Shown: piece after piece, positions 1 through 32,000 of the stretch
Layout of the letters: each line of letters starts with the position of its first letter
How positions within the stretch are numbered: the stretch's first letter is position 1
NCBI GenBank assembly: GCA_003345555.1
Contig: PRDJ01000039.1
Span: 30,001-62,000, forward strand
Length of the DNA stretch: 32,000 bases
Direction: 5' to 3'
From: Candidatus Thorarchaeota archaeon
Lineage (GTDB): Archaea > Asgardarchaeota > Thorarchaeia > Thorarchaeales > Thorarchaeaceae
Notes under the pieces: model-generated
Database searches by the model: none
Seen by the model: the letters and a program-made list of their open reading frames with translations, nothing else
Told to the model about the DNA's origin: nothing
Made by a program: the position numbers and the translations under genes

Positions 1-87
1 TGTCGGCAATGCGATATTCACGGGGGCCCGCACGTCTTTGGTTAATCTAGATCCGGATTCCGTCCCCTTTCGCCAGGCACCATCTGC

Positions 88-372
88 CTAGTGATGAGTC
101 AGGGCCTCTTCAACAACGCTGAGTGAGACCTTGGGACTTGCAGACTCCATTTCCTTTAGTTGCTTGCGCGCTTTCTCGGTAATCTCGAATCGAGGACCGC
201 CTGTCAGAGACCAATCCCTGGACTCGACACGTCGAGCAAGCCCTGCCTTCTCGAGAGACTCAAGAATCGGCAACGGTTCTGCAATATTCGTATGCAATGA
301 CACGAAACCCAGTGGGCAGGATCCCTTAGCCATATCCAGCGCTTGTAGTACAGTAATCATTTTCTTGTCCAT
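88..372 (-). CDS. Small hypothetical protein (94 aa), winged-helix-like, probably co-transcribed with the upstream GDH-family gene
   Basis: GAGGTGA RBS (377-383, minus strand) 4 nt before the ATG; 24 nt downstream of the 397 stop; pattern ILESLEKAGLARR...RFEITEKARKQL resembles a wHTH recognition helix plus wing. Confidence 0.7.
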   Translation of the reverse strand: MDKKMITVLQALDMAKGSCPLGFVSLHTNIAEPLPILESLEKAGLARRVESRDWSLTGGPRFEITEKARKQLKEMESASPKVSLSVVEEALTHH

Positions 373-396
373 TCTTTCACCTCATTTCGTTCTTGA

Positions 397-1623
397 TCAA
401 TGACTCCCCTTGTTGATGCGTCGTTCCATTGCTTTCTGGACCCTTTCCTTTGCAATCATCATTGCAACGGCCCTCGGAAGCATCACGACATCACCGCTGA
501 TTGAGCTGGTCAACACCAGCTTCGTGTTCTCCCTGATCTTGGAATCGATCATGGCGAACGCTTCATCGATGCTCTTGCCAAGATACTCAGCATAAGAGCC
601 TATCACGCCTCCAGAGTTGGCAAGCATATCGGGCAGAATTAGAATGCCCTTCTTGAAGAGTATCTCTTCTCCGGCTGGAGTCGTCGGGTTGTTTGCACCT
701 TCAACTATGAGCCCTGCTCTGATCTTGCTTGCATTGCGGTCCGTGATGACATTTCCAACCGCAGCCGGAATCAGCACATCACATTCTACTTCGAGAACCT
801 CGTCTCTGCCAATCTCTTTGGCTCCCTTGCAGTGTTTACAGGAGTGTGCCTCATCTGTTGCGTACGCATGCTTCATTGCTACGTCAATGTCAATGCCTTT
901 GGCACTGTAAGCTCCTCCCCAGAAGTCTCCTATGGCTACGATTTTTGCACCCTTGCGAACGAGATACTTAGCCACTTCCGATCCCACATTGCCAAATCCA
1001 TGGATTGCGACTGTGAGACCATCGACTGTCTTTTGGACCGGGACAAACTCAGAGAGTATGCCTAGCGTTGTCTCTATACCGACCCCAAGTCCGAAACCCG
1101 TCGTTCCAAGTTCATGAGGAATTCCTCCCATTCTCTCAGGCTTTCCAGTTGCAGCCTTCTTGTCGCCAATGACTTCGACAAATGCTGCGATTTCTTCTTC
1201 ACCTACGTTCATGTCAGGGGCAGAAACCCATTCGTCTGGCACGTGAGCTGATACAGCTCTTGCGAATGACCTGACATAGGACAGCTTGTCAATTGAATAT
1301 GGATCTGCATTAATGCCGCCTTTGGCTCCTCCGAATGGAAGACCCGCAAGTGAGCATTTCCAGGTCATTGTCCTCGCTAGGCCGAAGACTTCATGCGGCG
1401 TTAGGCCTGCTCTGATTCTAAAGCCGCCCTTTCCTGGGCCCAGTGCCGTATTGTCTATGATGAGCATCCCTTCCATACCCAGGTTCGGGTCATAGACACG
1501 AAGGACCTTCTCAGGGCCCCATTTGTCACTGAAAGCAGCAACGTTAACATCCTCGAGCATTCGCTCGAGCATAGCCATCTGCTGCGATTGAACTTCTGTC
1601 GATGCATCCTTCAATGTTGCCAT
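397..1623 (-). CDS. gdh: Glu/Leu/Phe/Val dehydrogenase family protein (divergent glutamate dehydrogenase-like, 408 aa)
   Basis: GPGKGGFR, MTWKC, PFGGAKGG (catalytic Lys), SAPD, Rossmann GFGNVG, EGANNP, PDMLANSGGV. Confidence 0.92.
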   Translation of the reverse strand: MATLKDASTEVQSQQMAMLERMLEDVNVAAFSDKWGPEKVLRVYDPNLGMEGMLIIDNTALGPGKGGFRIRAGLTPHEVFGLARTMTWKCSLAGLPFGGAKGGINADPYSIDKLSYVRSFARAVSAHVPDEWVSAPDMNVGEEEIAAFVEVIGDKKAATGKPERMGGIPHELGTTGFGLGVGIETTLGILSEFVPVQKTVDGLTVAIHGFGNVGSEVAKYLVRKGAKIVAIGDFWGGAYSAKGIDIDVAMKHAYATDEAHSCKHCKGAKEIGRDEVLEVECDVLIPAAVGNVITDRNASKIRAGLIVEGANNPTTPAGEEILFKKGILILPDMLANSGGVIGSYAEYLGKSIDEAFAMIDSKIRENTKLVLTSSISGDVVMLPRAVAMMIAKERVQKAMERRINKGSH

Positions 1624-1842
1624 TCTTCATCGCTCTTCTGGCTTCTTTGTTGAAGCTCGTGCCTTTCTCGCCGAGTGGAGTACACTTAACTCCGGTGGAC
1701 CCCCGACCGGAGACCAGTGCCAAAGAATGTACCAAAGTGGCTTGGAAAGTGCATTTGCATACCATTCATCCAGACGTTATGTGCAGAAAGTACACTTATA
1801 GTGGGCTTGCCTACCGCTGGCATTTTTGGTATTGCATTCACA

Positions 1843-1857
1843 CAAAAGTATTAATTA
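1843..1857 (+). promoter_or_regulatory. Putative BRE/TATA box for the Lrp-like regulator (leaderless-type spacing)
   Basis: CAAAAG-TATTAATTA ending ~22 nt before the GTG at 1879. Confidence 0.5.
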
Positions 1858-1878
1858 TGTCACATTGGTCCCATCTGT

Positions 1879-2961
1879 GTGCCAGATCTTCTATCCGACA
1901 AGAGCAATCTCACTATTCTTGAGGAATTGGTATCGGGACAAGCGGTTGGTGTCAATCTTAGCGAACTTTCTCGGGTTCTAGGTCATCATAGGCACACAAT
2001 TGCAGGCAGGGTTCAAGACCTCATGGACCACGGAGTCCTAGATGTCCCACATGTTCCGTTCATCGGCTTGGGCAGGGTCTACCCTCTGTTCGTGATTCTA
2101 TACCTTGAAGCTCCAGATGACGCTCGATTTGAGAAATGGATTAAGGAAGACCCGTATATATTCGCGGCTTTCAGAACTAGGCAATCAGACTTCAACACCC
2201 TGCTGTTCGTATACCACCAGGACTTGACGAGCTATCTCCGGTGGAGGGAGTCCCTTCCCTCAATCATGAGAACTGAGTATGACATTCCCGAAGAGATGGC
2301 CTCATTTCTATCTAGTTCATTCTATCACTCTAACGAACTGACAATCAAACATGAACCCTCTTCTGGGTTGAGTCTTATGATGAAGGAGGCTCACCATAAC
2401 AACTCTCAGCATCTGAACGGACTTAGTCTCGCAGACCTTGATTTCGAGATACTGAAGTGCCTTACTTCCGGTGTGGGTCTCAAGATCAATGAAGCACATT
2501 TGTGTCAGAAGACGGGATTGCATCGAAAGACTGTCGAGAAGCGAATTGCGTCGATGATGGAGGAAGAATACATCTCCCGCCCGGTGTGCAATTTTCCCAA
2601 CTACTTCGTCCCTCCTGACTACATACTGACACTGTCGCTGGTAGAGGTGAAGAAACAGTGGGAGAAAATCGTGCGCGAGATTGTTGTCGACCCGCATGTT
2701 CCCATGGCTCTCAGGACCGTGCAAGGAAGGTACAATCTCCTAATACTCGGAAACCACGAGAGCATAGGCGACTATCTTCAATGGGACGAAGGATACAGGG
2801 AGAGATTCCCTGGGGCATTTGGTGGTGCCAGCGTTACATACCTGACACCCCGCATGACCATCTCCTTCAACTACAATATCGTTGCTCTGATGTTCATCCG
2901 GAAGAAAATGGAGATGTATAAAGGAAGAAAGTTCAGGGAGCTTCTTGAACCAAGACACTAG
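1879..2961 (+). CDS. Tandem (double) Lrp/AsnC-like transcriptional regulator (360 aa)
   Basis: Two HTH segments (LSELSRVLGHHRHTIAGRVQDL; EAHLCQKTGLHRKTVEKRIASM), each followed by a RAM-like alpha/beta domain (…FRTRQSDFNTLLFVY…; …LRTVQGRYNLLILG…). GTG start. Confidence 0.75.
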   Translation: MPDLLSDKSNLTILEELVSGQAVGVNLSELSRVLGHHRHTIAGRVQDLMDHGVLDVPHVPFIGLGRVYPLFVILYLEAPDDARFEKWIKEDPYIFAAFRTRQSDFNTLLFVYHQDLTSYLRWRESLPSIMRTEYDIPEEMASFLSSSFYHSNELTIKHEPSSGLSLMMKEAHHNNSQHLNGLSLADLDFEILKCLTSGVGLKINEAHLCQKTGLHRKTVEKRIASMMEEEYISRPVCNFPNYFVPPDYILTLSLVEVKKQWEKIVREIVVDPHVPMALRTVQGRYNLLILGNHESIGDYLQWDEGYRERFPGAFGGASVTYLTPRMTISFNYNIVALMFIRKKMEMYKGRKFRELLEPRH

Positions 2962-3316
2962 ATCATCGCATTCGAGGGTTCATGCGGAGAACTAGTCTTC
3001 CAGCGTGAGCTCGCGAGAAATAAAGCCACACTGAAGTCCTTTGGCCTTCATCGATAGTGGCCGTATGCTCTGTGCTCGGACACGATTGCACGAGACCGCC
3101 AGAATGACATATCAGTCCATCAGTCTGAGCCAAGATTGCTGCATTTGGAATCAGAAATGCTCTTGGGTGCAAGAAGCTCGTAAAAACAGGGTCCTGATTG
3201 TCCACGGTTGCTATTTGACCGTGCATCTTTAATAGGTGGAGCTTCAAGCCGCGGATGGCTTCCTTATCACTTCTCAAGGGAGGAATATCAACTTGGAAGA
3301 GGAAACACACGGCAGC

Positions 3317-4561
3317 ATGGCTAACAACCCGTTCGAAATCGCTCAGCACCAGATTGACATCGTCGCGAAGCGATTAAAGGTCGATCCGGGCATAATTGAA
3401 ATCATAAAACAACCCAAACGCGTCTTGGAAGTGGCAGTTCCCATAAGGATGGACAACGGTCAGTTGCGGGTCTTCCGCGGTTACAGAGTCCAACACAATG
3501 ATGCGCGCGGTCCCTTCAAAGGTGGCATCCGGTACGGTCCAGGAGTAAACATGGATGAGGTGAAGGCACTCGCTACTTGGATGTCAATGAAAACAGCAGT
3601 AATGGACATTCCATACGGTGGAGGAAAAGGCGGAATCATATGCAACCCCAAAGAGATGAGCAGCGCCGAGCTTGAGAGGCTGACCCGCAGATTCACCGCC
3701 GAGATTAGCTCTATCATCGGACCACTGAAGGATATCCCTGCTCCCGATGTGAACACGAACCCGCAGACGATGGCTTGGATAATGGATACCTATAGCGCTA
3801 CTATGGGCATCGCTGAGCCCGCAGTTGTGACAGGTAAGCCCATCTCCCTTGGGGGATCCCTCGGTCGAAACGAAGCCACTTCTCGTGGTGTTGTGATATG
3901 TGCCAGAGAGGCAGCCAAGGTGACCGGAGCAAAGCTTCAGGGCGCCACTGTGGCAGTAACTGGATACGGAAACGTTGGCTACAATTCGGCATGGCTTGCT
4001 CAAGAACTTCGCATGAGAGTTGTCGCTTGTAGCGACTCCCAAGGCGCTATCTACAATCCAGATGGTTTGGATGCTCGAAAAGTCGGTGATTTCAAGGCAA
4101 GGACTGGCACGGTCAAGGGTTACCCTGGATCGAAAGAGATTCCCATTGACAAAGTGGTCGAACTGGATGTCGATTTTCTGTTCCCCTGCGCTCTGGAAAA
4201 TGAGATTACATCGACTAACGTAGAATCAGTGAATGCGAAGATTATCATTGAGGGCGCAAATGGTCCCACCACACCCGAAGCTGATGAAGTTCTATACAGA
4301 AATGGAACCTTCCTTGTTCCTGACATCTTGGCCAATGCCGGAGGAGTGACGGTCTCTTACTTCGAATGGCTTCAGAACCTACGGCGCGAGTATTGGACTG
4401 AACAGGAAGTTAATGTTAAACTCGAGGCACGCATGGTGAAGGCATTTCATGAAGTCTATGACATTGCCAAGAAGGAAAACGTCCACATGAGAACGGCAGC
4501 ATTCATGCTGGCCGTGGGCAGAATAGCATCAGTTATGGAGACGCGTGGTCTGTTTCCATAG
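3317..4561 (+). CDS. gdhA: Glutamate dehydrogenase (414 aa from ATG 3317; alternative TTG start at 3293 with GGGAGGA 8 nt upstream)
   Basis: YRVQHNDARGPFKGGIRY, MSMKTA, YGGGKGG, DIPAPDVNT, GRNEATSRG, GYGNVG, EGANGP, PDILANAGGVTVSYFEW. ORF-track start 3236 is probably too early. Confidence 0.96.
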   Translation: MANNPFEIAQHQIDIVAKRLKVDPGIIEIIKQPKRVLEVAVPIRMDNGQLRVFRGYRVQHNDARGPFKGGIRYGPGVNMDEVKALATWMSMKTAVMDIPYGGGKGGIICNPKEMSSAELERLTRRFTAEISSIIGPLKDIPAPDVNTNPQTMAWIMDTYSATMGIAEPAVVTGKPISLGGSLGRNEATSRGVVICAREAAKVTGAKLQGATVAVTGYGNVGYNSAWLAQELRMRVVACSDSQGAIYNPDGLDARKVGDFKARTGTVKGYPGSKEIPIDKVVELDVDFLFPCALENEITSTNVESVNAKIIIEGANGPTTPEADEVLYRNGTFLVPDILANAGGVTVSYFEWLQNLRREYWTEQEVNVKLEARMVKAFHEVYDIAKKENVHMRTAAFMLAVGRIASVMETRGLFP

Positions 4562-4578
4562 AGTTCCATAGGGTACTC

Positions 4579-4615
4579 GGAGGACTATCCATCAGGATGG
4601 TCCTCCACTTCTTTT
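4579..4615 (+). terminator. Hairpin plus pyrimidine tract downstream of the + strand gdhA
   Basis: GGAGGACTATCC (4579-4590) / GGATGGTCCTCC (4595-4606): 12-bp stem with one G-U and a 4-nt loop, then ACTTCTTTT. Confidence 0.65.
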
Positions 4616-4776
4616 ACACATCGGCATGGATCATGCGGTGGAAACACTGGAGAATAAGTGGCACTAGGGTGAGCACGTGCACCAGCAAAAATCAGTGCCT
4701 CGAACGAGGAGGCACGAGTTGCGCATGATGTCTCCAACATTCTCACTAATCACTGGCCAAATTGCATTAAGATGGG

Positions 4777-4811
4777 CCGAAGGAGTCCTCGTGAGGAGGT
4801 CCCTCCTTCGG
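4777..4811 (-). terminator. Hairpin downstream of the - strand gdhA
   Basis: CCGAAGGAG (4777-4785) / CTCCTTCGG (4803-4811) perfect 9-bp inverted repeat 23 nt past the stop at 4835. Confidence 0.5.
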
Positions 4812-4834
4812 TCAGACAAATAACAACTACACTA

Positions 4835-6097
4835 CTATGGGAATATGCCTCTGAGCTCTATCGCCCTAGCGACTCTTTTTACCGCCAGTGCGAGCGCAGC
4901 AGTTCGAAGAGTCTTGATGTTGAACTCCATTGCAGTCTTATTGACTTCGTCAAATGACTTGACTAGGATGTCTCGAAGCGCCTGGCTAACCTGCTGCTCA
5001 CTCCAGAAGAAGTGCTGCAATCCCTGAACCCATTCGAAGTAGGACACAGTAACACCGCCTGCGTTTGCAAGTACGTCCGGAACTACTGTCGTTCCTTTTT
5101 CTGCCAGAATAGCATCGGCTTCCGGAGTAGTGGGACCGTTGGCCCCTTCAACTATCAGGGATGCCTGAATGGAATCCGCATTGTCCTCTGTAATTGCGTC
5201 GCCCATAGCGCATGGCGCAATAATGGGCACATCCAGTCCGAAGAGCTCTTTGTTGGTTATGGAGTCCGCACCTGGAAAACCTTCAACCGACCTCTTCGGG
5301 TGCTTTGCGGCATAGTCGGCCAGCTTTGGGATATCGAGCCCGTGTGGATCGTAGGCACCACCGAAGGCATCTGCTACAGCTACGACTTTGAAGCCGCCTT
5401 GATGAGCGAATCTGCAAAAGTAGCTGCCCACGTTGCCGAAGCCTTGCACAGCAAGCTGTAACCCCCTAGTGCTTCGACCTTTCTGTCTCAAGGCTTCCTC
5501 CATCACATAGAACAGCCCTCTTCCCGTCGCCTCAGTTCTGCCAACACTGCCACCGATCTCCACTGGTTTGCCTGTAACGACGCTAAGCTCGGTGTGACCA
5601 GTCAGCATGGAATATGTGTCCAGCATCCACGACATAACCTCTGGGTTCGTGTTCACGTCCGGAGCAGGTATGTCTGATTCTGGCCCAATCATGTTGATCA
5701 GACTGTAAGTGAATCTTCGAGTCAATTTCTTTAGCTCACCAGAGCTGAGCTTCCACGGATCGCACACGACACCGCCTTTGGCCCCGCCGAATGGAATATT
5801 GACCACTGCAGTCTTCCAAGTCATCAATGCGGCCAAGGCTTTCACTTCGTCGAGGCTAAGGTCGGGCGAATATCGGATTCCGCCCTTGCATGGTCCTCGG
5901 TGATGTGAGTGCTGTACCCTGTAACCTTCAAACATTTCAAGATGGCCGTCGTCCATGATAACTGGGAAATAGGTTATCAGGATCTTATCCGGCTTCTCGA
6001 GAATCTTGAGTATGTTCTCGTCTAGCTTAATCGCTTCAGCTGCAAGGTGCAGCTGAGTCAGAACGTTCTCCCAAGGATTAGATTCTGGATTTGACAT
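4835..6097 (-). CDS. gdhA: Glutamate dehydrogenase (420 aa, starting MSNPESNPWENV)
   Basis: YRVQHSHHRGPCKGGIRY, MTWKTA, FGGAKGG, DIPAPDVNT, GRTEATGRG, GFGNVG, EGANGP, PDVLANAGGVTVSYFEW. Start reassigned from 6241 to ATG 6097 because homology begins there and a TATA box lies just upstream. Confidence 0.96.
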   Translation of the reverse strand: MSNPESNPWENVLTQLHLAAEAIKLDENILKILEKPDKILITYFPVIMDDGHLEMFEGYRVQHSHHRGPCKGGIRYSPDLSLDEVKALAALMTWKTAVVNIPFGGAKGGVVCDPWKLSSGELKKLTRRFTYSLINMIGPESDIPAPDVNTNPEVMSWMLDTYSMLTGHTELSVVTGKPVEIGGSVGRTEATGRGLFYVMEEALRQKGRSTRGLQLAVQGFGNVGSYFCRFAHQGGFKVVAVADAFGGAYDPHGLDIPKLADYAAKHPKRSVEGFPGADSITNKELFGLDVPIIAPCAMGDAITEDNADSIQASLIVEGANGPTTPEADAILAEKGTTVVPDVLANAGGVTVSYFEWVQGLQHFFWSEQQVSQALRDILVKSFDEVNKTAMEFNIKTLRTAALALAVKRVARAIELRGIFP

Positions 6098-6115
6098 AGT
6101 CAACCGTCCTGAGGT

Positions 6116-6123
6116 CTTTATAG
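6116..6123 (-). promoter_or_regulatory. TATA box for the - strand gdhA (leaderless-type)
   Basis: CTATAAAG on the minus strand, centred ~23 nt upstream of ATG 6097. Confidence 0.6.
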
Positions 6124-6408
6124 TGGAACCCGTTCGATTTGGTATTAAACGCTTTCCTAGGTACTCCTCGCCATTCGCGTGGAAACACTGTGTACAGGAG
6201 ATGGCTTGAGTTTTGTAGAATCCTTCATGTGATATGCACACGCAGCTATCCCCCGTTCGTGCGAAATCTGTTCGACCCGGAAAGCGGTCTCAGCGCCCTG
6301 TGCCACTACCTGCCTTCGAATCGAACAACACTTCAAGGGATTCAGATTCTGCAAACAACAGACTGCAACAGAACTGCAATTCTAACGAGCCCGTGGATGC
6401 ATCCTCTT

Positions 6409-7020
6409 CTATCTTCTTATGACTTCGAGGAGTTCTGCCAGCCGCGCCTTTACGTCGGTCTCCACAGTTCTCAACTCAGCGAGTTGCCGGATTTGGGACA
6501 TGCGGGCGGATCGGTAGTCAGCTTCCGATATCTTGCCGGTTCTTCGCTGAGCTTCAATCTTGTCCATCTGAGCAGCTATCTCGTTGCGCCTGTTGATAAC
6601 GAGTTCGAAGCCGTGCTTCAGTGACATCCATTCAATCATGGCATTACTTCGTTCTTCTTCCATGTGCTCGCGTTTTACTCTCTCTGCTTCCCTTTCTTTG
6701 AGCTTCTTGTTTGCGGTCCTGATCTGCTGCTGAAGCTCATACAATCTGGCTTCAACTTCTCTCTTCACTTCGATTATCTGTGTTGAAAGCTGCCATTTCT
6801 CCTTATACTGCTGAATATGCTCCTGCTCGGTTATCTCTCTCCTCGCGAGCTTCTCATCGAGTTTCGTGAGATCCATCTGCACTTGCTCGAGCTTTGCCTT
6901 GACTTCCTCGTATGACGCACGAAGGGCAGTCCACTCAACACTGAACTGGGTCAGAACCTCTTTCGGGTCTAGCTGTAGGTAGTCTTCGCCGCCCCCTTGG
7001 GGTCTTTGGCCATGACTCAT
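6409..7020 (-). CDS. Coiled-coil protein with an internal 101-aa duplication and (G)xI(S/T)ExxY-like motifs (203 aa)
   Basis: All-helical, E/K/R/Q/L-rich; EW..L...[YF]E.V and V.ARL.EL recur at an offset of 101 aa. Confidence 0.8.
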   Translation of the reverse strand: MSHGQRPQGGGEDYLQLDPKEVLTQFSVEWTALRASYEEVKAKLEQVQMDLTKLDEKLARREITEQEHIQQYKEKWQLSTQIIEVKREVEARLYELQQQIRTANKKLKEREAERVKREHMEEERSNAMIEWMSLKHGFELVINRRNEIAAQMDKIEAQRRTGKISEADYRSARMSQIRQLAELRTVETDVKARLAELLEVIRR

Positions 7021-7151
7021 CAGCTACATCCGTCCTTGTCTATCAACATAGTTGTCCTACAATGCCTTCACCAATTGGACCGACTTAAGCTTTTTCCGAA
7101 GAAAGTGATGCAGAATGGTATTCGCTAGAGGGAAACACGACACCATTTCAC

Positions 7152-7163
7152 CGAAAACTATAA
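7152..7163 (+). promoter_or_regulatory. BRE/TATA box for ilvE
   Basis: CGAAAA-CTATAA ~40 nt upstream of ATG 7202. Confidence 0.55.
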
Positions 7164-7201
7164 CGTGAGGGCCAGCAGGACTTTGGTCGTCGTGAAGGCA
7201 C

Positions 7202-8266
7202 ATGAATCTGAAGGTAGAACTTGTCCCGCCCGTAAGGAGGAAGCCAAAGCCCAAAGATCCTCTCAAGCTTCCTTTTGGATCAACCTTCACAGATCATATG
7301 TTCACAATGCGTTATCGGAATTCAGAATGGTCAGACCCTCAGATTGGACCCTACCAACCGCTGTCGCTCGACCCGGCTGCAATGTGCCTACACTATGGGC
7401 AAGGCATATTCGAAGGGATGAAGGCATATCGCAGAGCAGGGAAGGTCTATCTATTTCGCCCCCGGGACAACATCATGCGCTTGAACGATTCAGCCAAGAG
7501 AATGGTCATGCCAGAAGTTGACGTTGATTTTGTGCTTGGGTGCCTGAAAGAGCTGGTGAAAACCGAAAGGGACTGGATTCCCGACCTGCCCGGCACATCG
7601 TTATACATCAGACCGACGATGATTGCAGTTGAGCCTAAACTCGGCGTTAGAGCATCTCTCGAGTATTTGTTCTACATAATAGTAGGACCCGTTGGTCCGT
7701 ATTTTCCCGAAGGCTTTAACCCGCTGAAAATCATGGTTTCAGACAAGTATGTTAGGGCTGTGCGAGGAGGAGTAGGGTTTTCAAAGACAATGGGCAACTA
7801 CGCCGCCAGTCTCTTGGGGGGCAAAGAGGCATCAGATGCAGGTTGTTCCCAAGTACTGTGGCTGGATGCTATTGAACGTAAGTACGTCGAAGAGACAAGC
7901 ACCATGAATGTGTTTGTCAAGTTTGACAAGGAGCTGGCCACGCCGCCTCTGGATGGGACGATACTGCCTGGCATAACGAGACATTCTGTGATTCGAATAG
8001 CGAAGGACTGGAATCTAACTGTGAACGAACGTCGTGTTTCCATTGACGAGATTGCCGACGGAACGAAGTCAGGAAAGGTCAAGGAATTGTTCGGCGCCGG
8101 TACTGCGGCCACTATAGCTCCCATTGGAGAGCTTTTGTACCAAGGGAAATCATACGTTGTGTCCGGTGGCAAGACTGGTGACCTGACCCGCAGGCTATAT
8201 GACGAACTCACTGCCCTACAGTGCGGCGAAGGAAAGGACAAATATGGCTGGGTTGTGAGCGTCTGA
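7202..8266 (+). CDS. ilvE: Branched-chain amino acid aminotransferase (PLP fold IV, 354 aa)
   Basis: LHYGQGIFEGMKAY, LYIRP, SKTMGNY (PLP Lys), EETSTMN, GTILPGITR, GAGTAA. Confidence 0.96.
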   Translation: MNLKVELVPPVRRKPKPKDPLKLPFGSTFTDHMFTMRYRNSEWSDPQIGPYQPLSLDPAAMCLHYGQGIFEGMKAYRRAGKVYLFRPRDNIMRLNDSAKRMVMPEVDVDFVLGCLKELVKTERDWIPDLPGTSLYIRPTMIAVEPKLGVRASLEYLFYIIVGPVGPYFPEGFNPLKIMVSDKYVRAVRGGVGFSKTMGNYAASLLGGKEASDAGCSQVLWLDAIERKYVEETSTMNVFVKFDKELATPPLDGTILPGITRHSVIRIAKDWNLTVNERRVSIDEIADGTKSGKVKELFGAGTAATIAPIGELLYQGKSYVVSGGKTGDLTRRLYDELTALQCGEGKDKYGWVVSV

Positions 8267-8327
8267 TTCGTCTCCTGATGCATATCTATATCCGTTGTCC
8301 ATGGCTTGAACTTCGAATCATAGTGAG

Positions 8328-8843
8328 GTGTTAGACCTGCCTGCACAACTGACTGTCGATTACACCAAGTGCACTGGATGTAGAATCTGCGAGCTAGCTT
8401 GCAGTGCGAAGAAGGAGGGCCTCTTCAACCCCGCTCTTGCCCGTCTCAAGATAGTCCGTTACGACGACTTAGGGATGGACATTCCCAATGTGTGTGGCCC
8501 CTGTGATGAGGCTCCTTGTGTTGATATTTGTCCCGTCTATGCGATGCGGCGCGACCCCCTCTCAAGAATGACGTATCTGGATGAGGACAAGTGTATCCTC
8601 TGCAAGTCCTGTGCCGGGGTATGTGTCAACGGTGTGATTAAGCTGGACACCTCACGAATGAGAATTATAAAGTGTGACCACTGTGGAGGCGATCCTGAGT
8701 GCGCCAAGGCCTGTCCGACAGGTGCCATACAATATGGCTCCATTTCTCAATCGACCATCAGGGGTCGGCATGGTAAGATGATACACTACCTCAAGGAGAT
8801 AGAGCGGACTGCGTTAGCAGAACAAACCGATGGGGAGAAGTAA
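8328..8843 (+). CDS. Multi-[4Fe-4S] ferredoxin-like protein (DmsB/NrfC-like), AOR partner subunit (171 aa)
   Basis: Four Cys groups: CTGCRICELAC, CGPCDEAPCVDIC, CILCKSCAGVC, CDHCGGDPECAKAC; overlaps the aor start by 14 nt. Confidence 0.92.
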   Translation: MLDLPAQLTVDYTKCTGCRICELACSAKKEGLFNPALARLKIVRYDDLGMDIPNVCGPCDEAPCVDICPVYAMRRDPLSRMTYLDEDKCILCKSCAGVCVNGVIKLDTSRMRIIKCDHCGGDPECAKACPTGAIQYGSISQSTIRGRHGKMIHYLKEIERTALAEQTDGEK

Positions 8844-10746
8844 CGTGCAAGTCGGAGGATATGCTGGGAAGATCCTGAGGGTAAACTTGACCGATAGCAG
8901 TTTTCATGTGGAGCCCTTGCCGTCAGAATGGGTCCGCGAATATGTAGGGGGAGATGGCTTCGCGGCAAGGATGCTCTTCTCGGAATTGAAGCCGAGAATA
9001 GACCCACTTGGCGAAGACAACAAGCTGATAATCGCCACAGGCCCGGTCACTGGCACGTTGTGGCCCATGAGCGGTCGGACTGTATTTGTATCGAAGGCGC
9101 CTCTGACAGGGATATGGGGAGAGAGTCATGTCGGCGGCTTTCTCGGACCTGAACTCAAGTATGCGGGATACGACCTTCTGGTTGTGGAGGGTAGGTCCGA
9201 TGAGCCCGTTTACATTTCAATCGAGGACTCGGACCTCGAGCTGATGAAAGCAGCCGAGTTATGGGGTCTGAAGACAAATGAGGCTACAGCCGCCATCAAA
9301 GGAAGGCATTCAGATCCAGACACCCAAGTGGCTGCCATCGGGCCGGCTGGGGAACGCCTTGTGAGATTCGCATCGGTAATAGTGAACAACGCACGGGCGG
9401 CCGGAAGGACTGGCATGGGCGCAGTCCTGGGCTCGAAGAAGGTGAAAGCCATCGCAGTAAGAGGGCATAAGGCACTCGAGGTCAGTGATCACGATGAATT
9501 CGTTAGACTTGCGAAGGCCGCACATAAGCGAGTTCGGGAGAACGGTCAAGCCAGAGAGATGCACAAGTGGGGCACCTGGATTCTGACTTCAGTTAAGCAG
9601 ACGATTGGGGAACTGCCCACATACAACCATCGTACTGGTGTGTTCGACGGCTGGGAGAAACTCAGCGGCGAATACATACGACCAAGGTACACAATTTCAG
9701 ATAGGGCTTGTTTCGGCTGCAGTCTAGGCTGCAAGAAGGTCAACTACGTTCGCGAGGGACCGTATGCCGGGACGTTTGGGGAAGGGCCTGAATATGAAGG
9801 TCTGATGTCATTTGGTAGCCTGTTAGGTATCGCAGACTTTCCGACCGCTTTGAAAGCAAATCAATTATGCAACGGACTCGGTCTTGACATGATCTCCACA
9901 GGAGCCACAATCGCGTTCGCAATCGAGGCGTTTGAGAATGGCGCTATCGATGAAAGCATCGCGGATGGGATGAAACTGGAATGGGGCAACAGTGAGCAGG
10001 CTCTGCGACTGCTTGAGATGATAGCCAAGAAGGAGGGCATTGGCAAGCTGTTGGCAGAAGGAAGCAGAGCGGCGGCCAAGAGCATCGGTCATGGAAGCGA
10101 CAAGTACGCAATCCACGTTAAGGGGCTCGAGATGTCAGGCCAAGACGGTCGAACTCACCGGAGCATAGGCCTGTCTCATGCCACTGCGGCCCGCGGGGCC
10201 GACCACCTTCGGAGTCTCGTGACCGTCGATCAGCTTGGATATCAGGAAGTGGCTGCCAAGAGATGGGGTCGCGACAAGCTGCCGGAGATAGTTGATCCCT
10301 ACACAGAGAAGTACAAGGCTGCTGCTGTCGTAGAGACTGAGAATGTGTACTGCATCAGGGACTCGATGATTGTCTGTTGGTATTCGGTGTCATGGCCTCC
10401 AATCTTCTGGCTTGATGATTTTGCGCAAGTGCTGCCAGTTGTGACGGGGGTCGATTCACTCGGGTCTACAGATGAGTTGCACAAGATTGCTGAGCGTCAA
10501 GTAACGCTGAAGCGGCTGTTCAATGCCCGAGAAGGCATTGACAGGAAGGACGATCGATTGCCCACCAGATTCACAGAAGAACCGATGCCCGAAGGTCCCG
10601 GGAGAGGACAGAGAGTGAATCTTGAGCCCATGCTGAACGACTACTACAAGCTGCGCGGATGGAACCTGAAGAACGGACTCCCCACAGACGAGACCCTGCA
10701 AAGGCTATCACTTGAGTGGACTCGCACTGGCGTTCGACGGGAGTAG
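8830..10746 (+). CDS. aor: Tungsten-type aldehyde:ferredoxin oxidoreductase family protein (638 aa)
   Basis: GYAGKILRVNLT, SKAPLTG, ESHVGG, GRTGMGAVLGSKKVKAI, CFGCSLGC, GPEYE, CNGLGLDMIS, RGADHL, FNAREG, YYKLRGW. Confidence 0.94.
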   Translation: MGRSNVQVGGYAGKILRVNLTDSSFHVEPLPSEWVREYVGGDGFAARMLFSELKPRIDPLGEDNKLIIATGPVTGTLWPMSGRTVFVSKAPLTGIWGESHVGGFLGPELKYAGYDLLVVEGRSDEPVYISIEDSDLELMKAAELWGLKTNEATAAIKGRHSDPDTQVAAIGPAGERLVRFASVIVNNARAAGRTGMGAVLGSKKVKAIAVRGHKALEVSDHDEFVRLAKAAHKRVRENGQAREMHKWGTWILTSVKQTIGELPTYNHRTGVFDGWEKLSGEYIRPRYTISDRACFGCSLGCKKVNYVREGPYAGTFGEGPEYEGLMSFGSLLGIADFPTALKANQLCNGLGLDMISTGATIAFAIEAFENGAIDESIADGMKLEWGNSEQALRLLEMIAKKEGIGKLLAEGSRAAAKSIGHGSDKYAIHVKGLEMSGQDGRTHRSIGLSHATAARGADHLRSLVTVDQLGYQEVAAKRWGRDKLPEIVDPYTEKYKAAAVVETENVYCIRDSMIVCWYSVSWPPIFWLDDFAQVLPVVTGVDSLGSTDELHKIAERQVTLKRLFNAREGIDRKDDRLPTRFTEEPMPEGPGRGQRVNLEPMLNDYYKLRGWNLKNGLPTDETLQRLSLEWTRTGVRRE

Positions 10747-10836
10747 GCATTCCCCGCCGACCGAATAGGATATAGACAAGCGCTCGTATCTGTAAACAGG
10801 CATTTTTAGCATGCCATCAGGGAGAGATATGTGATT

Positions 10837-13032
10837 ATGGCAAACAAGAACATAGTAGTATCGCTGTTTGTAGTGTTCTTGGTTGCTTCGTTTGCTGCCT
10901 TTGCACAGACAACACTCCCACAATCAAACAATAACACTCAAACCATCGCTGAGCCAATTGGCTATCGTGCGCTTGCTGATTGGTCCGGATCAAGTGCTCT
11001 GATGCGGGAATACTTACTACCCGCAGGTAGTCCGGCCACCACCTACGTGCCATCAGCAGGTCCGAGCTATCCGACGGCCATAACGTACGATGCCAATGGT
11101 TTCATCTGGTTCACAGACATCTTCAACAACAGGGTTTATCGTCTGACACCGGCGACAGCAATCAACCAAACGTCTACTACAGCTTTGAAGTGGCAACTGC
11201 CTCTCTTTTTGAACATGACACGCGGTCCTGCACACATCATCGTTGATGATGCTCATACCTCCGTGTGGTTCACCGACTACGTCAGCATGCAGATTAGCTG
11301 CCTCAATTGGACAACCAATCTGCTCAGGGATTGGACTATCCCAAGGAACCTGAACATTCATCCATGGGATCTGCTTATGGACCCGGCAACCGGTCACATC
11401 TGGTTCACTGGGCTCAATTCATCTAGGTTCTGTGAGTTAATTCCACCCAATAATGCGCTAATCATCTACAACTTGATAGTCATGGGTGACACAGGCGGGC
11501 CACTACCTGTGAGTCTTGCCGAAATGAAGCCAAATGGGCCGAGATTCTACATGACGGACTTCCGTCTTGACTTTCTCTACAGGGTTCAGTTCATGAACCC
11601 TGGAGCAGGTGCCTCGGTCTTCCCACTCGTGCCTGGTGGCTCTAGCTTGGCGCTTGTCCTAGATAGCAAGCAAGACGTATGGGTTAGTCAACCTGCAAGT
11701 GACTTTGTGAATGAGCAGCTCACTGGCAGCAATTACAAGAAGACAGGAAGCATAACCTCAATGGGAACAACACTGGAGGATGACATGAATGTTGTTGCCC
11801 CCAACTCGGTAAATATCCCCATTCACATTACTCCAGTAAGAGCCGCGGAATACACGACTCCCCCTCAGGTCATAGGTGATCCGTTGAACGTATGGAACGT
11901 TCCTTCCTCACCATCGGGGCCCTGGGGAATTGACACCGATACCAACGATAGCGCATGGTACGCCGAATACACAGGGAATCAAATCGGAATGATAACTCCT
12001 TCGACCAACAAGACACTTGAGTTCATGGTTCCGACAACTAATTCCCACCCGCTCTACCTCACTGTGCCACGCTTCGGCATGCCACCCTATGCGACGCACG
12101 TATGGTTCACGGAGTTTACGGGCGGGAAGGTCGGTGAGCTTTTCACTGGCACCTTTGTGGACGTTCGGGCAGCACCATCCATTCCGCCACAGTATCCTCC
12201 TCCGAATCCTGGCTCCATTCGTTGGACTGCTGAGCCCGGAGCCGAGATATGGATTGACGCACCCAGCAACGGATTTAGCTCTGCACACCATGACATCCCT
12301 GAGAGAGGCGTTGTGAACCATCTGTACGCTCGTGTGGCGAACTTGGGCTTCTCTGCAGCCACCAACATCAATGTGAAGTTCTATTACCACAACATGTCCG
12401 TGGCGTTTGCGGAGTTCGTCCCATTGCCGCCATCTACGCCATCGGTTACTGTGTGGTTCCCGATAGGTAGTACGACGATAGCATCATTGGCACCCAGTCT
12501 CTCTACAGACGTGTATGTGGAGTGGACAATCAACTCAACAGTGCCCGACCACTTCTGCATAGGCGTCCAAGTGTATACTTCAGGCGACATCAACCTGTAT
12601 GACAACGTTGCCTATCGGAACTTCGAGATATTCAGCGTCCTTGCAGGTGTCCCCACTACACTCTACCTGCCAGTCTGGGCCACCAACTTCCTGAATGCGA
12701 CTGGCACGCTGAGCGTGTCATTGTCCGGTGTTCCAGATGGCTGGACTGCAGTTGTCAAACCCAACGGCGTTTCTGTAGGACCGGGCAAGTCTACGCTACT
12801 GAACCTCACTATCCAAGTGCCTTCATCCGCAAAGGCTGGCATGCGTGCGGTGATAGAGGTCACGGGCATGATCGATGGAACCACGACTGGAATGCTCTGG
12901 GTTGAAGTCGATGTCGTTGCTCAGACCACTACACAGACGCCGCCAATCAGTACGCTTGATGTGGGTTTCTTGGCAGGTGGATTCGTAGCGGGCGTTGTGT
13001 TGATGCTACTGATACGCAGACGCGGAAAGTAA
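10837..13032 (+). CDS. Secreted, C-terminally membrane-anchored surface protein: Vgb-like beta-propeller plus Ig-like (CARDB/NEW3-like) domains (731 aa)
   Basis: N-terminal signal peptide (MANKNIVVSLFVVFLVASFAAFA); repeats of P..I..D..G.[IV]WF[TA][DE]; VNHLYARVANLG and LSVSLSGVPDGWTAVV Ig-like segments; Thr/Pro linker, hydrophobic helix, RRRGK tail; at least 11 N-X-S/T sequons. Confidence 0.85.
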   Translation: MANKNIVVSLFVVFLVASFAAFAQTTLPQSNNNTQTIAEPIGYRALADWSGSSALMREYLLPAGSPATTYVPSAGPSYPTAITYDANGFIWFTDIFNNRVYRLTPATAINQTSTTALKWQLPLFLNMTRGPAHIIVDDAHTSVWFTDYVSMQISCLNWTTNLLRDWTIPRNLNIHPWDLLMDPATGHIWFTGLNSSRFCELIPPNNALIIYNLIVMGDTGGPLPVSLAEMKPNGPRFYMTDFRLDFLYRVQFMNPGAGASVFPLVPGGSSLALVLDSKQDVWVSQPASDFVNEQLTGSNYKKTGSITSMGTTLEDDMNVVAPNSVNIPIHITPVRAAEYTTPPQVIGDPLNVWNVPSSPSGPWGIDTDTNDSAWYAEYTGNQIGMITPSTNKTLEFMVPTTNSHPLYLTVPRFGMPPYATHVWFTEFTGGKVGELFTGTFVDVRAAPSIPPQYPPPNPGSIRWTAEPGAEIWIDAPSNGFSSAHHDIPERGVVNHLYARVANLGFSAATNINVKFYYHNMSVAFAEFVPLPPSTPSVTVWFPIGSTTIASLAPSLSTDVYVEWTINSTVPDHFCIGVQVYTSGDINLYDNVAYRNFEIFSVLAGVPTTLYLPVWATNFLNATGTLSVSLSGVPDGWTAVVKPNGVSVGPGKSTLLNLTIQVPSSAKAGMRAVIEVTGMIDGTTTGMLWVEVDVVAQTTTQTPPISTLDVGFLAGGFVAGVVLMLLIRRRGK

Positions 13033-13040
13033 CAACCTTT

Positions 13041-13082
13041 GGGTTAGGAATTGACGTTCCTGACCCCCTCTCTTTCTTTTCT
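13041..13082 (+). terminator. Hairpin plus pyrimidine tract after the surface-protein gene
   Basis: GGGTTAGGAA (13041-13050) / TTCCTGACCC (13057-13066): 10-bp stem with one G-U, then CCTCTCTTTCTTTTCT. Confidence 0.65.
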
Positions 13083-13202
13083 AACTCCTTCACTAGCTAA
13101 TACGGAGATAATGCCGGGATTGGTGTCCCGGTCTTGACACGCCTCGATTGGTCAGCAGAGAGTTACCGATGAGGCCTCTGCCTGATTCTATGACAAACCA
13201 GC

Positions 13203-13421
13203 CTAGGCGCCTGGGCGAGCAATCGAAAGGTAAAGTACATCCTCATACCCGAGAATGCCGTATCCGGACGGGTTCTCGAGCTTGACGTAGTCATCATAGA
13301 CCTCGCTCACGCGCACGTTCGGTATCTTGGCTAGTGTATCTTTCTGCATATAACGCAGGTAAACGGTGAAGACCTGCCCGCTGCTCTTCATCTCCTCGAA
13401 TATAATCCTCCAGTTCGGCAT
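13203..13421 (-). CDS. Small protein (72 aa, MPNWRIIFEEMK...), possible Sm/Hfq-like beta-barrel
   Basis: GAGGA RBS 7 nt upstream of ATG 13421; N-terminal helix followed by short beta strands, spaced as in Hfq/Lsm. Fold call is inference. Confidence 0.7.
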   Translation of the reverse strand: MPNWRIIFEEMKSSGQVFTVYLRYMQKDTLAKIPNVRVSEVYDDYVKLENPSGYGILGYEDVLYLSIARPGA

Positions 13422-13657
13422 TCTAGAATCCTCTGAACAAAAACTGCGTAGATATGGGCATTTAATGCTTGCTCCCAAGATTGGCGCCGTATCTCTTTAA
13501 TCAGCTAGGCCTTCTTGCAGGTCGCGACACGGTCCAGATTAGCGTGAATCGATTTCCGCCTGACCTGAGTCACTGCAAACGATTCAACCAAAATACGTCT
13601 CAGGAACGAACAGTCGATAGCGTCATAAGGGCCCTAACCGTCCCTCAATGCTTGAGC

Positions 13658-14605
13658 ATGCTCTTCTCAGAGATAACCCCTGGCGTCCACTCCGTAAGAG
13701 GGAAGTTCGCTCCGGAATTTGGCTTCATCTCAAGCTACTTGGTCGTAGAAGGTGAGGAAGTTCTCGTTATTGATCCGGGTACTGTGGGGGACCCAGGGGA
13801 AGACATTCTGAAGGCAATCGACTCCCTTGGAATGAAACCAAAGCGCTGTGTTGTAGGCATCTTGTGCACTCACGGTCACCCTGATCACATTGGAGGTGTC
13901 TCTAGGCTGCGAAGAGCAACCGGCGCCCCGGTAATGATTCACAGCGGGGACAAGGAGCTTCTCGAGAGACCTGAGACGTTTCCTCGAGAACGGCTTAGAT
14001 TGAATTTCGCGGGACGTCTTGCTATGAAGGTTGACCGAAGCCCTCTCCGGGTAAACTATGCCGGGCAGAAACCTGACCGTATTCTGAGCCAAGGCGATCA
14101 GATAGATGTGGGCGCGGTTTCTCTCAAGGTGATTCATACCGGGGGCCACTCAGCAGGGCACTGTATGTTCTTCGACCCCGACAGAAAGATACTCTTCTCG
14201 GGCGATGAGCTGAACAACTTCCCAAATGAGCCCCGGAGGTTCTATGTCGATCTCAGCGGCAGTCTCACAACCAAGCTCTCAGCGATTGAGCGTCTCTCTT
14301 CCATGGAGATTGACTATATACTTCCTAGCCACGACGTGCCTCATGTATTGGACGATGCCAAGCCCCAACTAGACGAGATCAGGGAAGGAGTTGTCCAGTT
14401 TCTCGACTTGCTTCTAGAACACTTGGGCTCTAGAGGTGAAGCCGACATAGAACAGCTCGCATTTGATTTGGCGCAAAGCAAGGCAGTGCCGATTCCCGAG
14501 GTACTGAATTCTCTTCTTCCAACGACAATCCAAGTTGCACTAAGTGACCTGATGAGAGCTGGGCTGGTCAGGGTCAACGCAGACGGGGTATGGAGTCCAA
14601 GATAG
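13658..14605 (+). CDS. Metallo-beta-lactamase-fold hydrolase (315 aa) with a C-terminal wHTH-like extension
   Basis: IDPG, THGHPDHIGG (HxHxDH), TGGHSAGH, FSGD, LPSHD. Start moved from 13469 to ATG 13658, where the family N-terminus (EITPGVHSV) begins. Confidence 0.92.
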   Translation: MLFSEITPGVHSVRGKFAPEFGFISSYLVVEGEEVLVIDPGTVGDPGEDILKAIDSLGMKPKRCVVGILCTHGHPDHIGGVSRLRRATGAPVMIHSGDKELLERPETFPRERLRLNFAGRLAMKVDRSPLRVNYAGQKPDRILSQGDQIDVGAVSLKVIHTGGHSAGHCMFFDPDRKILFSGDELNNFPNEPRRFYVDLSGSLTTKLSAIERLSSMEIDYILPSHDVPHVLDDAKPQLDEIREGVVQFLDLLLEHLGSRGEADIEQLAFDLAQSKAVPIPEVLNSLLPTTIQVALSDLMRAGLVRVNADGVWSPR

Positions 14606-14747
14606 GGTCCGAGTGCCTTACAACCGAGCTATGTTCAAAAGAAACCTGCTTCTCTTCTGATTTGTTGTGATACTCGTCCAGCGGGTGCACACTAGGTCGC
14701 GCATCAGCTGTGTCCTTGGTGACTAGGTGAACACAGGAGGCTAAATC

Positions 14748-17345
14748 GTGAGTCGAACGGGGAAGCCAAAGGCTGTGAGTGGAAGTACTATCGAGGCTAT
14801 TCGAATGGCGTCCGCATCGGTTCTGGGTTCCACGACCGGACATGGCTATCCAATCGGTGATGCGGTCGGTGTGGGCAGCATGATGGAGGCCAACTCTGAA
14901 GCTGTTGCAGGAAATGTGGCACCACTGATTCTCTCGGTAAGCACACCTTTGAAGGCCTCTGAAGAGCTTGAACTTCTGTCTATGGAGTGGGACCTCGAAA
15001 GGACGCCGGGACCCGAGATACTGCCTGAACAGCTCGTTGTTGCTGGGGGGTATGCCCGGGGTGTTAGTTCACATGTTTCCATGCTAACTTGGGAAAAGGG
15101 CATTGCGGATCCCTTCAATATCGAAGAACGAGTCGAGCTAATCTCAAAGAAGCTTGCTGACCTAGAAGCGGCAACATCGGCAAGCGGGCTCGGGGTTGAA
15201 AACGAAGGTCTAGCCGTCCTCCGTAAGTTCTCGGGCAGATTGAATCGGACTCTGTTCCTGGATATGTTAGATCGTCAGTTTCAGGGGTCTTGGAGTACGC
15301 TCAGGATCAAGCCTGAGGATGTCGATGTAGAACTTGTGATTAGGCAGAGCTATCGGAAGGATTTCACGACTATGCCTCCCGGTGTGAACATCTCCGAACG
15401 CTCAAGTCCTGAATTCTTGCTTCCAGATGCTGATGATGCTGCGCTAACGGAGCACTTCAAACACCGAATCCTGAGCCCAAGCGCAGTAAGAGCGCTGTCC
15501 GTTCAAGTGCCCGAAATCGGAAGGGCGATTCTCAAGGAAATGAACAGATATGCTTACAGCGGCGAGGAGGCTGATATAGCTCGAGCGCTTACGGCGGCGC
15601 TCGTCCGGTTCTTGGGCCGGACCGATATGCGATTTGCCGAACTGGACAGCATAGCGAAGGAAGCTGTCGATTTCACAAGCACTGCAAAGAACGCGATTAG
15701 GATCCTTGGAGATGCCGTAGAGCAGCATGTTTCCTCTGGTACGAGTCTTCGTCTAGCCGAGCACAAAGAGCGTCTTGATACTGCAGTTGAATCCTTAATC
15801 GTTAAGTTACCCAGCCCCACTCGCGATGTAGTGACTTGGTTCCTGCATGAAATGACCTCTGCCATGATGAAGTCTGCCGGAGGTGACCTGCCGGGTGAGG
15901 TCGAGTTCAAGGCTTGGCAACTCAAGAGCGCGACGGGATATTTCCTCACCTACGCTAGGAAAGTCAGCGACTACTTTGCTGAGCAGCTCTATCGTTTCCT
16001 CATCGTTTCATTCGCACGGGCAGGCATCATGAATTCGCTTCACAGTCTTCATCAGGAAATGCTTGAGAAGGGTCTGAGCCCCACAGATCTGGTATTGTTT
16101 AATATGCTCTATGATGAGCTTCTGTCAAAGTTCAAGTCGGCTCTTGGCCGACGGGCGTGCGAAGGAACGACAGAGCGCAACCCAGGCCAGCTCATGGTAG
16201 CAATAGTCCAAGAAATCGTCGATGAATTCTCACGGGATAATCCGCGGAACATGGCTCAGTTTAGGAACATGGTTCAGGTCGCACGTTCCGAGATAGAGGC
16301 AAAACACAAGGTCGAGGAGCGAGATGGCGTACAGGGTCTCGACCGACTAGGAGAAGCACTGTTGGTCCGACTCTCTGACCTTGAGACTCTCGTCACACAA
16401 ACGCTTCAGGATATTGCAGATACCCTTCTCAGCAAGAGATTCATCACTCAACTCGCAGATTTGACGACAACAGAGCAATCCAAATTGTCGGCCGAATTCA
16501 TCAGACTAGTCGAGCTGCAGGAAGGTAAGTCGGCGCAATGGAAGAGCGAAGCAAGAAAGATAGTAAACGATGCTCTGCAAGGAGCCGCCATGGGAAAGGG
16601 CACAGCCCCGAGGTTGCTTACGCTAACACAGAATCTACACGAGGCCATCCGTACCGGCCCTTCCACCGAGTCAGTCCTACAACGCGTGAAATCTGAAGCC
16701 GAGAGGCTCCAAGCAGAATACGAGCGCGAAGTCGAGGAGTGGGAGATAGCGTGTTCTCGGATAGAATCAGAGAACGTGCGTATTCGGGATGAGAATGAAA
16801 CAAGAGAAGGTCTCCTGAAGCAGGCAAGCGCTGACTATGCTCGCGAGACGGCTCAATATGAGCAATTGAAACAGGCATATGACCCGTCTACCGTCCCAGG
16901 TTCTCCTCCTGAACCGCCTGAAACCCTCGAGCAGCGTGTTCTTAGAATCGAGCGGGCGCATCCCGTACAGATGCCCAAGTCGATGCCCACGAAACCAGAG
17001 GCGCCTGAAGAGCTTCTCGTTGCTGATGAGCTGCGCGATACGATTGCCGCCAACATCGAGACAGCAAGCAGAGACGAAAAATCATTACAGAGTATTCTCA
17101 TAGATCGACTGAATTCCATGCGCGATCAACCGGCGAACCAGATGGGGGATCAGGTCGTCAATATCGCTGACGGATTTCATGAGTACCTATTGGAGTCAAC
17201 AATACGAAGCATCGGAAAGCTGCTGCCGCGTGCTTCACGGGTCTATCTTAAATCGCCTGAAGAACCCGACCTGATTTATCTCGTGAGCTACGAATACAAG
17301 AAGGACGAGATGATGGTTCAAATCGGCAGCAATTTCCTGAGGTGA
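14748..17345 (+). CDS. Large hypothetical protein (865 aa): N-terminal alpha/beta domain, long helical region, C-terminal coiled coil and Pro-rich segments
   Basis: 2.6-kb ORF; AGGAGG RBS (14735-14740) 7 nt before GTG; no catalytic motif recognised. Confidence 0.85.
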   Translation: MSRTGKPKAVSGSTIEAIRMASASVLGSTTGHGYPIGDAVGVGSMMEANSEAVAGNVAPLILSVSTPLKASEELELLSMEWDLERTPGPEILPEQLVVAGGYARGVSSHVSMLTWEKGIADPFNIEERVELISKKLADLEAATSASGLGVENEGLAVLRKFSGRLNRTLFLDMLDRQFQGSWSTLRIKPEDVDVELVIRQSYRKDFTTMPPGVNISERSSPEFLLPDADDAALTEHFKHRILSPSAVRALSVQVPEIGRAILKEMNRYAYSGEEADIARALTAALVRFLGRTDMRFAELDSIAKEAVDFTSTAKNAIRILGDAVEQHVSSGTSLRLAEHKERLDTAVESLIVKLPSPTRDVVTWFLHEMTSAMMKSAGGDLPGEVEFKAWQLKSATGYFLTYARKVSDYFAEQLYRFLIVSFARAGIMNSLHSLHQEMLEKGLSPTDLVLFNMLYDELLSKFKSALGRRACEGTTERNPGQLMVAIVQEIVDEFSRDNPRNMAQFRNMVQVARSEIEAKHKVEERDGVQGLDRLGEALLVRLSDLETLVTQTLQDIADTLLSKRFITQLADLTTTEQSKLSAEFIRLVELQEGKSAQWKSEARKIVNDALQGAAMGKGTAPRLLTLTQNLHEAIRTGPSTESVLQRVKSEAERLQAEYEREVEEWEIACSRIESENVRIRDENETREGLLKQASADYARETAQYEQLKQAYDPSTVPGSPPEPPETLEQRVLRIERAHPVQMPKSMPTKPEAPEELLVADELRDTIAANIETASRDEKSLQSILIDRLNSMRDQPANQMGDQVVNIADGFHEYLLESTIRSIGKLLPRASRVYLKSPEEPDLIYLVSYEYKKDEMMVQIGSNFLR

Positions 17346-17349
17346 TTCA

Positions 17350-19794
17350 ATGTCAAGCTCTTGGATACTCAGAACTCGTCAGATGAGTGAAGCTGGAAAG
17401 GAAATCCTTCTGAGAGAAGCGCTCGCTTCTCATATGAGGAACACACGCGATCGACAGTTTGTCGCAGAGCTCCTGAAACAGAGATTGCCTCTGGAAGACA
17501 TTGTTTGCCTCTTTGCAGCTTATTACCTCACGAGCTATCAAGACGTGAGGCTGAGGGGACATGAATCCTTTGAGAACGTTCCCGGCGAACAGAAGGATCG
17601 GGTAGCGGCTGAGTCGCGGAGACTTCTGGAACTGGAGATACGCGGGCTCTTGGGTAACAAACAGAAAGAAGAGATGGACGTTGCAAGACTCATCAGCGAA
17701 TTCATAGTTGAATTCTGTGATGAAGTCGTGAGACCTGACTCGTCAAACCCTCAGGCAGGGATTGAAGTCACTAAGCTGCTGCAATCGTATGTCAAGAGAA
17801 TTCCTAATGACTACTCGCCAAACCATCATATCGATTTCATCAATGGTGTTACAGGCTGGGGGTCTATATGGAGAGACGAGATCTATGAGAAGGCATCGGG
17901 GCTCAAAGAGTCATCCCTGACGCTCAGAGAGGAGCTGCTTAAGGAGCGTGAGCCGGAGATACCCGAAACAGCTGTTCTTCTTAGGTGCATTACACGTTTG
18001 CTGGGACATACTACGTACCTTCAGGGCCCGTTGAGCCCCGGTGATATCGATAATAGCAAGTGGGAGGAGATTGCCCGAGCAGTAACCCAGAATATCGCCA
18101 AGAGCGGACAGGGGCTGCAAGCGCTGAGGAAAGCCCATCAGATTCGTCTAGAAGCTCTTGATGCCATCGAGAGGGAATTTCAAACCCCGACTTCCCTTGA
18201 GGAATTCGAGAATCGAGTCGGCGATTTTCTGGCGAAGCGAATTGCCGAGGAGATTGCAGCTAATCCAAATGACGCGTACTTTCTCTTGGGGCACTTGCTT
18301 GGCCTCAACCCAAATGATGTCAAAGCGGCACTCAGACCGAAAGGAATCGCCAGCCCAACTGACCTTGTGTCTGGGTTCGGCGCACTGACCGCGGGAGCAC
18401 CTGAGGATGTTGGGCGCACCCCAGCGGAAAAGGGTGATTTGGAGGACATGGACCGCTCGCTGAAAACATTGGACAAGATCGAGCAGACCCTTGAGAAGTC
18501 TGTGAAGGGTATGCTTCGTTCCCGCGGTCTCAAGTCTTCCGAACTCGACAAGATATCCCTCCAACTTCTCACCAAAGAGCGAAGCAGCCTCATAGGAATC
18601 GAGATTGTTGTATTGGAACAGTTGAAGAAGATGGTACGTGTTCCTCCTCCGCAAGAGATTGCCCGATTAATCAAACTCCGCGAGGACGTACAGAAAGGTG
18701 CCCTGACTTCTTCGGGTGTCTCCTCAGGACCACAAGTCAGCCGCCAGCTGAAGCAAGATGAGACAATCCGTTCTCTTAAGCTGGATATAGTCTGGCACCT
18801 GATGATAGGCCTGTTTACGAACCTGACTCGTGTAGTAGAAATGTACGTGCGTTCCAAGCAGGACATTCTTCGTATCAAAGCGCTTCTCAAAAGCATCTAC
18901 GAGAAGACCGAGAGTGAATTGCAGGTCTACCGAGAAGAGATACTTTTCGACTTTGCCATCGTACGAATCCAAGAGATCAAGTGTATTTGCCCTGAGTTGG
19001 ACACCCTTTCCCTTTGGGCTTGGTTCCATGCGCGGCTGTCAGGCGAGGACATGGATTCTGCTAAGTCTGAGTTCACTGGTTCGTCAAGTTCTGTGTTTGA
19101 GGGCGTGGTCAAAGCCCCTCTCAGAATAGCTGGTCTTGAATTTGATAACTACGCTATAGCTTTCGACGTGATGAACAGATTCCTAGTGAGGGAGAAAAGG
19201 GCAAAGCAGGCTAAGGAAGAGGTTGCGGTAGAGACGAAGCTTGAAGAACAGAAAATGATAGAAACCAAACGGAAGGAGCTCGACGTCCTCACATTTATCT
19301 ATACTAAGGCTCACACCGTATTCAAGGCCACGGGCAGGACCGGTCCCAAAGGCTTGGAATGGACATCAACTGATAGTTCCAAATGTGCGAATCTCCTGAG
19401 TCTGTACTTGAGAACCAATCGGGGCCGAGCCATATGCACGGCATGTGGGTCAATGGCTAAGGAGGGAACGTGTCCTAATCATGGTTCAGAGCTTGTAAAT
19501 GCGAGTTCCGACTTGGACAACTTGGCGGTGTTCATAATGCAGGGAATCTCCGAAATCAAGACTGGCCTTATCGGGCCGTCTGCTGAATCCATGTCGTGGG
19601 AGAAAGCGAAGGCCGTCGTGCAGAAAGAAACTAGCTTGCTCAAGCAGAAAGGCAAGCTTGACAAGAAGGCGAACTTGAAGCTTCTCTTGCCGGGTGAGAT
19701 AGACTATGTGGTCGGCCCAGCAATGGCGGCCGTCGTGGCGCAGTACTTCAATGAGTCACTTCAGTATGCCGCTCGTCGGGCACGCTTGGCATGA
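17350..19794 (+). CDS. Large hypothetical helical protein (814 aa) with a C-terminal CxxC...CxxH zinc-binding motif
   Basis: 2.4-kb ORF; GAGGTGA RBS (17339-17345) overlaps the upstream stop; CTACGSMAKEGTCPNHG. Confidence 0.85.
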   Translation: MSSSWILRTRQMSEAGKEILLREALASHMRNTRDRQFVAELLKQRLPLEDIVCLFAAYYLTSYQDVRLRGHESFENVPGEQKDRVAAESRRLLELEIRGLLGNKQKEEMDVARLISEFIVEFCDEVVRPDSSNPQAGIEVTKLLQSYVKRIPNDYSPNHHIDFINGVTGWGSIWRDEIYEKASGLKESSLTLREELLKEREPEIPETAVLLRCITRLLGHTTYLQGPLSPGDIDNSKWEEIARAVTQNIAKSGQGLQALRKAHQIRLEALDAIEREFQTPTSLEEFENRVGDFLAKRIAEEIAANPNDAYFLLGHLLGLNPNDVKAALRPKGIASPTDLVSGFGALTAGAPEDVGRTPAEKGDLEDMDRSLKTLDKIEQTLEKSVKGMLRSRGLKSSELDKISLQLLTKERSSLIGIEIVVLEQLKKMVRVPPPQEIARLIKLREDVQKGALTSSGVSSGPQVSRQLKQDETIRSLKLDIVWHLMIGLFTNLTRVVEMYVRSKQDILRIKALLKSIYEKTESELQVYREEILFDFAIVRIQEIKCICPELDTLSLWAWFHARLSGEDMDSAKSEFTGSSSSVFEGVVKAPLRIAGLEFDNYAIAFDVMNRFLVREKRAKQAKEEVAVETKLEEQKMIETKRKELDVLTFIYTKAHTVFKATGRTGPKGLEWTSTDSSKCANLLSLYLRTNRGRAICTACGSMAKEGTCPNHGSELVNASSDLDNLAVFIMQGISEIKTGLIGPSAESMSWEKAKAVVQKETSLLKQKGKLDKKANLKLLLPGEIDYVVGPAMAAVVAQYFNESLQYAARRARLA

Positions 19795-20107
19795 GCCTTT
19801 GCGATCTCAATCAAGGAAAAAAACCACTCTTCCTCTCCGTCAGATGGTAACCTCTGTGCTATTTAATCACCTCAAATCCAGCGCAATCGCAGGACAGTCT
19901 CCGCCGTTCTGACCGACAGAAAACGTAGAATATTGTCTGTCGGCAGATTGTGGGTGAATAGTTGAATTGATTCTCGGTGAATAACCGAAATGAACGTCGA
20001 GACAAGACCCGTTGTTCCACCGGACGGTCCTTGGGTCTTCTAAGGAGCACCAAGGTCAACCTCTGGAATCACATCATTGAGAGATTCGTGAATATTCAAA
20101 GCCCCTG

Positions 20108-20150
20108 GTGCCGGTACCGATTCTGGGACCGGCACACCATCCTCTTTTTT
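20108..20150 (+). terminator. Hairpin plus T6 tract
   Basis: GTGCCGGT (20108-20115) / ACCGGCAC (20128-20135), TTTTTT at 20145-20150. Confidence 0.5.
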
Positions 20151-20296
20151 CGTCTTCAAGTAACTCCGTTGGGCTGATTCATTCTACCAGTTCGCCGATT
20201 GTTGTCCTCCTTCCGCATTCTTCACGAATCGCTGCTTTTGTTAGAAGAGGCGGTTGATCGGCCTATTCCCCTGATAGTCATAGAGCAACGTAACCT

Positions 20297-20308
20297 GAAA
20301 CTTATATA
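20297..20308 (+). promoter_or_regulatory. BRE/TATA box for the aldolase-Fae operon
   Basis: GAAA-CTTATATA ~38 nt upstream of ATG 20346. Confidence 0.6.
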
Positions 20309-20345
20309 CGGCCTTAGGACCGGCTTGGCTGCTGAGTGAATTCAG

Positions 20346-21749
20346 ATGCCTAAGAAGTTCGTGCCAAGAGGGATAATGCCAGCCCTCATAACGCCATTCG
20401 CGAAAGATGGCGAGATAATCGAACAGAGCTTTCGCGAGATTATCGATTACACAATTAGCAAAGGAGCCGCCGGAGTCGTACCCGCTGGCACAACGGGCGA
20501 GTTCGTTTACATGAATATGGACGAGCGCAAGAAGCTTCTGAGTCTGACAACGGAATGCGTGAATGGTCGCGTTCCGATTATTGCAGGCACAGGTCAGAGC
20601 AGCACTGAAGCAGCTACTGAGCTGACGAAGTACGCGGCAGATATTGGATGCGATGCAGCTTTGATCGTTTCTCCCTTCTATTTGAAACCGACTGACAAGG
20701 GCTACTACGAGCACTATGCCACTATCGCAAGAAAGAGTGACCTGCCTGTCATAATGTATAATATTCCTCAGATGGGCGGTATGGGTGTCCTCCCTGTTAG
20801 CGTTGTGGAAGACCTAGCCGAACTGGACAATATCGTAGGCATCAAGGACAGCAGTGGTAACATAACCTACATGCTGGAACTACTGCAGAAGCTAAAAGGC
20901 CGCATTTCTGTGATAAATGGCAATGACGAGATCTTCTTCTCTGCAGTGACTGCGGGTGTGAACGCCGCAATCATGGCCTCAGCGAACTTGATGCCTCATC
21001 TTTGGAATGATCTTTTGAAGAAAGTCCGCAAAGGTGACATTGATGGAGCCCTCAAGCTTCAGCTCTCGATGCAGACTCTGACTCGAATTGTGACAAGGTA
21101 TGGAGGTGCTCCGCCAGTCAGGGCAGCACTGAAGATGATGGGAATCGATTCGGGTAAAGCACGAATGCCACTTAACACAGGTGGGACGTTGACTCCCGAA
21201 CTTAAGGAGGAAATAAGAGTCGAGCTGGAGAAGCTAGGGCTGATTGGGGGTTCAAAGCATGTTGGTCCAGCGAAAGAAGTCGACATTAATGGTGTCCTAC
21301 TAGAGGCCGGATTGAGTGCCGAACAGCAACAAGCCCTCAAGGTCGGACGCGGATCGAGTCAAGCTTGTACCGCCAGCGTCGTTTGTGGATCCAAGACCGG
21401 TCCCCTGGGATCAGCGTTTGTCCGATTGCTGACGACTCCGCGAATTGGACGCGAGGCACTATCAGTGATTCTTGAACCGAACTTGGCTGTCAGACCTTCC
21501 AGCCTAATGTTGCCGGGCAGAAAGATCAGCTCAATGCGTCAGGCGTCAGTGTTCTACGGTCCAGTGCAGTCCGGCGCTGCTAGAGCTGTTGCAGGTCACC
21601 TAGCTGCTGGCAAGATATCTCCTGACGCGGTTCAAAACAATGTCATGGTGATGGTGATCGATGTGGACTTGGATACAGTCGACAGAAGAGCAGTCACTGC
21701 CGCTACGGAGGTAGCGGTTTCCGCGGCTCTCAGTCAGATTTGGAGGTGA
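20346..21749 (+). CDS. DapA/NAL-family class I aldolase (Schiff-base Lys intact) fused to a degenerate Fae domain (467 aa)
   Basis: GIMPALITPF, AGTTGEF, SPFY, MYNIP, VGIKDSSG (AAG 20844-20846); C-terminal EPNLAVRP and RQASVFYGPVQSGAARAV match Fae, but there is no His in the segment matching AHIDL. Confidence 0.9.
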   Translation: MPKKFVPRGIMPALITPFAKDGEIIEQSFREIIDYTISKGAAGVVPAGTTGEFVYMNMDERKKLLSLTTECVNGRVPIIAGTGQSSTEAATELTKYAADIGCDAALIVSPFYLKPTDKGYYEHYATIARKSDLPVIMYNIPQMGGMGVLPVSVVEDLAELDNIVGIKDSSGNITYMLELLQKLKGRISVINGNDEIFFSAVTAGVNAAIMASANLMPHLWNDLLKKVRKGDIDGALKLQLSMQTLTRIVTRYGGAPPVRAALKMMGIDSGKARMPLNTGGTLTPELKEEIRVELEKLGLIGGSKHVGPAKEVDINGVLLEAGLSAEQQQALKVGRGSSQACTASVVCGSKTGPLGSAFVRLLTTPRIGREALSVILEPNLAVRPSSLMLPGRKISSMRQASVFYGPVQSGAARAVAGHLAAGKISPDAVQNNVMVMVIDVDLDTVDRRAVTAATEVAVSAALSQIWR

Positions 21750-21755
21750 GGAAAA

Positions 21756-23234
21756 ACGCCTGAAGGATCTTGGCGATTCAAAGGTGTGTACGCCGGACTA
21801 GTCACACCGTTTGGTGAGAACGGCGTCAATGAGGCACAATACCGCAATCTGATTGAGCATGTTATCAAGGCAGGGGCAAACGGCATTGTTCCCTGCGCAT
21901 CACTCGGCGAATTCACAAGTATGTCATTTGAGGAGAAAGCTGAAGCTATTCGAGTCGCATGCGACGCTGCGAAGGGACGGGTGCCGGTGCTTGCGGGTGC
22001 ATGCGCGGCTTACACTGCCGACGTCGTCAAGCTGTATCTAAAGGCTGCCGAGTACGGAGCTTCGGGGGCGTTGGTAGTCTCTCCGTATTTCATGAAGCCT
22101 TCCACAAAGGAAATCTATGAACACTATGAGAAGGTTGCGAACTCAGCTGGTCTCCCAGTATTCCTGTATAATTGTCCACAGTTCACTGGCGTGAACCTCG
22201 ACTGGTGGCTGATCGAAGGTCTGCGCGAGATCAAGGGCATTATTGGGCTCAGCGATGCGAGCGGCAACTTGGTCAATGTCTCGCAGATACTCGCTCGTCG
22301 GCCAGAGGACTTTCAAGTTGTTGTTGGCCATGATGAAGTCGTTCTGCCGAGTATGGCAGCAGGCTGCGATGGAGCTATCCTAGCAACTGCAAATATCTTC
22401 CCCGACAGATATGTAAGAATGGCGATTGCTCTAAGTCAAGGCGATCTCAAAGAGGCTAGACTCATTCAGCGTAGCGTTCAGAGAACCGCGAGAATCGTTG
22501 TCAACAAGGGCGGTCCTCTCGCTGTCAAGGCGGCCCTGAATATGATGGGCATCCCCGTCGGTTCTGCTCGAATGCCTCTCCTACAGGGCGATGTTCTGGG
22601 CTATGATGACTTAGATGAACTCAGGACACAGCTGGAAGACCTCCAGCTGATGCCTAGAGGGTCAGTCACCTACAGGGCGCATGGTCGATCCGTTGTTACG
22701 GATGCATATCCGAAGGCTGTGGGAATGAGCAAGGACATCATCGATGACCTCACCCTCCTTCATGGAGAAGCTTTGTGTGGGGAGGGATTGGAAGTTGCTC
22801 ATGTCGATCTGGTTGTGGGACTCAAGGATGGGCCTATGCAGGCTGCCTTGACCAACGCAGGTATCAAGACCGATGGCTTCCATATGTCCAACATCATCAA
22901 GGACCTTCGACCTACGACCGTATTTGCGCCCACGGTGACAATCACCGACGAACATCACAGCAGGCTCGTGTTCGAGTTCGCTCAGAAGGCCGTTGCTGAC
23001 GCTGTGACAAGGACAATCACAGACCGGATGATTCCCGAGGAGCTTGTGCCAGACCTAGTGATTGCTGTGAAAGTGTTCGTCCATCCCAATGCCAACAACC
23101 CAAGACGGGTACACATGAACAATTTCCGAGCCACGAGGTTTGCGATAAGGCGAGCTCTGGAAGGTCGACAATCTGTAGAGGAGGTAGTTGCCCGAAAGGA
23201 CTCAGCTCGTCATCCATATGGCTACAATCCATGA
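21756..23234 (+). CDS. fae: DapA-like pseudo-aldolase (Schiff-base Lys to Ser) fused to an intact-looking Fae domain (492 aa from ACG 21756; 482 aa from GTG 21786)
   Basis: GVYAGLVTPF, ASLGEF, LYNCP, IIGLSDASG (AGC 22251-22253 at the Lys position); Fae signature GEALCGEGLEVAHVDL, AQKAVADAV, VFVHP, ATRFAIRRAL, C-terminal HPY. Confidence 0.9.
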   Translation, partial: TPEGSWRFKGVYAGLVTPFGENGVNEAQYRNLIEHVIKAGANGIVPCASLGEFTSMSFEEKAEAIRVACDAAKGRVPVLAGACAAYTADVVKLYLKAAEYGASGALVVSPYFMKPSTKEIYEHYEKVANSAGLPVFLYNCPQFTGVNLDWWLIEGLREIKGIIGLSDASGNLVNVSQILARRPEDFQVVVGHDEVVLPSMAAGCDGAILATANIFPDRYVRMAIALSQGDLKEARLIQRSVQRTARIVVNKGGPLAVKAALNMMGIPVGSARMPLLQGDVLGYDDLDELRTQLEDLQLMPRGSVTYRAHGRSVVTDAYPKAVGMSKDIIDDLTLLHGEALCGEGLEVAHVDLVVGLKDGPMQAALTNAGIKTDGFHMSNIIKDLRPTTVFAPTVTITDEHHSRLVFEFAQKAVADAVTRTITDRMIPEELVPDLVIAVKVFVHPNANNPRRVHMNNFRATRFAIRRALEGRQSVEEVVARKDSARHPYGYNP

Positions 23235-23331
23235 GCCTACCTCATAGATGTTGATATAAGCCAGAAACGCTCGGGAAGATGTAAGCCGGCCATACATCGC
23301 CACCATCTCCAATCTACGGCAGGCGAAACGG

Positions 23332-23541
23332 GTGTCGGGACAATACGGTCAGTCGCTAAAGGATCTACTTGAGCGAATGCATATTTCTGACTCAGAGAAG
23401 CTTGTTGCGGAAGGTGAGACCTTAGTGATAGACACGAAAGCAGAACGAATTCTCCTCTCGCGAAAGGATGGCGTTCTGTCAATCAGGTCTCTTCCTTCAC
23501 CGGGATCCGGCAGTATTGCTGGAAAGGGTCACAACACTTAG
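23332..23541 (+). CDS. Possible small hypothetical protein (at least 69 aa)
   Basis: Protein-like composition; TATA-like GATATAAG near 23253-23260; frame open back to 23260 without a canonical start. Confidence 0.35.
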   Translation: MSGQYGQSLKDLLERMHISDSEKLVAEGETLVIDTKAERILLSRKDGVLSIRSLPSPGSGSIAGKGHNT

Positions 23542-23560
23542 TTGGCCGATTGTTAAGCCA

Positions 23561-23585
23561 AGTTGTCACCGAAAGTGTGACAATT
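23561..23585 (+). other. GAAA-tetraloop hairpin, possible terminator element
   Basis: TTGTCAC (23563-23569)-C-GAAA-G-T-GTGACAA (23577-23583); pyrimidine-rich tract ~35 nt downstream. Confidence 0.45.
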
Positions 23586-23668
23586 CGAGAGGCCTTGGCC
23601 ATCACAGTTGGAATTGGCTCTTCTTTGCCCTTCTTCGCTCTCCGGGAGGTTTCTGTGCCTGTTTGGGG

Positions 23669-23676
23669 TATTTATA
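23669..23676 (+). promoter_or_regulatory. TATA box not followed by a credible ORF; candidate ncRNA promoter
   Basis: TATTTATA; a start ~23698-23701 would precede the structured region. Confidence 0.45.
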
Positions 23677-23698
23677 CTTACAGAGCCAGTATTGAGTG

Positions 23699-24003
23699 AG
23701 CCAAGCAGATTTGTCTTAGCGTGCTAGCCCAGATTCCGTTGGAGCTCGACAATATGGTTGAAACCCGTTCTGCCAAAGTGGGCCTCCATCAAGGGGACGA
23801 GACGGCATGCTTGGCTGGGCCCACAAGGGGGACCAAGACGTTGGCGATCGACACCGCCGAAATCAACAGTTGCGTATCTATCTCGAAGGTTCTCCACATC
23901 ACCTCTTCGAGGGATGGCGGACCTTGTTCGGTTTGTCCTGTGAAAGTGTCTCATAGATAGCAACCTGAGAAAGCGGCCGTTTGGTATGGAACGGGTTTCA
24001 ACC
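23699..24003 (+). ncRNA. Candidate structured non-coding RNA of unknown family (strand inferred from the TATA box)
   Basis: Perfect 15-bp inverted repeat GGTTGAAACCCGTTC (23756-23770) / GAACGGGTTTCAACC (23989-24003) enclosing several nested stems; no credible ORF. Confidence 0.5.
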
Positions 24004-24210
24004 TAACCATTCTGCAGGTCCGGCAGGTCATAAACAACTCTGGTGGCAAGTCTCAGCCTGCTCTTGGATCGTCATTGCTCGGTGCTCAGATAGGGGTAAC
24101 CGCCTCATCGACCCGCCGTTCTCCACTTGTCTCGCGCTCACCTTATGAAACTGCCTTTTTCCGTCGCAATCTTCTTAGCGTGCCTAGACTGGTCCCTCAC
24201 TGATGCAGCG

Positions 24211-25350
24211 TTGGTAAACACATCGCGAGTTCTTCATCTTGTCAAAGCCCTCGTAGCCGCGAACTCAGAGAATCCCCCAGGTCGAGAGGATCGGGCCGCC
24301 CAAGTCCTACGTGAACACGTGGAGGAACATAGTCTTTCCTGCACGACAATCGGTCCAGACGAGCGACCGAATCTGGTCGTTTCGACCGATCGTCTTGACG
24401 AGGCAGAGCTGGTGCTTCACGGTCATCTTGATACGGTCCCCGTAGGTCCGAGAGACTCATGGTCGCATGAACCATTTCAGTGTGAGCAGGTGGGTGACAG
24501 ACTCTATGGGCGAGGAGCCTGTGACATGAAAGGGCCACTAGCAGCATTGGTTGAGACGATGATAACCTATGCTGACGAAAGGCACGCGAAGCCGCTGCTT
24601 ATGCTAGCCACGACTGATGAAGAGAGCGGTTCTTCTGGTGCTGACCAAGTAGCTGCAAGCAAGATCCTAACCGGAGTTCGCTATGGCGTATGCGCGGAAC
24701 CTACGTCGCTTGAGGTTCTGGTGGGCGAGAAAGGGATGCTATGGGTTCGCGTTACTGCTGAAGGGAAGTCAGCCCATGGTTCTAGGCCTGAGGAGGGGAT
24801 CAATGCCATTGAACTCTGCATAAACGCCGTCAAGATACTGACAAAGCGCCCCTATCCGTTCGAGCGAGATTCACTCATGGGAAAGCCGACGATGAACGTA
24901 GGTGTCATAAACGGCGGCGTCAAAATCAATGTGGTACCCAATCGGTGTGAAGCACTTATCGACATGAGACTAGTGAAAGGGCAGGGCATCGAGTCCACCC
25001 TTGAGCAAATGAAGAACAGGTTGAAAGAAGCTGGTCTATCTGAAAGAGTCAGGGTGGATTATGTCCACGGACTCCCCGCAGTAATCACTCCGATTGATGC
25101 AGAGATAGTGTCAGCAAGTCTTGAAGCTGTTGAGAAGGTGACGGGCCGAGCACAGCGACCCCGTGCCGCAACGTTTGGCACGGACTGTTCTGTTCTGCAA
25201 CCCAAGATAGGCATCCTGAATGTGATTTGCGGGGCAGGTTCAATTGAACAGGCGCATCAACCTGATGAGTACGTTTCTGTGGAGCAGTTGCTCTCTTCTG
25301 TTGATGTCTATCTCCATATAGCGAGGCACTTTGCTCGCGACATCTCTTGA
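24211..25350 (+). CDS. M20 family metallopeptidase/deacylase (ArgE/DapE-like, 379 aa)
   Basis: HGHLDTVP, GRGACDMKG, DEESG, EPT, GKSAHGSRP, AHQPDEY. Start at TTG 24211 inferred from where the family N-terminus begins. Confidence 0.92.
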   Translation: MVNTSRVLHLVKALVAANSENPPGREDRAAQVLREHVEEHSLSCTTIGPDERPNLVVSTDRLDEAELVLHGHLDTVPVGPRDSWSHEPFQCEQVGDRLYGRGACDMKGPLAALVETMITYADERHAKPLLMLATTDEESGSSGADQVAASKILTGVRYGVCAEPTSLEVLVGEKGMLWVRVTAEGKSAHGSRPEEGINAIELCINAVKILTKRPYPFERDSLMGKPTMNVGVINGGVKINVVPNRCEALIDMRLVKGQGIESTLEQMKNRLKEAGLSERVRVDYVHGLPAVITPIDAEIVSASLEAVEKVTGRAQRPRAATFGTDCSVLQPKIGILNVICGAGSIEQAHQPDEYVSVEQLLSSVDVYLHIARHFARDIS

Positions 25351-25484
25351 TTCCTCCGCAGTAGCGTCCACAATGAACCGCACTAGCAGCATGTAGTGGA
25401 CAAGATTCTGCCAATACGTAGAAACCTACTTATCGATGTTTGCCGGCAGCATGAGTCGGGCCTGCTGGCTCGGGGCAAAACCAG

Positions 25485-25979
25485 ATGCACGACGTTACTT
25501 TTGTCATGTTCTTGCAGAGCCCTCTTGCTCTCTTGCTCCTTACTGCCGGGCTTGTTCTGAAGAAACGCTCCAAAAAGCCCACGAAGGCTCCGTACGAGAA
25601 ACAGATTCGTTCCATGATCACAGCGATTGACAAGGGAAAGACTGTCACAGCTCCTGCCACTGATAGTCGTCTGGAGATTATCACCGACCTCTTTGAGAGC
25701 AAGATGAAAGCTGTAGGTCTGGAGCCGTCTCAGGATTCGGGCTACGTACCTACCGGTTTCACACCTCTAGCTACCTTTCTTCACGAGCATGGTGCATCAG
25801 AAGATATCGTGGGCGCAATGCTCTCAGGTTTGAAAGAGGCCAATTCTGAGTCAGAAGTTCTCGATATGATCGACGCGGCAGCAGAGTCGAAGGAAATTGA
25901 CTTGCGCGGATCGACGTTGGCCAAAGCCAAAGAGCTTGCTATGCTCGAATGGAAACGTTCCGGACACGACACGTCGTAG
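25485..25979 (+). CDS. Hypothetical protein with an N-terminal transmembrane anchor (164 aa)
   Basis: Hydrophobic LALLLLTAGLVL followed by basic KKRSKK; ends 12 nt before alaX. Confidence 0.75.
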   Translation: MHDVTFVMFLQSPLALLLLTAGLVLKKRSKKPTKAPYEKQIRSMITAIDKGKTVTAPATDSRLEIITDLFESKMKAVGLEPSQDSGYVPTGFTPLATFLHEHGASEDIVGAMLSGLKEANSESEVLDMIDAAAESKEIDLRGSTLAKAKELAMLEWKRSGHDTS

Positions 25980-25991
25980 AGGGAGAATCCC

Positions 25992-26720
25992 TTGACCGAG
26001 TTACTACATATGCAGGATAACTATCTCCGAGAGTTTGACGGACGGGTTGCCAGCATAAGTGAAGGTGCTGTCGTTCTTGACAGGACCTGCTTCTATCCAG
26101 AAGGAGGAGGGCAGATCGGCGACAAGGGCACTCTTAGCGACAGCAAGAGCACATTCCAAGTTACGGACACTAGGAAAGTGGATGATGAGGTTCGACATAT
26201 CTGCGCAGGTATTATTCCGCAGGGATTTGGTCCAGTGGTTCATGGGTCTCTTGACTGGAATTCACGTTACGAATGCATGCGTTTCCATACTGCACAGCAC
26301 GTTCTTTCTCGTTATCTCCTCTTGAACTATGGACTTGAGACAGTGGGAAATATGGTCAAGCCGGGCGAGAGCAGAGCCGACTACCAGCAAGTGGATCACA
26401 TAACTGAAGATATGAAAAGGGAAGTTGAGGCGGGTGTCAATTCCATTCTTGCCCGCAACCTCGATATCGCCATTCGCTTCATGCCGCGCGAAGAGGCCAT
26501 CACTTTTCTGCAGGAAGCCGGCTATCAGGTGAGGTACCTCGAGATGGTTCCTAAGTCGGTCTCCGAATTCAGGGTTGTCGCCGTGGGTGACTACGACTTC
26601 GCCTCATGTGCAGGCACGCATGTGGCCAACACCGGGGAAATCGGGAGAATCGTAATCGGGAAGAGTAAGAACGTGGGAGCAGGAAAGCAGCGGATATACT
26701 TCTCACTGTCTCGCGCGTGA
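25992..26720 (+). CDS. alaX: Free-standing alanyl-tRNA editing protein (AlaX-M type, 242 aa)
   Basis: FYPEGGGQIGDKG, MRFHTAQHVL (HxxxH), CAGTH (CxxxH) zinc ligands. Confidence 0.93.
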   Translation: MTELLHMQDNYLREFDGRVASISEGAVVLDRTCFYPEGGGQIGDKGTLSDSKSTFQVTDTRKVDDEVRHICAGIIPQGFGPVVHGSLDWNSRYECMRFHTAQHVLSRYLLLNYGLETVGNMVKPGESRADYQQVDHITEDMKREVEAGVNSILARNLDIAIRFMPREEAITFLQEAGYQVRYLEMVPKSVSEFRVVAVGDYDFASCAGTHVANTGEIGRIVIGKSKNVGAGKQRIYFSLSRA

Positions 26721-26795
26721 ACCCGTCATGTCATAAGCATCTCGGGCCAAAGACTTTATTCAGCCTGAGTATCTCGGGAAGGCAGTGTGAAAGAG

Positions 26796-28091
26796 ATGAA
26801 AGCACTGGTTCTGACTGCAGGCGTCGGTAATAGGCTCAGGCCTCTCACTGCCAATCGATCAAAGTCGATGCTCATGATAGCTGGCAAACCTGTGGTGCAG
26901 TACATTATCGATAGTCTCAAAGAAAACGACATACGAGATATCACGATTGTTGTGGGACACGGCAAACAGGAGCTTATGGACTACATTGAGCAGGGTGGTG
27001 ACGAGGACATCAGCATCCGCTATGTCCACCAACTCGAACAGAAGGGAGTGGAAAATGCAATACTCTGTGCAAGAGATGAGCTGGGCGACGAGGAGGAGTT
27101 CCTTGCTGTGCACGGAGACGTTCTGGTCGAGCCCGAAATGGTCGCACGTGCACTCGAAAATCACGAAACGCAGGACGCCTACATGACTTATCTCGTGACA
27201 CTTGTCTCAAACCCTGAGCAGTTTGGCACCGTGAAGATAGGCCGAAATGGGATGGTGGAGCGGCTTGTGGAGAAGGGTGGTCCCGACCGCTATGTAAGCA
27301 ACTACGCAGTGGCGGGCTTGACCGTATTCAACCGAGAGATCTTCTCACTGCTTTCAAAGCATGGAACCATGGAACGCGCAATCGAATCTGTAATCACAGG
27401 CGGTAAGAGAGTTGGCGCCGCTGTCTGGGAGAAGGAGTGGGCCGAATTCACATGGCCATGGGACATTCTTAAGGCAAACAGGATTGTCATGGATAGAAAG
27501 CTGAAGGGCCATGGGACATTCATAGCCGAGTCTGCAGAGATTCATAAGAACGTGGTACTAGAAGGGCCAGTCTTCATTGATGAGGGAAGCATCATCCGCC
27601 CTGGTACGACTCTGCACGGCCCGATATATATCGGAAAGGGAGTCTATATCGGGAACAACTCGCTCGTGAGGGACTACGCAAGTCTGTGTGATAACGTTCA
27701 CATAGGCTACGCTGTTGAAGTGAGGAACAGCATGGTTTTCGAACGAGTGAAGATTGGAAGAATGACTTACTTAGCTGATAGTCTCGTGGGTGCTGACGCT
27801 GTCATAGAAGCCGGGGTCCAGCTCTGGAACTGGAGACCGGGAAATCAGCCACTTTACCTGCGGGAACCGGAAGAGAAGATACGAGTGCCGATGAGTAAGT
27901 TCGGGGCTATCATAGGCGATGGCGTTATCATCGGAGTGAATACGTCAATCTATCCCGCTACGCGTATCGGGGAGAATAGTGTCATTGCAGCAGGGTGCAT
28001 AATTGACGAGGACATCCCGCCTGACAGCGATGTCCGAGTACAACAGAACCTTTCAATCACCAAGCGTTCTGATTCCCAAAGCTGTGAGTAG
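26796..28091 (+). CDS. Sugar-phosphate nucleotidyltransferase with a C-terminal hexapeptide-repeat beta-helix (archaeal GlmU-like, 431 aa)
   Basis: LTAGVGNRLRPLT, VHGD, VEK, PWDIL, hexapeptide repeats, KFGAIIGDGV. Confidence 0.9.
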   Translation: MKALVLTAGVGNRLRPLTANRSKSMLMIAGKPVVQYIIDSLKENDIRDITIVVGHGKQELMDYIEQGGDEDISIRYVHQLEQKGVENAILCARDELGDEEEFLAVHGDVLVEPEMVARALENHETQDAYMTYLVTLVSNPEQFGTVKIGRNGMVERLVEKGGPDRYVSNYAVAGLTVFNREIFSLLSKHGTMERAIESVITGGKRVGAAVWEKEWAEFTWPWDILKANRIVMDRKLKGHGTFIAESAEIHKNVVLEGPVFIDEGSIIRPGTTLHGPIYIGKGVYIGNNSLVRDYASLCDNVHIGYAVEVRNSMVFERVKIGRMTYLADSLVGADAVIEAGVQLWNWRPGNQPLYLREPEEKIRVPMSKFGAIIGDGVIIGVNTSIYPATRIGENSVIAAGCIIDEDIPPDSDVRVQQNLSITKRSDSQSCE

Positions 28092-28093
28092 GA

Positions 28094-28765
28094 TCAGTCC
28101 TGGCTGTCAATATGCGTTTTCGCGACAAGCTTTTCATCAATATAGAGAGCGACTGAATCTTCTCTCACTAGAAGCTTCACACTAGACCCGGGCAGGATGG
28201 TTACTCCTTGGAACACATAACCCCCGACGTGGGCTTGACAATCCCCGCCAATTGCCGTGTCATGGATGGTTTCCGTCAAAGAGACACCGTAGCTCGATGG
28301 TACAATCTTTAGTAAGTCAAGCAAGCGGTCCAGCTGTTTCGTTTCATGCTGTGTCAGGTACTCTCTCACAGTCTGATAGCCGAGATACCTATCTCGACCC
28401 CTGCCAACTACTTGGTCACGATATCGTCCGGTCGTAATCCTTTCAGCGGCGAGGTAGACCCCAAGCCCTCTCTCAATTGCATCGAGGTCTGTTCTTTCTT
28501 CTGCACGCCTCGAAGTGGACACGCAGGGATGGCTCATTTCATGAGCCAGTAGACCTAGCAACGCGCACTGGTGCCATCGCTGGGCAGTCTTGTCACAAAC
28601 AAGACTGATTGCCTCGCGTGGGTTGGTCCACCTTATTTCAGCGAACGAGGACAGCCTGCTCCACTTTGCCCTCAGAGGCTGGTCAACGAGTTCTGGGTAT
28701 GCGTATCTGGAAAGATTCGATACAAGCATGCTGAGCTCAGAGTCGGAGTGTTTCTCCCTTCTCAT
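28094..28765 (-). CDS. Hypothetical protein with an HExxH zinc-metallopeptidase-like motif (223 aa)
   Basis: LLAHEMSH followed by EERTDLDAIERG (downstream Glu as candidate third ligand). Confidence 0.7.
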   Translation of the reverse strand: MRREKHSDSELSMLVSNLSRYAYPELVDQPLRAKWSRLSSFAEIRWTNPREAISLVCDKTAQRWHQCALLGLLAHEMSHPCVSTSRRAEERTDLDAIERGLGVYLAAERITTGRYRDQVVGRGRDRYLGYQTVREYLTQHETKQLDRLLDLLKIVPSSYGVSLTETIHDTAIGGDCQAHVGGYVFQGVTILPGSSVKLLVREDSVALYIDEKLVAKTHIDSQD

Positions 28766-28890
28766 TGGTCATCACGCAAGCAAGCATAATGGCGGCACTT
28801 AAGCCTGAGTCACACTTTTTCAGCGAATCCGCAGTCGCCGCTGCCCGGGTTGACACAAATTGCCAACATTCACACAACAACGCATGAGCA

Positions 28891-28900
28891 TATTTAAAAG
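28891..28900 (+). promoter_or_regulatory. TATA box for rps25e
   Basis: TATTTAAAAG ~52 nt upstream of the inferred start at 28952. Confidence 0.55.
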
Positions 28901-28951
28901 CCAAACTCCAGATTCCCGCGAAGGAACCGTCCCAAATCAACTAGGAGAGTA

Positions 28952-29767
28952 ATTGCCATCAGCAAGAAGAAGTGGGGAAAGCCTGCCGCAAAGACCGAGC
29001 GATTGGTGCGAGAAGCAGTTCCCAAGCCAGAGACACTTCAGGAAGTGGATGACTACCTCAAGAAGGTCAGATCAACAACGGTTTTTGATGTGGCCAATCG
29101 GTTCAACATTCGTATGAGTGTTGCTCGGAGTATATTGGCGGAAAGAGAGGCAAACGGCAGTCTTGTTCCGTACGTGCGCGATGGCGGATTCGTAGCATAC
29201 TCAACTCCAGCTGAAATGGAGAAACGTCAGTCGGGTCGTGCCGTCCTTATCGCTGATGCACTCGAGGAGGTCGCATCATCTGTCACTCATGAGAGTCTTA
29301 TGACTGACCAGGTGGAAACAGCGTTGGCAGCAGCTGCCAGCATGGCAGTGGTGAAGCCGGGCAAGATTGCACGCCAGAGACGAGAGTTTGGCGAAAGAAA
29401 AGAGAAGACAAGGGATCGGAGACCCGAAGTCCTCGTGCAGCCTTTGGAAGGCGAAGGCGAGACTGGGCGAACGCTGGAACCAGAAAGGGGATTCACTCGG
29501 CCGGTTGCTCCGAAGGAGACTCCCCGGGAGGTAGCGCCGAAGACCGCTATCGTATCGCCAGAGGCCCCACAAGCGAGTTCCCGTTCGAAGAAGACTCCAT
29601 CCAAGCCCGAAAAGCCCGCCAGACCTGCGGCGAAGCCAAAAGAGAAAGCCGGGCCCAAGAAGAAGCCTGAGGCCGCAGCGAAGAAGCCTGCCAAGCCTGC
29701 GCAGAAGGCTCAAGTCAGGAAGAAACCATCTTCCGAAAAGCCGACCAAGACCGTCAAGAAGAAGTAG
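28952..29767 (+). CDS. rps25e: 30S ribosomal protein eS25 with a long Lys/Pro/Ala-rich C-terminal extension (271 aa from ATT 28952)
   Basis: KKKWGK N-terminal motif (28964-28981) in frame upstream of the first canonical start (TTG 29003); core TVFDVANRFNIRMSVARSILAE matches the eS25 wHTH; AGGAG RBS at 28943-28947. Confidence 0.85.
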   Translation: MAISKKKWGKPAAKTERLVREAVPKPETLQEVDDYLKKVRSTTVFDVANRFNIRMSVARSILAEREANGSLVPYVRDGGFVAYSTPAEMEKRQSGRAVLIADALEEVASSVTHESLMTDQVETALAAAASMAVVKPGKIARQRREFGERKEKTRDRRPEVLVQPLEGEGETGRTLEPERGFTRPVAPKETPREVAPKTAIVSPEAPQASSRSKKTPSKPEKPARPAAKPKEKAGPKKKPEAAAKKPAKPAQKAQVRKKPSSEKPTKTVKKK

Positions 29768-29931
29768 GAATATTCCTACTATCAAGCGGTCGTCCGGCTG
29801 TCTACAGAATCACGTTCAGTCAGGGTCATCGCCACTAGGTCCCACGAGTACGTCGACAGAATCCGAGTCACCGATGGAAAGATAGGATGAGGCAAGAAAC
29901 AAAGAGTATCTTGCCTTTCCAAAACTCGATC

Positions 29932-30576
29932 TCACTTCATGCCAGCTATTTGCCTATCAAGATCCTCAAGCTGCGAATCCAGTTCGGCTTCCTTGGTCTT
30001 GTAGTCCTCTTCTGGAATGTATCCTCTCATGTAGTCAAAGCGCAAGTCAGTCAAGGCAGCCTTCAAACGATCCTTCTGTTGCAGAAGGAAGTCGAGTTGG
30101 TCGCTAGAACCTGCAGGCGCTGCTGGAGCTGGAGCAGGAGCTACCTTTGCTGCGGGTGCAGCAGGCGCTGACTTCGCTGGGGCCGGAGCTAGTGCCGATT
30201 TCGCGGGAGCGGGTGCTGGCGCAGGCTTTGGCGTAGGTGCTGGAGCTGCTTTTGGAGTTGCAGCAGCCTTCGGAGGAGCTGTCGGTGCAGCCCTCGGTGG
30301 CGCAGTCGGGGCAGCAGCCTCTGCCGACAATGAGCTTGGTTGTACTGCCTCCATAGTCTCCATGTTACGCCTAAGAGTGTCAATCTGGTCAGCAATCTGA
30401 GTAAAGCTATCATTGATGGTCTGATTAATCGCGGTCTTCATCCTTGCCAAGTTCTCTGCCAGCTGATCGGCAAGCTTCTTTGTCTCCGCGACCTTGTTAG
30501 CAAAGCTTTCTATCGCCCTGAGCTTCTGGTTCAGCTCTTCCATTTGTCTTTGAATAGCGCTAAAATCGAAGGCCAT
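29932..30576 (-). CDS. Hypothetical protein: N-terminal coiled coil, Ala/Pro-rich linker, C-terminal helical module with GYIPEEDY motif (214 aa)
   Basis: AGGTGA RBS 6 nt upstream of the ATG; three-part architecture visible in the translation. Confidence 0.85.
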   Translation of the reverse strand: MAFDFSAIQRQMEELNQKLRAIESFANKVAETKKLADQLAENLARMKTAINQTINDSFTQIADQIDTLRRNMETMEAVQPSSLSAEAAAPTAPPRAAPTAPPKAAATPKAAPAPTPKPAPAPAPAKSALAPAPAKSAPAAPAAKVAPAPAPAAPAGSSDQLDFLLQQKDRLKAALTDLRFDYMRGYIPEEDYKTKEAELDSQLEDLDRQIAGMK

Positions 30577-30673
30577 GTATACTCACCTGATGGACAGCCT
30601 CTGTGCATGAAAGTCTGGGCTGTCGTTCTTAACCTTTGTCGTCATCAACTCCGTCACCTGCGCGTATGGGAGC

Positions 30674-31531
30674 CTACGCAGGCACCGGTTTGGCTTCACC
30701 CTTTCCTTCAAGGATGGCTTTCCGGATGATTTGAATGAGGCGGTCTCTATAGGAGATGTCTATCGCGACGAGCTCGTAAGTGGCGATTCCGAGAATCTGG
30801 CCCACTCTCTCAGGAGTCAGAGCAGTGGGCAGGTCTTGCTTGTTGGCGATGCCAATTACCTTGGCTTCAGGAACCTCCTCTTTGACCAGAGACACCAACT
30901 TCTTGCTACGCAAAACGTTCTCAAGGGTACTATCGGTCACAATGATGACAACTTGGGCATTCGCTATCATCTTGGCCCAGAGGATACTAAACCGCGATTG
31001 ACCCGCAAGGTCCCAGAGTACTATGTTCGCATTTTGGACTTCGTCCGGGAGCTTCTTTATCGATACACCGATTGTAGGATCATGTACCAGTGGAAGTGTC
31101 TCTCCCCTGAGCAGATGCAGTGTGGTGGTCTTGCCAACGCCTGCGTATCCAAGAATCGCCACCTTCACCATTGTCACTGCTATCTCGTCGACCTTTGCAT
31201 CAAGACCTTCCAAGGGGAGGTTCGCTTCTGCAAGGGTTGCGAAGTCCTTTATGAAGGCATCAACTAGCTGCGTCATCCGCTCCTCTATCTGAGCTGTGTC
31301 GTCGGCCTTGTCGGCCACAAACATGAATACGAAGTCGCGTCGAGCAGCATAGAATATCCTTGTCCCTGAGAAACCCATGTACTCTGTCTTTCCCTCCAGG
31401 TCAACTGAGGAAATGAAATGAGCGAAATTCACTAGGAACTCAACCAGTCCCTCTCCTGATTCGCTCTTGGCGTATTCTTTGGAATATATGACATTGCTCT
31501 GTTGTCCAAGTATGTATAGGCTTCTAATCAT
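30674..31531 (-). CDS. Longin-domain / small Ras-superfamily (Arf/Rab-like) GTPase fusion (285 aa)
   Basis: G1 GYAGVGKT, G2 PTIG, G3 WDLAGQ, G4 NKQD; N-terminal ~115 aa with longin-like pattern (IRSLYIL...VIYSKEY...RIFYAARRDFVFMFVAD); ATG overlaps the upstream TGA (ATGA). Confidence 0.92.
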   Translation of the reverse strand: MIRSLYILGQQSNVIYSKEYAKSESGEGLVEFLVNFAHFISSVDLEGKTEYMGFSGTRIFYAARRDFVFMFVADKADDTAQIEERMTQLVDAFIKDFATLAEANLPLEGLDAKVDEIAVTMVKVAILGYAGVGKTTTLHLLRGETLPLVHDPTIGVSIKKLPDEVQNANIVLWDLAGQSRFSILWAKMIANAQVVIIVTDSTLENVLRSKKLVSLVKEEVPEAKVIGIANKQDLPTALTPERVGQILGIATYELVAIDISYRDRLIQIIRKAILEGKGEAKPVPA

Positions 31532-31986
31532 TGCTCGCCACTCCACTTCTCGGCAAGTATCTCAAGATGTCTTCTGGCAATCTCAGGGGTTATCTCGTCG
31601 TTAGACAGCTTATCTGCTATCAGCGGCAGAACAAACTCTGGGATAAATGATTCCATGATTGGGTTGGTCACCAAAGCCCAGATTCCTTCTCCGATTTGTG
31701 CCGCAACATTTTCAGACTCTAAGCTGAATAGCGCGTTTTGAACGATTTCTTCCTGAAGCAGCGTTCTGTTCGATATCTCTCTCACTGAAAGCGGCTCATC
31801 TCGCAGAGAAGTTAGGACCTTGTATTCGATCTTCTTGGAAAGCACTCTCGCGATCTTTTCCCTGTCTTCGACCAGCGGTGAATTGGGGTCGTCGCTGGGT
31901 ATCGTGGGGTTGTATCCTCGGCTCGGAGGTGGCGGTGCGAAGAACTCAGCAACTCGCTGTTGGTACTGAGCGGCGAGCCCGGGCAT
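31528..31986 (-). CDS. Winged-helix-containing hypothetical protein with a PPPP motif (at least 152 aa; may extend beyond the window)
   Basis: YKVLTSLRDEPLSVREISNRTLLQEEIVQNALFSLESEN...GIWAL is a wHTH pattern; no in-frame stop between 31987 and the window end. Confidence 0.8.
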   Translation of the reverse strand: MPGLAAQYQQRVAEFFAPPPPSRGYNPTIPSDDPNSPLVEDREKIARVLSKKIEYKVLTSLRDEPLSVREISNRTLLQEEIVQNALFSLESENVAAQIGEGIWALVTNPIMESFIPEFVLPLIADKLSNDEITPEIARRHLEILAEKWSGEQ

Positions 31987-32000
31987 GGATTTCCTAGCTT

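Follow-up and report, generated by a model that had tools for sequence, protein, structure and literature searches.

A coupled, Asgard-specific pair of large proteins, the first with a predicted longin-type head

The locus described here raises two questions: whether two very large neighboring proteins act together and whether they belong to any known longin complex. Small GTPases, longin proteins, and roadblock proteins number in the dozens in Asgard archaea; to our knowledge, hardly any of the larger assemblies or regulator-GTPase pairs that they form have been described. We analyzed a 32,000-nucleotide stretch of a Candidatus Thorarchaeota contig (PRDJ01000039.1, positions 30,001 to 62,000; here called the window), for which a first-pass annotation had proposed a heterodimeric scaffold headed by a longin or uDENN fold, possibly part of a eukaryote-like trafficking, tethering, or GEF-type complex.

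Two coupled genes encode the pair

Two open reading frames of 865 and 814 codons, separated by 4 nt, were found at the positions first reported for them. The features of the gene pair are as follows.

14735-14740, + strand: Shine-Dalgarno-like AGGAGG, 7 nt 5' of the gene 1 GTG (read from the sequence)
14748-17345, + strand: gene 1 (P0001), GTG start, 865 amino acids (from the ORF, its homologs, and the AF2 model)
17339-17345, + strand: ribosome-binding site GAGGTGA, including the gene 1 TGA, 4 nt 5' of the gene 2 ATG
17350-19794, + strand: gene 2 (P0002), ATG start, 814 amino acids, all-helical

The second ribosome-binding site does fall within the first stop, as had been noticed, and this overlap constitutes translational coupling of the pair. 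Databases give protein 1 as 846 amino acids, starting at M20; because the STIEAIR motif that precedes M20 is conserved even among distant families, we prefer the 865-amino-acid form with the GTG start. More than 150 genomes encode full-length homologs of each protein, and the two genes are therefore not chance ORFs.

The pair is present or absent as a unit in six Asgard families

Among 301 sampled genomes of the Asgard phylum, the pair occurs in six families of Thor-, Loki-, Hel-, Jord-, and Frey-type archaea, and neither gene was found in the 24 other families sampled. Within each family, presence is the same for both genes (70/76 genomes in f1, 1/1 in f2, 5/5 in f7, 64 to 65/68 in f9, 5/6 in f19, and 7/7 in f24). 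The six f1 genomes without gene 1 are also those without gene 2, and they include all three genomes of genus g4, which are 96 to 99% complete. At Frey-, Jord-, Loki-, Hel-, and sister-Thor-type loci, the genes overlap by up to 44 nt or are separated by up to 17 nt, and homology of protein 2 holds across these loci (BLASTP, 7e-64 and 1e-51; hhalign, 99.8%). The two genes are always adjacent, tightly coupled, single-copy, and either co-present or co-absent in the six families. The earlier proposal that the two proteins act together gains support from three observations: every lineage has the genes coupled, their phyletic patterns are identical, and they are absent jointly.

No relatives beyond Asgard were found among 1.84 billion representative proteins. 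Lokiarchaeum ossiferum, which is in culture, has clear orthologs (NEF87_002840 and the gene next to it downstream); neither the family nor this ortholog is named in any paper that we found.

Large orphan proteins without annotation might belong to a mobile, defense-related, or virus-derived cassette. We disfavor this origin as scarcely credible: the pair is near-universal and syntenic within the six families, present in one copy in the Thorarchaeota genome, flanked by housekeeping and metabolic genes, and similar in base composition to the remainder of the window, and a Foldseek search of protein 2 against a viral structure library returned nothing.

Protein 1 begins with a predicted longin-type head

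The most conserved part of protein 1 lies at its N terminus.

14787-15272, + strand: longin-type head, residues 14-175, β-β-α-β-β-β-α-α

In the AF2 model of protein 1 (pLDDT 86.9, pTM 0.80), DSSP places the strands of the head at residues 23-29, 35-41, 75-84, 95-103, and 106-114 and its helices at 44-72 and 122-145, followed by an additional helix at 150-174; the sole N-terminal helix is short (residues 14-20). All seven elements of the β-β-α-β-β-β-α pattern first read from residues 17-140 are present in this model. The longin fold is a five-stranded antiparallel sheet with the order β-β-α-β-β-β-α-α, lacking the N-terminal helix of the roadblock type and carrying an extra C-terminal helix (PMC10933270), and the modeled head has the five-stranded sheet in this order. 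Structural matches to residues 16-185 were all longin or roadblock domains; longins scored highest, and the best matches were Ccz1/Mon1 and Fuzzy, each through its first longin domain. These matches support a longin-type head at the level of fold. Foldseek against the PDB gave no match at E ≤1e-3 for either protein model. Residues of the head that are invariant family-wide are G37, G41, P93, L113, E116, G118, D121, K135, D138, F161, and R164.

Sequence searches gave no such match. Among the 25 commonest weak Pfam matches of 30 protein 1 members, there was no longin or roadblock family. The protein 1 family aligned at a probability of <1% (hhalign) with three local longin or roadblock proteins, a weak test with single sequences as templates (the head of a longin-GTPase in the window, a longin-plus-winged-helix protein in the window, and a Loki roadblock neighbor). 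An ESM Atlas search with the head and with the whole of protein 2 yielded scores of <0.8, poor Atlas models, and no lead. In the search for standalone homologs of the head, the short matches were fragments, their contigs measuring from <1 kb up to 2.3 kb, and bacterial coiled-coil noise accounted for the two weakest matches.

The pair differs from known longin and roadblock systems

Longin and roadblock domains are established GTPase platforms (PMC3747258; PMC10933270), and we compared the pair with the known systems built on them. In a DENN module, a longin (uDENN) precedes an α/β DENN core and a helical dDENN (PMC3521125). The uDENN alternative was not borne out and is rejected: a β-hairpin and helical bundles follow the head, with no α/β core and no DENN-family Pfam match. 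Roadblock/LC7 (PF03259) is likewise rejected, as the head has longin topology rather than the roadblock order α-β-β-α-β-β-β, no Robl_LC7 match was found in Pfam, and roadblock structures score below longins. TRAPP longins and sedlin (2j3w_C, 3cue_C, and 7b6d_E) and LAMTOR/MglB roadblocks (5x6u_B and 5y39_G) are small single-domain subunits of multisubunit complexes. The Lokiarchaeota Roadblock-Longin protein (PDB 8yqg), whose longin domain is 5% identical to the head, fuses the two domains and forms longin dimers, whereas protein 1 has a longin heading an 865-amino-acid helical protein. Longin R-SNAREs (Sec22, Ykt6, and VAMP7) join a longin to a SNARE motif of ~60 residues and a C-terminal membrane anchor; protein 1 has no transmembrane (TM) segment (maximum Kyte-Doolittle 19-residue average, 1.18), ~465 residues between the head and its long helix, and an α/β C terminus, and this class too is rejected.

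Tri-longin RabGEFs consist of two subunits, each with three consecutive longins, that heterodimerize via their first longins. The pair resembles them as a two-subunit module and in the best structural matches of its head. However, protein 1 has one longin unit and protein 2 has none, identity is 4 to 13% with no profile signal, and the other ~690 residues of protein 1 form unrelated helical bundles. Because protein 2 lacks a longin domain, a catalytic longin-longin heterodimer between the two subunits is impossible. With protein 2 all-helical and hhalign showing no homology between the two protein families, we reject this class.

The GAP-type longin complexes FLCN-FNIP, GATOR1 NPRL2-NPRL3, and C9orf72-SMCR8 also have two large subunits and an N-terminal longin, and FLCN, NPRL2, SMCR8, and C9orf72 carry a conserved GP motif opening strand 2 with a catalytic arginine finger nearby (PMC12290439). 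In Thor-type proteins, strand 2 opens with G33-Y34-P35 at this position, a GYP in place of GP, and the corresponding residues of Frey-, Jord-, and sister-Thor-type members are GSF, AFG, or SSI. As the motif does not characterize the family as a whole, we reject the GP-motif idea. Neither R85 nor R104 is conserved family-wide, no conserved arginine was seen in the loops at the strand-2-start end of the sheet, and there is no DENN domain; GAP-type longins are therefore rejected. None of the three GAP-type complexes is among the listed structural matches of the head.

In another reading, the pair is truly homologous, though highly divergent, to a longin complex of eukaryotes, whether a DENN/GAP-longin complex or a tri-longin RabGEF (Mon1-Ccz1 or Fuzzy-Inturned, for example), and hence a eukaryotic signature protein. 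We consider this very unlikely. The matches to Ccz1/Mon1 and Fuzzy and the two-subunit composition favor it, but there is one longin unit in place of three, no DENN core, no longin in protein 2, and no conserved GP motif, Pfam and PDB sequence searches were empty even at E ≤1, and no relatives were found in the 24 other Asgard families or outside Asgard. The first-pass suggestion of a GEF, tether, or trafficking family of eukaryotic type found no support, as neither sequence nor profile comparisons linked the pair to any family.

Protein 1 beyond its head and all of protein 2 match no solved fold

Beyond the head, the following features were identified.

15324-15401, + strand: conserved β-hairpin of protein 1, residues 193-218, with an (L/M)PPG motif
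15477-16655, + strand: helical body of protein 1, residues 244-636, no significant fold match
16665-17126, + strand: long antiparallel helical hairpin of protein 1: helix 640-710, Pro-rich tip 711-753, helix 754-793
17133-17342, + strand: conserved C-terminal α/β domain of protein 1, residues 796-865
19435-19482, + strand: zinc-ribbon-like knuckle of protein 2, CxxC-x8-CxxH (C696, C699, C708, and H711; from alignments and weak Pfam matches)

Residues 186-865 of protein 1, an acidic, soluble protein (pI 5.15, net charge -28), contain only seven short strands (DSSP), and the structural matches of the helical body all fall below the noise level for helical proteins. A coiled coil of ~100 amino acids had been described; the long helix exists, but it spans 71 residues (640-710) and forms an antiparallel hairpin with helix 754-793. 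Conserved prolines of the hairpin tip are P721, P724, P739, P747, and P750; in Loki/Hel-type proteins, the hairpin is ~70 to 90 residues shorter and the Pro-rich tip is lost. The α-hairpins of MacA (3fpp), EmrA (4tko), and HP0958 (3na7), which are periplasmic or flagellar proteins, resemble this hairpin as generic supersecondary structure, with no homology implied.

Protein 2 was modeled confidently (AF2, pLDDT 85) and, in agreement with its first description as helical, is all-helical except for the zinc knuckle. Structure searches of this model found neither a longin domain nor a fold match. For both proteins, no Pfam family was found at E ≤0.01, with only coiled-coil noise at E ≤1 in 30 protein 1 members, and PDB sequence profile searches returned nothing meaningful; outside the head, no part of either protein matches solved folds or PDB sequences.

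The zinc motif noticed earlier is present, with a spacing of x8 rather than x9. No variation in it occurs among 75 Thor-type sequences or within alignments A2 and A4, its conservation in a wider set is at least 90%, and 9 to 12 of 30 protein 2 members give weak Zn_Ribbon_TF (TFIIB) and Zn_ribbon_Nudix matches (Pfam, E ≤1). Together with the basic patches of protein 2 (residues 401-500 and 601-700), and with a PD-(D/E)XK-like gene that lies downstream in convergent orientation at Loki- and Hel-type loci, this motif could indicate a nucleic-acid-associated complex acting in chromatin, RNA, or repair. We regard such a role as improbable. The zinc segment is present in one Hel-type homolog but absent from one Loki-type homolog, and most Loki-family matches end at model position ~688/813, short of it. 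Moreover, the strong acidity of protein 1 argues against this role, searches found no nucleic-acid-binding fold, ATPase motif, or nuclease motif, and the PD-(D/E)XK-like gene (Pfam E ~2e-4) is convergent and does not adjoin the pair in any examined locus of Thor, Frey, or Jord type.

Gene neighborhoods of the pair

In 8 Loki-type loci, which represent at least four genera, the pair has a divergently oriented Robl_LC7 gene upstream. One Frey-type locus has an Arf/Ras-like GTPase gene two genes downstream of the pair, and in one Jord-type locus the next gene after the pair is HEAT/Adaptin_N-like and coupled to it. A gene for a small protein with two TM segments (2-TM) follows the protein 2 gene in Loki- and Hel-type loci. 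This gene was not found in Thor-type archaea, in which the hairpin is longer and has its Pro-rich tip: positions 19795-20345 of the window contain no hydrophobic ORF, and the Loki 2-TM peptide had no match in the Thorarchaeota genome, a weak test given that the peptide is very short.

No GTPase gene is consistently linked to the pair across loci. The longin-GTPase at 30674-31546, which the first-pass annotation put forward as a partner, lies 13 to 17 kb from the pair in 5/5 Thor genomes; metabolic genes separate the two in the window, and their proximity is not retained outside the Thor family. This spacing reflects family-wide collinearity rather than operon linkage, and we reject a functional link.

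This inconsistent linkage bears on a GTPase-independent function, in which the pair would be a structural scaffold, a tether, or a cytoskeleton- or membrane-associated complex with the long Pro-tipped hairpin as its business end and the head merely a protein-protein interaction module, as in adaptor σ/μ subunits and SNARE longins. We rate this reading as rather unlikely. It accords with the helical bundles and long hairpin that make up ~90% of the pair's 1,679 residues, with the lack of a catalytic signature, with the conserved tip prolines, and with the 2-TM partner in Loki/Hel operons. In contrast, conservation peaks in the head, the hairpin is shortened and loses its tip in Loki/Hel-type proteins, and the roadblock gene adjoins the pair across Loki genera.

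A tentative model for the pair

The explanation that we favor, tentatively, is a two-subunit cytoplasmic scaffold whose longin head docks a small GTPase or a roadblock partner. Their constant adjacency, tight coupling, single copy, and joint presence or absence indicate that the two genes encode the subunits of a single ancient complex of the cytoplasm, specific to Asgard and inherited vertically; its mode of working, including heterodimer formation and any GEF-type activity, we infer. The longin head of protein 1 would be the functional end and may pair with a second longin/roadblock module, either its own copy or a separate roadblock protein. By analogy with Mon1-Ccz1, TRAPP, MglB, and Ragulator, the paired modules could form a platform for a small Ras-superfamily GTPase, with the complex serving as a regulator or effector of the bound GTPase. 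The helical body, hairpin, and C-terminal domain of protein 1, together with the zinc-knuckle-bearing protein 2, would form a scaffold and hold this platform in position. The co-transcribed 2-TM protein probably anchors the complex at the membrane in Loki/Hel-type archaea.

It is possible, if doubtful, that the pair is an undescribed GTPase-regulating or membrane-organizing machine invented on the Loki/Thor/Jord side of Asgard and evolved independently of the eukaryotic longin complexes, with an unmatched scaffold under its longin head, a partner of unmatched fold, and a 2-TM membrane anchor in Loki/Hel-type archaea. Its direct bearing on eukaryote origins is limited because the pair is apparently absent from the 24 other Asgard families sampled. 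The pair is among few large, near-universal, lineage-defining modules built on a longin domain, and it offers candidate new folds in most of protein 1 and in protein 2. Orthologs in cultured L. ossiferum open it to pull-down, cryo-EM, and cryo-ET. If the complex binds a GTPase or sits at a membrane, prokaryotes would have built longin switches into big complexes independently of eukaryotes; if it does neither, the range of uses of the longin domain would be wider.

Conserved, translationally coupled genes

The two genes lie on the same strand in a window of about 51% G+C. A first-pass annotation described them as a coupled pair, and this coupling is real because a GAGGTGA motif holds the gene 1 stop codon, 4 nt ahead of the gene 2 start.

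Features of the pair and its immediate surroundings (window positions)
13469-14605: MBL-fold hydrolase gene, directly upstream of the pair
7 nt 5' of the gene 1 GTG: AGGAGG
14748-17345, same strand as gene 2: gene 1 (protein 1, P0001), GTG start, 865 aa
17339-17345: GAGGTGA, including the gene 1 TGA stop, 4 nt 5' of the gene 2 ATG
17350-19794, same strand as gene 1: gene 2 (protein 2, P0002), ATG start, 814 aa

Public gene calls on the same sequence begin at internal methionines, giving 846 aa for protein 1 and 803 aa for protein 2. We judge these calls truncated because the longer N termini (14748-14804 for gene 1 and 17350-17382 for gene 2) are conserved in alignments with distant homologs; the stretch of protein 1 before M20 is conserved down to the most distant relatives, and other members have 814 to 816 aa. 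The longer open reading frames of the first-pass annotation are thus the better models. The 550-nt gap between protein 2 and the next gene contains no convincing open reading frame. It does contain, at 20108-20150 (~315 to 355 nt past the protein 2 stop), an 8-bp G+C-rich stem (−18.7 kcal/mol, z −1.95) followed after 9 nt by T6; this could be an operon terminator, and a terminator scan made no call there.

Full-length relatives of each protein number more than 100, at 35 to 77% identity; nearly all are "hypothetical protein" entries of Thorarchaeota metagenome-assembled genomes in which the locus tags of the pair are consecutive. We found no published description of the family, nor of its Lokiarchaeum ossiferum ortholog by name. 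Mean column identity is 58% in the protein 1 alignment (A1, 71 sequences) and 69% in the protein 2 alignment (A2, 75 sequences). Pfam and profile searches against PDB sequences returned nothing for either protein, a relaxed Pfam scan of 30 members each gave nothing beyond coiled-coil noise in protein 1 and weak zinc-ribbon matches in protein 2, and no relatedness between the two families was detectable. Neither protein has a transmembrane segment. Protein 1 is acidic (pI 5.15, net charge −28), and protein 2 is near neutral overall with two basic stretches. The zinc motif proposed for protein 2 is present, with C696, C699, C708, and H711 invariant across A2, at a spacing of CxxC-x8-CxxH, one residue less than the x9 first given. 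A role for the pair in nucleic acid transactions is among the less likely readings.

Protein 1 carries a longin-type head

AlphaFold2 models built with these alignments were confident for both protein 1 (pLDDT 86.9, pTM 0.80) and protein 2 (pLDDT 84.6, pTM 0.68).

Elements of the protein 1 AlphaFold2 model (residues)
14-20: short helix
23-29, 35-41: strands 1 and 2
44-72: helix
75-84, 95-103, 106-114: strands 3 to 5
122-145, 150-174: two helices
193-218: conserved hairpin
244-636: helical bundles
640-710: 71-residue helix
711-753: Pro-rich segment
754-793: return helix
796-865: small alpha/beta domain

All seven secondary-structure elements previously predicted from sequence coincide with elements of the model, and the earlier longin call for the head (residues 14-175) is supported at the level of the fold. 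Longin domains lack the N-terminal helix of roadblock domains and have an additional C-terminal helix (PMC10933270); the head is modeled in the order b-b-a-b-b-b-a-a, which is the longin and not the roadblock arrangement. A Foldseek search against the PDB reported no match for either model. Reexamination of the top Foldseek chains gave a consistent series of matches, all on the same head residues.

Structural matches to the protein 1 head (chain, protein, match score)
5ldd_B, Mon1-Ccz1: 7.5
four Fuzzy entries: 6.6 to 7.4
8yqg_A, Lokiarchaeota longin: 6.2
2j3w_C, sedlin: 5.6
several chains, TRAPP longins: 5.0 to 5.2
5x6u_B and 5y39_G, LAMTOR roadblocks: 5.0 to 5.1
8yab_C, AP5 complex subunit: 4.9

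The helices at 640-793 resemble generic alpha-hairpins (MacA, EmrA, and HP0958), and the remaining matches of the helical parts are noise. Residues invariant across the family (G37, G41, P93, L113, E116, G118, D121, K135, D138, F161, and R164) fall within the head, which is well supported as the most constrained part of the unit.

In its putative mode of working the pair most resembles longin-headed two-subunit GTPase regulators, and it belongs to none of them. It has one longin rather than the three of a tri-longin RabGEF, with a longin-free partner in protein 2, and the DENN core is missing after the head, so the uDENN/DENN alternative first proposed finds no support; a true eukaryote-type RabGEF or DENN homolog is a less likely identity. 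GAP longins carry a "GP" motif (PMC12290439); the family as a whole does not share it, and its only counterpart is the G-Y-P of Thor-type sequences. At that end of the sheet, the family alignment revealed no loop arginine that is conserved. Unlike longin SNAREs, the pair lacks both a SNARE motif and a membrane anchor. Among longin-headed complexes the module is a new and well-defined variant, and folds without a match make up ~90% of its mass.

The pair is an Asgard module

Searching 1.84 billion proteins with a profile of Thor-, Frey-, Jord-, and sister-family protein 1 sequences (A3) returned only 62 representative clusters, and all credible ones are Asgard: Thor-type proteins, 881- to 915-aa proteins of Jordarchaeales and Freyarchaeota, and divergent 755- to 813-aa proteins of Helarchaeota and Lokiarchaeota, including "Ca. 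Lokiarchaeum ossiferum" NEF87_002840. Short matches proved to be fragments on tiny contigs rather than standalone homologs, and the two weakest were bacterial coiled-coil noise. An hhalign comparison matched Thor- and Loki-type protein 1 over their whole lengths (probability 100%, E 1e-42), the latter being ~70 to 90 residues shorter within the hairpin and Pro-rich tip.

Presence in a 301-genome sample of the phylum (protein 1; protein 2; absence means not found in the genomes searched)
f1, family of the window genome: 70/76; 70/76
f2, sister family: 1/1; 1/1
f7: 5/5; 5/5
f9: 65/68; 64/68
f19: 5/6; 5/6
f24: 7/7; 7/7
24 other families (e.g., 0/28, 0/21, 0/19, 0/11): 0; 0

The six f1 genomes without protein 1 are the same six without protein 2. 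Both genes are absent from all three genomes of one f1 genus, g4 (G027, G037, and G098; 96 to 99% complete), which looks like joint loss. Several f9 genomes encode a protein 2 variant of ~730 to 736 aa.

At every locus examined the genes adjoin, and the second is always a protein 2 homolog.

Pair homologs in other lineages (protein 1 + protein 2)
Frey-type: 914 + 804 and 912 + 807 aa, 4-nt gap
Jord-type: 871 + 789 aa, 17-nt gap
Sister Thor family: 879 + 804 aa, 1-nt overlap
Loki-type: 771 + 801 aa, 19-nt overlap
Hel-type: 789 + 827 aa, 44-nt overlap

The window genome has one copy. Among Loki-family genomes, one has two full pairs in tandem (G121:C50:70184-81747) and another two protein 1 copies followed by one protein 2 (G231:C211:14469-22085). 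Adjacency, distribution, and the one copy in the window genome mark the pair as an ancient two-subunit module passed on by vertical descent and not as a mobile or defense cassette; a mobile element is a less likely explanation. That the pair functions as a single unit, and that this unit is cytoplasmic and Asgard specific, are both well supported.

Neighbors differ between lineages

Window neighbors are metabolic (aldehyde:ferredoxin oxidoreductase, the MBL-fold hydrolase, two DapA-Fae fusions, and an M20 peptidase), and the whole region is collinear within Thorarchaeaceae. The MBL gene adjoins the pair in four of five Thorarchaeaceae genomes checked (~5 kb away in the fifth) and lies directly upstream in sister family f2; it is not beside the pair in Loki-, Jord-, or Frey-type loci, and the adjacency looks like order-level synteny. 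The longin-GTPase gene at 30674-31546, earlier put forward as a partner, has orthologs (75 to 78% identity) 13 to 17 kb from the pair in all five genomes, from four genera. This link is not retained outside Thorarchaeaceae; it reflects collinearity across the family and is not an operon.

Genes next to pair homologs
L015:10812-12026 (+), Jord-type: 404-aa HEAT/Adaptin_N-like gene, coupled, overlapping the protein 2 stop
L017:2939-3649 (−) and 3789-4538 (−), Frey-type: two same-strand genes after the pair, in the order 4-HFC-P synthase (MfnB-like), then 236-aa Arf/Ras-like small GTPase
L026:6849-7235 (−), Loki-type: 128-aa Robl_LC7 gene, divergent upstream
L026:12437-12700 (+) and L027:4788-5084 (−), Loki- and Hel-type: small 2-TM protein genes (87 and 98 aa), directly after protein 2 on the same strand
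L026:12716-13432 (−), L027:2953-3762 and 3692-4672 (+), L028 ~3939-4652, Loki- and Hel-type: PD-(D/E)XK-like gene (Pfam E ~2e-4), convergent downstream, duplicated in tandem in the Hel-type genome (L027)

The HEAT/Adaptin_N-like protein is possibly a third subunit in Jord-type archaea; the window genome has only a weak match to it, elsewhere in the genome (E 7e-6). The Robl_LC7 gene recurs at eight Loki-family loci (also L019, L020, L021, L023, L024, L025, and L028) in at least four genera at 65 to 95% identity, and its product is a candidate partner of the longin head; the best roadblock counterpart in the window genome sits on another contig. The two 2-TM proteins match each other (BLASTP E 2e-5) and have a C-terminal tail, acidic then basic. 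No 2-TM-like open reading frame occurs in window positions 19795-20345, and the protein was not found in the window genome; the gene does not belong to the Thor locus.

A putative GTPase-docking scaffold

Longin and roadblock domains usually supply one half of a docking platform for a small GTPase (PMC3747258, PMC10933270). By analogy, the head of protein 1 may act as such a half-platform, the rest of the pair would serve as scaffold, and in Loki- and Hel-type archaea the 2-TM protein would attach the complex to the membrane; we put this combined reading forward tentatively. Its main rival, a scaffold or tether that works without GTPases, seems rather unlikely to us; it draws on the lack of any GTPase gene consistently linked to the pair and on the sheer quantity of noncatalytic helix. 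Calling the pair a "eukaryote-like GEF or tether," as first suggested, is unproven. The pair was not found in the 24 other Asgard families sampled. The g4 genomes offer a natural comparison for the function of the pair, which is open to testing through its orthologs in a cultured organism.

Follow-up and report, generated by a model that had tools for sequence, protein, structure and literature searches.

The window, a 32,000-nucleotide stretch of DNA from a Candidatus Thorarchaeota archaeon, carries two adjacent forward-strand genes, each encoding a DHDPS-like aldolase domain fused to a Fae domain (Table 1). A profile search bears out the initial annotation of both genes as DHDPS-Fae fusions: Pfam DHDPS (PF00701) matches copy 1 and copy 2 with E-values of 1.4e-77 and 4.5e-67, and Pfam Fae (PF08714) with E-values of 2e-23 and 1e-34 (bit scores 83 and 120, cut-off 27). 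The upstream copy 1 and the downstream copy 2, referred to here as the alpha and beta subunits, are 31% identical in a full-length comparison. Modelled with AF2, copy 1 reaches a pLDDT of 91. A literature search for DapA/DHDPS-Fae fusions or Fae residue data returned nothing relevant, and the only form mentioned in the Asgard archaea papers it found is Fae-Hps.

Table 1. Coordinates of the gene pair and its principal features within the window
Feature	Nucleotides	Residues	Strand	Remarks
Copy 1, upstream alpha subunit	20346..21749		+	467 aa; ORF list, Pfam matches
Copy 1 DHDPS-like class I aldolase domain	20367-21179	8-278	+	
Copy 1 substrate loop YNIPQMGGMGVLP	20757..20795	138-150	+	DapA Arg138 position is Met143
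Copy 1 Schiff-base Lys167 codon AAG	20844..20846	167	+	GIKDSSG
Copy 1 truncated Fae-like domain, without His	21348-21734	335-463	+	
Shine-Dalgarno-like GGAGGTGA	21742..21749		+	Overlaps copy 1 stop TGA 21747-21749; 6 nt before ACG 21756
Copy 2, downstream beta subunit	21756..23234		+	492 codons from ACG 21756 (orthologous start)
Copy 2 ORF from GTG 21786	21786-23234		+	482 aa
Copy 2 DHDPS-like domain, active site dismantled	21795-22586		+	
Copy 2 Ser156 codon AGC, replacing Schiff-base Lys	22251..22253	156	+	GLSDASG
Copy 2 Fae domain with His and Asp	22764-23219		+	
Copy 2 His339-Val-Asp341 (CAT-GTT-GAT-type)	22800..22808	339-341	+	Fae catalytic-face motif AHVDL; CAT 22800-22802 in EVAHVDL

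The two copies share one reading frame and are separated by a single TGA. Read-through of this codon into one 950-aa protein was rejected, because one-frame genes occur at only about 8 of about 70 family loci, below the one-in-three chance expectation, and because an ordinary ATG follows the stop by 7 nt in close relatives. The open reading frame of copy 2 from GTG 21786 is present, but the orthologous start, which yields 491-492 aa and lies 7 nt past the copy 1 stop, is at 21756. At this position the window has ACG and its three nearest relatives have ATG; at 21786, ten codons further on, the window has GTG and the same relatives GTA or GTT. The 0.9-kb spacer that follows the pair has no match in Rfam, and no gene recurs beside the pair in the neighbourhoods compared in other lineages.

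The tandem pair is found in 80 of the 86 genomes of the window's family, spanning 16 genera, and copy 1 lies directly upstream of copy 2 on the same strand wherever both share a contig. Beyond the family, pairs are present in at least three further archaeal lineages: a soda-lake archaeon (L069), L074, and Korarchaeota/Thermoproteota-labelled MAGs (L075). This distribution marks the tandem pair as ancient. In a tree, the fusion family is monophyletic with respect to DapA (100/99), and all downstream subunits form one clade with the single Loki-type gene (95/99). Many Loki-type genomes have a single fusion with both the aldolase Lys and the Fae His and without an alpha partner, so the beta type is presumably able to work alone. 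The soda-lake pair has lost the Schiff-base Lys in both subunits, and Tyr133 and GTTGE in one or both, while its beta subunit keeps the Fae His; aldolase chemistry thus appears not to be indispensable to the pair everywhere.

Aldolase domains and genome context

Copy 1 retains the residues first reported for it: Lys167, Tyr138 and the GTTGE motif, which supplies the proton-relay threonines T49/T50, are invariant in 120/120 orthologues. With K167, Y138 and T49/T50 in place (the superfamily's Schiff-base Lys, Tyr133 and Thr44/Thr45), copy 1 qualifies on its residues as a catalytic member of the DHDPS/NAL class I aldolase superfamily. Copy 2 in the window's sublineage has, as originally described, Ser in place of the Lys and ASLGE in place of GTTGE (TT to SL), together with about seven further motif changes. 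Because only Tyr128 of the Lys/Tyr/GTTGE set is kept alongside Ser156 and ASLGE, copy 2 qualifies, by the same reading of residues, only as a member of the DHDPS/NAL fold.

Among 110 copy 2 orthologues, the Lys is lost in only four, those of the window and of its three closest relatives, and by this comparison the loss is recent; the Schiff-base Lys and GTTGE are kept in 106/110 orthologues, and two genomes of the window's own genus retain the Lys. The initial annotation had made its reading depend on a reciprocal pattern, Lys without His in copy 1 and His without Lys in copy 2, being conserved among homologues. These counts, the same-genus genomes and the soda-lake lineage without Lys in either subunit all contradict it as a family trait. 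The sole lineage-specific new Lys in the copy 2 barrel, D150K, lies six residues upstream of Ser156 at the opposite strand end, and the compensating Lys that the initial annotation had named as evidence against its own reading is unlikely to be found there. Exactly the genomes with a Lys-less copy 2, and only that sublineage, have a remodelled copy 1 substrate loop with a one-residue insertion (YNIPQC-TLG to YNIPQMGG.., plus GHDE to GNDE). The window's sublineage has its only Schiff-base site in alpha and its only Fae His in beta.

Both copies exceed the TIGR00674 (DapA) cut-off of 206.15 bits by a narrow margin (222.3 bits for copy 1, 221.9 for copy 2), and DapA also provides their best sequence and PDB matches and their database label. 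The Arg138 of DapA (E. coli numbering, YNxPxRT) holds aspartate semialdehyde by its carboxylate. This position is Met143 in copy 1, Phe133 in copy 2, and Cys or Val in orthologues; the DHDPS structures 3pud and 3pb2, aligned to copy 1, have Arg opposite the Met. Neither DapB (PF05173) nor Asd (PF02774) was found in the 93%-complete genome, with controls positive in 11/14 and 14/14 reference genomes, respectively. Since Arg138 is missing and both of these partner enzymes were not found, neither copy, as far as sequence and gene content indicate, is DapA; the pair differs from DapA also in the extra Fae domain and in the Lys-less copy 2. Each of two database searches gave about 690 homologues at E <= 0.001, and many of those listed are named 4-hydroxy-tetrahydrodipicolinate synthase, so that several hundred database proteins carry a DapA label unsupported by sequence and genome context.

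A third DHDPS homologue, on contig 12, was considered as the real DapA and rejected, its motifs (GNTGEF, KYAFG) being KdgD-like. No HxlA above the cut-off was found in the genome. PanB was likewise not found in this genome, but its presence in 75/85 genomes of the family led to rejection of the pair as a PanB replacement (a methylene-H4MPT-dependent ketopantoate synthase).

Complementary Fae domains

Fae speeds up the reaction of formaldehyde with H4MPT to methylene-H4MPT. The stand-alone Fae of Methylorubrum (M.) extorquens (1Y5Y) is a homopentamer with identical interfaces, and its His22, in the AHIDL motif, is a catalytic-face residue at the subunit interface. The copy 2 Fae domain aligns with 1Y5Y end to end (E 2e-22), matches the His and Asp of AHIDL, and scores 132 bits against TIGR03126 (Fae; cut-off 118). 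The copy 1 alignment covers Fae residues 13-125 (E 2e-9), ends at about 125, has Thr and Ser at the His and Asp positions, and scores 72 bits. His339 and Asp341 are retained in 109/110 copy 2 orthologues, and His occupies the Fae His position in 0/120 copy 1 orthologues, in agreement with the first description of the two domains.

Retention of Fae motifs was scored against 29 canonical Asgard Fae-Hps sequences. In columns 1-30, beta keeps 14/20 conserved positions and alpha 4/20; in columns 30-60, alpha keeps 8/20 and beta 4/20. What beta, with its 5-residue deletion at RPNLP, retains of Fae is the N-terminal His/Asp face together with the C-terminal tail. Alpha stops short of the last ~35 residues and retains the central EPNL / RQA-FYGPxQ (PNL/FYGPxQ) face, and its approximately 26 nearly invariant positions are exactly the canonical Fae motifs lost in beta. 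On this alignment evidence, it is within the Fae domains, rather than between the aldolase and Fae parts, that the pair shows its conserved asymmetry. The earlier proposal that a duplicated gene divided its activities thus holds for a conserved division within Fae, but not for aldolase in one copy and Fae in the other. Unlike the M. extorquens homopentamer (1Y5Y/1Y60), each subunit of the pair keeps only one face, implying that just one hetero-interface is productive.

Folding of the alpha and beta Fae domains as a complex gave a score of 0.90, against 0.01 for the best of three controls; the 0.90 mark is reached by 58/80 solved complexes and 2/110 mismatched pairs. Contact agreement between runs is at least 89%, with partner pLDDT of at least 91. 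The modelled interface comprises H326-L330, His339 and Asp341 of beta and residues 350-383 and 405-409 of alpha, and conserved alpha residues are enriched there (14 observed, 7.2 expected, p=0.002). The model supports pairing of the two Fae domains at the His face, although its score may reflect memory of the solved homopentamer interface (1Y5Y) rather than an alpha-beta preference. The barrels offer a contrary indication. In Thorarchaeia, the equivalent of the trans-acting Tyr107 is Phe in beta (108/110) and Tyr in alpha (108/120), and a DHDPS tight dimer of alpha with beta would place the complete triad in beta, at the site destroyed in the window; this would count against a heteromer.

The closest known parallel is the bifunctional Fae-Hps found in methanogens and further archaea (NF009833; 5,6,7,8-tetrahydromethanopterin hydro-lyase / 3-hexulose-6-phosphate synthase), likewise an archaeal fusion of Fae to a formaldehyde-handling carbon-carbon lyase in H4MPT metabolism. 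Its partner is an OMP-decarboxylase-fold Hps, however, whereas that of the pair is a DHDPS-family class I aldolase; Fae is N-terminal in Fae-Hps and C-terminal in the pair, which also has two differentiated subunits. Against NF009833, the two copies score 59 and 110 bits (cut-off 274) and match the Fae part only (positions 4-161 of 392). Canonical Fae-Hps, which other Asgard families usually have as their Fae, is absent from the window's family, where the pair supplies the only Fae homologues; both Fae domains in the window's genome belong to it, and the H4MPT enzyme Mch is present. Being the only Fae homologue in Thorarchaeia, the pair is the one candidate there for a link between free formaldehyde and the H4MPT branch of the Wood-Ljungdahl pathway.

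A candidate hetero-oligomeric enzyme

The favoured reading, to which a probability of roughly 55% is assigned, is that alpha and beta form one hetero-oligomeric enzyme derived from an old duplication, with a composite Fae site coupled to a Schiff-base aldolase site. A DapA-like aldolase::Fae fusion would have been duplicated into upstream alpha and downstream beta subunits, and one alpha and one beta Fae domain would build a single tetrahydromethanopterin/formaldehyde site at their interface. This site would be coupled to a 2-oxo-acid aldolase site producing or consuming formaldehyde, the favoured candidate reaction being pyruvate + methylene-H4MPT <-> 4-hydroxy-2-oxobutanoate + H4MPT. Within the sublineage of the window, beta had its aldolase site dismantled but its fold preserved by purifying selection, and alpha acquired a rebuilt substrate loop. 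Assembly into one complex, as the initial annotation proposed, looks supported by the conserved tandem order, the complementary Fae motifs, the joint change in one sublineage, and a Fae-Fae fold that passes its controls; the formaldehyde channelling proposed with it is something we infer. The pair would be a natural case of an oligomeric active site split between two paralogues, with the fused aldolase site silenced repeatedly and independently. From their sequences, the two genes look like those for the two subunits of one old enzyme linking one-carbon metabolism to a 2-oxo acid.

It is possible, though unlikely, that the essential activity is Fae, which beta would provide against a partner face contributed by alpha, and that the barrels serve chiefly as a scaffold for oligomerisation, their aldolase chemistry being optional or lost. 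The Lys-less soda-lake pair with its beta Fae His fits such an arrangement, as do the window's lost beta aldolase site next to a Fae motif intact under selection and the lack of any other Fae in the Thorarchaeia family. The presence of Lys, Tyr133 and GTTGE in 120/120 alpha and 106/110 beta orthologues is hard to reconcile with it, and the alpha substrate loop in the window's lineage is remodelled, not decayed. We also doubt, rather strongly, that the genes encode two separate enzymes, co-transcribed paralogues that act as homo-oligomers on substrates of their own, and that copy 1 has only a degenerate remnant as its Fae-like tail. The low identity between the copies, the single-gene form in Loki-type genomes and the general knowledge that DHDPS-family enzymes are normally homotetramers would suit this arrangement, but a remnant would hardly hold some 26 near-invariant positions matching the Fae motifs missing from beta. 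Gene order and adjacency are, moreover, kept across phyla, and both genes are altered together within one genus.

Little credence is given to a non-catalytic Fae-like pair that senses H4MPT or methylene-H4MPT and regulates an aldolase unrelated to formaldehyde. Nothing speaks for it directly beyond a 2-oxo-acid aldolase partner that has no established link to a C1 carrier; the catalytic-face His and Asp of 109/110 beta orthologues, the copy 2 score above the curated Fae equivalog cut-off, and the catalytic nature of the parallel Fae-Hps speak against it. That the window's copy 2 is a decaying gene, having lost its start codon and catalytic Lys, is very improbable and largely refuted. The ATG to ACG change at the orthologous start and the dismantled aldolase motifs might suggest decay, yet four independent assemblies preserve the 492-codon frame, the Fae motifs are undamaged, and the window has gained the GTG ten codons downstream. 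The dN/dS of Lys-less copy 2 is about 0.03-0.06 in both domains (dN about 0.09), indicating strong purifying selection; a pseudogene, whose dN/dS signature the initial annotation had named as grounds for abandoning its reading, is rejected by these values.

A more specific version of the hetero-oligomer reading is tentative and rather improbable: the pair might be a natural methylene-H4MPT:pyruvate hydroxymethyl-transferring aldolase whose 4-hydroxy-2-oxobutanoate (HOB) would be converted to homoserine by transamination and passed to threonine synthase, replacing the aspartate pathway in Thorarchaeia. If the aldolase does join a C1 unit to pyruvate, it would connect C1 with amino-acid metabolism in a new way, and in the archaea most closely related to eukaryotes. 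The pair might then serve synthetic C1 assimilation, and the threonine route would be the native counterpart of a segment of the synthetic homoserine cycle. That cycle, which uses pyruvate + formaldehyde HOB aldolase activity, likewise runs from pyruvate and a C1 unit through HOB and homoserine to threonine by way of threonine synthase (PMC8879981). There, however, E. coli aldolases supply the activity as a promiscuous side reaction within an engineered pathway, without H4MPT coupling and with HOB described as non-native (PMC8879981); the archaeal pair as a HOB maker is a proposal only.

The threonine reading draws on gene content. Threonine synthase is present in 86/86 genomes of the window's family and homoserine dehydrogenase in only 3/86, and neither Asd nor canonical ThrB was found in the window's 93%-complete genome. 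An inverse distribution of the fusion and homoserine dehydrogenase is seen among 399 Asgard genomes (odds ratio 0.16, the related genomes not being independent). Both genes occur together in 34 Loki-type genomes. In four families with the fusion (f4, f13, f14 and f28), homoserine dehydrogenase is found in 0/37 genomes, and threonine-synthase-like genes are present in 5/5 genomes sampled from those with the fusion but no homoserine dehydrogenase.

The paired genes and their distribution

Each of the two adjacent genes encodes a DapA-like DHDPS aldolase domain joined to a C-terminal Fae (formaldehyde-activating) domain, as the initial annotation had read them; a Pfam profile search matches both domains in each protein, and the DHDPS match spans about 270 residues in both. 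Copy 1, the upstream subunit, and copy 2, the downstream subunit, are 31% identical over their full length. Their ORFs are separated by 36 nt when copy 2 is counted from its GTG, and they share one frame with a single TGA between them. The codons singled out in that annotation are borne out: AAG encodes Lys167 of copy 1, AGC encodes Ser156 of copy 2, and CAT encodes His339 of copy 2. So is the absence of the Fae His from copy 1 and its retention in copy 2: copy 2 aligns end to end with Methylorubrum extorquens Fae (PDB 1Y5Y), both the His and the Asp of AHIDL included, whereas copy 1 aligns only with Fae residues 13-125 and has Thr and Ser in their place. AlphaFold2 models copy 1 with confidence (pLDDT 91, pTM 0.79) and gives it an ordered C-terminal alpha/beta domain.

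Copy 2 orthologues are 491-492 residues long. In the three nearest relatives (loci L006, L007, and L008), the copy 2 ATG sits 7 nt past the copy 1 stop and is preceded by a GGAGGTGA box. At the orthologous start (21756), the window reads ACG, and it has gained a GTG ten codons further downstream (21786), where the three relatives have GTA or GTT; copy 2 of the window would therefore either initiate at the non-AUG codon ACG or have a start recently shifted ten codons downstream.

Genes of the pair occur in 80 of the 86 genomes and in 16 genera of the window's family, and copy 1 immediately precedes copy 2, in the same orientation, on every contig that has both. When 1.84 billion cluster representatives were searched exhaustively, full-length DHDPS-Fae fusions formed only about fifteen 50%-identity clusters. 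The same two-gene arrangement is found in three further lineages (a soda-lake archaeon, L069; a lineage represented by L074; and MAGs labelled Korarchaeota/Thermoproteota, L075), in each of which the downstream subunit has the Fae His and the upstream subunit has none. By maximum likelihood, the fusion family separates from plain DapA as a monophyletic group (100/99); one clade (95/99) contains all downstream subunits and the single-gene Loki-type form, with the upstream subunits as an unresolved basal grade. One ancient duplication behind the pair fits this tree. Within the Asgard sample, Thorarchaeia have two fusion copies; a single copy with both Lys and His occurs alongside canonical Fae-Hps in many Loki-type and some other families. 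No mention of a DHDPS/DapA-Fae fusion was found in the literature, where Fae in Asgard archaea is discussed only as Fae-Hps. Like Fae-Hps, the pair fuses Fae to a putative formaldehyde-handling lyase; its own feature is the unusual, apparently split-site heteromer design.

Features of the pair, its surroundings, and related loci (window positions unless a locus or contig is named)
Feature	Position	Strand	Remarks
Glu/Leu/Phe/Val dehydrogenase paralogue	397-1623	-	
Glu/Leu/Phe/Val dehydrogenase paralogue	3236-4561	+	
Glu/Leu/Phe/Val dehydrogenase paralogue	4835-6241	-	
Class IV aminotransferase	7202-8266		
Poly-ferredoxin	8328-8843		
Aldehyde:ferredoxin oxidoreductase	8830-10746		
Two large ORFs	14748-19794		865 and 814 aa, 4 nt apart
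Copy 1 ORF	20346-21749	+	467 aa; DHDPS (Pfam, E 1e-77), Fae (Pfam, E 2e-23)
Tyr107-equivalent site, copy 1	20676-20681		aa 111-112
Copy 2 ORF	21786-23234	+	482 aa from GTG; DHDPS (Pfam, E 5e-67), Fae (Pfam, E 1e-34)
Tyr107-equivalent site, copy 2	22086-22091		aa 101-102
Small ORF	23332-23541	+	69 aa
Coiled-coil ORF	29932-30576	-	
Small GTPase, Arf/Roc/Ras type	30674-31546	-	
Threonine synthase	G000:C39:19532-20689 (L076 7527-8714)	+	NF006050, 489 bits; same contig, ~10 kb upstream of window start
Archaeal HAD-IB phosphoserine-phosphatase-like gene	L076 8686-9318	-	weak ThrH (homoserine phosphotransferase) similarity; adjoins threonine synthase
Soda-lake archaeon pair	L069 3544-6449		GCA_003560875.1; same pair on L071; both aldolase domains without Schiff-base Lys

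Complementary Fae domains

Judged by motif comparison with 29 canonical Asgard Fae-Hps sequences, the conserved asymmetry of the pair is inside the Fae domains. Downstream subunits keep 14 of 20 conserved columns of the N-terminal GEAL..G..E(V)AH(V)DL face, against 4 of 20 in upstream subunits, and retain the C-terminal VFVHP...NN..A...RHPF tail; their central Fae segment has been lost, and five residues are deleted at RPNLP. Upstream subunits keep this central segment (EAL.VILEPNL..RP, RQAS.FYGPVQ.GAA; 8/20 versus 4/20 downstream), and their Fae domain ends after about residue 125. Each subunit therefore has the motifs that are missing from its partner. Fae binds H4MPT in a cleft between adjacent subunits of its homopentamer, near His22, and complementary loss would be expected if a site between two neighbouring Fae protomers shrank to a single hetero-interface.

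The two Fae domains (copy 2 residues 296-482 and copy 1 residues 305-467, each with its own family alignment) were folded as a complex, which scores 0.90 (best of three controls, 0.01). Of 80 solved complexes, 58 attain that value, as do 2 of 110 mismatched pairs. Contact agreement between runs is at least 89%, and partner pLDDT is at least 91. The predicted interface is made up of H326-L330, His339, and Asp341 of copy 2 and of residues 350-383 (including EALSVILEPNL) and 405-409 (GPVQ) of copy 1. Nearly invariant copy 1 residues are enriched in it (14 observed versus 7.2 expected, p = 0.002); the enrichment of conserved copy 2 residues is weak (15 versus 11, p = 0.09). For the proposal of the initial annotation that the copies assemble into one complex, this gives a model in which the two Fae domains can be packed against each other as Fae protomers are, conserved faces meeting. 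Because the homopentamer structure is already solved, the score may reflect the predictor's prior exposure to that interface; the model speaks to fit, not to binding.

Loss of the aldolase site

The reciprocal pattern first proposed for the pair (Lys without His in copy 1, His without Lys in copy 2) does not hold as a conserved trait. All 120 aligned orthologues of copy 1 have the Lys, Tyr133, and GTTGE, and none has a His at the Fae His position; among 110 full-length orthologues of copy 2, 109 have the Fae His, 106 the aldolase Lys, and 103-106 GTTGE. The Ser, ASLGE, YNCP, and DAS variants of copy 2 are confined, among these 110, to the window plus the three relatives nearest to it (83-86% identical). 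Within the window's genus, copy 2 lacks the Lys in the window's own genome (G000) and in G333, and GMKDSSG is kept in G332 and G334 (74-75% identical). As the Lys-less form is limited to a few genomes and the Lys is kept within the same genus, the copy 2 aldolase site must have been lost recently, in one lineage only.

Decay of the Lys-less gene is rejected on a dN/dS of 0.03-0.06 among the four Lys-less copy 2 genes, in the barrel and the Fae part alike (Nei-Gojobori; dN about 0.09, with dS saturated and the ratio thus approximate); the pseudogene-like ratio that would have spoken against the early proposal is not seen. These four sequences share 23 unique substitutions, about nine of them in conserved aldolase motifs (G38A, T39S, T40L, T72A, G73C, I130C, K156S, S158A). 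The copy 1 substrate loop, YNIPQC-TLG in 113-116 of 120 orthologues, reads YNIPQMGG(M/I)(G/S), one residue longer, in exactly the genomes with a Lys-less copy 2, and the same genomes have GNDE for GHDE in copy 1. From these alignments, the two copies have changed together in the Lys-less lineage.

In the soda-lake pair, the upstream subunit has Ala for the Schiff-base Lys, GAEGE, and YNPMET; the downstream subunit has Leu for the Lys, His for Tyr133, and TSDVGE, and keeps the Fae His. With the Lys lost both here and in the window's lineage, at least two independent events have silenced the aldolase site. New in these comparisons are a downstream aldolase site whose loss is recent and selected and goes with a co-varying upstream loop, the independent double Lys loss in the soda-lake lineage, and the distribution data of the fusion. 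A RibD_C-type reductase gene lies directly upstream of the L069 pair.

At the equivalent of the trans-acting Tyr107 of DHDPS, upstream subunits of Thorarchaeia have Tyr (108/120) and their downstream partners Phe (108/110). Should the barrels pair as a mixed tight dimer, the downstream site, which is destroyed in the window, would be the one to hold the full catalytic triad; this asymmetry is hard to reconcile with which aldolase site the window lost.

Candidate function and genomic setting

By analogy with Fae-Hps, the simplest reading would be a two-site enzyme, in which a class I (Schiff-base) 2-oxo-acid aldolase would release or consume formaldehyde and a composite Fae site would exchange it with H4MPT. 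Were the first site a pyruvate aldolase, formaldehyde would be the aldol partner and 4-hydroxy-2-oxobutanoate (HOB) the presumed product. Both the soda-lake pair without any Schiff-base Lys and the Tyr107-equivalent asymmetry of Thorarchaeia cut against this simple two-site picture. The window's genome (2.28 Mb, 93% complete) encodes the H4MPT enzyme Mch and serine hydroxymethyltransferase; no Hps above cut-off and no Fae domains beyond copy 1 and copy 2 were found in it.

Both copies just exceed the dapA equivalog cut-off (222 versus 206 bits), and database names follow accordingly. Despite this score, DapA identity is rejected: the DapA Arg138 position holds Met or Phe in the window's copies and Cys or Val in orthologues, and neither DapB nor aspartate-semialdehyde dehydrogenase (Asd) was found in the window's genome. 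The third DHDPS homologue of this genome has KdgD-like motifs. Replacement of PanB by the pair is likewise ruled out, since 75 of the family's 85 genomes carry PanB.

Threonine synthase (ThrC) looks like an orphan in the window's family, where it is present in 86/86 genomes and homoserine dehydrogenase in 3/86; in the window's genome, no homoserine dehydrogenase, Asd, or canonical ThrB scores above cut-off. In a set of 399 Asgard genomes, homoserine dehydrogenase shows an inverse distribution to the fusion (odds ratio 0.16, related genomes not being independent; 0.07 with the two largest families left out and 0.36 for the Loki-type family alone). Four families (f4, f13, f14, and f28) carry the fusion, with homoserine dehydrogenase in 0 of 37 genomes, eleven H4MPT-using or other Asgard families have homoserine dehydrogenase without the fusion, and 34 Loki-type genomes have both. 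Threonine-synthase-like genes occur in all five sampled genomes with the fusion and without homoserine dehydrogenase. The thrC gene is about 30 kb from the pair and shares no operon with it. A route from pyruvate and a C1 unit through HOB and homoserine to threonine fits this distribution and is, on balance, improbable; such a route is known only as a segment of an engineered "homoserine cycle," in which HOB is termed non-native (PMC8879981).

Judged by the source names of its homologues, the window belongs to a Thorarchaeota-type Asgard archaeon. The surrounding genes include an Arf-family GTPase, an aldehyde:ferredoxin oxidoreductase, and three Glu/Leu/Phe/Val-type dehydrogenases; the cluster at 397-10746 is typical of amino-acid fermentation. 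The two large ORFs directly upstream of the pair have no Pfam match and are also present upstream of the pair in relative L006. About 100 nt past copy 2, the 69-aa ORF has a counterpart at the equivalent position in every genus-level relative checked (48-76% identity in L006, L007, L008, L040, L041, and L042) and matches no known family; in other genera, tblastn gave no hit to it downstream of the pair. The small GTPase, an Asgard "eukaryotic signature" protein, has an N-terminal extension of about 120 aa, and the adjoining coiled-coil ORF has a faint CdvA-like match.

Follow-up and report, generated by a model that had tools for sequence, protein, structure and literature searches.

Tandem DHDPS-Fae fusion proteins in a Thorarchaeota genome: an aldolase that is probably not a DHDPS and a candidate for formaldehyde-linked aldol chemistry

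Introduction

DHDPS (DapA) is a class I aldolase with a TIM-barrel fold. In its active site, aspartate semialdehyde is bound by Arg138, and Lys161, Thr44, Tyr107 and Tyr133 are the other key residues (PMC4977564). Aldolases also occur joined to the formaldehyde-activating enzyme (Fae). In the Fae-Hps proteins of methanogens and most Asgard archaea, Fae is fused to a TIM-barrel aldolase that handles formaldehyde as a co-substrate (PMC5241800). In the laboratory, the synthetic homoserine cycle condenses pyruvate and formaldehyde to 4-hydroxy-2-oxobutanoate (HOB) by means of promiscuous aldolases (E. coli RhmA and others), and HOB is there termed a non-native metabolite (PMC8879981). Net hydroxymethyl transfer between a methylene-pterin and a carbon nucleophile is carried out by PanB and SHMT. 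Of these, PanB is metal-dependent and SHMT uses PLP.

Here, we analyse two tandem genes of a Candidatus Thorarchaeota archaeon, found in a stretch of 32,000 nt (contig PRDJ01000039.1, positions 30,001 to 62,000, forward strand), which we call the window. Both open reading frames have the same architecture: a DHDPS domain (PF00701) followed by a Fae domain (PF08714). With DapA (TIGR00674, E. coli 1DHP) the fusion, in its intact form, shares the TIM-barrel class I aldolase, the GTTGE motif, Tyr133 and the Schiff-base Lys161, and DapA is its best match among both HMMs and sequences of solved structures (36-41% identity). It differs from DapA in having Met or Phe (Cys, Val or Leu elsewhere in the family) in place of Arg138, in the motifs KDSSG (KEATG in DapA) and G[HW]DE (GDDA in DapA), in the added C-terminal Fae, and in residing in a genome without the DAP pathway. 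The likeness to Fae-Hps lies in the pairing of Fae with a TIM-barrel aldolase and, as proposed below, in the use of formaldehyde. The order of the domains is reversed, however, with the aldolase at the N-terminus. Moreover, this aldolase is of the Schiff-base pyruvate type, whereas Hps has the OMP-decarboxylase fold, and the protein has here been duplicated into paralogues with complementary losses. Fae of Methylorubrum extorquens (1Y5Y/1Y60, a homopentamer) shares with the second protein the EVAH-x-DL, FxH and C-terminal RHP elements, although identity is only ~30%, the domain is tethered to an aldolase, and its site seems to be divided over two paralogous chains. As for the activity, the synthetic HOB aldolases exploit a side reaction of sugar-acid aldolases that is not coupled to a C1 carrier, whereas the activity proposed for the fusion would be dedicated, pterin-coupled and natural. 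PanB and SHMT would share the net reaction with it, but their folds and mechanisms are unrelated and each has one active site rather than two coupled domains.

A literature search on DHDPS-Fae (DapA-Fae) fusions and on Fae in Thorarchaeota did not find this architecture. In databases, hundreds of members of the fusion family go under '4-hydroxy-tetrahydrodipicolinate synthase', a few others under 'formaldehyde-activating enzyme'. In organisms that lack the DAP pathway the former name is almost certainly a misannotation, with distorting effects on metabolic reconstructions of Asgard archaea.

The gene pair and its domains

The features of the two genes, which we call copy 1 and copy 2, are collected in table 1. 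The PF00701 model matches copy 1 with 260.7 bits (residues 8-278) and copy 2 with 226.3 bits. The Fae domains are less even. PF08714 gives 83.4 bits for copy 1, covering profile positions 8-135 of 159 only, and 120.2 bits for copy 2 (positions 2-158 of 159). Likewise, TIGR03126 (cut-off 118) scores copy 2 at 132.3 over profile positions 4-159 of 160 and copy 1 at 72, below the cut-off, with an incomplete domain. Homology to the family begins ~10 codons 5' of the GTG of copy 2, so the ACG at 21756 may be the true start. About 120 orthologues of copy 1 were found, at 58-85% identity and mostly under Thorarchaeota labels. Scans of the window with Rfam and for tRNA gave no match.

Table 1. Features of the tandem DHDPS-Fae genes (positions within the window).
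Feature	Position	Strand	Basis
Copy 1 (a-type paralogue), 467 aa: intact DapA-derived class I aldolase, then degenerate Fae-like domain	20346..21749	+	
Copy 1 aldolase domain: GTTGEF (residues 48-53), Tyr138, Lys167	20346..21245	+	alignment to solved DHDPS, catalytic residues
Copy 1 Met143, at the position of E. coli DapA Arg138	20772..20774	+	alignment
Copy 1 Lys167 (GIKDSSG), equivalent to DapA Schiff-base Lys161	20844..20846	+	alignment
Copy 1 Fae-like domain	21348..21746	+	PF08714, alignment
Copy 2 (b-type paralogue), 482 aa from GTG: catalytically dead aldolase-like domain, then intact Fae	21786..23234	+	
Copy 2 Phe133, at the Arg138 position	22182..22184	+	alignment
Copy 2 Ser156 (GLSDASG), in place of the Schiff-base Lys	22251..22253	+	alignment
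Copy 2 Fae domain: EVAHVDLVVG, FVHP, C-terminal ARHPYG	22764..23219	+	1Y5Y alignment
Copy 2 Fae His339	22800..22802	+	
Copy 2 Fae Asp341	22806..22808	+	

The fusion family

DHDPS-Fae fusions occur in ten Asgard families and on one Korarchaeota-like contig, either as a single gene, of which a 496-aa Lokiarchaeial protein is an example, or as a pair of an a-type and a b-type. In a phylogenetic tree they form one clade (support 97/99) apart from unfused DapA-like proteins, and the a and b clades within it are supported as well (98/99 and 99/99, respectively). The separation is also seen in the scores of a library search, where fusions reach 230-477 bits and unfused relatives at most 211 bits. Most other Asgard families have Fae-Hps; Thorarchaeia lack it and have the pair only. 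A 757-aa 'fusion' (P0139) was considered as a Rosetta stone and dropped, as its second domain resembles transglutaminases and it is likely to be an artefact.

Loss of Arg138 and the state of the catalytic residues

An earlier note on this DNA had read YNIPQMGG in copy 1 and YNCPQFTG in copy 2 where E. coli DapA has YNVPSRTG. These readings are exact. The alignment is ungapped, as it is against YNVPGRTG of solved DHDPS chains, and replaces Arg138 by Met in copy 1 and by Phe in copy 2. The position is Cys, Val, Leu, Met or Phe in all 23 aligned fusion proteins (from the ten Asgard families), so that Met and Phe are due neither to chance nor to a sequencing error. It is also non-basic in the fusions of the Korarchaeota-like contig and of soda-lake contigs, and a single metagenomic member has an Arg one residue before it. 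Among the nearest unfused relatives, Arg138 is kept in 39 of 63. Loss of Arg138 is a family-wide trait of the fusion.

Apart from this position, copy 1 looks like a working class I aldolase. It aligns to solved DHDPS chains over residues 8-299 (E = 1e-51) and has the full catalytic set: GTTGEF, Tyr138, Lys167 within GIKDSSG, and Phe-Tyr at 106/107. GTTGEF, Tyr138, Lys167 and a Tyr at 106/107 are kept in nearly all other family members too, and the equivalent of Lys167 is invariant in the a-type alignment. In copy 2, ASLGEF (residues 38-43) stands in for GTTGEF, and GLSDASG lacks the Schiff-base Lys. The 'active aldolase' of the earlier note can thus be identified, from its residues, as copy 1, which on this evidence is the live aldolase of the pair. 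We had also considered Tyr107 as a marker of trans-complementation and dropped it: the 106/107 pair is YY, FY or YF across the family in no clean pattern, which makes the assignment of position 107 ambiguous in the alignment.

The loss of the Lys in copy 2 is shared with the sister genome G135 (85% identical), and the residue is kept in G138 and G105, of the same genus, and in other Thorarchaeia. Its final loss has been caught inside one genus. A soda-lake contig goes further, with the Lys gone from both tandem copies (LADSSG and ILDATG) and the Fae motif still there, which means that aldolase chemistry is dispensable in at least one lineage. In one representative (P0132) the Lys is changed to Ala and the Fae domain still scores 112 bits.

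Complementary halves of the Fae site

The Fae domain of copy 2 aligns to residues 8-168 of M. extorquens Fae (1Y5Y) with E = 1.7e-22, and its EVAHVDLVVG matches EVAHIDLIIG. We take EVAH-x-DL to be the active-site motif of Fae, with His22 and Asp24 of the M. extorquens enzyme. In the Fae-like domain of copy 1 the motif is gone (QACTASVVCG where EVAH-x-DL is expected). This domain has lost AHxDL (His22/Asp24), Phe119 and the C-terminal ARHPF tail, and has retained the EPNLAVRP loop and YGPVQ. The same split runs through the family. That is, a-types have kept the EPNL loop and YGPxQ and have lost AHxDL, FVHP and the ARHPF tail, b-types display the reverse pattern, and single-copy forms retain all Fae elements. 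The a- and b-types are paralogues from one ancient duplication, and the halves of the Fae site that they carry are complementary.

A model of the complex between the copy 1 Fae-like domain and the copy 2 Fae domain scored 0.89, against 0.66 for the best control, and so passed a mark that 58 of 80 solved complexes reach, as do 2 of 110 mismatched pairs; as the Fae homopentamer has been solved (1Y5Y), this pass may reflect likeness only. The model runs agreed in at least 90% of contacts, with a partner pLDDT of at least 82. In the predicted interface, His339, Asp341 and residues 474-478 of copy 2 would face residues 375-383 and 405-409 of copy 1.

Both 'dead' domains are under purifying selection. 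Compared with the sister species, the copy 1 Fae-like domain is 82% identical with a dN/dS of about 0.04, and the dead barrel of copy 2 is 85% conserved with a dN/dS of about 0.03.

Pathway context in the genome and its relatives

In the genome at hand (93.5% complete), dapB, asd and homoserine dehydrogenase (Hom) were not found. None of 40 relatives, each at least 90% complete, has a dapB over the cut-off, in a search that placed 11 of 14 control genomes over it. A separate canonical dapA, for which the earlier note advised looking, is also missing: the only other DHDPS-family gene is KdgD-like.

A search for H4MPT-pathway genes, advised by the same note, gave a mixed picture. Mch is present, but Ftr, Mtd, a true Mer and RFAP synthase were not found here. 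Among relatives, Ftr occurs in 30 of 40 and Mer in 15 of 26, and RFAP synthase was found in none of five Thorarchaeia. With Mch unaccompanied by Ftr, Mtd, true Mer and RFAP synthase, H4MPT as the C1 carrier of this organism is in doubt.

For homoserine, the distribution of Hom is suggestive at first sight: it is mostly missing in families that bear the fusion (f1, 3/48; f12, 0/14; f13, 0/3; f20, 0/2; f25, 0/3) and mostly present in families that do not (f3, 4/4; f5, 18/24; f7, 4/4; f18, 5/6; f21, 10/12), with exceptions (both present in f8, f16 and f17, and f9 mixed), but the pattern is confounded by shared ancestry and a general loss of biosynthesis. ThrB is over the cut-off in none of 26 relatives, and neither MetX nor O-acetylhomoserine sulfhydrylase (MetY) was found in five. 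The only homoserine-side genes present are ThrC-like ones, which are universal. With ThrB, MetX and O-acetylhomoserine sulfhydrylase missing along with Hom, no homoserine pathway could be closed, and a role of the fusion in homoserine biosynthesis was dropped. No producer or consumer of HOB or homoserine is evident in these genomes, and the link of the fusion to homoserine is weak.

Proposed chemistry and alternative explanations

The reading that we prefer, with a probability of about 0.4 as a whole (formaldehyde included), is that the N-terminal domain of copy 1 would be a DapA-derived class I 2-oxoacid aldolase which forms a Schiff base at Lys167, most likely with pyruvate, and no longer condenses aspartate semialdehyde. 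The two copies would assemble into a hetero-oligomer, at whose subunit interface the Fae-like domain of copy 1 would complete the Fae site of copy 2, the only one of the genome. The most likely chemistry would be pyruvate + formaldehyde ⇌ 4-hydroxy-2-oxobutanoate, with the Fae site handing over or taking up formaldehyde as a methylene-pterin (methylene-H4MPT or the organism's equivalent). Overall, this would amount to a two-domain hydroxymethyl transfer of the kind performed by Fae-Hps, SHMT or PanB. The roles of pyruvate as donor and formaldehyde as acceptor are inferred, as are the heteromer, the pterin involved and the direction of flux. Formaldehyde as the aldehyde partner is plausible by analogy, given the conserved fusion and the precedent of Fae-Hps. 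A candidate pyruvate:formaldehyde aldolase (HOB) activity, which the earlier note had put forward, is likewise plausible, and what speaks for it is the conserved Fae fusion together with the loss of Arg138.

The main competitor keeps the pyruvate aldolase and changes its partner. Copy 1 could act on another small uncharged aldehyde (acetaldehyde, glycolaldehyde, glyceraldehyde or lactaldehyde), with Fae as an independent formaldehyde scavenger or an aid to assembly. The DHDPS/NAL family includes many aldolases for such aldehydes, and HpaI-like, NanA and archaeal KDG aldolase models are among the weaker NCBIfam matches of the fusion. Where E. coli DapA has KEAT and GDDA, the family has KDSSG and G[HW]DE, which are similar to the K-x-S/T and GxDE motifs of sugar-acid lyases. 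Moreover, a hydrophobic side chain at position 138 rules out a carboxylate without specifying formaldehyde, and H4MPT-linked enzymes are few in the genome. On the other hand, this explanation gives no reason for a fusion kept across Asgard classes and a second phylum, leaves the strong constraint on both dead domains unexplained, and sits badly with best HMM and structure-sequence matches to DapA rather than to sugar-acid aldolases. We regard it as possible, if somewhat unlikely. Alternatively, the Fae ring may be the real enzyme and the DapA-like domains mainly a scaffold, the barrel serving assembly or regulation and its aldolase residues persisting by inertia or for a minor role. The barrel of copy 2, here and in G135, is still constrained after losing the Lys, Thr44 and Thr45, and both the soda-lake pair and P0132 keep Fae after loss of the Lys. 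Yet every a-type aligned from assembled genomes, and every single-copy form, has the Lys, Tyr133 and GTTGEF unchanged, across Asgard families and the Korarchaeota-like contig alike, which would not be expected of a pure scaffold, and the family-specific exchange of Arg138 for one of a few hydrophobic residues also has the look of an active site that has been retuned. Such a scaffold is improbable as the main function.

Two further readings would return copy 1 to a known enzyme. A genuine 4-hydroxy-tetrahydrodipicolinate synthase that binds aspartate semialdehyde in another way has on its side that both copies marginally pass the TIGR00674 equivalog cut-off for dapA (222.3 and 221.9 bits for copies 1 and 2, against 206), that DHDPS is the top match among solved structures, and that a deacylase of the ArgE/DapE family is encoded downstream, in family f12 as well as here. 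The narrow pass also explains the automatic DapA annotation. However, Arg138 is missing throughout the fusion family, copy 2 lacks the Schiff-base Lys, dapB is missing here and in the 40 relatives, and without asd in this genome there is no substrate for a DHDPS. A true DHDPS is thus extremely unlikely, and the earlier claim that the active aldolase is probably not one comes out strengthened: copy 1 is very probably not a DHDPS. The same note had offered ketopantoate formation as a second candidate. As an analogue of PanB for an H4MPT-using archaeon, the fusion would condense 2-oxoisovalerate with formaldehyde or methylene-pterin. Enamine chemistry on a 2-oxoacid is feasible, a true branched-chain aminotransferase (IlvE type II, 450 bits) is encoded 12 kb upstream, and PanB was not found in this assembly. 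But PanB (PF02548) is widespread: 45 of 48 Thorarchaeia carry it, two genomes of the same genus among them, as do 159 of 201 Asgard genomes, in most cases together with the fusion. This leaves no missing step for the fusion to supply, and the two are not anticorrelated. We know of no DHDPS-family enzyme with a branched donor. Outside Thorarchaeia, neither the aminotransferase (BCAT) nor the GDH-like gene, both of which the note had seen as possible sources of 2-oxoacids, is a conserved neighbour of the fusion. The co-occurrence of canonical PanB with the fusion disfavours the ketopantoate candidate, which we consider very unlikely.

Returning to the pyruvate-formaldehyde reading, a broader and rather unlikely proposal would be that Asgard and some Korarchaeota-like archaea possess a natural pterin-coupled pyruvate hydroxymethyltransferase (pyruvate + methylene-H4MPT ⇌ 4-hydroxy-2-oxobutanoate), built either as one chain or as two complementary paralogues. 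If true, Wood-Ljungdahl C1 units would be linked directly to C4/homoserine-type metabolism in lineages without homoserine dehydrogenase, and the synthetic 'homoserine cycle' step would have a natural counterpart. Should formaldehyde be the partner, the fusion would be the first natural enzyme dedicated to a C-C bond formation for which synthetic methylotrophy depends entirely on promiscuous aldolases (PMC8879981), and it would provide a new route into or out of the archaeal C1 pool. Whatever the substrate, a bifunctional homomeric enzyme has, after duplication, become two half-dead paralogues that would depend on each other.

Neighbouring genes

Two unknown TIM-barrel proteins are conserved neighbours of the fusion in other Asgard families, and neither gives a clue to a pathway. 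One (X312), missing from this genome, is conserved upstream of the fusion in f8, f12, f13, f17 and f20, and searches of Pfam, NCBIfam and PDB sequences gave no match for it. Its atlas features lead to U32-like clusters, and its AF2 model (pLDDT 66) resembles class II FBP/tagatose-BP aldolases at a TM of about 0.5; we set it aside as a generic TIM barrel. The other (X428) has no family match, and its AF2 model (pLDDT 59) retrieved nothing in Foldseek at E <= 0.001, the top rows being MetF at E = 0.01. It was set aside too, as its best VIA Z of 8.3 is within the usual range for generic TIM barrels. X428 is a conserved upstream gene in f9, f22 and f25 and is present in this genome elsewhere, at C71.

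The two fusion genes and their active sites

The window lies within contig C39 of a 2.28 Mb, 93.5% complete Asgard genome (G000), whose nearest protein relatives carry the Thorarchaeota label. Two tandem genes each join a DHDPS-family barrel to a Fae domain (table). Both score only marginally above the NCBIfam dapA equivalog cut-off (222 vs 206 bits). Against the Fae cut-off of 118, copy 2 lies above (132) and copy 1 below (72), the match of copy 1 being restricted to profile positions 8-135.

E. coli DapA forms its Schiff base on Lys161, relays protons through Thr44, Tyr107 and Tyr133, and binds aspartate semialdehyde with Arg138 at the active-site entrance (PMC4977564), the role that the earlier note assigned to this arginine. 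The motifs it had read also hold: YNIPQMGG (copy 1) and YNCPQFTG (copy 2) show a gap-free alignment with YNVPSRTG of E. coli DapA and its counterpart in solved DHDPS chains, with Met143 and Phe133, respectively, in place of Arg138. Copy 1 retains GTTGEF, Tyr138 and Lys167 (in GIKDSSG). Copy 2 reads ASLGEF and GLSDASG and has lost the Schiff-base lysine, so the ‘active aldolase’ of that note is copy 1.

Copy 2 probably starts upstream of the GTG at 21786, since its homology to the family (WRFKGVYAGLVTPF vs DFRFRGVFPALVTPF in orthologues) starts about 10 codons before it. That stretch offers no ATG, GTG or TTG start; an ACG at 21756 lies 6 nt 3' of GGAGGTGA.

Features of the window and of loci in other contigs
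Feature	Location	Strand	Description
ELFV-family (glutamate-dehydrogenase-like) gene	397-1623	-	three within 6 kb
ELFV-family gene	3236-4561	+	
ELFV-family gene	4835-6241	-	
Type II IlvE, ferredoxin, aldehyde:ferredoxin oxidoreductase (AOR)	7202-10746		after ELFV-family genes
Coupled pair	14748-19794		865 aa + 814 aa, no Pfam domain
Copy 1 (a-type)	20346-21749	same as copy 2	467 aa; N-terminal PF00701 (DHDPS family), C-terminal PF08714 (Fae)
Tandem junction	21742-21788		copy 2 frame open from copy 1 stop
Copy 2 (b-type)	21786-23234	same as copy 1	482 aa; N-terminal PF00701 (DHDPS family), C-terminal PF08714 (Fae)
Intergenic gap	23235-24126		~890 bases, copy 2 to ArgE/DapE-family deacylase
Tandem DHDPS-Fae pair, L047	231-1658, 1655-2788		soda-lake sediment contig
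X428	L011:2837-4123		conserved upstream protein
X428	L016:2635-3909		
X428	L034-L036, L042-L043		
X428	G000:C71:2194-3474		own genome
X312	L014:2349-3287		conserved upstream protein
X312	L012:2039-3058		
X312	L037:4304-5251		
X312	L040:7929-8864		
X312	L013:1628-2563		

The fusion family across archaea

Fae domains are present in 137 of the 201 Asgard genomes surveyed; outside Thor, most families have the classical Fae-Hps. DHDPS-Fae fusions of ~470-500 aa occur in ten Asgard families, as a single gene in f9, f12, f13, f16, f17, f22 and f25, and as a tandem pair in f8, f20 and the Thorarchaeia (f1; 46/48). Further pairs come from metagenomic contigs and one Korarchaeota-like contig. We found no description of this architecture in the literature.

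The loss of Arg138 extends to the whole family. In 23/23 aligned fusions from the ten Asgard families this position holds one of C, V, L, M and F, and the signature of the fusion family is GTTGEF, YNIPQ[CVLMF]TG, xKDSSG and G[HW]DE. The Arg138 position is also non-basic on the contigs outside these families, one metagenomic member having an Arg one residue earlier. A search of 1.8 billion representative sequences returned about 15 fusion clusters at 230-477 bits and, below a score gap, unfused proteins of ~295 aa (at most 211 bits, 36-37% identity). A maximum-likelihood tree places the fusions in one clade (support 97/99), separate from unfused DapA-like proteins, and 39 of the 63 nearest unfused relatives keep Arg138. 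The aldolase domain therefore derives from DapA-like stock, Arg138 having been lost upon or after its joining to Fae.

This loss is matched by gene content. A search of G000 for a separate canonical dapA returned only a KdgD-like gene on contig C12, the third DHDPS-family gene beside the two fusions. Neither dapB, archaeal asd nor homoserine dehydrogenase (Hom) was found in this 93.5% complete genome. Among relatives at least 90-92% complete, they were over cut-off or found in 0/40, 8/26 and 1/26, respectively, and the same searches were positive in most or all of 14 control genomes. With substrate, next enzyme and substrate-binding residue all missing, DapA function is very unlikely; the earlier view that the aldolase is not a DHDPS is well supported, and we hold it with high confidence.

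Duplication and complementary Fae halves

All a-type fusions group together in the tree (98/99), as do all b-types (99/99), so the pair stems from one old duplication; the a-type is always 5' of the b-type. Three elements are gone from the a-type Fae: EVAH-x-DL (His22 and Asp24 in M. extorquens Fae), the segment FVHP with Phe119, and the ARHPF tail at the C-terminus. Its LEPNLxxRP loop and YGPxQ are retained. The b-type retains the three motifs lost from the a-type, has a deletion of 4-6 residues in the LEPNLxxRP loop and lacks YGPxQ. Single-copy fusions retain all Fae motifs. Judged by these motifs, the two Fae domains have decayed complementarily.

Fae is a homopentamer that binds its cofactor between subunits (structures 1Y5Y/1Y60), and complementary loss would fit a ring of alternating a and b subunits with composite sites. 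When the two Fae domains were modelled as a complex, the score was 0.89 (best control 0.66), a mark attained by 58/80 solved complexes and 2/110 mismatched pairs, although this pass may reflect mere likeness because the Fae pentamer is already solved. Contact agreement between runs was at least 90% and partner pLDDT at least 82. To the modelled interface copy 2 contributes His339, Asp341 and residues 474-478, and copy 1 contributes residues 375-383 and 405-409, exactly the motifs that each copy retains.

The lysine survives (GMKDSSG) in the b-type barrel of most Thorarchaeia. The Lys-to-Ser and TT-to-SL changes occur only in G000 and its sister genome G135 (85% identical); their congeners G138 and G105 lack them. 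Compared with G135, the dead barrel of copy 2 shows 85% identity and the dead Fae of copy 1 shows 82%, and both are strongly constrained (dN/dS ~0.03-0.04, with dS saturated).

Elsewhere, both copies of the L047 pair lack the Schiff-base lysine (LADSSG, ILDATG), and the downstream copy retains EAAHVDLLIG. This looks like an independent, more complete loss of aldolase chemistry.

Candidate reactions

The fusion to Fae is the only direct clue to the aldolase substrate. Its sole known analogue, Fae-Hps, likewise pairs Fae with an aldolase, there one with formaldehyde as co-substrate (PMC5241800). A hydrophobic residue at position 138 would fit an acceptor that has no carboxylate. For a pyruvate-type Schiff-base enzyme, the simplest chemistry would be the reversible conversion of pyruvate and formaldehyde to 4-hydroxy-2-oxobutanoate (HOB), which is regarded as a non-native metabolite, a product of promiscuous aldolases (PMC8879981). 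With a Fae site, the net effect would be reversible hydroxymethyl transfer between methylene-pterin and pyruvate. Among the explanations we rank first a formaldehyde-linked pyruvate aldolase that works with a split Fae site, at a probability of about 0.4. The main rival, another small aldehyde as substrate with Fae acting independently, is less probable. That the barrel is a scaffold is improbable, even though the L047 pair keeps its barrels with both lysines gone, so that a barrel can persist without aldolase chemistry. Ketopantoate formation, the other candidate of the earlier note, is unlikely: PanB occurs alongside the fusion in 45/48 Thorarchaeia and 159/201 Asgard genomes, which leaves no ketopantoate gap to fill.

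The proposed link from HOB to homoserine is weak. In its favour, Hom is mostly absent from fusion-bearing families (f1 3/48, f12 0/14, f13 0/3, f20 0/2, f25 0/3) and mostly present in fusion-free ones (f3, f4, f5, f7, f14, f18, f21, f24). Families f8, f16 and f17 are exceptions and f9 is mixed: by hand count, 8 fusion-positive genomes have Hom and 22 lack it, against 11 and about 4 of the fusion-negative. This anticorrelation is suggestive and confounded by ancestry. Against the link, ThrB, MetX and O-acetylhomoserine sulfhydrylase are likewise missing in the Thorarchaeia searched, where ThrC-like genes are the only universal ones of this pathway set; no complete route via HOB or homoserine can be drawn from the genomes' gene content.

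The H4MPT toolkit that such a reaction might use is patchy in G000 and its Thorarchaeia relatives. G000 has Mch; searches of it for Ftr, Mtd, true Mer and RFAP synthase were negative, the best Mer match being a paralogue (194 bits). Among relatives, Ftr occurs in 30/40 and Mer in 15/26; Ftr is present in 13/16 Thorarchaeia genera and missing from g1, g4 and g5. RFAP synthase was found in 0/5 Thorarchaeia examined, including those with Ftr and Mer. The pterin partner in the G000 species is thus uncertain.

Neighbouring genes

Within Thorarchaeia, the window's GDH-like, BCAT and AOR genes keep their synteny; elsewhere they are unlinked to the fusion. The earlier note had named BCAT and GDH as possible suppliers of 2-oxoacids. 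All three ELFV-family genes fall under the NCBIfam GDH equivalog cut-off (200, 575 and 504 vs 750 bits), and the first is very divergent. Other Thorarchaeia also carry the coupled pair in synteny, 5' of their two fusion genes. An ArgE/DapE-family deacylase gene lies 3' of the fusion in Thorarchaeia and f12; the gap before it in the window has no plus-strand ORF of at least 80 aa and yielded neither a tRNA nor any Rfam match at gathering threshold.

In families other than Thorarchaeia, the fusion is directly preceded by a gene for X428 or X312, neither of which matches a known family; both are modelled as unassignable TIM barrels. X428 (~428 aa, 59-69% identity between Asgard families; no match in Pfam, NCBIfam or PDB; low-confidence model) directly precedes the single-copy gene in f9, f22 and f25. 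Thorarchaeia encode it away from the fusion, and in the relative G114 it adjoins a 500-aa ThrC-like gene. X312 (~312 aa, 62-77% identity), which is absent from G000, adjoins the fusion in f8, f12, f13, f17 and f20. Its Atlas features lead to U32-like clusters, and a fold search gave a weak resemblance to class II FBP or tagatose-BP aldolases.

Follow-up and report, generated by a model that had tools for sequence, protein, structure and literature searches.

The window, a 32,000-nucleotide stretch of Thorarchaeota DNA, carries between the aldolase-Fae genes and M20 what is rather probably a monocistronic transcript of about 310 nt, made from a Thorarchaeota small-protein gene, whose 3' end pairs with codons 1–5 as a fold-back lock. 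We refer to this gene as unit B and to a tandem small gene upstream of it as unit A. The promoter position, leader, Shine-Dalgarno (SD) sequence, open reading frame (ORF) and covarying closing helix of unit B are each supported by comparison with related genomes.

Anatomy and family distribution of unit B

The TATA box of unit B lies at 23669–23676 on the plus strand, where an earlier note on this DNA, made from its letters alone, had placed a TATA box; it is conserved among orthologs, and its spacing is common to nearly all of them (77–95 nt from TATA box to start codon; 85 nt in the window). Transcription would start near 23695–23700. The 5' leader of about 57 nt (23697–23753, plus strand) is conserved in sequence throughout the family; its last part is a TCC-NNN-GGA motif, within which lies the SD sequence, GGAG (23741–23744, plus strand), 9 nt 5' of the start codon. 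The anti-SD is present at the 3' end of Thorarchaeota 16S rRNA. A 68-codon ORF follows on the plus strand (23754–23960; start at 23754, stop at 23958–23960), a drifted ortholog of a Thorarchaeota protein of about 55 amino acids. Its start codon, together with the SD sequence, is located at the foot of the closing helix, which we call the lock helix. The 5' arm (23756–23777, plus strand) runs from the G of the AUG and consists of 15 bp and a 7-bp extension; the 3' arm (23980–24003, plus strand) is made of the segments 23980–23986 and 23989–24003 and ends 249 nt past the start codon. The earlier note had found no convincing ORF here. The 5' arm that it reported is codons 1–5 of the 68-codon frame, and this frame, behind GGAG, corresponds by position to a conserved small-protein gene, of which it is the ortholog.

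The complete unit (TATA box, leader of about 60 nt, small ORF and a 3' arm pairing from the G of the AUG) was found in 12 of the 16 genera of this Thorarchaeota family, in one copy, between the aldolase-Fae genes and M20. A DNA search matched the adjoining stretch 24043–24113, which holds a convergent small RNA (sRNA), in 26 of 36 family genomes; 5' of it, most genomes had a TATA box, a leader of about 60 nt with GGAG and a small ORF, and the gene order Fae, unit, sRNA, M20 was kept in nearly all loci. The assignment of the window's unit as an ortholog is based on its neighbours and its TATA spacing, which are those of the family. Moreover, a DNA profile built without the window's genus had its best genome-wide site at 23735–23768 (E = 0.0098). 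From the start codon to the 3' arm the window has 249 nt; this distance was 237–253 nt in most genera and 164–232 nt in loci with deletions. The distant genus g10 was missed by both profiles, and it has the unit in place, with a 13–14-bp helix and a compensatory change of its own. In two genera the protein is kept but the helix has been lost or has shifted, the unit was absent from the g12 loci examined, and genus g14 has a different long-stemmed RNA in its place. Pattern scans of metagenome and genome contigs revealed no further members of the window's genus.

Two further observations concern the surroundings of the unit. The region 20346–23234 (plus strand) of the window encodes two tandem DHDPS-family aldolase-Fae fusions, which are syntenic with the unit across the family. 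At the orthologous position of genome G016 (L010:1015–1450), a TATA box precedes an RNA that has 13-bp and 12-bp long-range stems, nested, and that showed no match to either small protein.

Covariation and folding of the closing helix

The closing helix is the only structure conserved family-wide. A perfect 15-bp closing stem (23756–23770/23989–24003) had been reported from the window's letters, and this stem is present and conserved across the family. Among 34 sequences, 96% of cells were paired and both sides had changed in 5 of 10 pairs; this covariation was reached by 0 of 500 shuffles, which ignore kinship, and slid registers gave 24–51%. Pair 7 was A-U in 27 cases, G-C in 21 and G-U in 1, never A-C, and its state switched within six separate genera. 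Many one-sided changes in the helix were G-U on the plus strand, which points to selection acting on the RNA of that strand. These comparisons support selection on the unit for RNA pairing. The helix begins at one and the same nucleotide wherever it occurs, and in most orthologs a pyrimidine-rich tail that resembles a transcript end comes after the 3' arm.

The predicted cost of opening positions −15 to +15 around the start codon was 10.6 kcal/mol until 23990 and 26.5 kcal/mol when 24003 was included, and the family medians moved in the same direction (10.7 to 18.9), a rise that follows partly by construction, since the arm was removed for the comparison. Among the 1674 GGAG-spacer-ATG sites of the genome, one has a comparable downstream complement (score at least 28), and a looser genome scan for downstream complements of start sites returned 2 of 12705. 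An inverted repeat of 19 bp, whose halves are separated by about 255 nt and which surpasses the present one in strength, was also seen on contig C32 near 14250 (plus strand); it has no TATA box.

The earlier note had proposed an independent, ORF-less, multi-branched structured RNA. The unit's own TATA box and the selected pairing agree with an independent RNA; the absence of an ORF and the multi-branched fold are not supported. All the complementarities listed were found in the sequence, including the 1-nt bulge in the stem 23869–23881/23953–23964. However, only the closing helix is conserved, and the inner helices have no comparative support. The folding z-score of 23699–24010 was −2.56, with 2 of 100 shuffles equally stable, and that of the interior without the closing helix was −0.8; the fold signal of the whole region is therefore due to the closing helix. 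Likewise, the closing helix covaried family-wide and the inner helices did not, with no inner conserved helix above a mean probability of 0.25 in the family alignment.

Ensemble pair probabilities in the window RNA were 1.0 for the closing 15 bp, 0.78 for the 7-bp extension and 1.0 for 23843–23846/23855–23858. The inner hairpin (23778–23824, plus strand) is shared with the closest relative only and is in competition with another way of extending the lock helix: its stem 23778–23784/23818–23824 and the rival pairing 23781–23784/23975–23978 each had a probability of 0.4. The inner branch at 23869–23964 (plus strand), whose interior is deleted in the closest relative, was improbable in the ensemble (0.01–0.02 for 23869–23881/23953–23964 and 23882–23888/23905–23911). 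As for a suggested pseudoknot between 23699–23707 and 23808–23816, the complementarity is present and the pseudoknot shows no covariation. This pairing had a probability of 0.99 when the transcript ended at 23830 and of 0.0 in the full-length ensemble, a value that applies to nested structures, as the folding program cannot score pseudoknots; among these structures, it was dominant in short nascent transcripts only.

With about 300 nt, its own promoter and a long closing helix, the element resembles archaeal SRP RNA (RF01857) and RNase P RNA (RF00373). Consistent with the earlier note, it is neither: matches to these models were absent from the element, which had no Rfam match at either threshold. 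The RF00373 match of this genome lies on contig C57 (144.6 bits). RF01857 had no match in this genome; three genomes of the same genus carry SRP RNA at other loci and with other sequence, so the element is not a divergent SRP RNA. Weak RNA-model matches proved to be ordinary genes. As a separate observation, genome G000 has no rRNA motifs or SRP RNA assembled and 17 tRNAs called, despite 93% completeness.

Dual-function sRNAs and tmRNA are RNAs with an internal ORF closed by pairing of the ends. The unit is similar in being a short independent transcript with a helix-enclosed ORF and, in some lineages, a loosely constrained peptide. It differs in that it has no tRNA-like domain and has a normal SD sequence and start codon; ARAGORN called no tmRNA in the genome, and no Rfam match was obtained. 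A permuted tmRNA was rejected on inspection, since an acceptor stem cannot form between the CCA-like end of the leader and the arm. A further difference is that no base-pairing target was found for the unit.

The unit B protein, unit A and the drifted peptide

Most genera encode a conserved protein of about 55 amino acids that belongs to no known family. It was found in 57 of 76 family genomes; outside the family, a search of 301 genomes gave one weak, spurious match in a frame with stops. The named database matches were Thorarchaeota hypothetical proteins, one of them labelled Promethearchaeota. Differences at codon positions 1, 2 and 3 were 22, 14 and 49%, indicating that the gene is protein coding. 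Pfam assigned no family (one weak Paratox match in 1 of 12 members), and the Atlas matches to DUF7092 were under 0.9. The predicted structure (pLDDT 87) consists of a strand, a helix and three strands; fold searches gave no clear match, the best being a non-significant Z of 4.5 to the KH region of Dim2/Pno1. GRAVY is negative, and the model suggests a soluble alpha/beta protein. One intact ortholog (L028:1633–1842, minus strand) has AAG at the usual start; translation may begin instead at an in-frame CTG just 5' of it, which lies at SD distance.

Unit A (23332–23541, plus strand) is a small ORF of 69 amino acids with a GTG start, its own TATA box near 23254–23259 and no lock helix. It is unannotated, encodes an acidic protein without a Pfam family and is conserved in 8 genera. 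A gap-free alignment of the unit A and unit B proteins spans 59 columns (hhalign 58%, E = 1e-4), three C-terminal strands fall at matching positions, and the two proteins are probably remote paralogs. The genera that lack an intact B protein (g1, g10, g12 and g13) have A, and genera without A have B; g14 is the only genus with neither. Redundancy with unit A may be the reason why the B peptide could drift. No conserved RNA pairing between the two units was found. Between them, at 23542–23557, lies a 16-nt motif ending in GTTAAG, which occurs in all aligned genera, even those without unit A, and is possibly a minus-strand promoter or a factor site.

The peptide of the window's genus no longer matches the family profile. 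Compared with the closest relative over 33 codons, 3 differences were synonymous and 15 non-synonymous. Nucleotide identity in the same comparison was 85% for promoter and leader and 83% for the interior, against 36–51% at four-fold sites of neighbouring and marker genes. In the window's genus the peptide is thus no longer constrained at the protein level, with the DNA conserved far above synonymous sites, and so the unit may have a partly non-coding role there. The helix in this genus is lengthened to 15–22 bp, and four genomes have differing yet still-pairing sequences. One genome of the genus has ACG for AUG, and within the genus conserved nucleotides are read in different frames. Start-anchored frames were open for 42–86 codons in all 7 of 7 drifted orthologs (g1, g10 and g13), with shuffle P values of 0.014–0.12 per ortholog, the orthologs not being independent. 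In an RpoA1 tree, the window's genus is nested among protein-bearing genera, which favours the view that the unit B protein was lost here and not gained elsewhere, the alternative not being rejected (AU p = 0.22).

The proposed fold-back lock and its alternatives

The mRNAs of the type I toxins hok (hok/Sok, plasmid R1) and aapA1 (Helicobacter pylori) are locked by folding back (PMC4147584, PMC5416894). The unit resembles them in its small ORF, in a full-length RNA predicted to hide its initiation region by 3'-end pairing, as the covarying helix and the computed opening cost suggest, and in an alternative pairing predicted for the nascent RNA. It differs in being archaeal, in a 3' arm that lies directly on codons 1–5 rather than acting via the 5' leader, in a protein that is soluble alpha/beta by model rather than a small hydrophobic membrane toxin, in its single fixed chromosomal copy, in the retention of the helix after peptide drift, and in that no antisense antitoxin was found.

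We lean towards a hok-like lock, in which translation would occur only from nascent or 3'-trimmed RNA. The 3' arm would be the last part to be transcribed, and ribosomes would load during RNA synthesis; once the arm is made, the helix would bury the initiation region and leave a finished RNA that is stable and silent and would be translated again only after the arm is trimmed or displaced. Such a lock would cap protein output per transcript. Archaea couple transcription with translation (PMC7858274), and coupling together with a late 3' arm would give a window for translation on the nascent RNA, followed by a silent full-length form. For the window's genus, peptide constraint would have been lost, probably because unit A was kept, and the promoter, SD region, open frame and lengthened helix would stay under selection. 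From the helix and the gene anatomy, which the comparisons establish, we infer repression, processing and a trigger of the lock. Searches found neither an antisense RNA or trigger for the lock nor a trans partner for the leader. A 6–7-nt leader complement to 16S helix 45 was rejected for its wrong order relative to the SD sequence, and an 11-nt match near a TnpB end is single and likely due to chance.

Several findings speak against the lock: the two protein-keeping genera noted above, the ACG start and mixed reading frames, which are hard to reconcile with a lock that guards a protein, and the near-constant arm-to-arm span, which a simple lock does not need. A tentative extension, which we think possible at a level well below that of the lock itself, is that an mRNA is turning into a regulatory RNA: after tandem duplication the peptide would have become indifferent in at least 2–3 independent lineages, with promoter, ribosome-binding site, frame and lengthened lock selected, and the function would be ribosome loading or the RNA rather than the protein.

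Slightly less plausible, and on balance doubtful, is that the RNA itself is the functional product, dual-function in most genera and effectively non-coding here, with the helix closing and stabilising a fixed-size scaffold that offers the conserved leader for contact with a partner RNA or a protein, the ORF being a passenger. RNA features outlast the peptide in g1, g10 and g13, leader conservation extends beyond the SD sequence, and the ACG start, the constant span and the long-stemmed RNA that g14 has at the same place, without a matching ORF, would all fit. However, the interior structure is not conserved, deletions of 50–85 nt are tolerated, the SD sequence and open frame persist, the leader alignment gave no consensus fold, and the partner searches were negative.

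It is unlikely that the helix is a stability or processing signal, whether as protection of the 3' end from the exosome or as a mark for cleavage or circularisation, with the covering of the start codon a side effect. The transcript-end-like tail after the 3' arm and the uniform first nucleotide of the helix would fit such a signal; yet on inspection a conserved bulge-helix-bulge geometry was seen at neither side of the helix, the tandem unit A has no such helix, and a terminal hairpin could protect the end without recoding the first codons.

We consider it quite improbable that the locus is a type I toxin-antitoxin module in which the antitoxin would be the convergent RNA or some unseen antisense RNA. 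A locked small ORF with a convergent small RNA 23–42 nt away resembles the txpA/ratA and fst loci, and about 9 nt at the 3' end of the sRNA are complementary to the 3' arm. However, sRNA and arm do not covary, and the sRNA is absent from the locus in g4 and 0.4–1.3 kb away in others while the helix persists. The locus is fixed and single-copy, and the protein is predicted to be soluble; some type I toxins are soluble, so a non-hydrophobic protein does not exclude toxicity. The sRNA is moreover a C/D guide with rRNA targets, and we regard it as a neighbour rather than a part of the lock. The unit would work like the lock of a type I toxin mRNA, and we do not class it as a toxin-antitoxin system because it encodes a non-hydrophobic protein, occupies a single fixed locus and has a convergent RNA that serves another purpose.

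This sRNA (24046–24116, minus strand) is a double-guide C/D box sRNA with C (24103–24109), D' (24086–24089), C' (24069–24075) and D (24053–24056) boxes and a terminal stem, and a TATA-like site lies near 24141–24150. It gave weak matches to C/D families; its D' guide aligned with the snoR38 guide, and the score against snR38/snoR38 (RF00213) was 20.1 bits, below the Rfam cut-off of 45. The guides match the 23S rRNA of relatives at 2572–2580 (9 nt) and 2637–2644 (8 nt), both near the peptidyl-transferase centre. We take the predicted methylation sites to be the equivalents of E. coli G2446 and C2510, and yeast Gm2815 to be the equivalent of the former. Thorarchaeota 23S rRNA (L097, L098 and L099) presumably has G at the position of E. 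coli A2448. The sRNA thus shares the four boxes with snR38 and archaeal double-guide C/D sRNAs, and the aligned D' guide with snR38, which guides yeast Gm2815 (PMC5199042). Unlike snR38, its guide follows a Thorarchaeota-specific 23S change and its second guide targets another site. Most guide copies follow the Thorarchaeota G; those of g5 are A-type although g5 23S rRNA has G. Tandem or variant sRNA copies were observed at L021:1380–1447, L024:1628–1691 and L030:1501–1570, with a D guide that matches the 23S A-loop region; for each of the two sequence variants of this guide, the family has a 23S variant that matches.

That the element is a MITE, or another mobile remnant bounded by inverted repeats, is barely credible: a perfect 15-bp inverted repeat does enclose around 220 nt, but there is one copy per genome, including the window's, at the same position in 12 genera, a fixed synteny that refutes this reading, variation is of the G-U type, and no flanking direct repeat of 2–12 nt was found, in line with the earlier note, which had seen no target-site duplication.

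In the literature searched, which covered few subscription papers, we found no description of a fold-back translational lock in archaea. The locus yields two new small-protein families and a putative guide RNA whose ribosome target site is methylated in eukaryotes. The unit would represent a fold-back lock that is conserved, with compensatory changes, throughout an entire Asgard family, that sits on a fixed gene present in one copy and that survives the decay of its protein, and it offers a compact, testable case of control from the 3' end to the start codon in archaea and of a functional shift from coding to RNA.

Follow-up and report, generated by a model that had tools for sequence, protein, structure and literature searches.

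The gene for ribosomal protein eS25 of an uncultured Asgard archaeon (Thorarchaeota) lies on contig C39 of genome G000, within the window analysed here, a stretch of 32,000 nucleotides corresponding to contig positions 30001-62000. All coordinates below are window positions, and the features described lie on the forward (+) strand unless noted otherwise. The eS25 frame is open from 28898, and its upstream in-frame stop codon is TAA at 28895-28897. The sequence then presents, in order, AGGAG (28943-28947), AGTA, ATT (28952-28954), GCC, ATC (28958-28960), AGC and AAG AAG AAG TGG (28964-28975), the last of which encodes the motif KKKW; the in-frame reading is AGG AGA GTA ATT GCC ATC AGC AAG AAG AAG TGG. 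If translation starts at the ATC, the coding sequence extends from 28958 to 29767 (269 codons plus the stop codon), an assignment that draws on a profile match, an alignment to solved protein chains and the pattern of coding variation.

The preliminary description of this DNA had named the gene eS25, and the identification is borne out by three kinds of evidence. The Pfam profile Ribosomal_S25 (PF03297) matches residues 22-101 of the open frame with 32.2 bits against a cut-off of 28.8; the match (28961-29200) begins at Ser 28961, the residue before KKKW. In a genome-wide profile search, this frame (at 35.2 bits) was the sole S25 match in G000. A phmmer search matched the solved eS25 chains 6rm3, 6zu5 and 9fhl, in an alignment that opens at KKKW, pairing query residue 3 with chain residue 24, and covers this basic N-terminal motif followed by the winged-helix domain. 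The close homologues of the frame in public databases are labelled Candidatus Thorarchaeota, and eS25 was found in all 23 high-quality genomes of the family, with one orthologue in G000. Judged by its sequence, the gene is intact. Downstream of the Pfam match the frame continues into a Lys/Pro/Ala-rich C-terminal extension (29201-29764) of about 190 residues, the final 100 or so forming a Lys/Pro/Ala-rich tail that is atypical for eS25. Such tails occur in all eS25 members of the family and vary in length, with open frames of 165-414 amino acids.

An archaeal promoter consisting of a BRE plus a TATA box (ATGAGCATATTTAAAAG, 28884-28900) is predicted from consensus and conservation 58 nt upstream of ATC 28958, and it is nearly identical in the family loci aligned. 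A second aligned motif (28913-28928) begins about 28 nt downstream of the first T in the TATA box; it reads TTCGCG-nn(n)-GAxCC in relatives and coincides with the predicted transcription start. Together, promoter and motif (28884-28928) are almost invariant across 16 genera. The transcription start is predicted near 28921, with a 5' UTR of about 37 nt; the conserved TATA box and this predicted start argue that the eS25 mRNA carries a leader of that length and is not leaderless. A regulatory RNA structure over the start was considered and rejected: RNAalifold found no conserved pairs over the leader and start in 21 sequences, and the window's own leader folds less than shuffled sequence (z = +1.34).

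The whole open frame from 28898 was read, and it contains no ATG, GTG or TTG upstream of TTG 29003, just as the preliminary description had claimed; all of its coordinates were confirmed. The absence alone is unremarkable, since the chance that 35 codons lack a canonical start is (61/64)^35, or about 0.19. What goes beyond chance is the conservation of the arrangement, not the missing canonical codons as such. Loci of eS25 from 66 genomes in the family, spanning 16 genera, and from a single outgroup were compared, and 52 loci from 11 genera likewise lack a canonical start at the aligned position, where they carry ATC or ATT. In these 52 loci, codon variation from Ser 28961 through codon 19 or beyond is almost confined to third bases, and Ser 28961 is conserved family-wide through AGY as well as TCN codons. 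This third-position variation shows that the region upstream of TTG 29003 is coding and that KKKW, already assigned to 28964-28975, is indeed translated. Read support at 28954 and an alignment of the 5' regions of relatives had been proposed as checks. Because 52 related loci share the missing canonical start, a sequencing error at 28954 is excluded. A pseudogene is ruled out along with it, as the arrangement recurs in 52 genomes with purifying selection downstream. On this comparative evidence, initiation of eS25 must use a near-cognate codon.

The geometry of the ribosome binding site bears on which near-cognate codon is used. The Shine-Dalgarno (SD) core (T)AGGAG at 28942-28947 is complementary to the 16S 3' end, ...CACCUCCU(A), with which it is predicted to form a duplex. 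The G000 assembly lacks its own 16S rRNA, and the anti-SD was taken from relatives, whose 16S tails all read GGATCACCTCCT if a 30-nt insertion of sporadic occurrence is disregarded. Fifty of the 52 near-cognate loci retain AGGAG, as do most canonical-start loci. It stands 10 nt before ATC 28958 (N10) and 4 nt before ATT 28952 (N4). Among 559 unambiguous ATG starts of G000, the spacing from GGAG to the start codon peaks at 8-12 nt, with counts of 19, 29 (N9), 22 (N10), 13 and 12, and a spacing of N4 is found once. Similarly, 13% of first canonical starts have an aligned SD of 5 nt or more at N8-11, versus 1.7%, the background level, at N3-5. The binding site thus lies at the organism's ordinary spacing from ATC 28958, at N10, and outside it from ATT 28952, at N4. 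The preliminary description had preferred ATT 28952, a choice not supported by the SD spacing used in G000. Of its two alternatives, ATC 28958 gained ground, being both at N10 and aligned with the proven ATG, GTG or TTG start of relatives, and GTA 28949 found no support.

The 16S insertion mentioned above deserves a separate description. In the 16S genes of L104 (genome G003, of the same genus), L095, L100, L102 and L111, 30 nt are inserted between GGATGGA and TCACCTCCT, immediately 5' of the anti-SD; the 16S genes L103, L105 and L116 served as comparison loci. The ends of the insertion can pair as a hairpin, and its sequence differs by genome with what appear, by eye, to be compensating changes. 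The insertion is sporadic within genera, one genome (G048) has both forms, and the element looks like a mini-intron. In genome G022 (L094), the preceding 16S hairpin loop is enlarged by an insertion of some 90 nt.

The comparison of relatives points to the same codon as the spacing does. Sixty-four family loci can be aligned here without an indel, and at the position matching 28958 they carry ATC (36), ATT (16) or ATG/GTG/TTG (12), and never ATA, GTH or CTN; the ordinary Ile positions 15 and 16 of eS25 use ATA freely and swap with Val. Two loci outside the 64 (L004 and L005) have an indel and read GTG followed by Ser, with an SD spacing of N9. Five of the 12 canonical loci have an in-frame stop one to six codons upstream. 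In L011, L015, L017, L019, L024 and L039, which have such a stop, the 28958-aligned codon is the first possible start, and all of these begin Met-Ser-(Lys/Arg)-Lys-Lys-Trp. L039 has a 1-nt deletion and a TAA immediately 5' of the TTG at the 28958 position, in a genus whose remaining 21 loci resemble the eS25 locus of the window. L019 reads ATA TAA TTG, with the stop between the two candidate positions. The stops in L039 and L019 argue that the two codons upstream of 28958 are dispensable. The triplet between the candidate starts (GCC, 28955-28957), which is TAA in both of these loci, varies at all three positions (entropy 1.02, 0.62 and 1.26). In genus g12 the 28952 position is TTT, CTC or TTG, and the 28958 position stays ATT. 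Orthologues have canonical codons at the 28958 position in 12 loci and ATG at the 28952 position in 3 loci, as would befit a near-cognate main start. On balance, translation probably begins at ATC 28958-28960, the likeliest initiation codon by its spacing from AGGAG and by the start-capable codons aligned with it, and the initiator tRNA would read this codon as Met.

The main competing proposal places the start at AUU 28952, which would yield Met-Ala-Ile-Ser-Lys-Lys-Lys-Trp and make the AUC two codons on an ordinary Ile codon. This is rather unlikely, although the conservation of the codon has to be taken seriously: across the 52 loci the aligned triplet is ATT in 42, ATC in 4 and ATG in 3, with AT invariant in 49 of 52 and ATA never found, and its first two bases are unchanged everywhere except in genus g12. 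ATG arose at this position twice independently, in g2 and g16, which fall in different clades of an eS25 tree whose deep branches are unresolved; such changes are expected of a start codon at 28952. In all three g12 loci the ATT at the 28958-aligned position is preceded, at a distance of one or two codons, by a canonical GTG or TTG, and the NCBI pipeline annotates the 28952-aligned ATT as the start in some relatives (P0019, MIISKKKW; L056, DNA ATT ATC ATC AGC). Nevertheless, among real starts in G000 a gap of 4 nt after AGGAG does not rise above background, g12 carries TTT or CTC at the 28952 position, and L019 and L039, in which a stop separates the two positions, start at the downstream codon, as do all canonical-start relatives. 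In addition, a start at AUU would leave Ile 28958 invariant and never replaced by Val or ATA, though this residue is absent from half the genera and the codon between the candidates, unlike the supposed Ile, varies freely. If AUU 28952 and AUC 28958 were both used, eS25 would have two N-terminal variants, and the two weak starts would together raise its output. In favour of this, each triplet is conserved as AT[T/C] and avoids ATA, a freely varying codon lies between them, and their spacing is free of indels in 51 of 52 loci. This combined use is considerably less probable still, as its first codon is disfavoured by the SD geometry and the pattern AGGAG-N4-ATY-NNN-ATY is not above chance elsewhere in G000 (12 matches, counted irrespective of gene-start context).

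Starts farther downstream or upstream fare much worse. The first canonical codons of the frame are TTG 29003 and GTG 29006 (29003-29008), and gene callers use the latter to produce the database protein P0002 (253 amino acids, MREAVPKPE...), which lacks KKKW and a precomputed Pfam domain. That eS25 truly starts at one of these codons, without KKKW, is very improbable: the 14 codons upstream show clear coding variation and hold the motif that aligns with the solved eS25 chains, the shortened model has lost its Pfam domain, and six relatives (L003, L007, L009, L012, L022, L023) have no canonical codon within 25 codons past KKKW. The coding variation upstream of TTG 29003 instead marks P0002 as a truncation. 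Hardly more credible is an upstream start joined to the frame, either through a leaderless mini-ORF with reinitiation or frameshifting or as an N-terminal extension. The idea draws on an ATG, GTG or TTG located exactly at the predicted transcription start in many relatives, on a 17-codon frame in g12 that runs from the transcription start to a TAG inside the SD, and on a TTG in L018 that is in frame with eS25. However, the NTG is not conserved, being AAG in G000 and its sister species and CCG, TTC or GAG elsewhere; frames and lengths differ among loci, some of the ORFs having only two codons; and in-frame stops immediately precede the SD in L012, L058, L072 and L073. The unconserved NTG and the differing frames and lengths led to the rejection of a conserved leaderless mini-ORF with reinitiation.

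With ATC 28958 as the probable start, the conservation of ATT 28952 calls for some other account. The triplet is part of a conserved spacer, AGTAATT (28948-28954), whose G-T and A-T, unlike the third bases, do not vary among the 52 ATC/ATT loci. Possibly the spacer forms the 3' half of an SD that is extended but imperfect, in which AGGAG, a bulged A, GU, a mismatched A and AUU face the 16S sequence GGAUCAC. RNAduplex predicts such extended pairing (AGGAG-A-GU-A-AUU), at a gain of only about 0.5-0.8 kcal/mol, and the spacer variants A>G and T>C improve the predicted pairing with 16S. As a suggestion only, an extended SD could reconcile the conservation of ATT 28952 with a start at ATC. Covariation between the third base of 28952-28954 and the facing 16S nucleotide was uninformative, as the 16S tails are uniform, and a genome-wide search for AGGAG(A/T)GTAAT returned the eS25 copy and two apparently random matches only. 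Compensation of a weak codon by a stronger SD is unsupported, since canonical loci do not have the weaker duplex: the mean predicted energy is -9.6 kcal/mol in canonical loci versus -8.6 kcal/mol in near-cognate loci.

Near-cognate starts also appear elsewhere in the genome. In-frame codons lying 5 or more codons ahead of the first canonical start were scanned in the long ORFs of G000, and those most often found behind a correctly spaced SD were ACG (4.5%), ATC (4.0%) and ATT (3.2%), versus 1.85% overall. For pooled near-cognates behind an SD at N8-11 the odds ratio was 1.96 (p = 3e-5), and the same ORF-context test found no enrichment at N3-5 or N14-17. A triplet profile behind every GGAGG, AGGAG or GGTGA had been set aside in favour of this test, being too noisy with most copies intragenic.

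The best match of the scan is ACG 21756, the apparent start of the second aldolase-Fae gene, where a perfect GGAGGTGA is followed by 6 nt and then ACG (21742-21758). In the sister species (G003) the corresponding codon behind this SD is ATG, and in other genera an ATG or GTG lies at most one or two codons away. The first canonical codon of this gene, GTG 21786, would remove a conserved RFKG. An ATT start with an SD at N9 is found at G000:C68:2113-2412 (minus strand; L118/L120), where ten relatives also have ATT, often just after a stop, and two genera have ATG; an ATC start with a well-spaced SD at G000:C26:6989-7288 (L119/L135) is ATG, GTG or TTG in relatives. The validated near-cognate cases sit at N9-N10. 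The suggestion in the preliminary description that near-cognate initiation extends through the lineage is supported by the enrichment of ACG, ATC and ATT behind the SD and by the ATG of the sister species at 21756, and these comparisons favour near-cognate starts as a lineage trait.

These results are consistent with the following model for eS25 expression. The gene would be transcribed from its own conserved TATA promoter into an mRNA with a leader of about 37 nt, on which (U)AGGAG (28942-28947) would anchor the 30S subunit and so bring AUC 28958, which follows at a distance of 10 nt, into the P site. There the initiator Met-tRNA would pair with the AUC through a third-position mismatch, giving the N-terminus Met-Ser-Lys-Lys-Lys-Trp, as in relatives with AUG, GUG or UUG at that position. 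The conserved AGUAAUU between SD and start would serve as an extension of the SD helix or as a context element. The weak codon would lower the output of eS25 or tie it to start-codon stringency, which is set in archaea by aIF1. In Sulfolobus solfataricus, aIF1 rejects AUU in 30S complexes in vitro (review PMC4705826), and AUY initiation should therefore be inefficient; the AUY start would make eS25 synthesis weak and sensitive to aIF1 stringency. The codon at 28958 was replaced by a canonical one within genera at least three times (L004/L005, L039, L019), and five whole genera are canonical, which argues that the weak start is maintained and not obligatory. Candidate readings of its purpose are a feedback device, a low stoichiometry of eS25 or tolerated drift.

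Near-cognate starts as such are already known. The start codons of genetic code table 11 include near-cognates. The bacterial infC gene, which encodes IF3, uses AUU for autocontrol, and near-cognates of AUG make up about 30% of the putative alternative initiation sites in ribosome profiling of Haloferax volcanii (PMC7261190). Like infC, eS25 is an essential translation gene with an AUH near-cognate behind a normal SD; in both, AUG in relatives or mutants marks the position as a start, and expression should depend on a proofreading factor (PMC4705826). The two differ in that eS25 belongs to another domain of life, the fidelity factor is aIF1 and not IF3, and eS25 is not itself the proofreader, so that feedback by eS25 would be an analogy only. 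In addition, the eS25 codon is AUG, GUG or UUG in 5 of the 16 genera and in single members of three more, and a near-cognate is thus not obligatory. The H. volcanii data show that near-cognate initiation events occur in archaea (PMC7261190), but the sites concerned were put aside as potential false positives, none being the main start of a conserved gene, whereas the conserved ribosomal protein gene eS25 has no start available other than its near-cognate, which is kept in 11 genera. A third parallel is eukaryotic non-AUG initiation at CUG, ACG or AUU, where the initiator tRNA also reads a near-cognate and a factor of the eIF1 family sets the efficiency; the Asgard lineage comprises the closest archaeal relatives of eukaryotes. 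Unlike the eukaryotic process, which scans and uses Kozak context, the archaeal one would depend on SD pairing at a fixed distance. No paper describing near-cognate starts in Asgard archaea turned up in a literature search. The GenBank Thorarchaeota S25 record P0019 ('40S ribosomal protein S25, partial') already assumes a non-canonical ATT start, but this is the pipeline's choice of the longest homology-supported frame and not evidence, and the codon chosen is the one disfavoured by SD geometry.

There are practical consequences for annotation. Public models of the gene disagree (P0002, P0008, P0010, P0013-P0016, P0019-P0022) and err in three ways: they are cut after KKKW, extended from an upstream GTG through the SD (MPRRVITIS...) or started on ATT read as Met. 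The truncated models carry no precomputed Pfam domain, and surveys of Asgard ribosomes may in consequence score eS25 as missing or incomplete. A testable rule for re-annotation is to look for a near-cognate codon 8-11 nt after GGAG.

More generally, eS25 provides a well-replicated case (52 genomes, 11 genera) for AUU, AUC, ACG and CUG starts at normal SD spacing, and bears on the evolution of start-codon stringency between archaea and eukaryotes. A bolder possibility, which at present seems improbable, is that Thorarchaeota have a relaxed, eukaryote-like regime in which AUU, AUC, ACG and CUG are regular starts behind an SD, and that the eS25 mRNA, whose invariant initiation region persists across 11 genera, acts as a sensor within it. 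In eukaryotic ribosomes the N-terminal extension of eS25 reaches toward the P site (PMC9932298). If the sensor idea were true, the synthesis of a protein whose tail points to the P site would be coupled to start-codon stringency (aIF1 activity), and the organism would have ribosomes of variable eS25 content.
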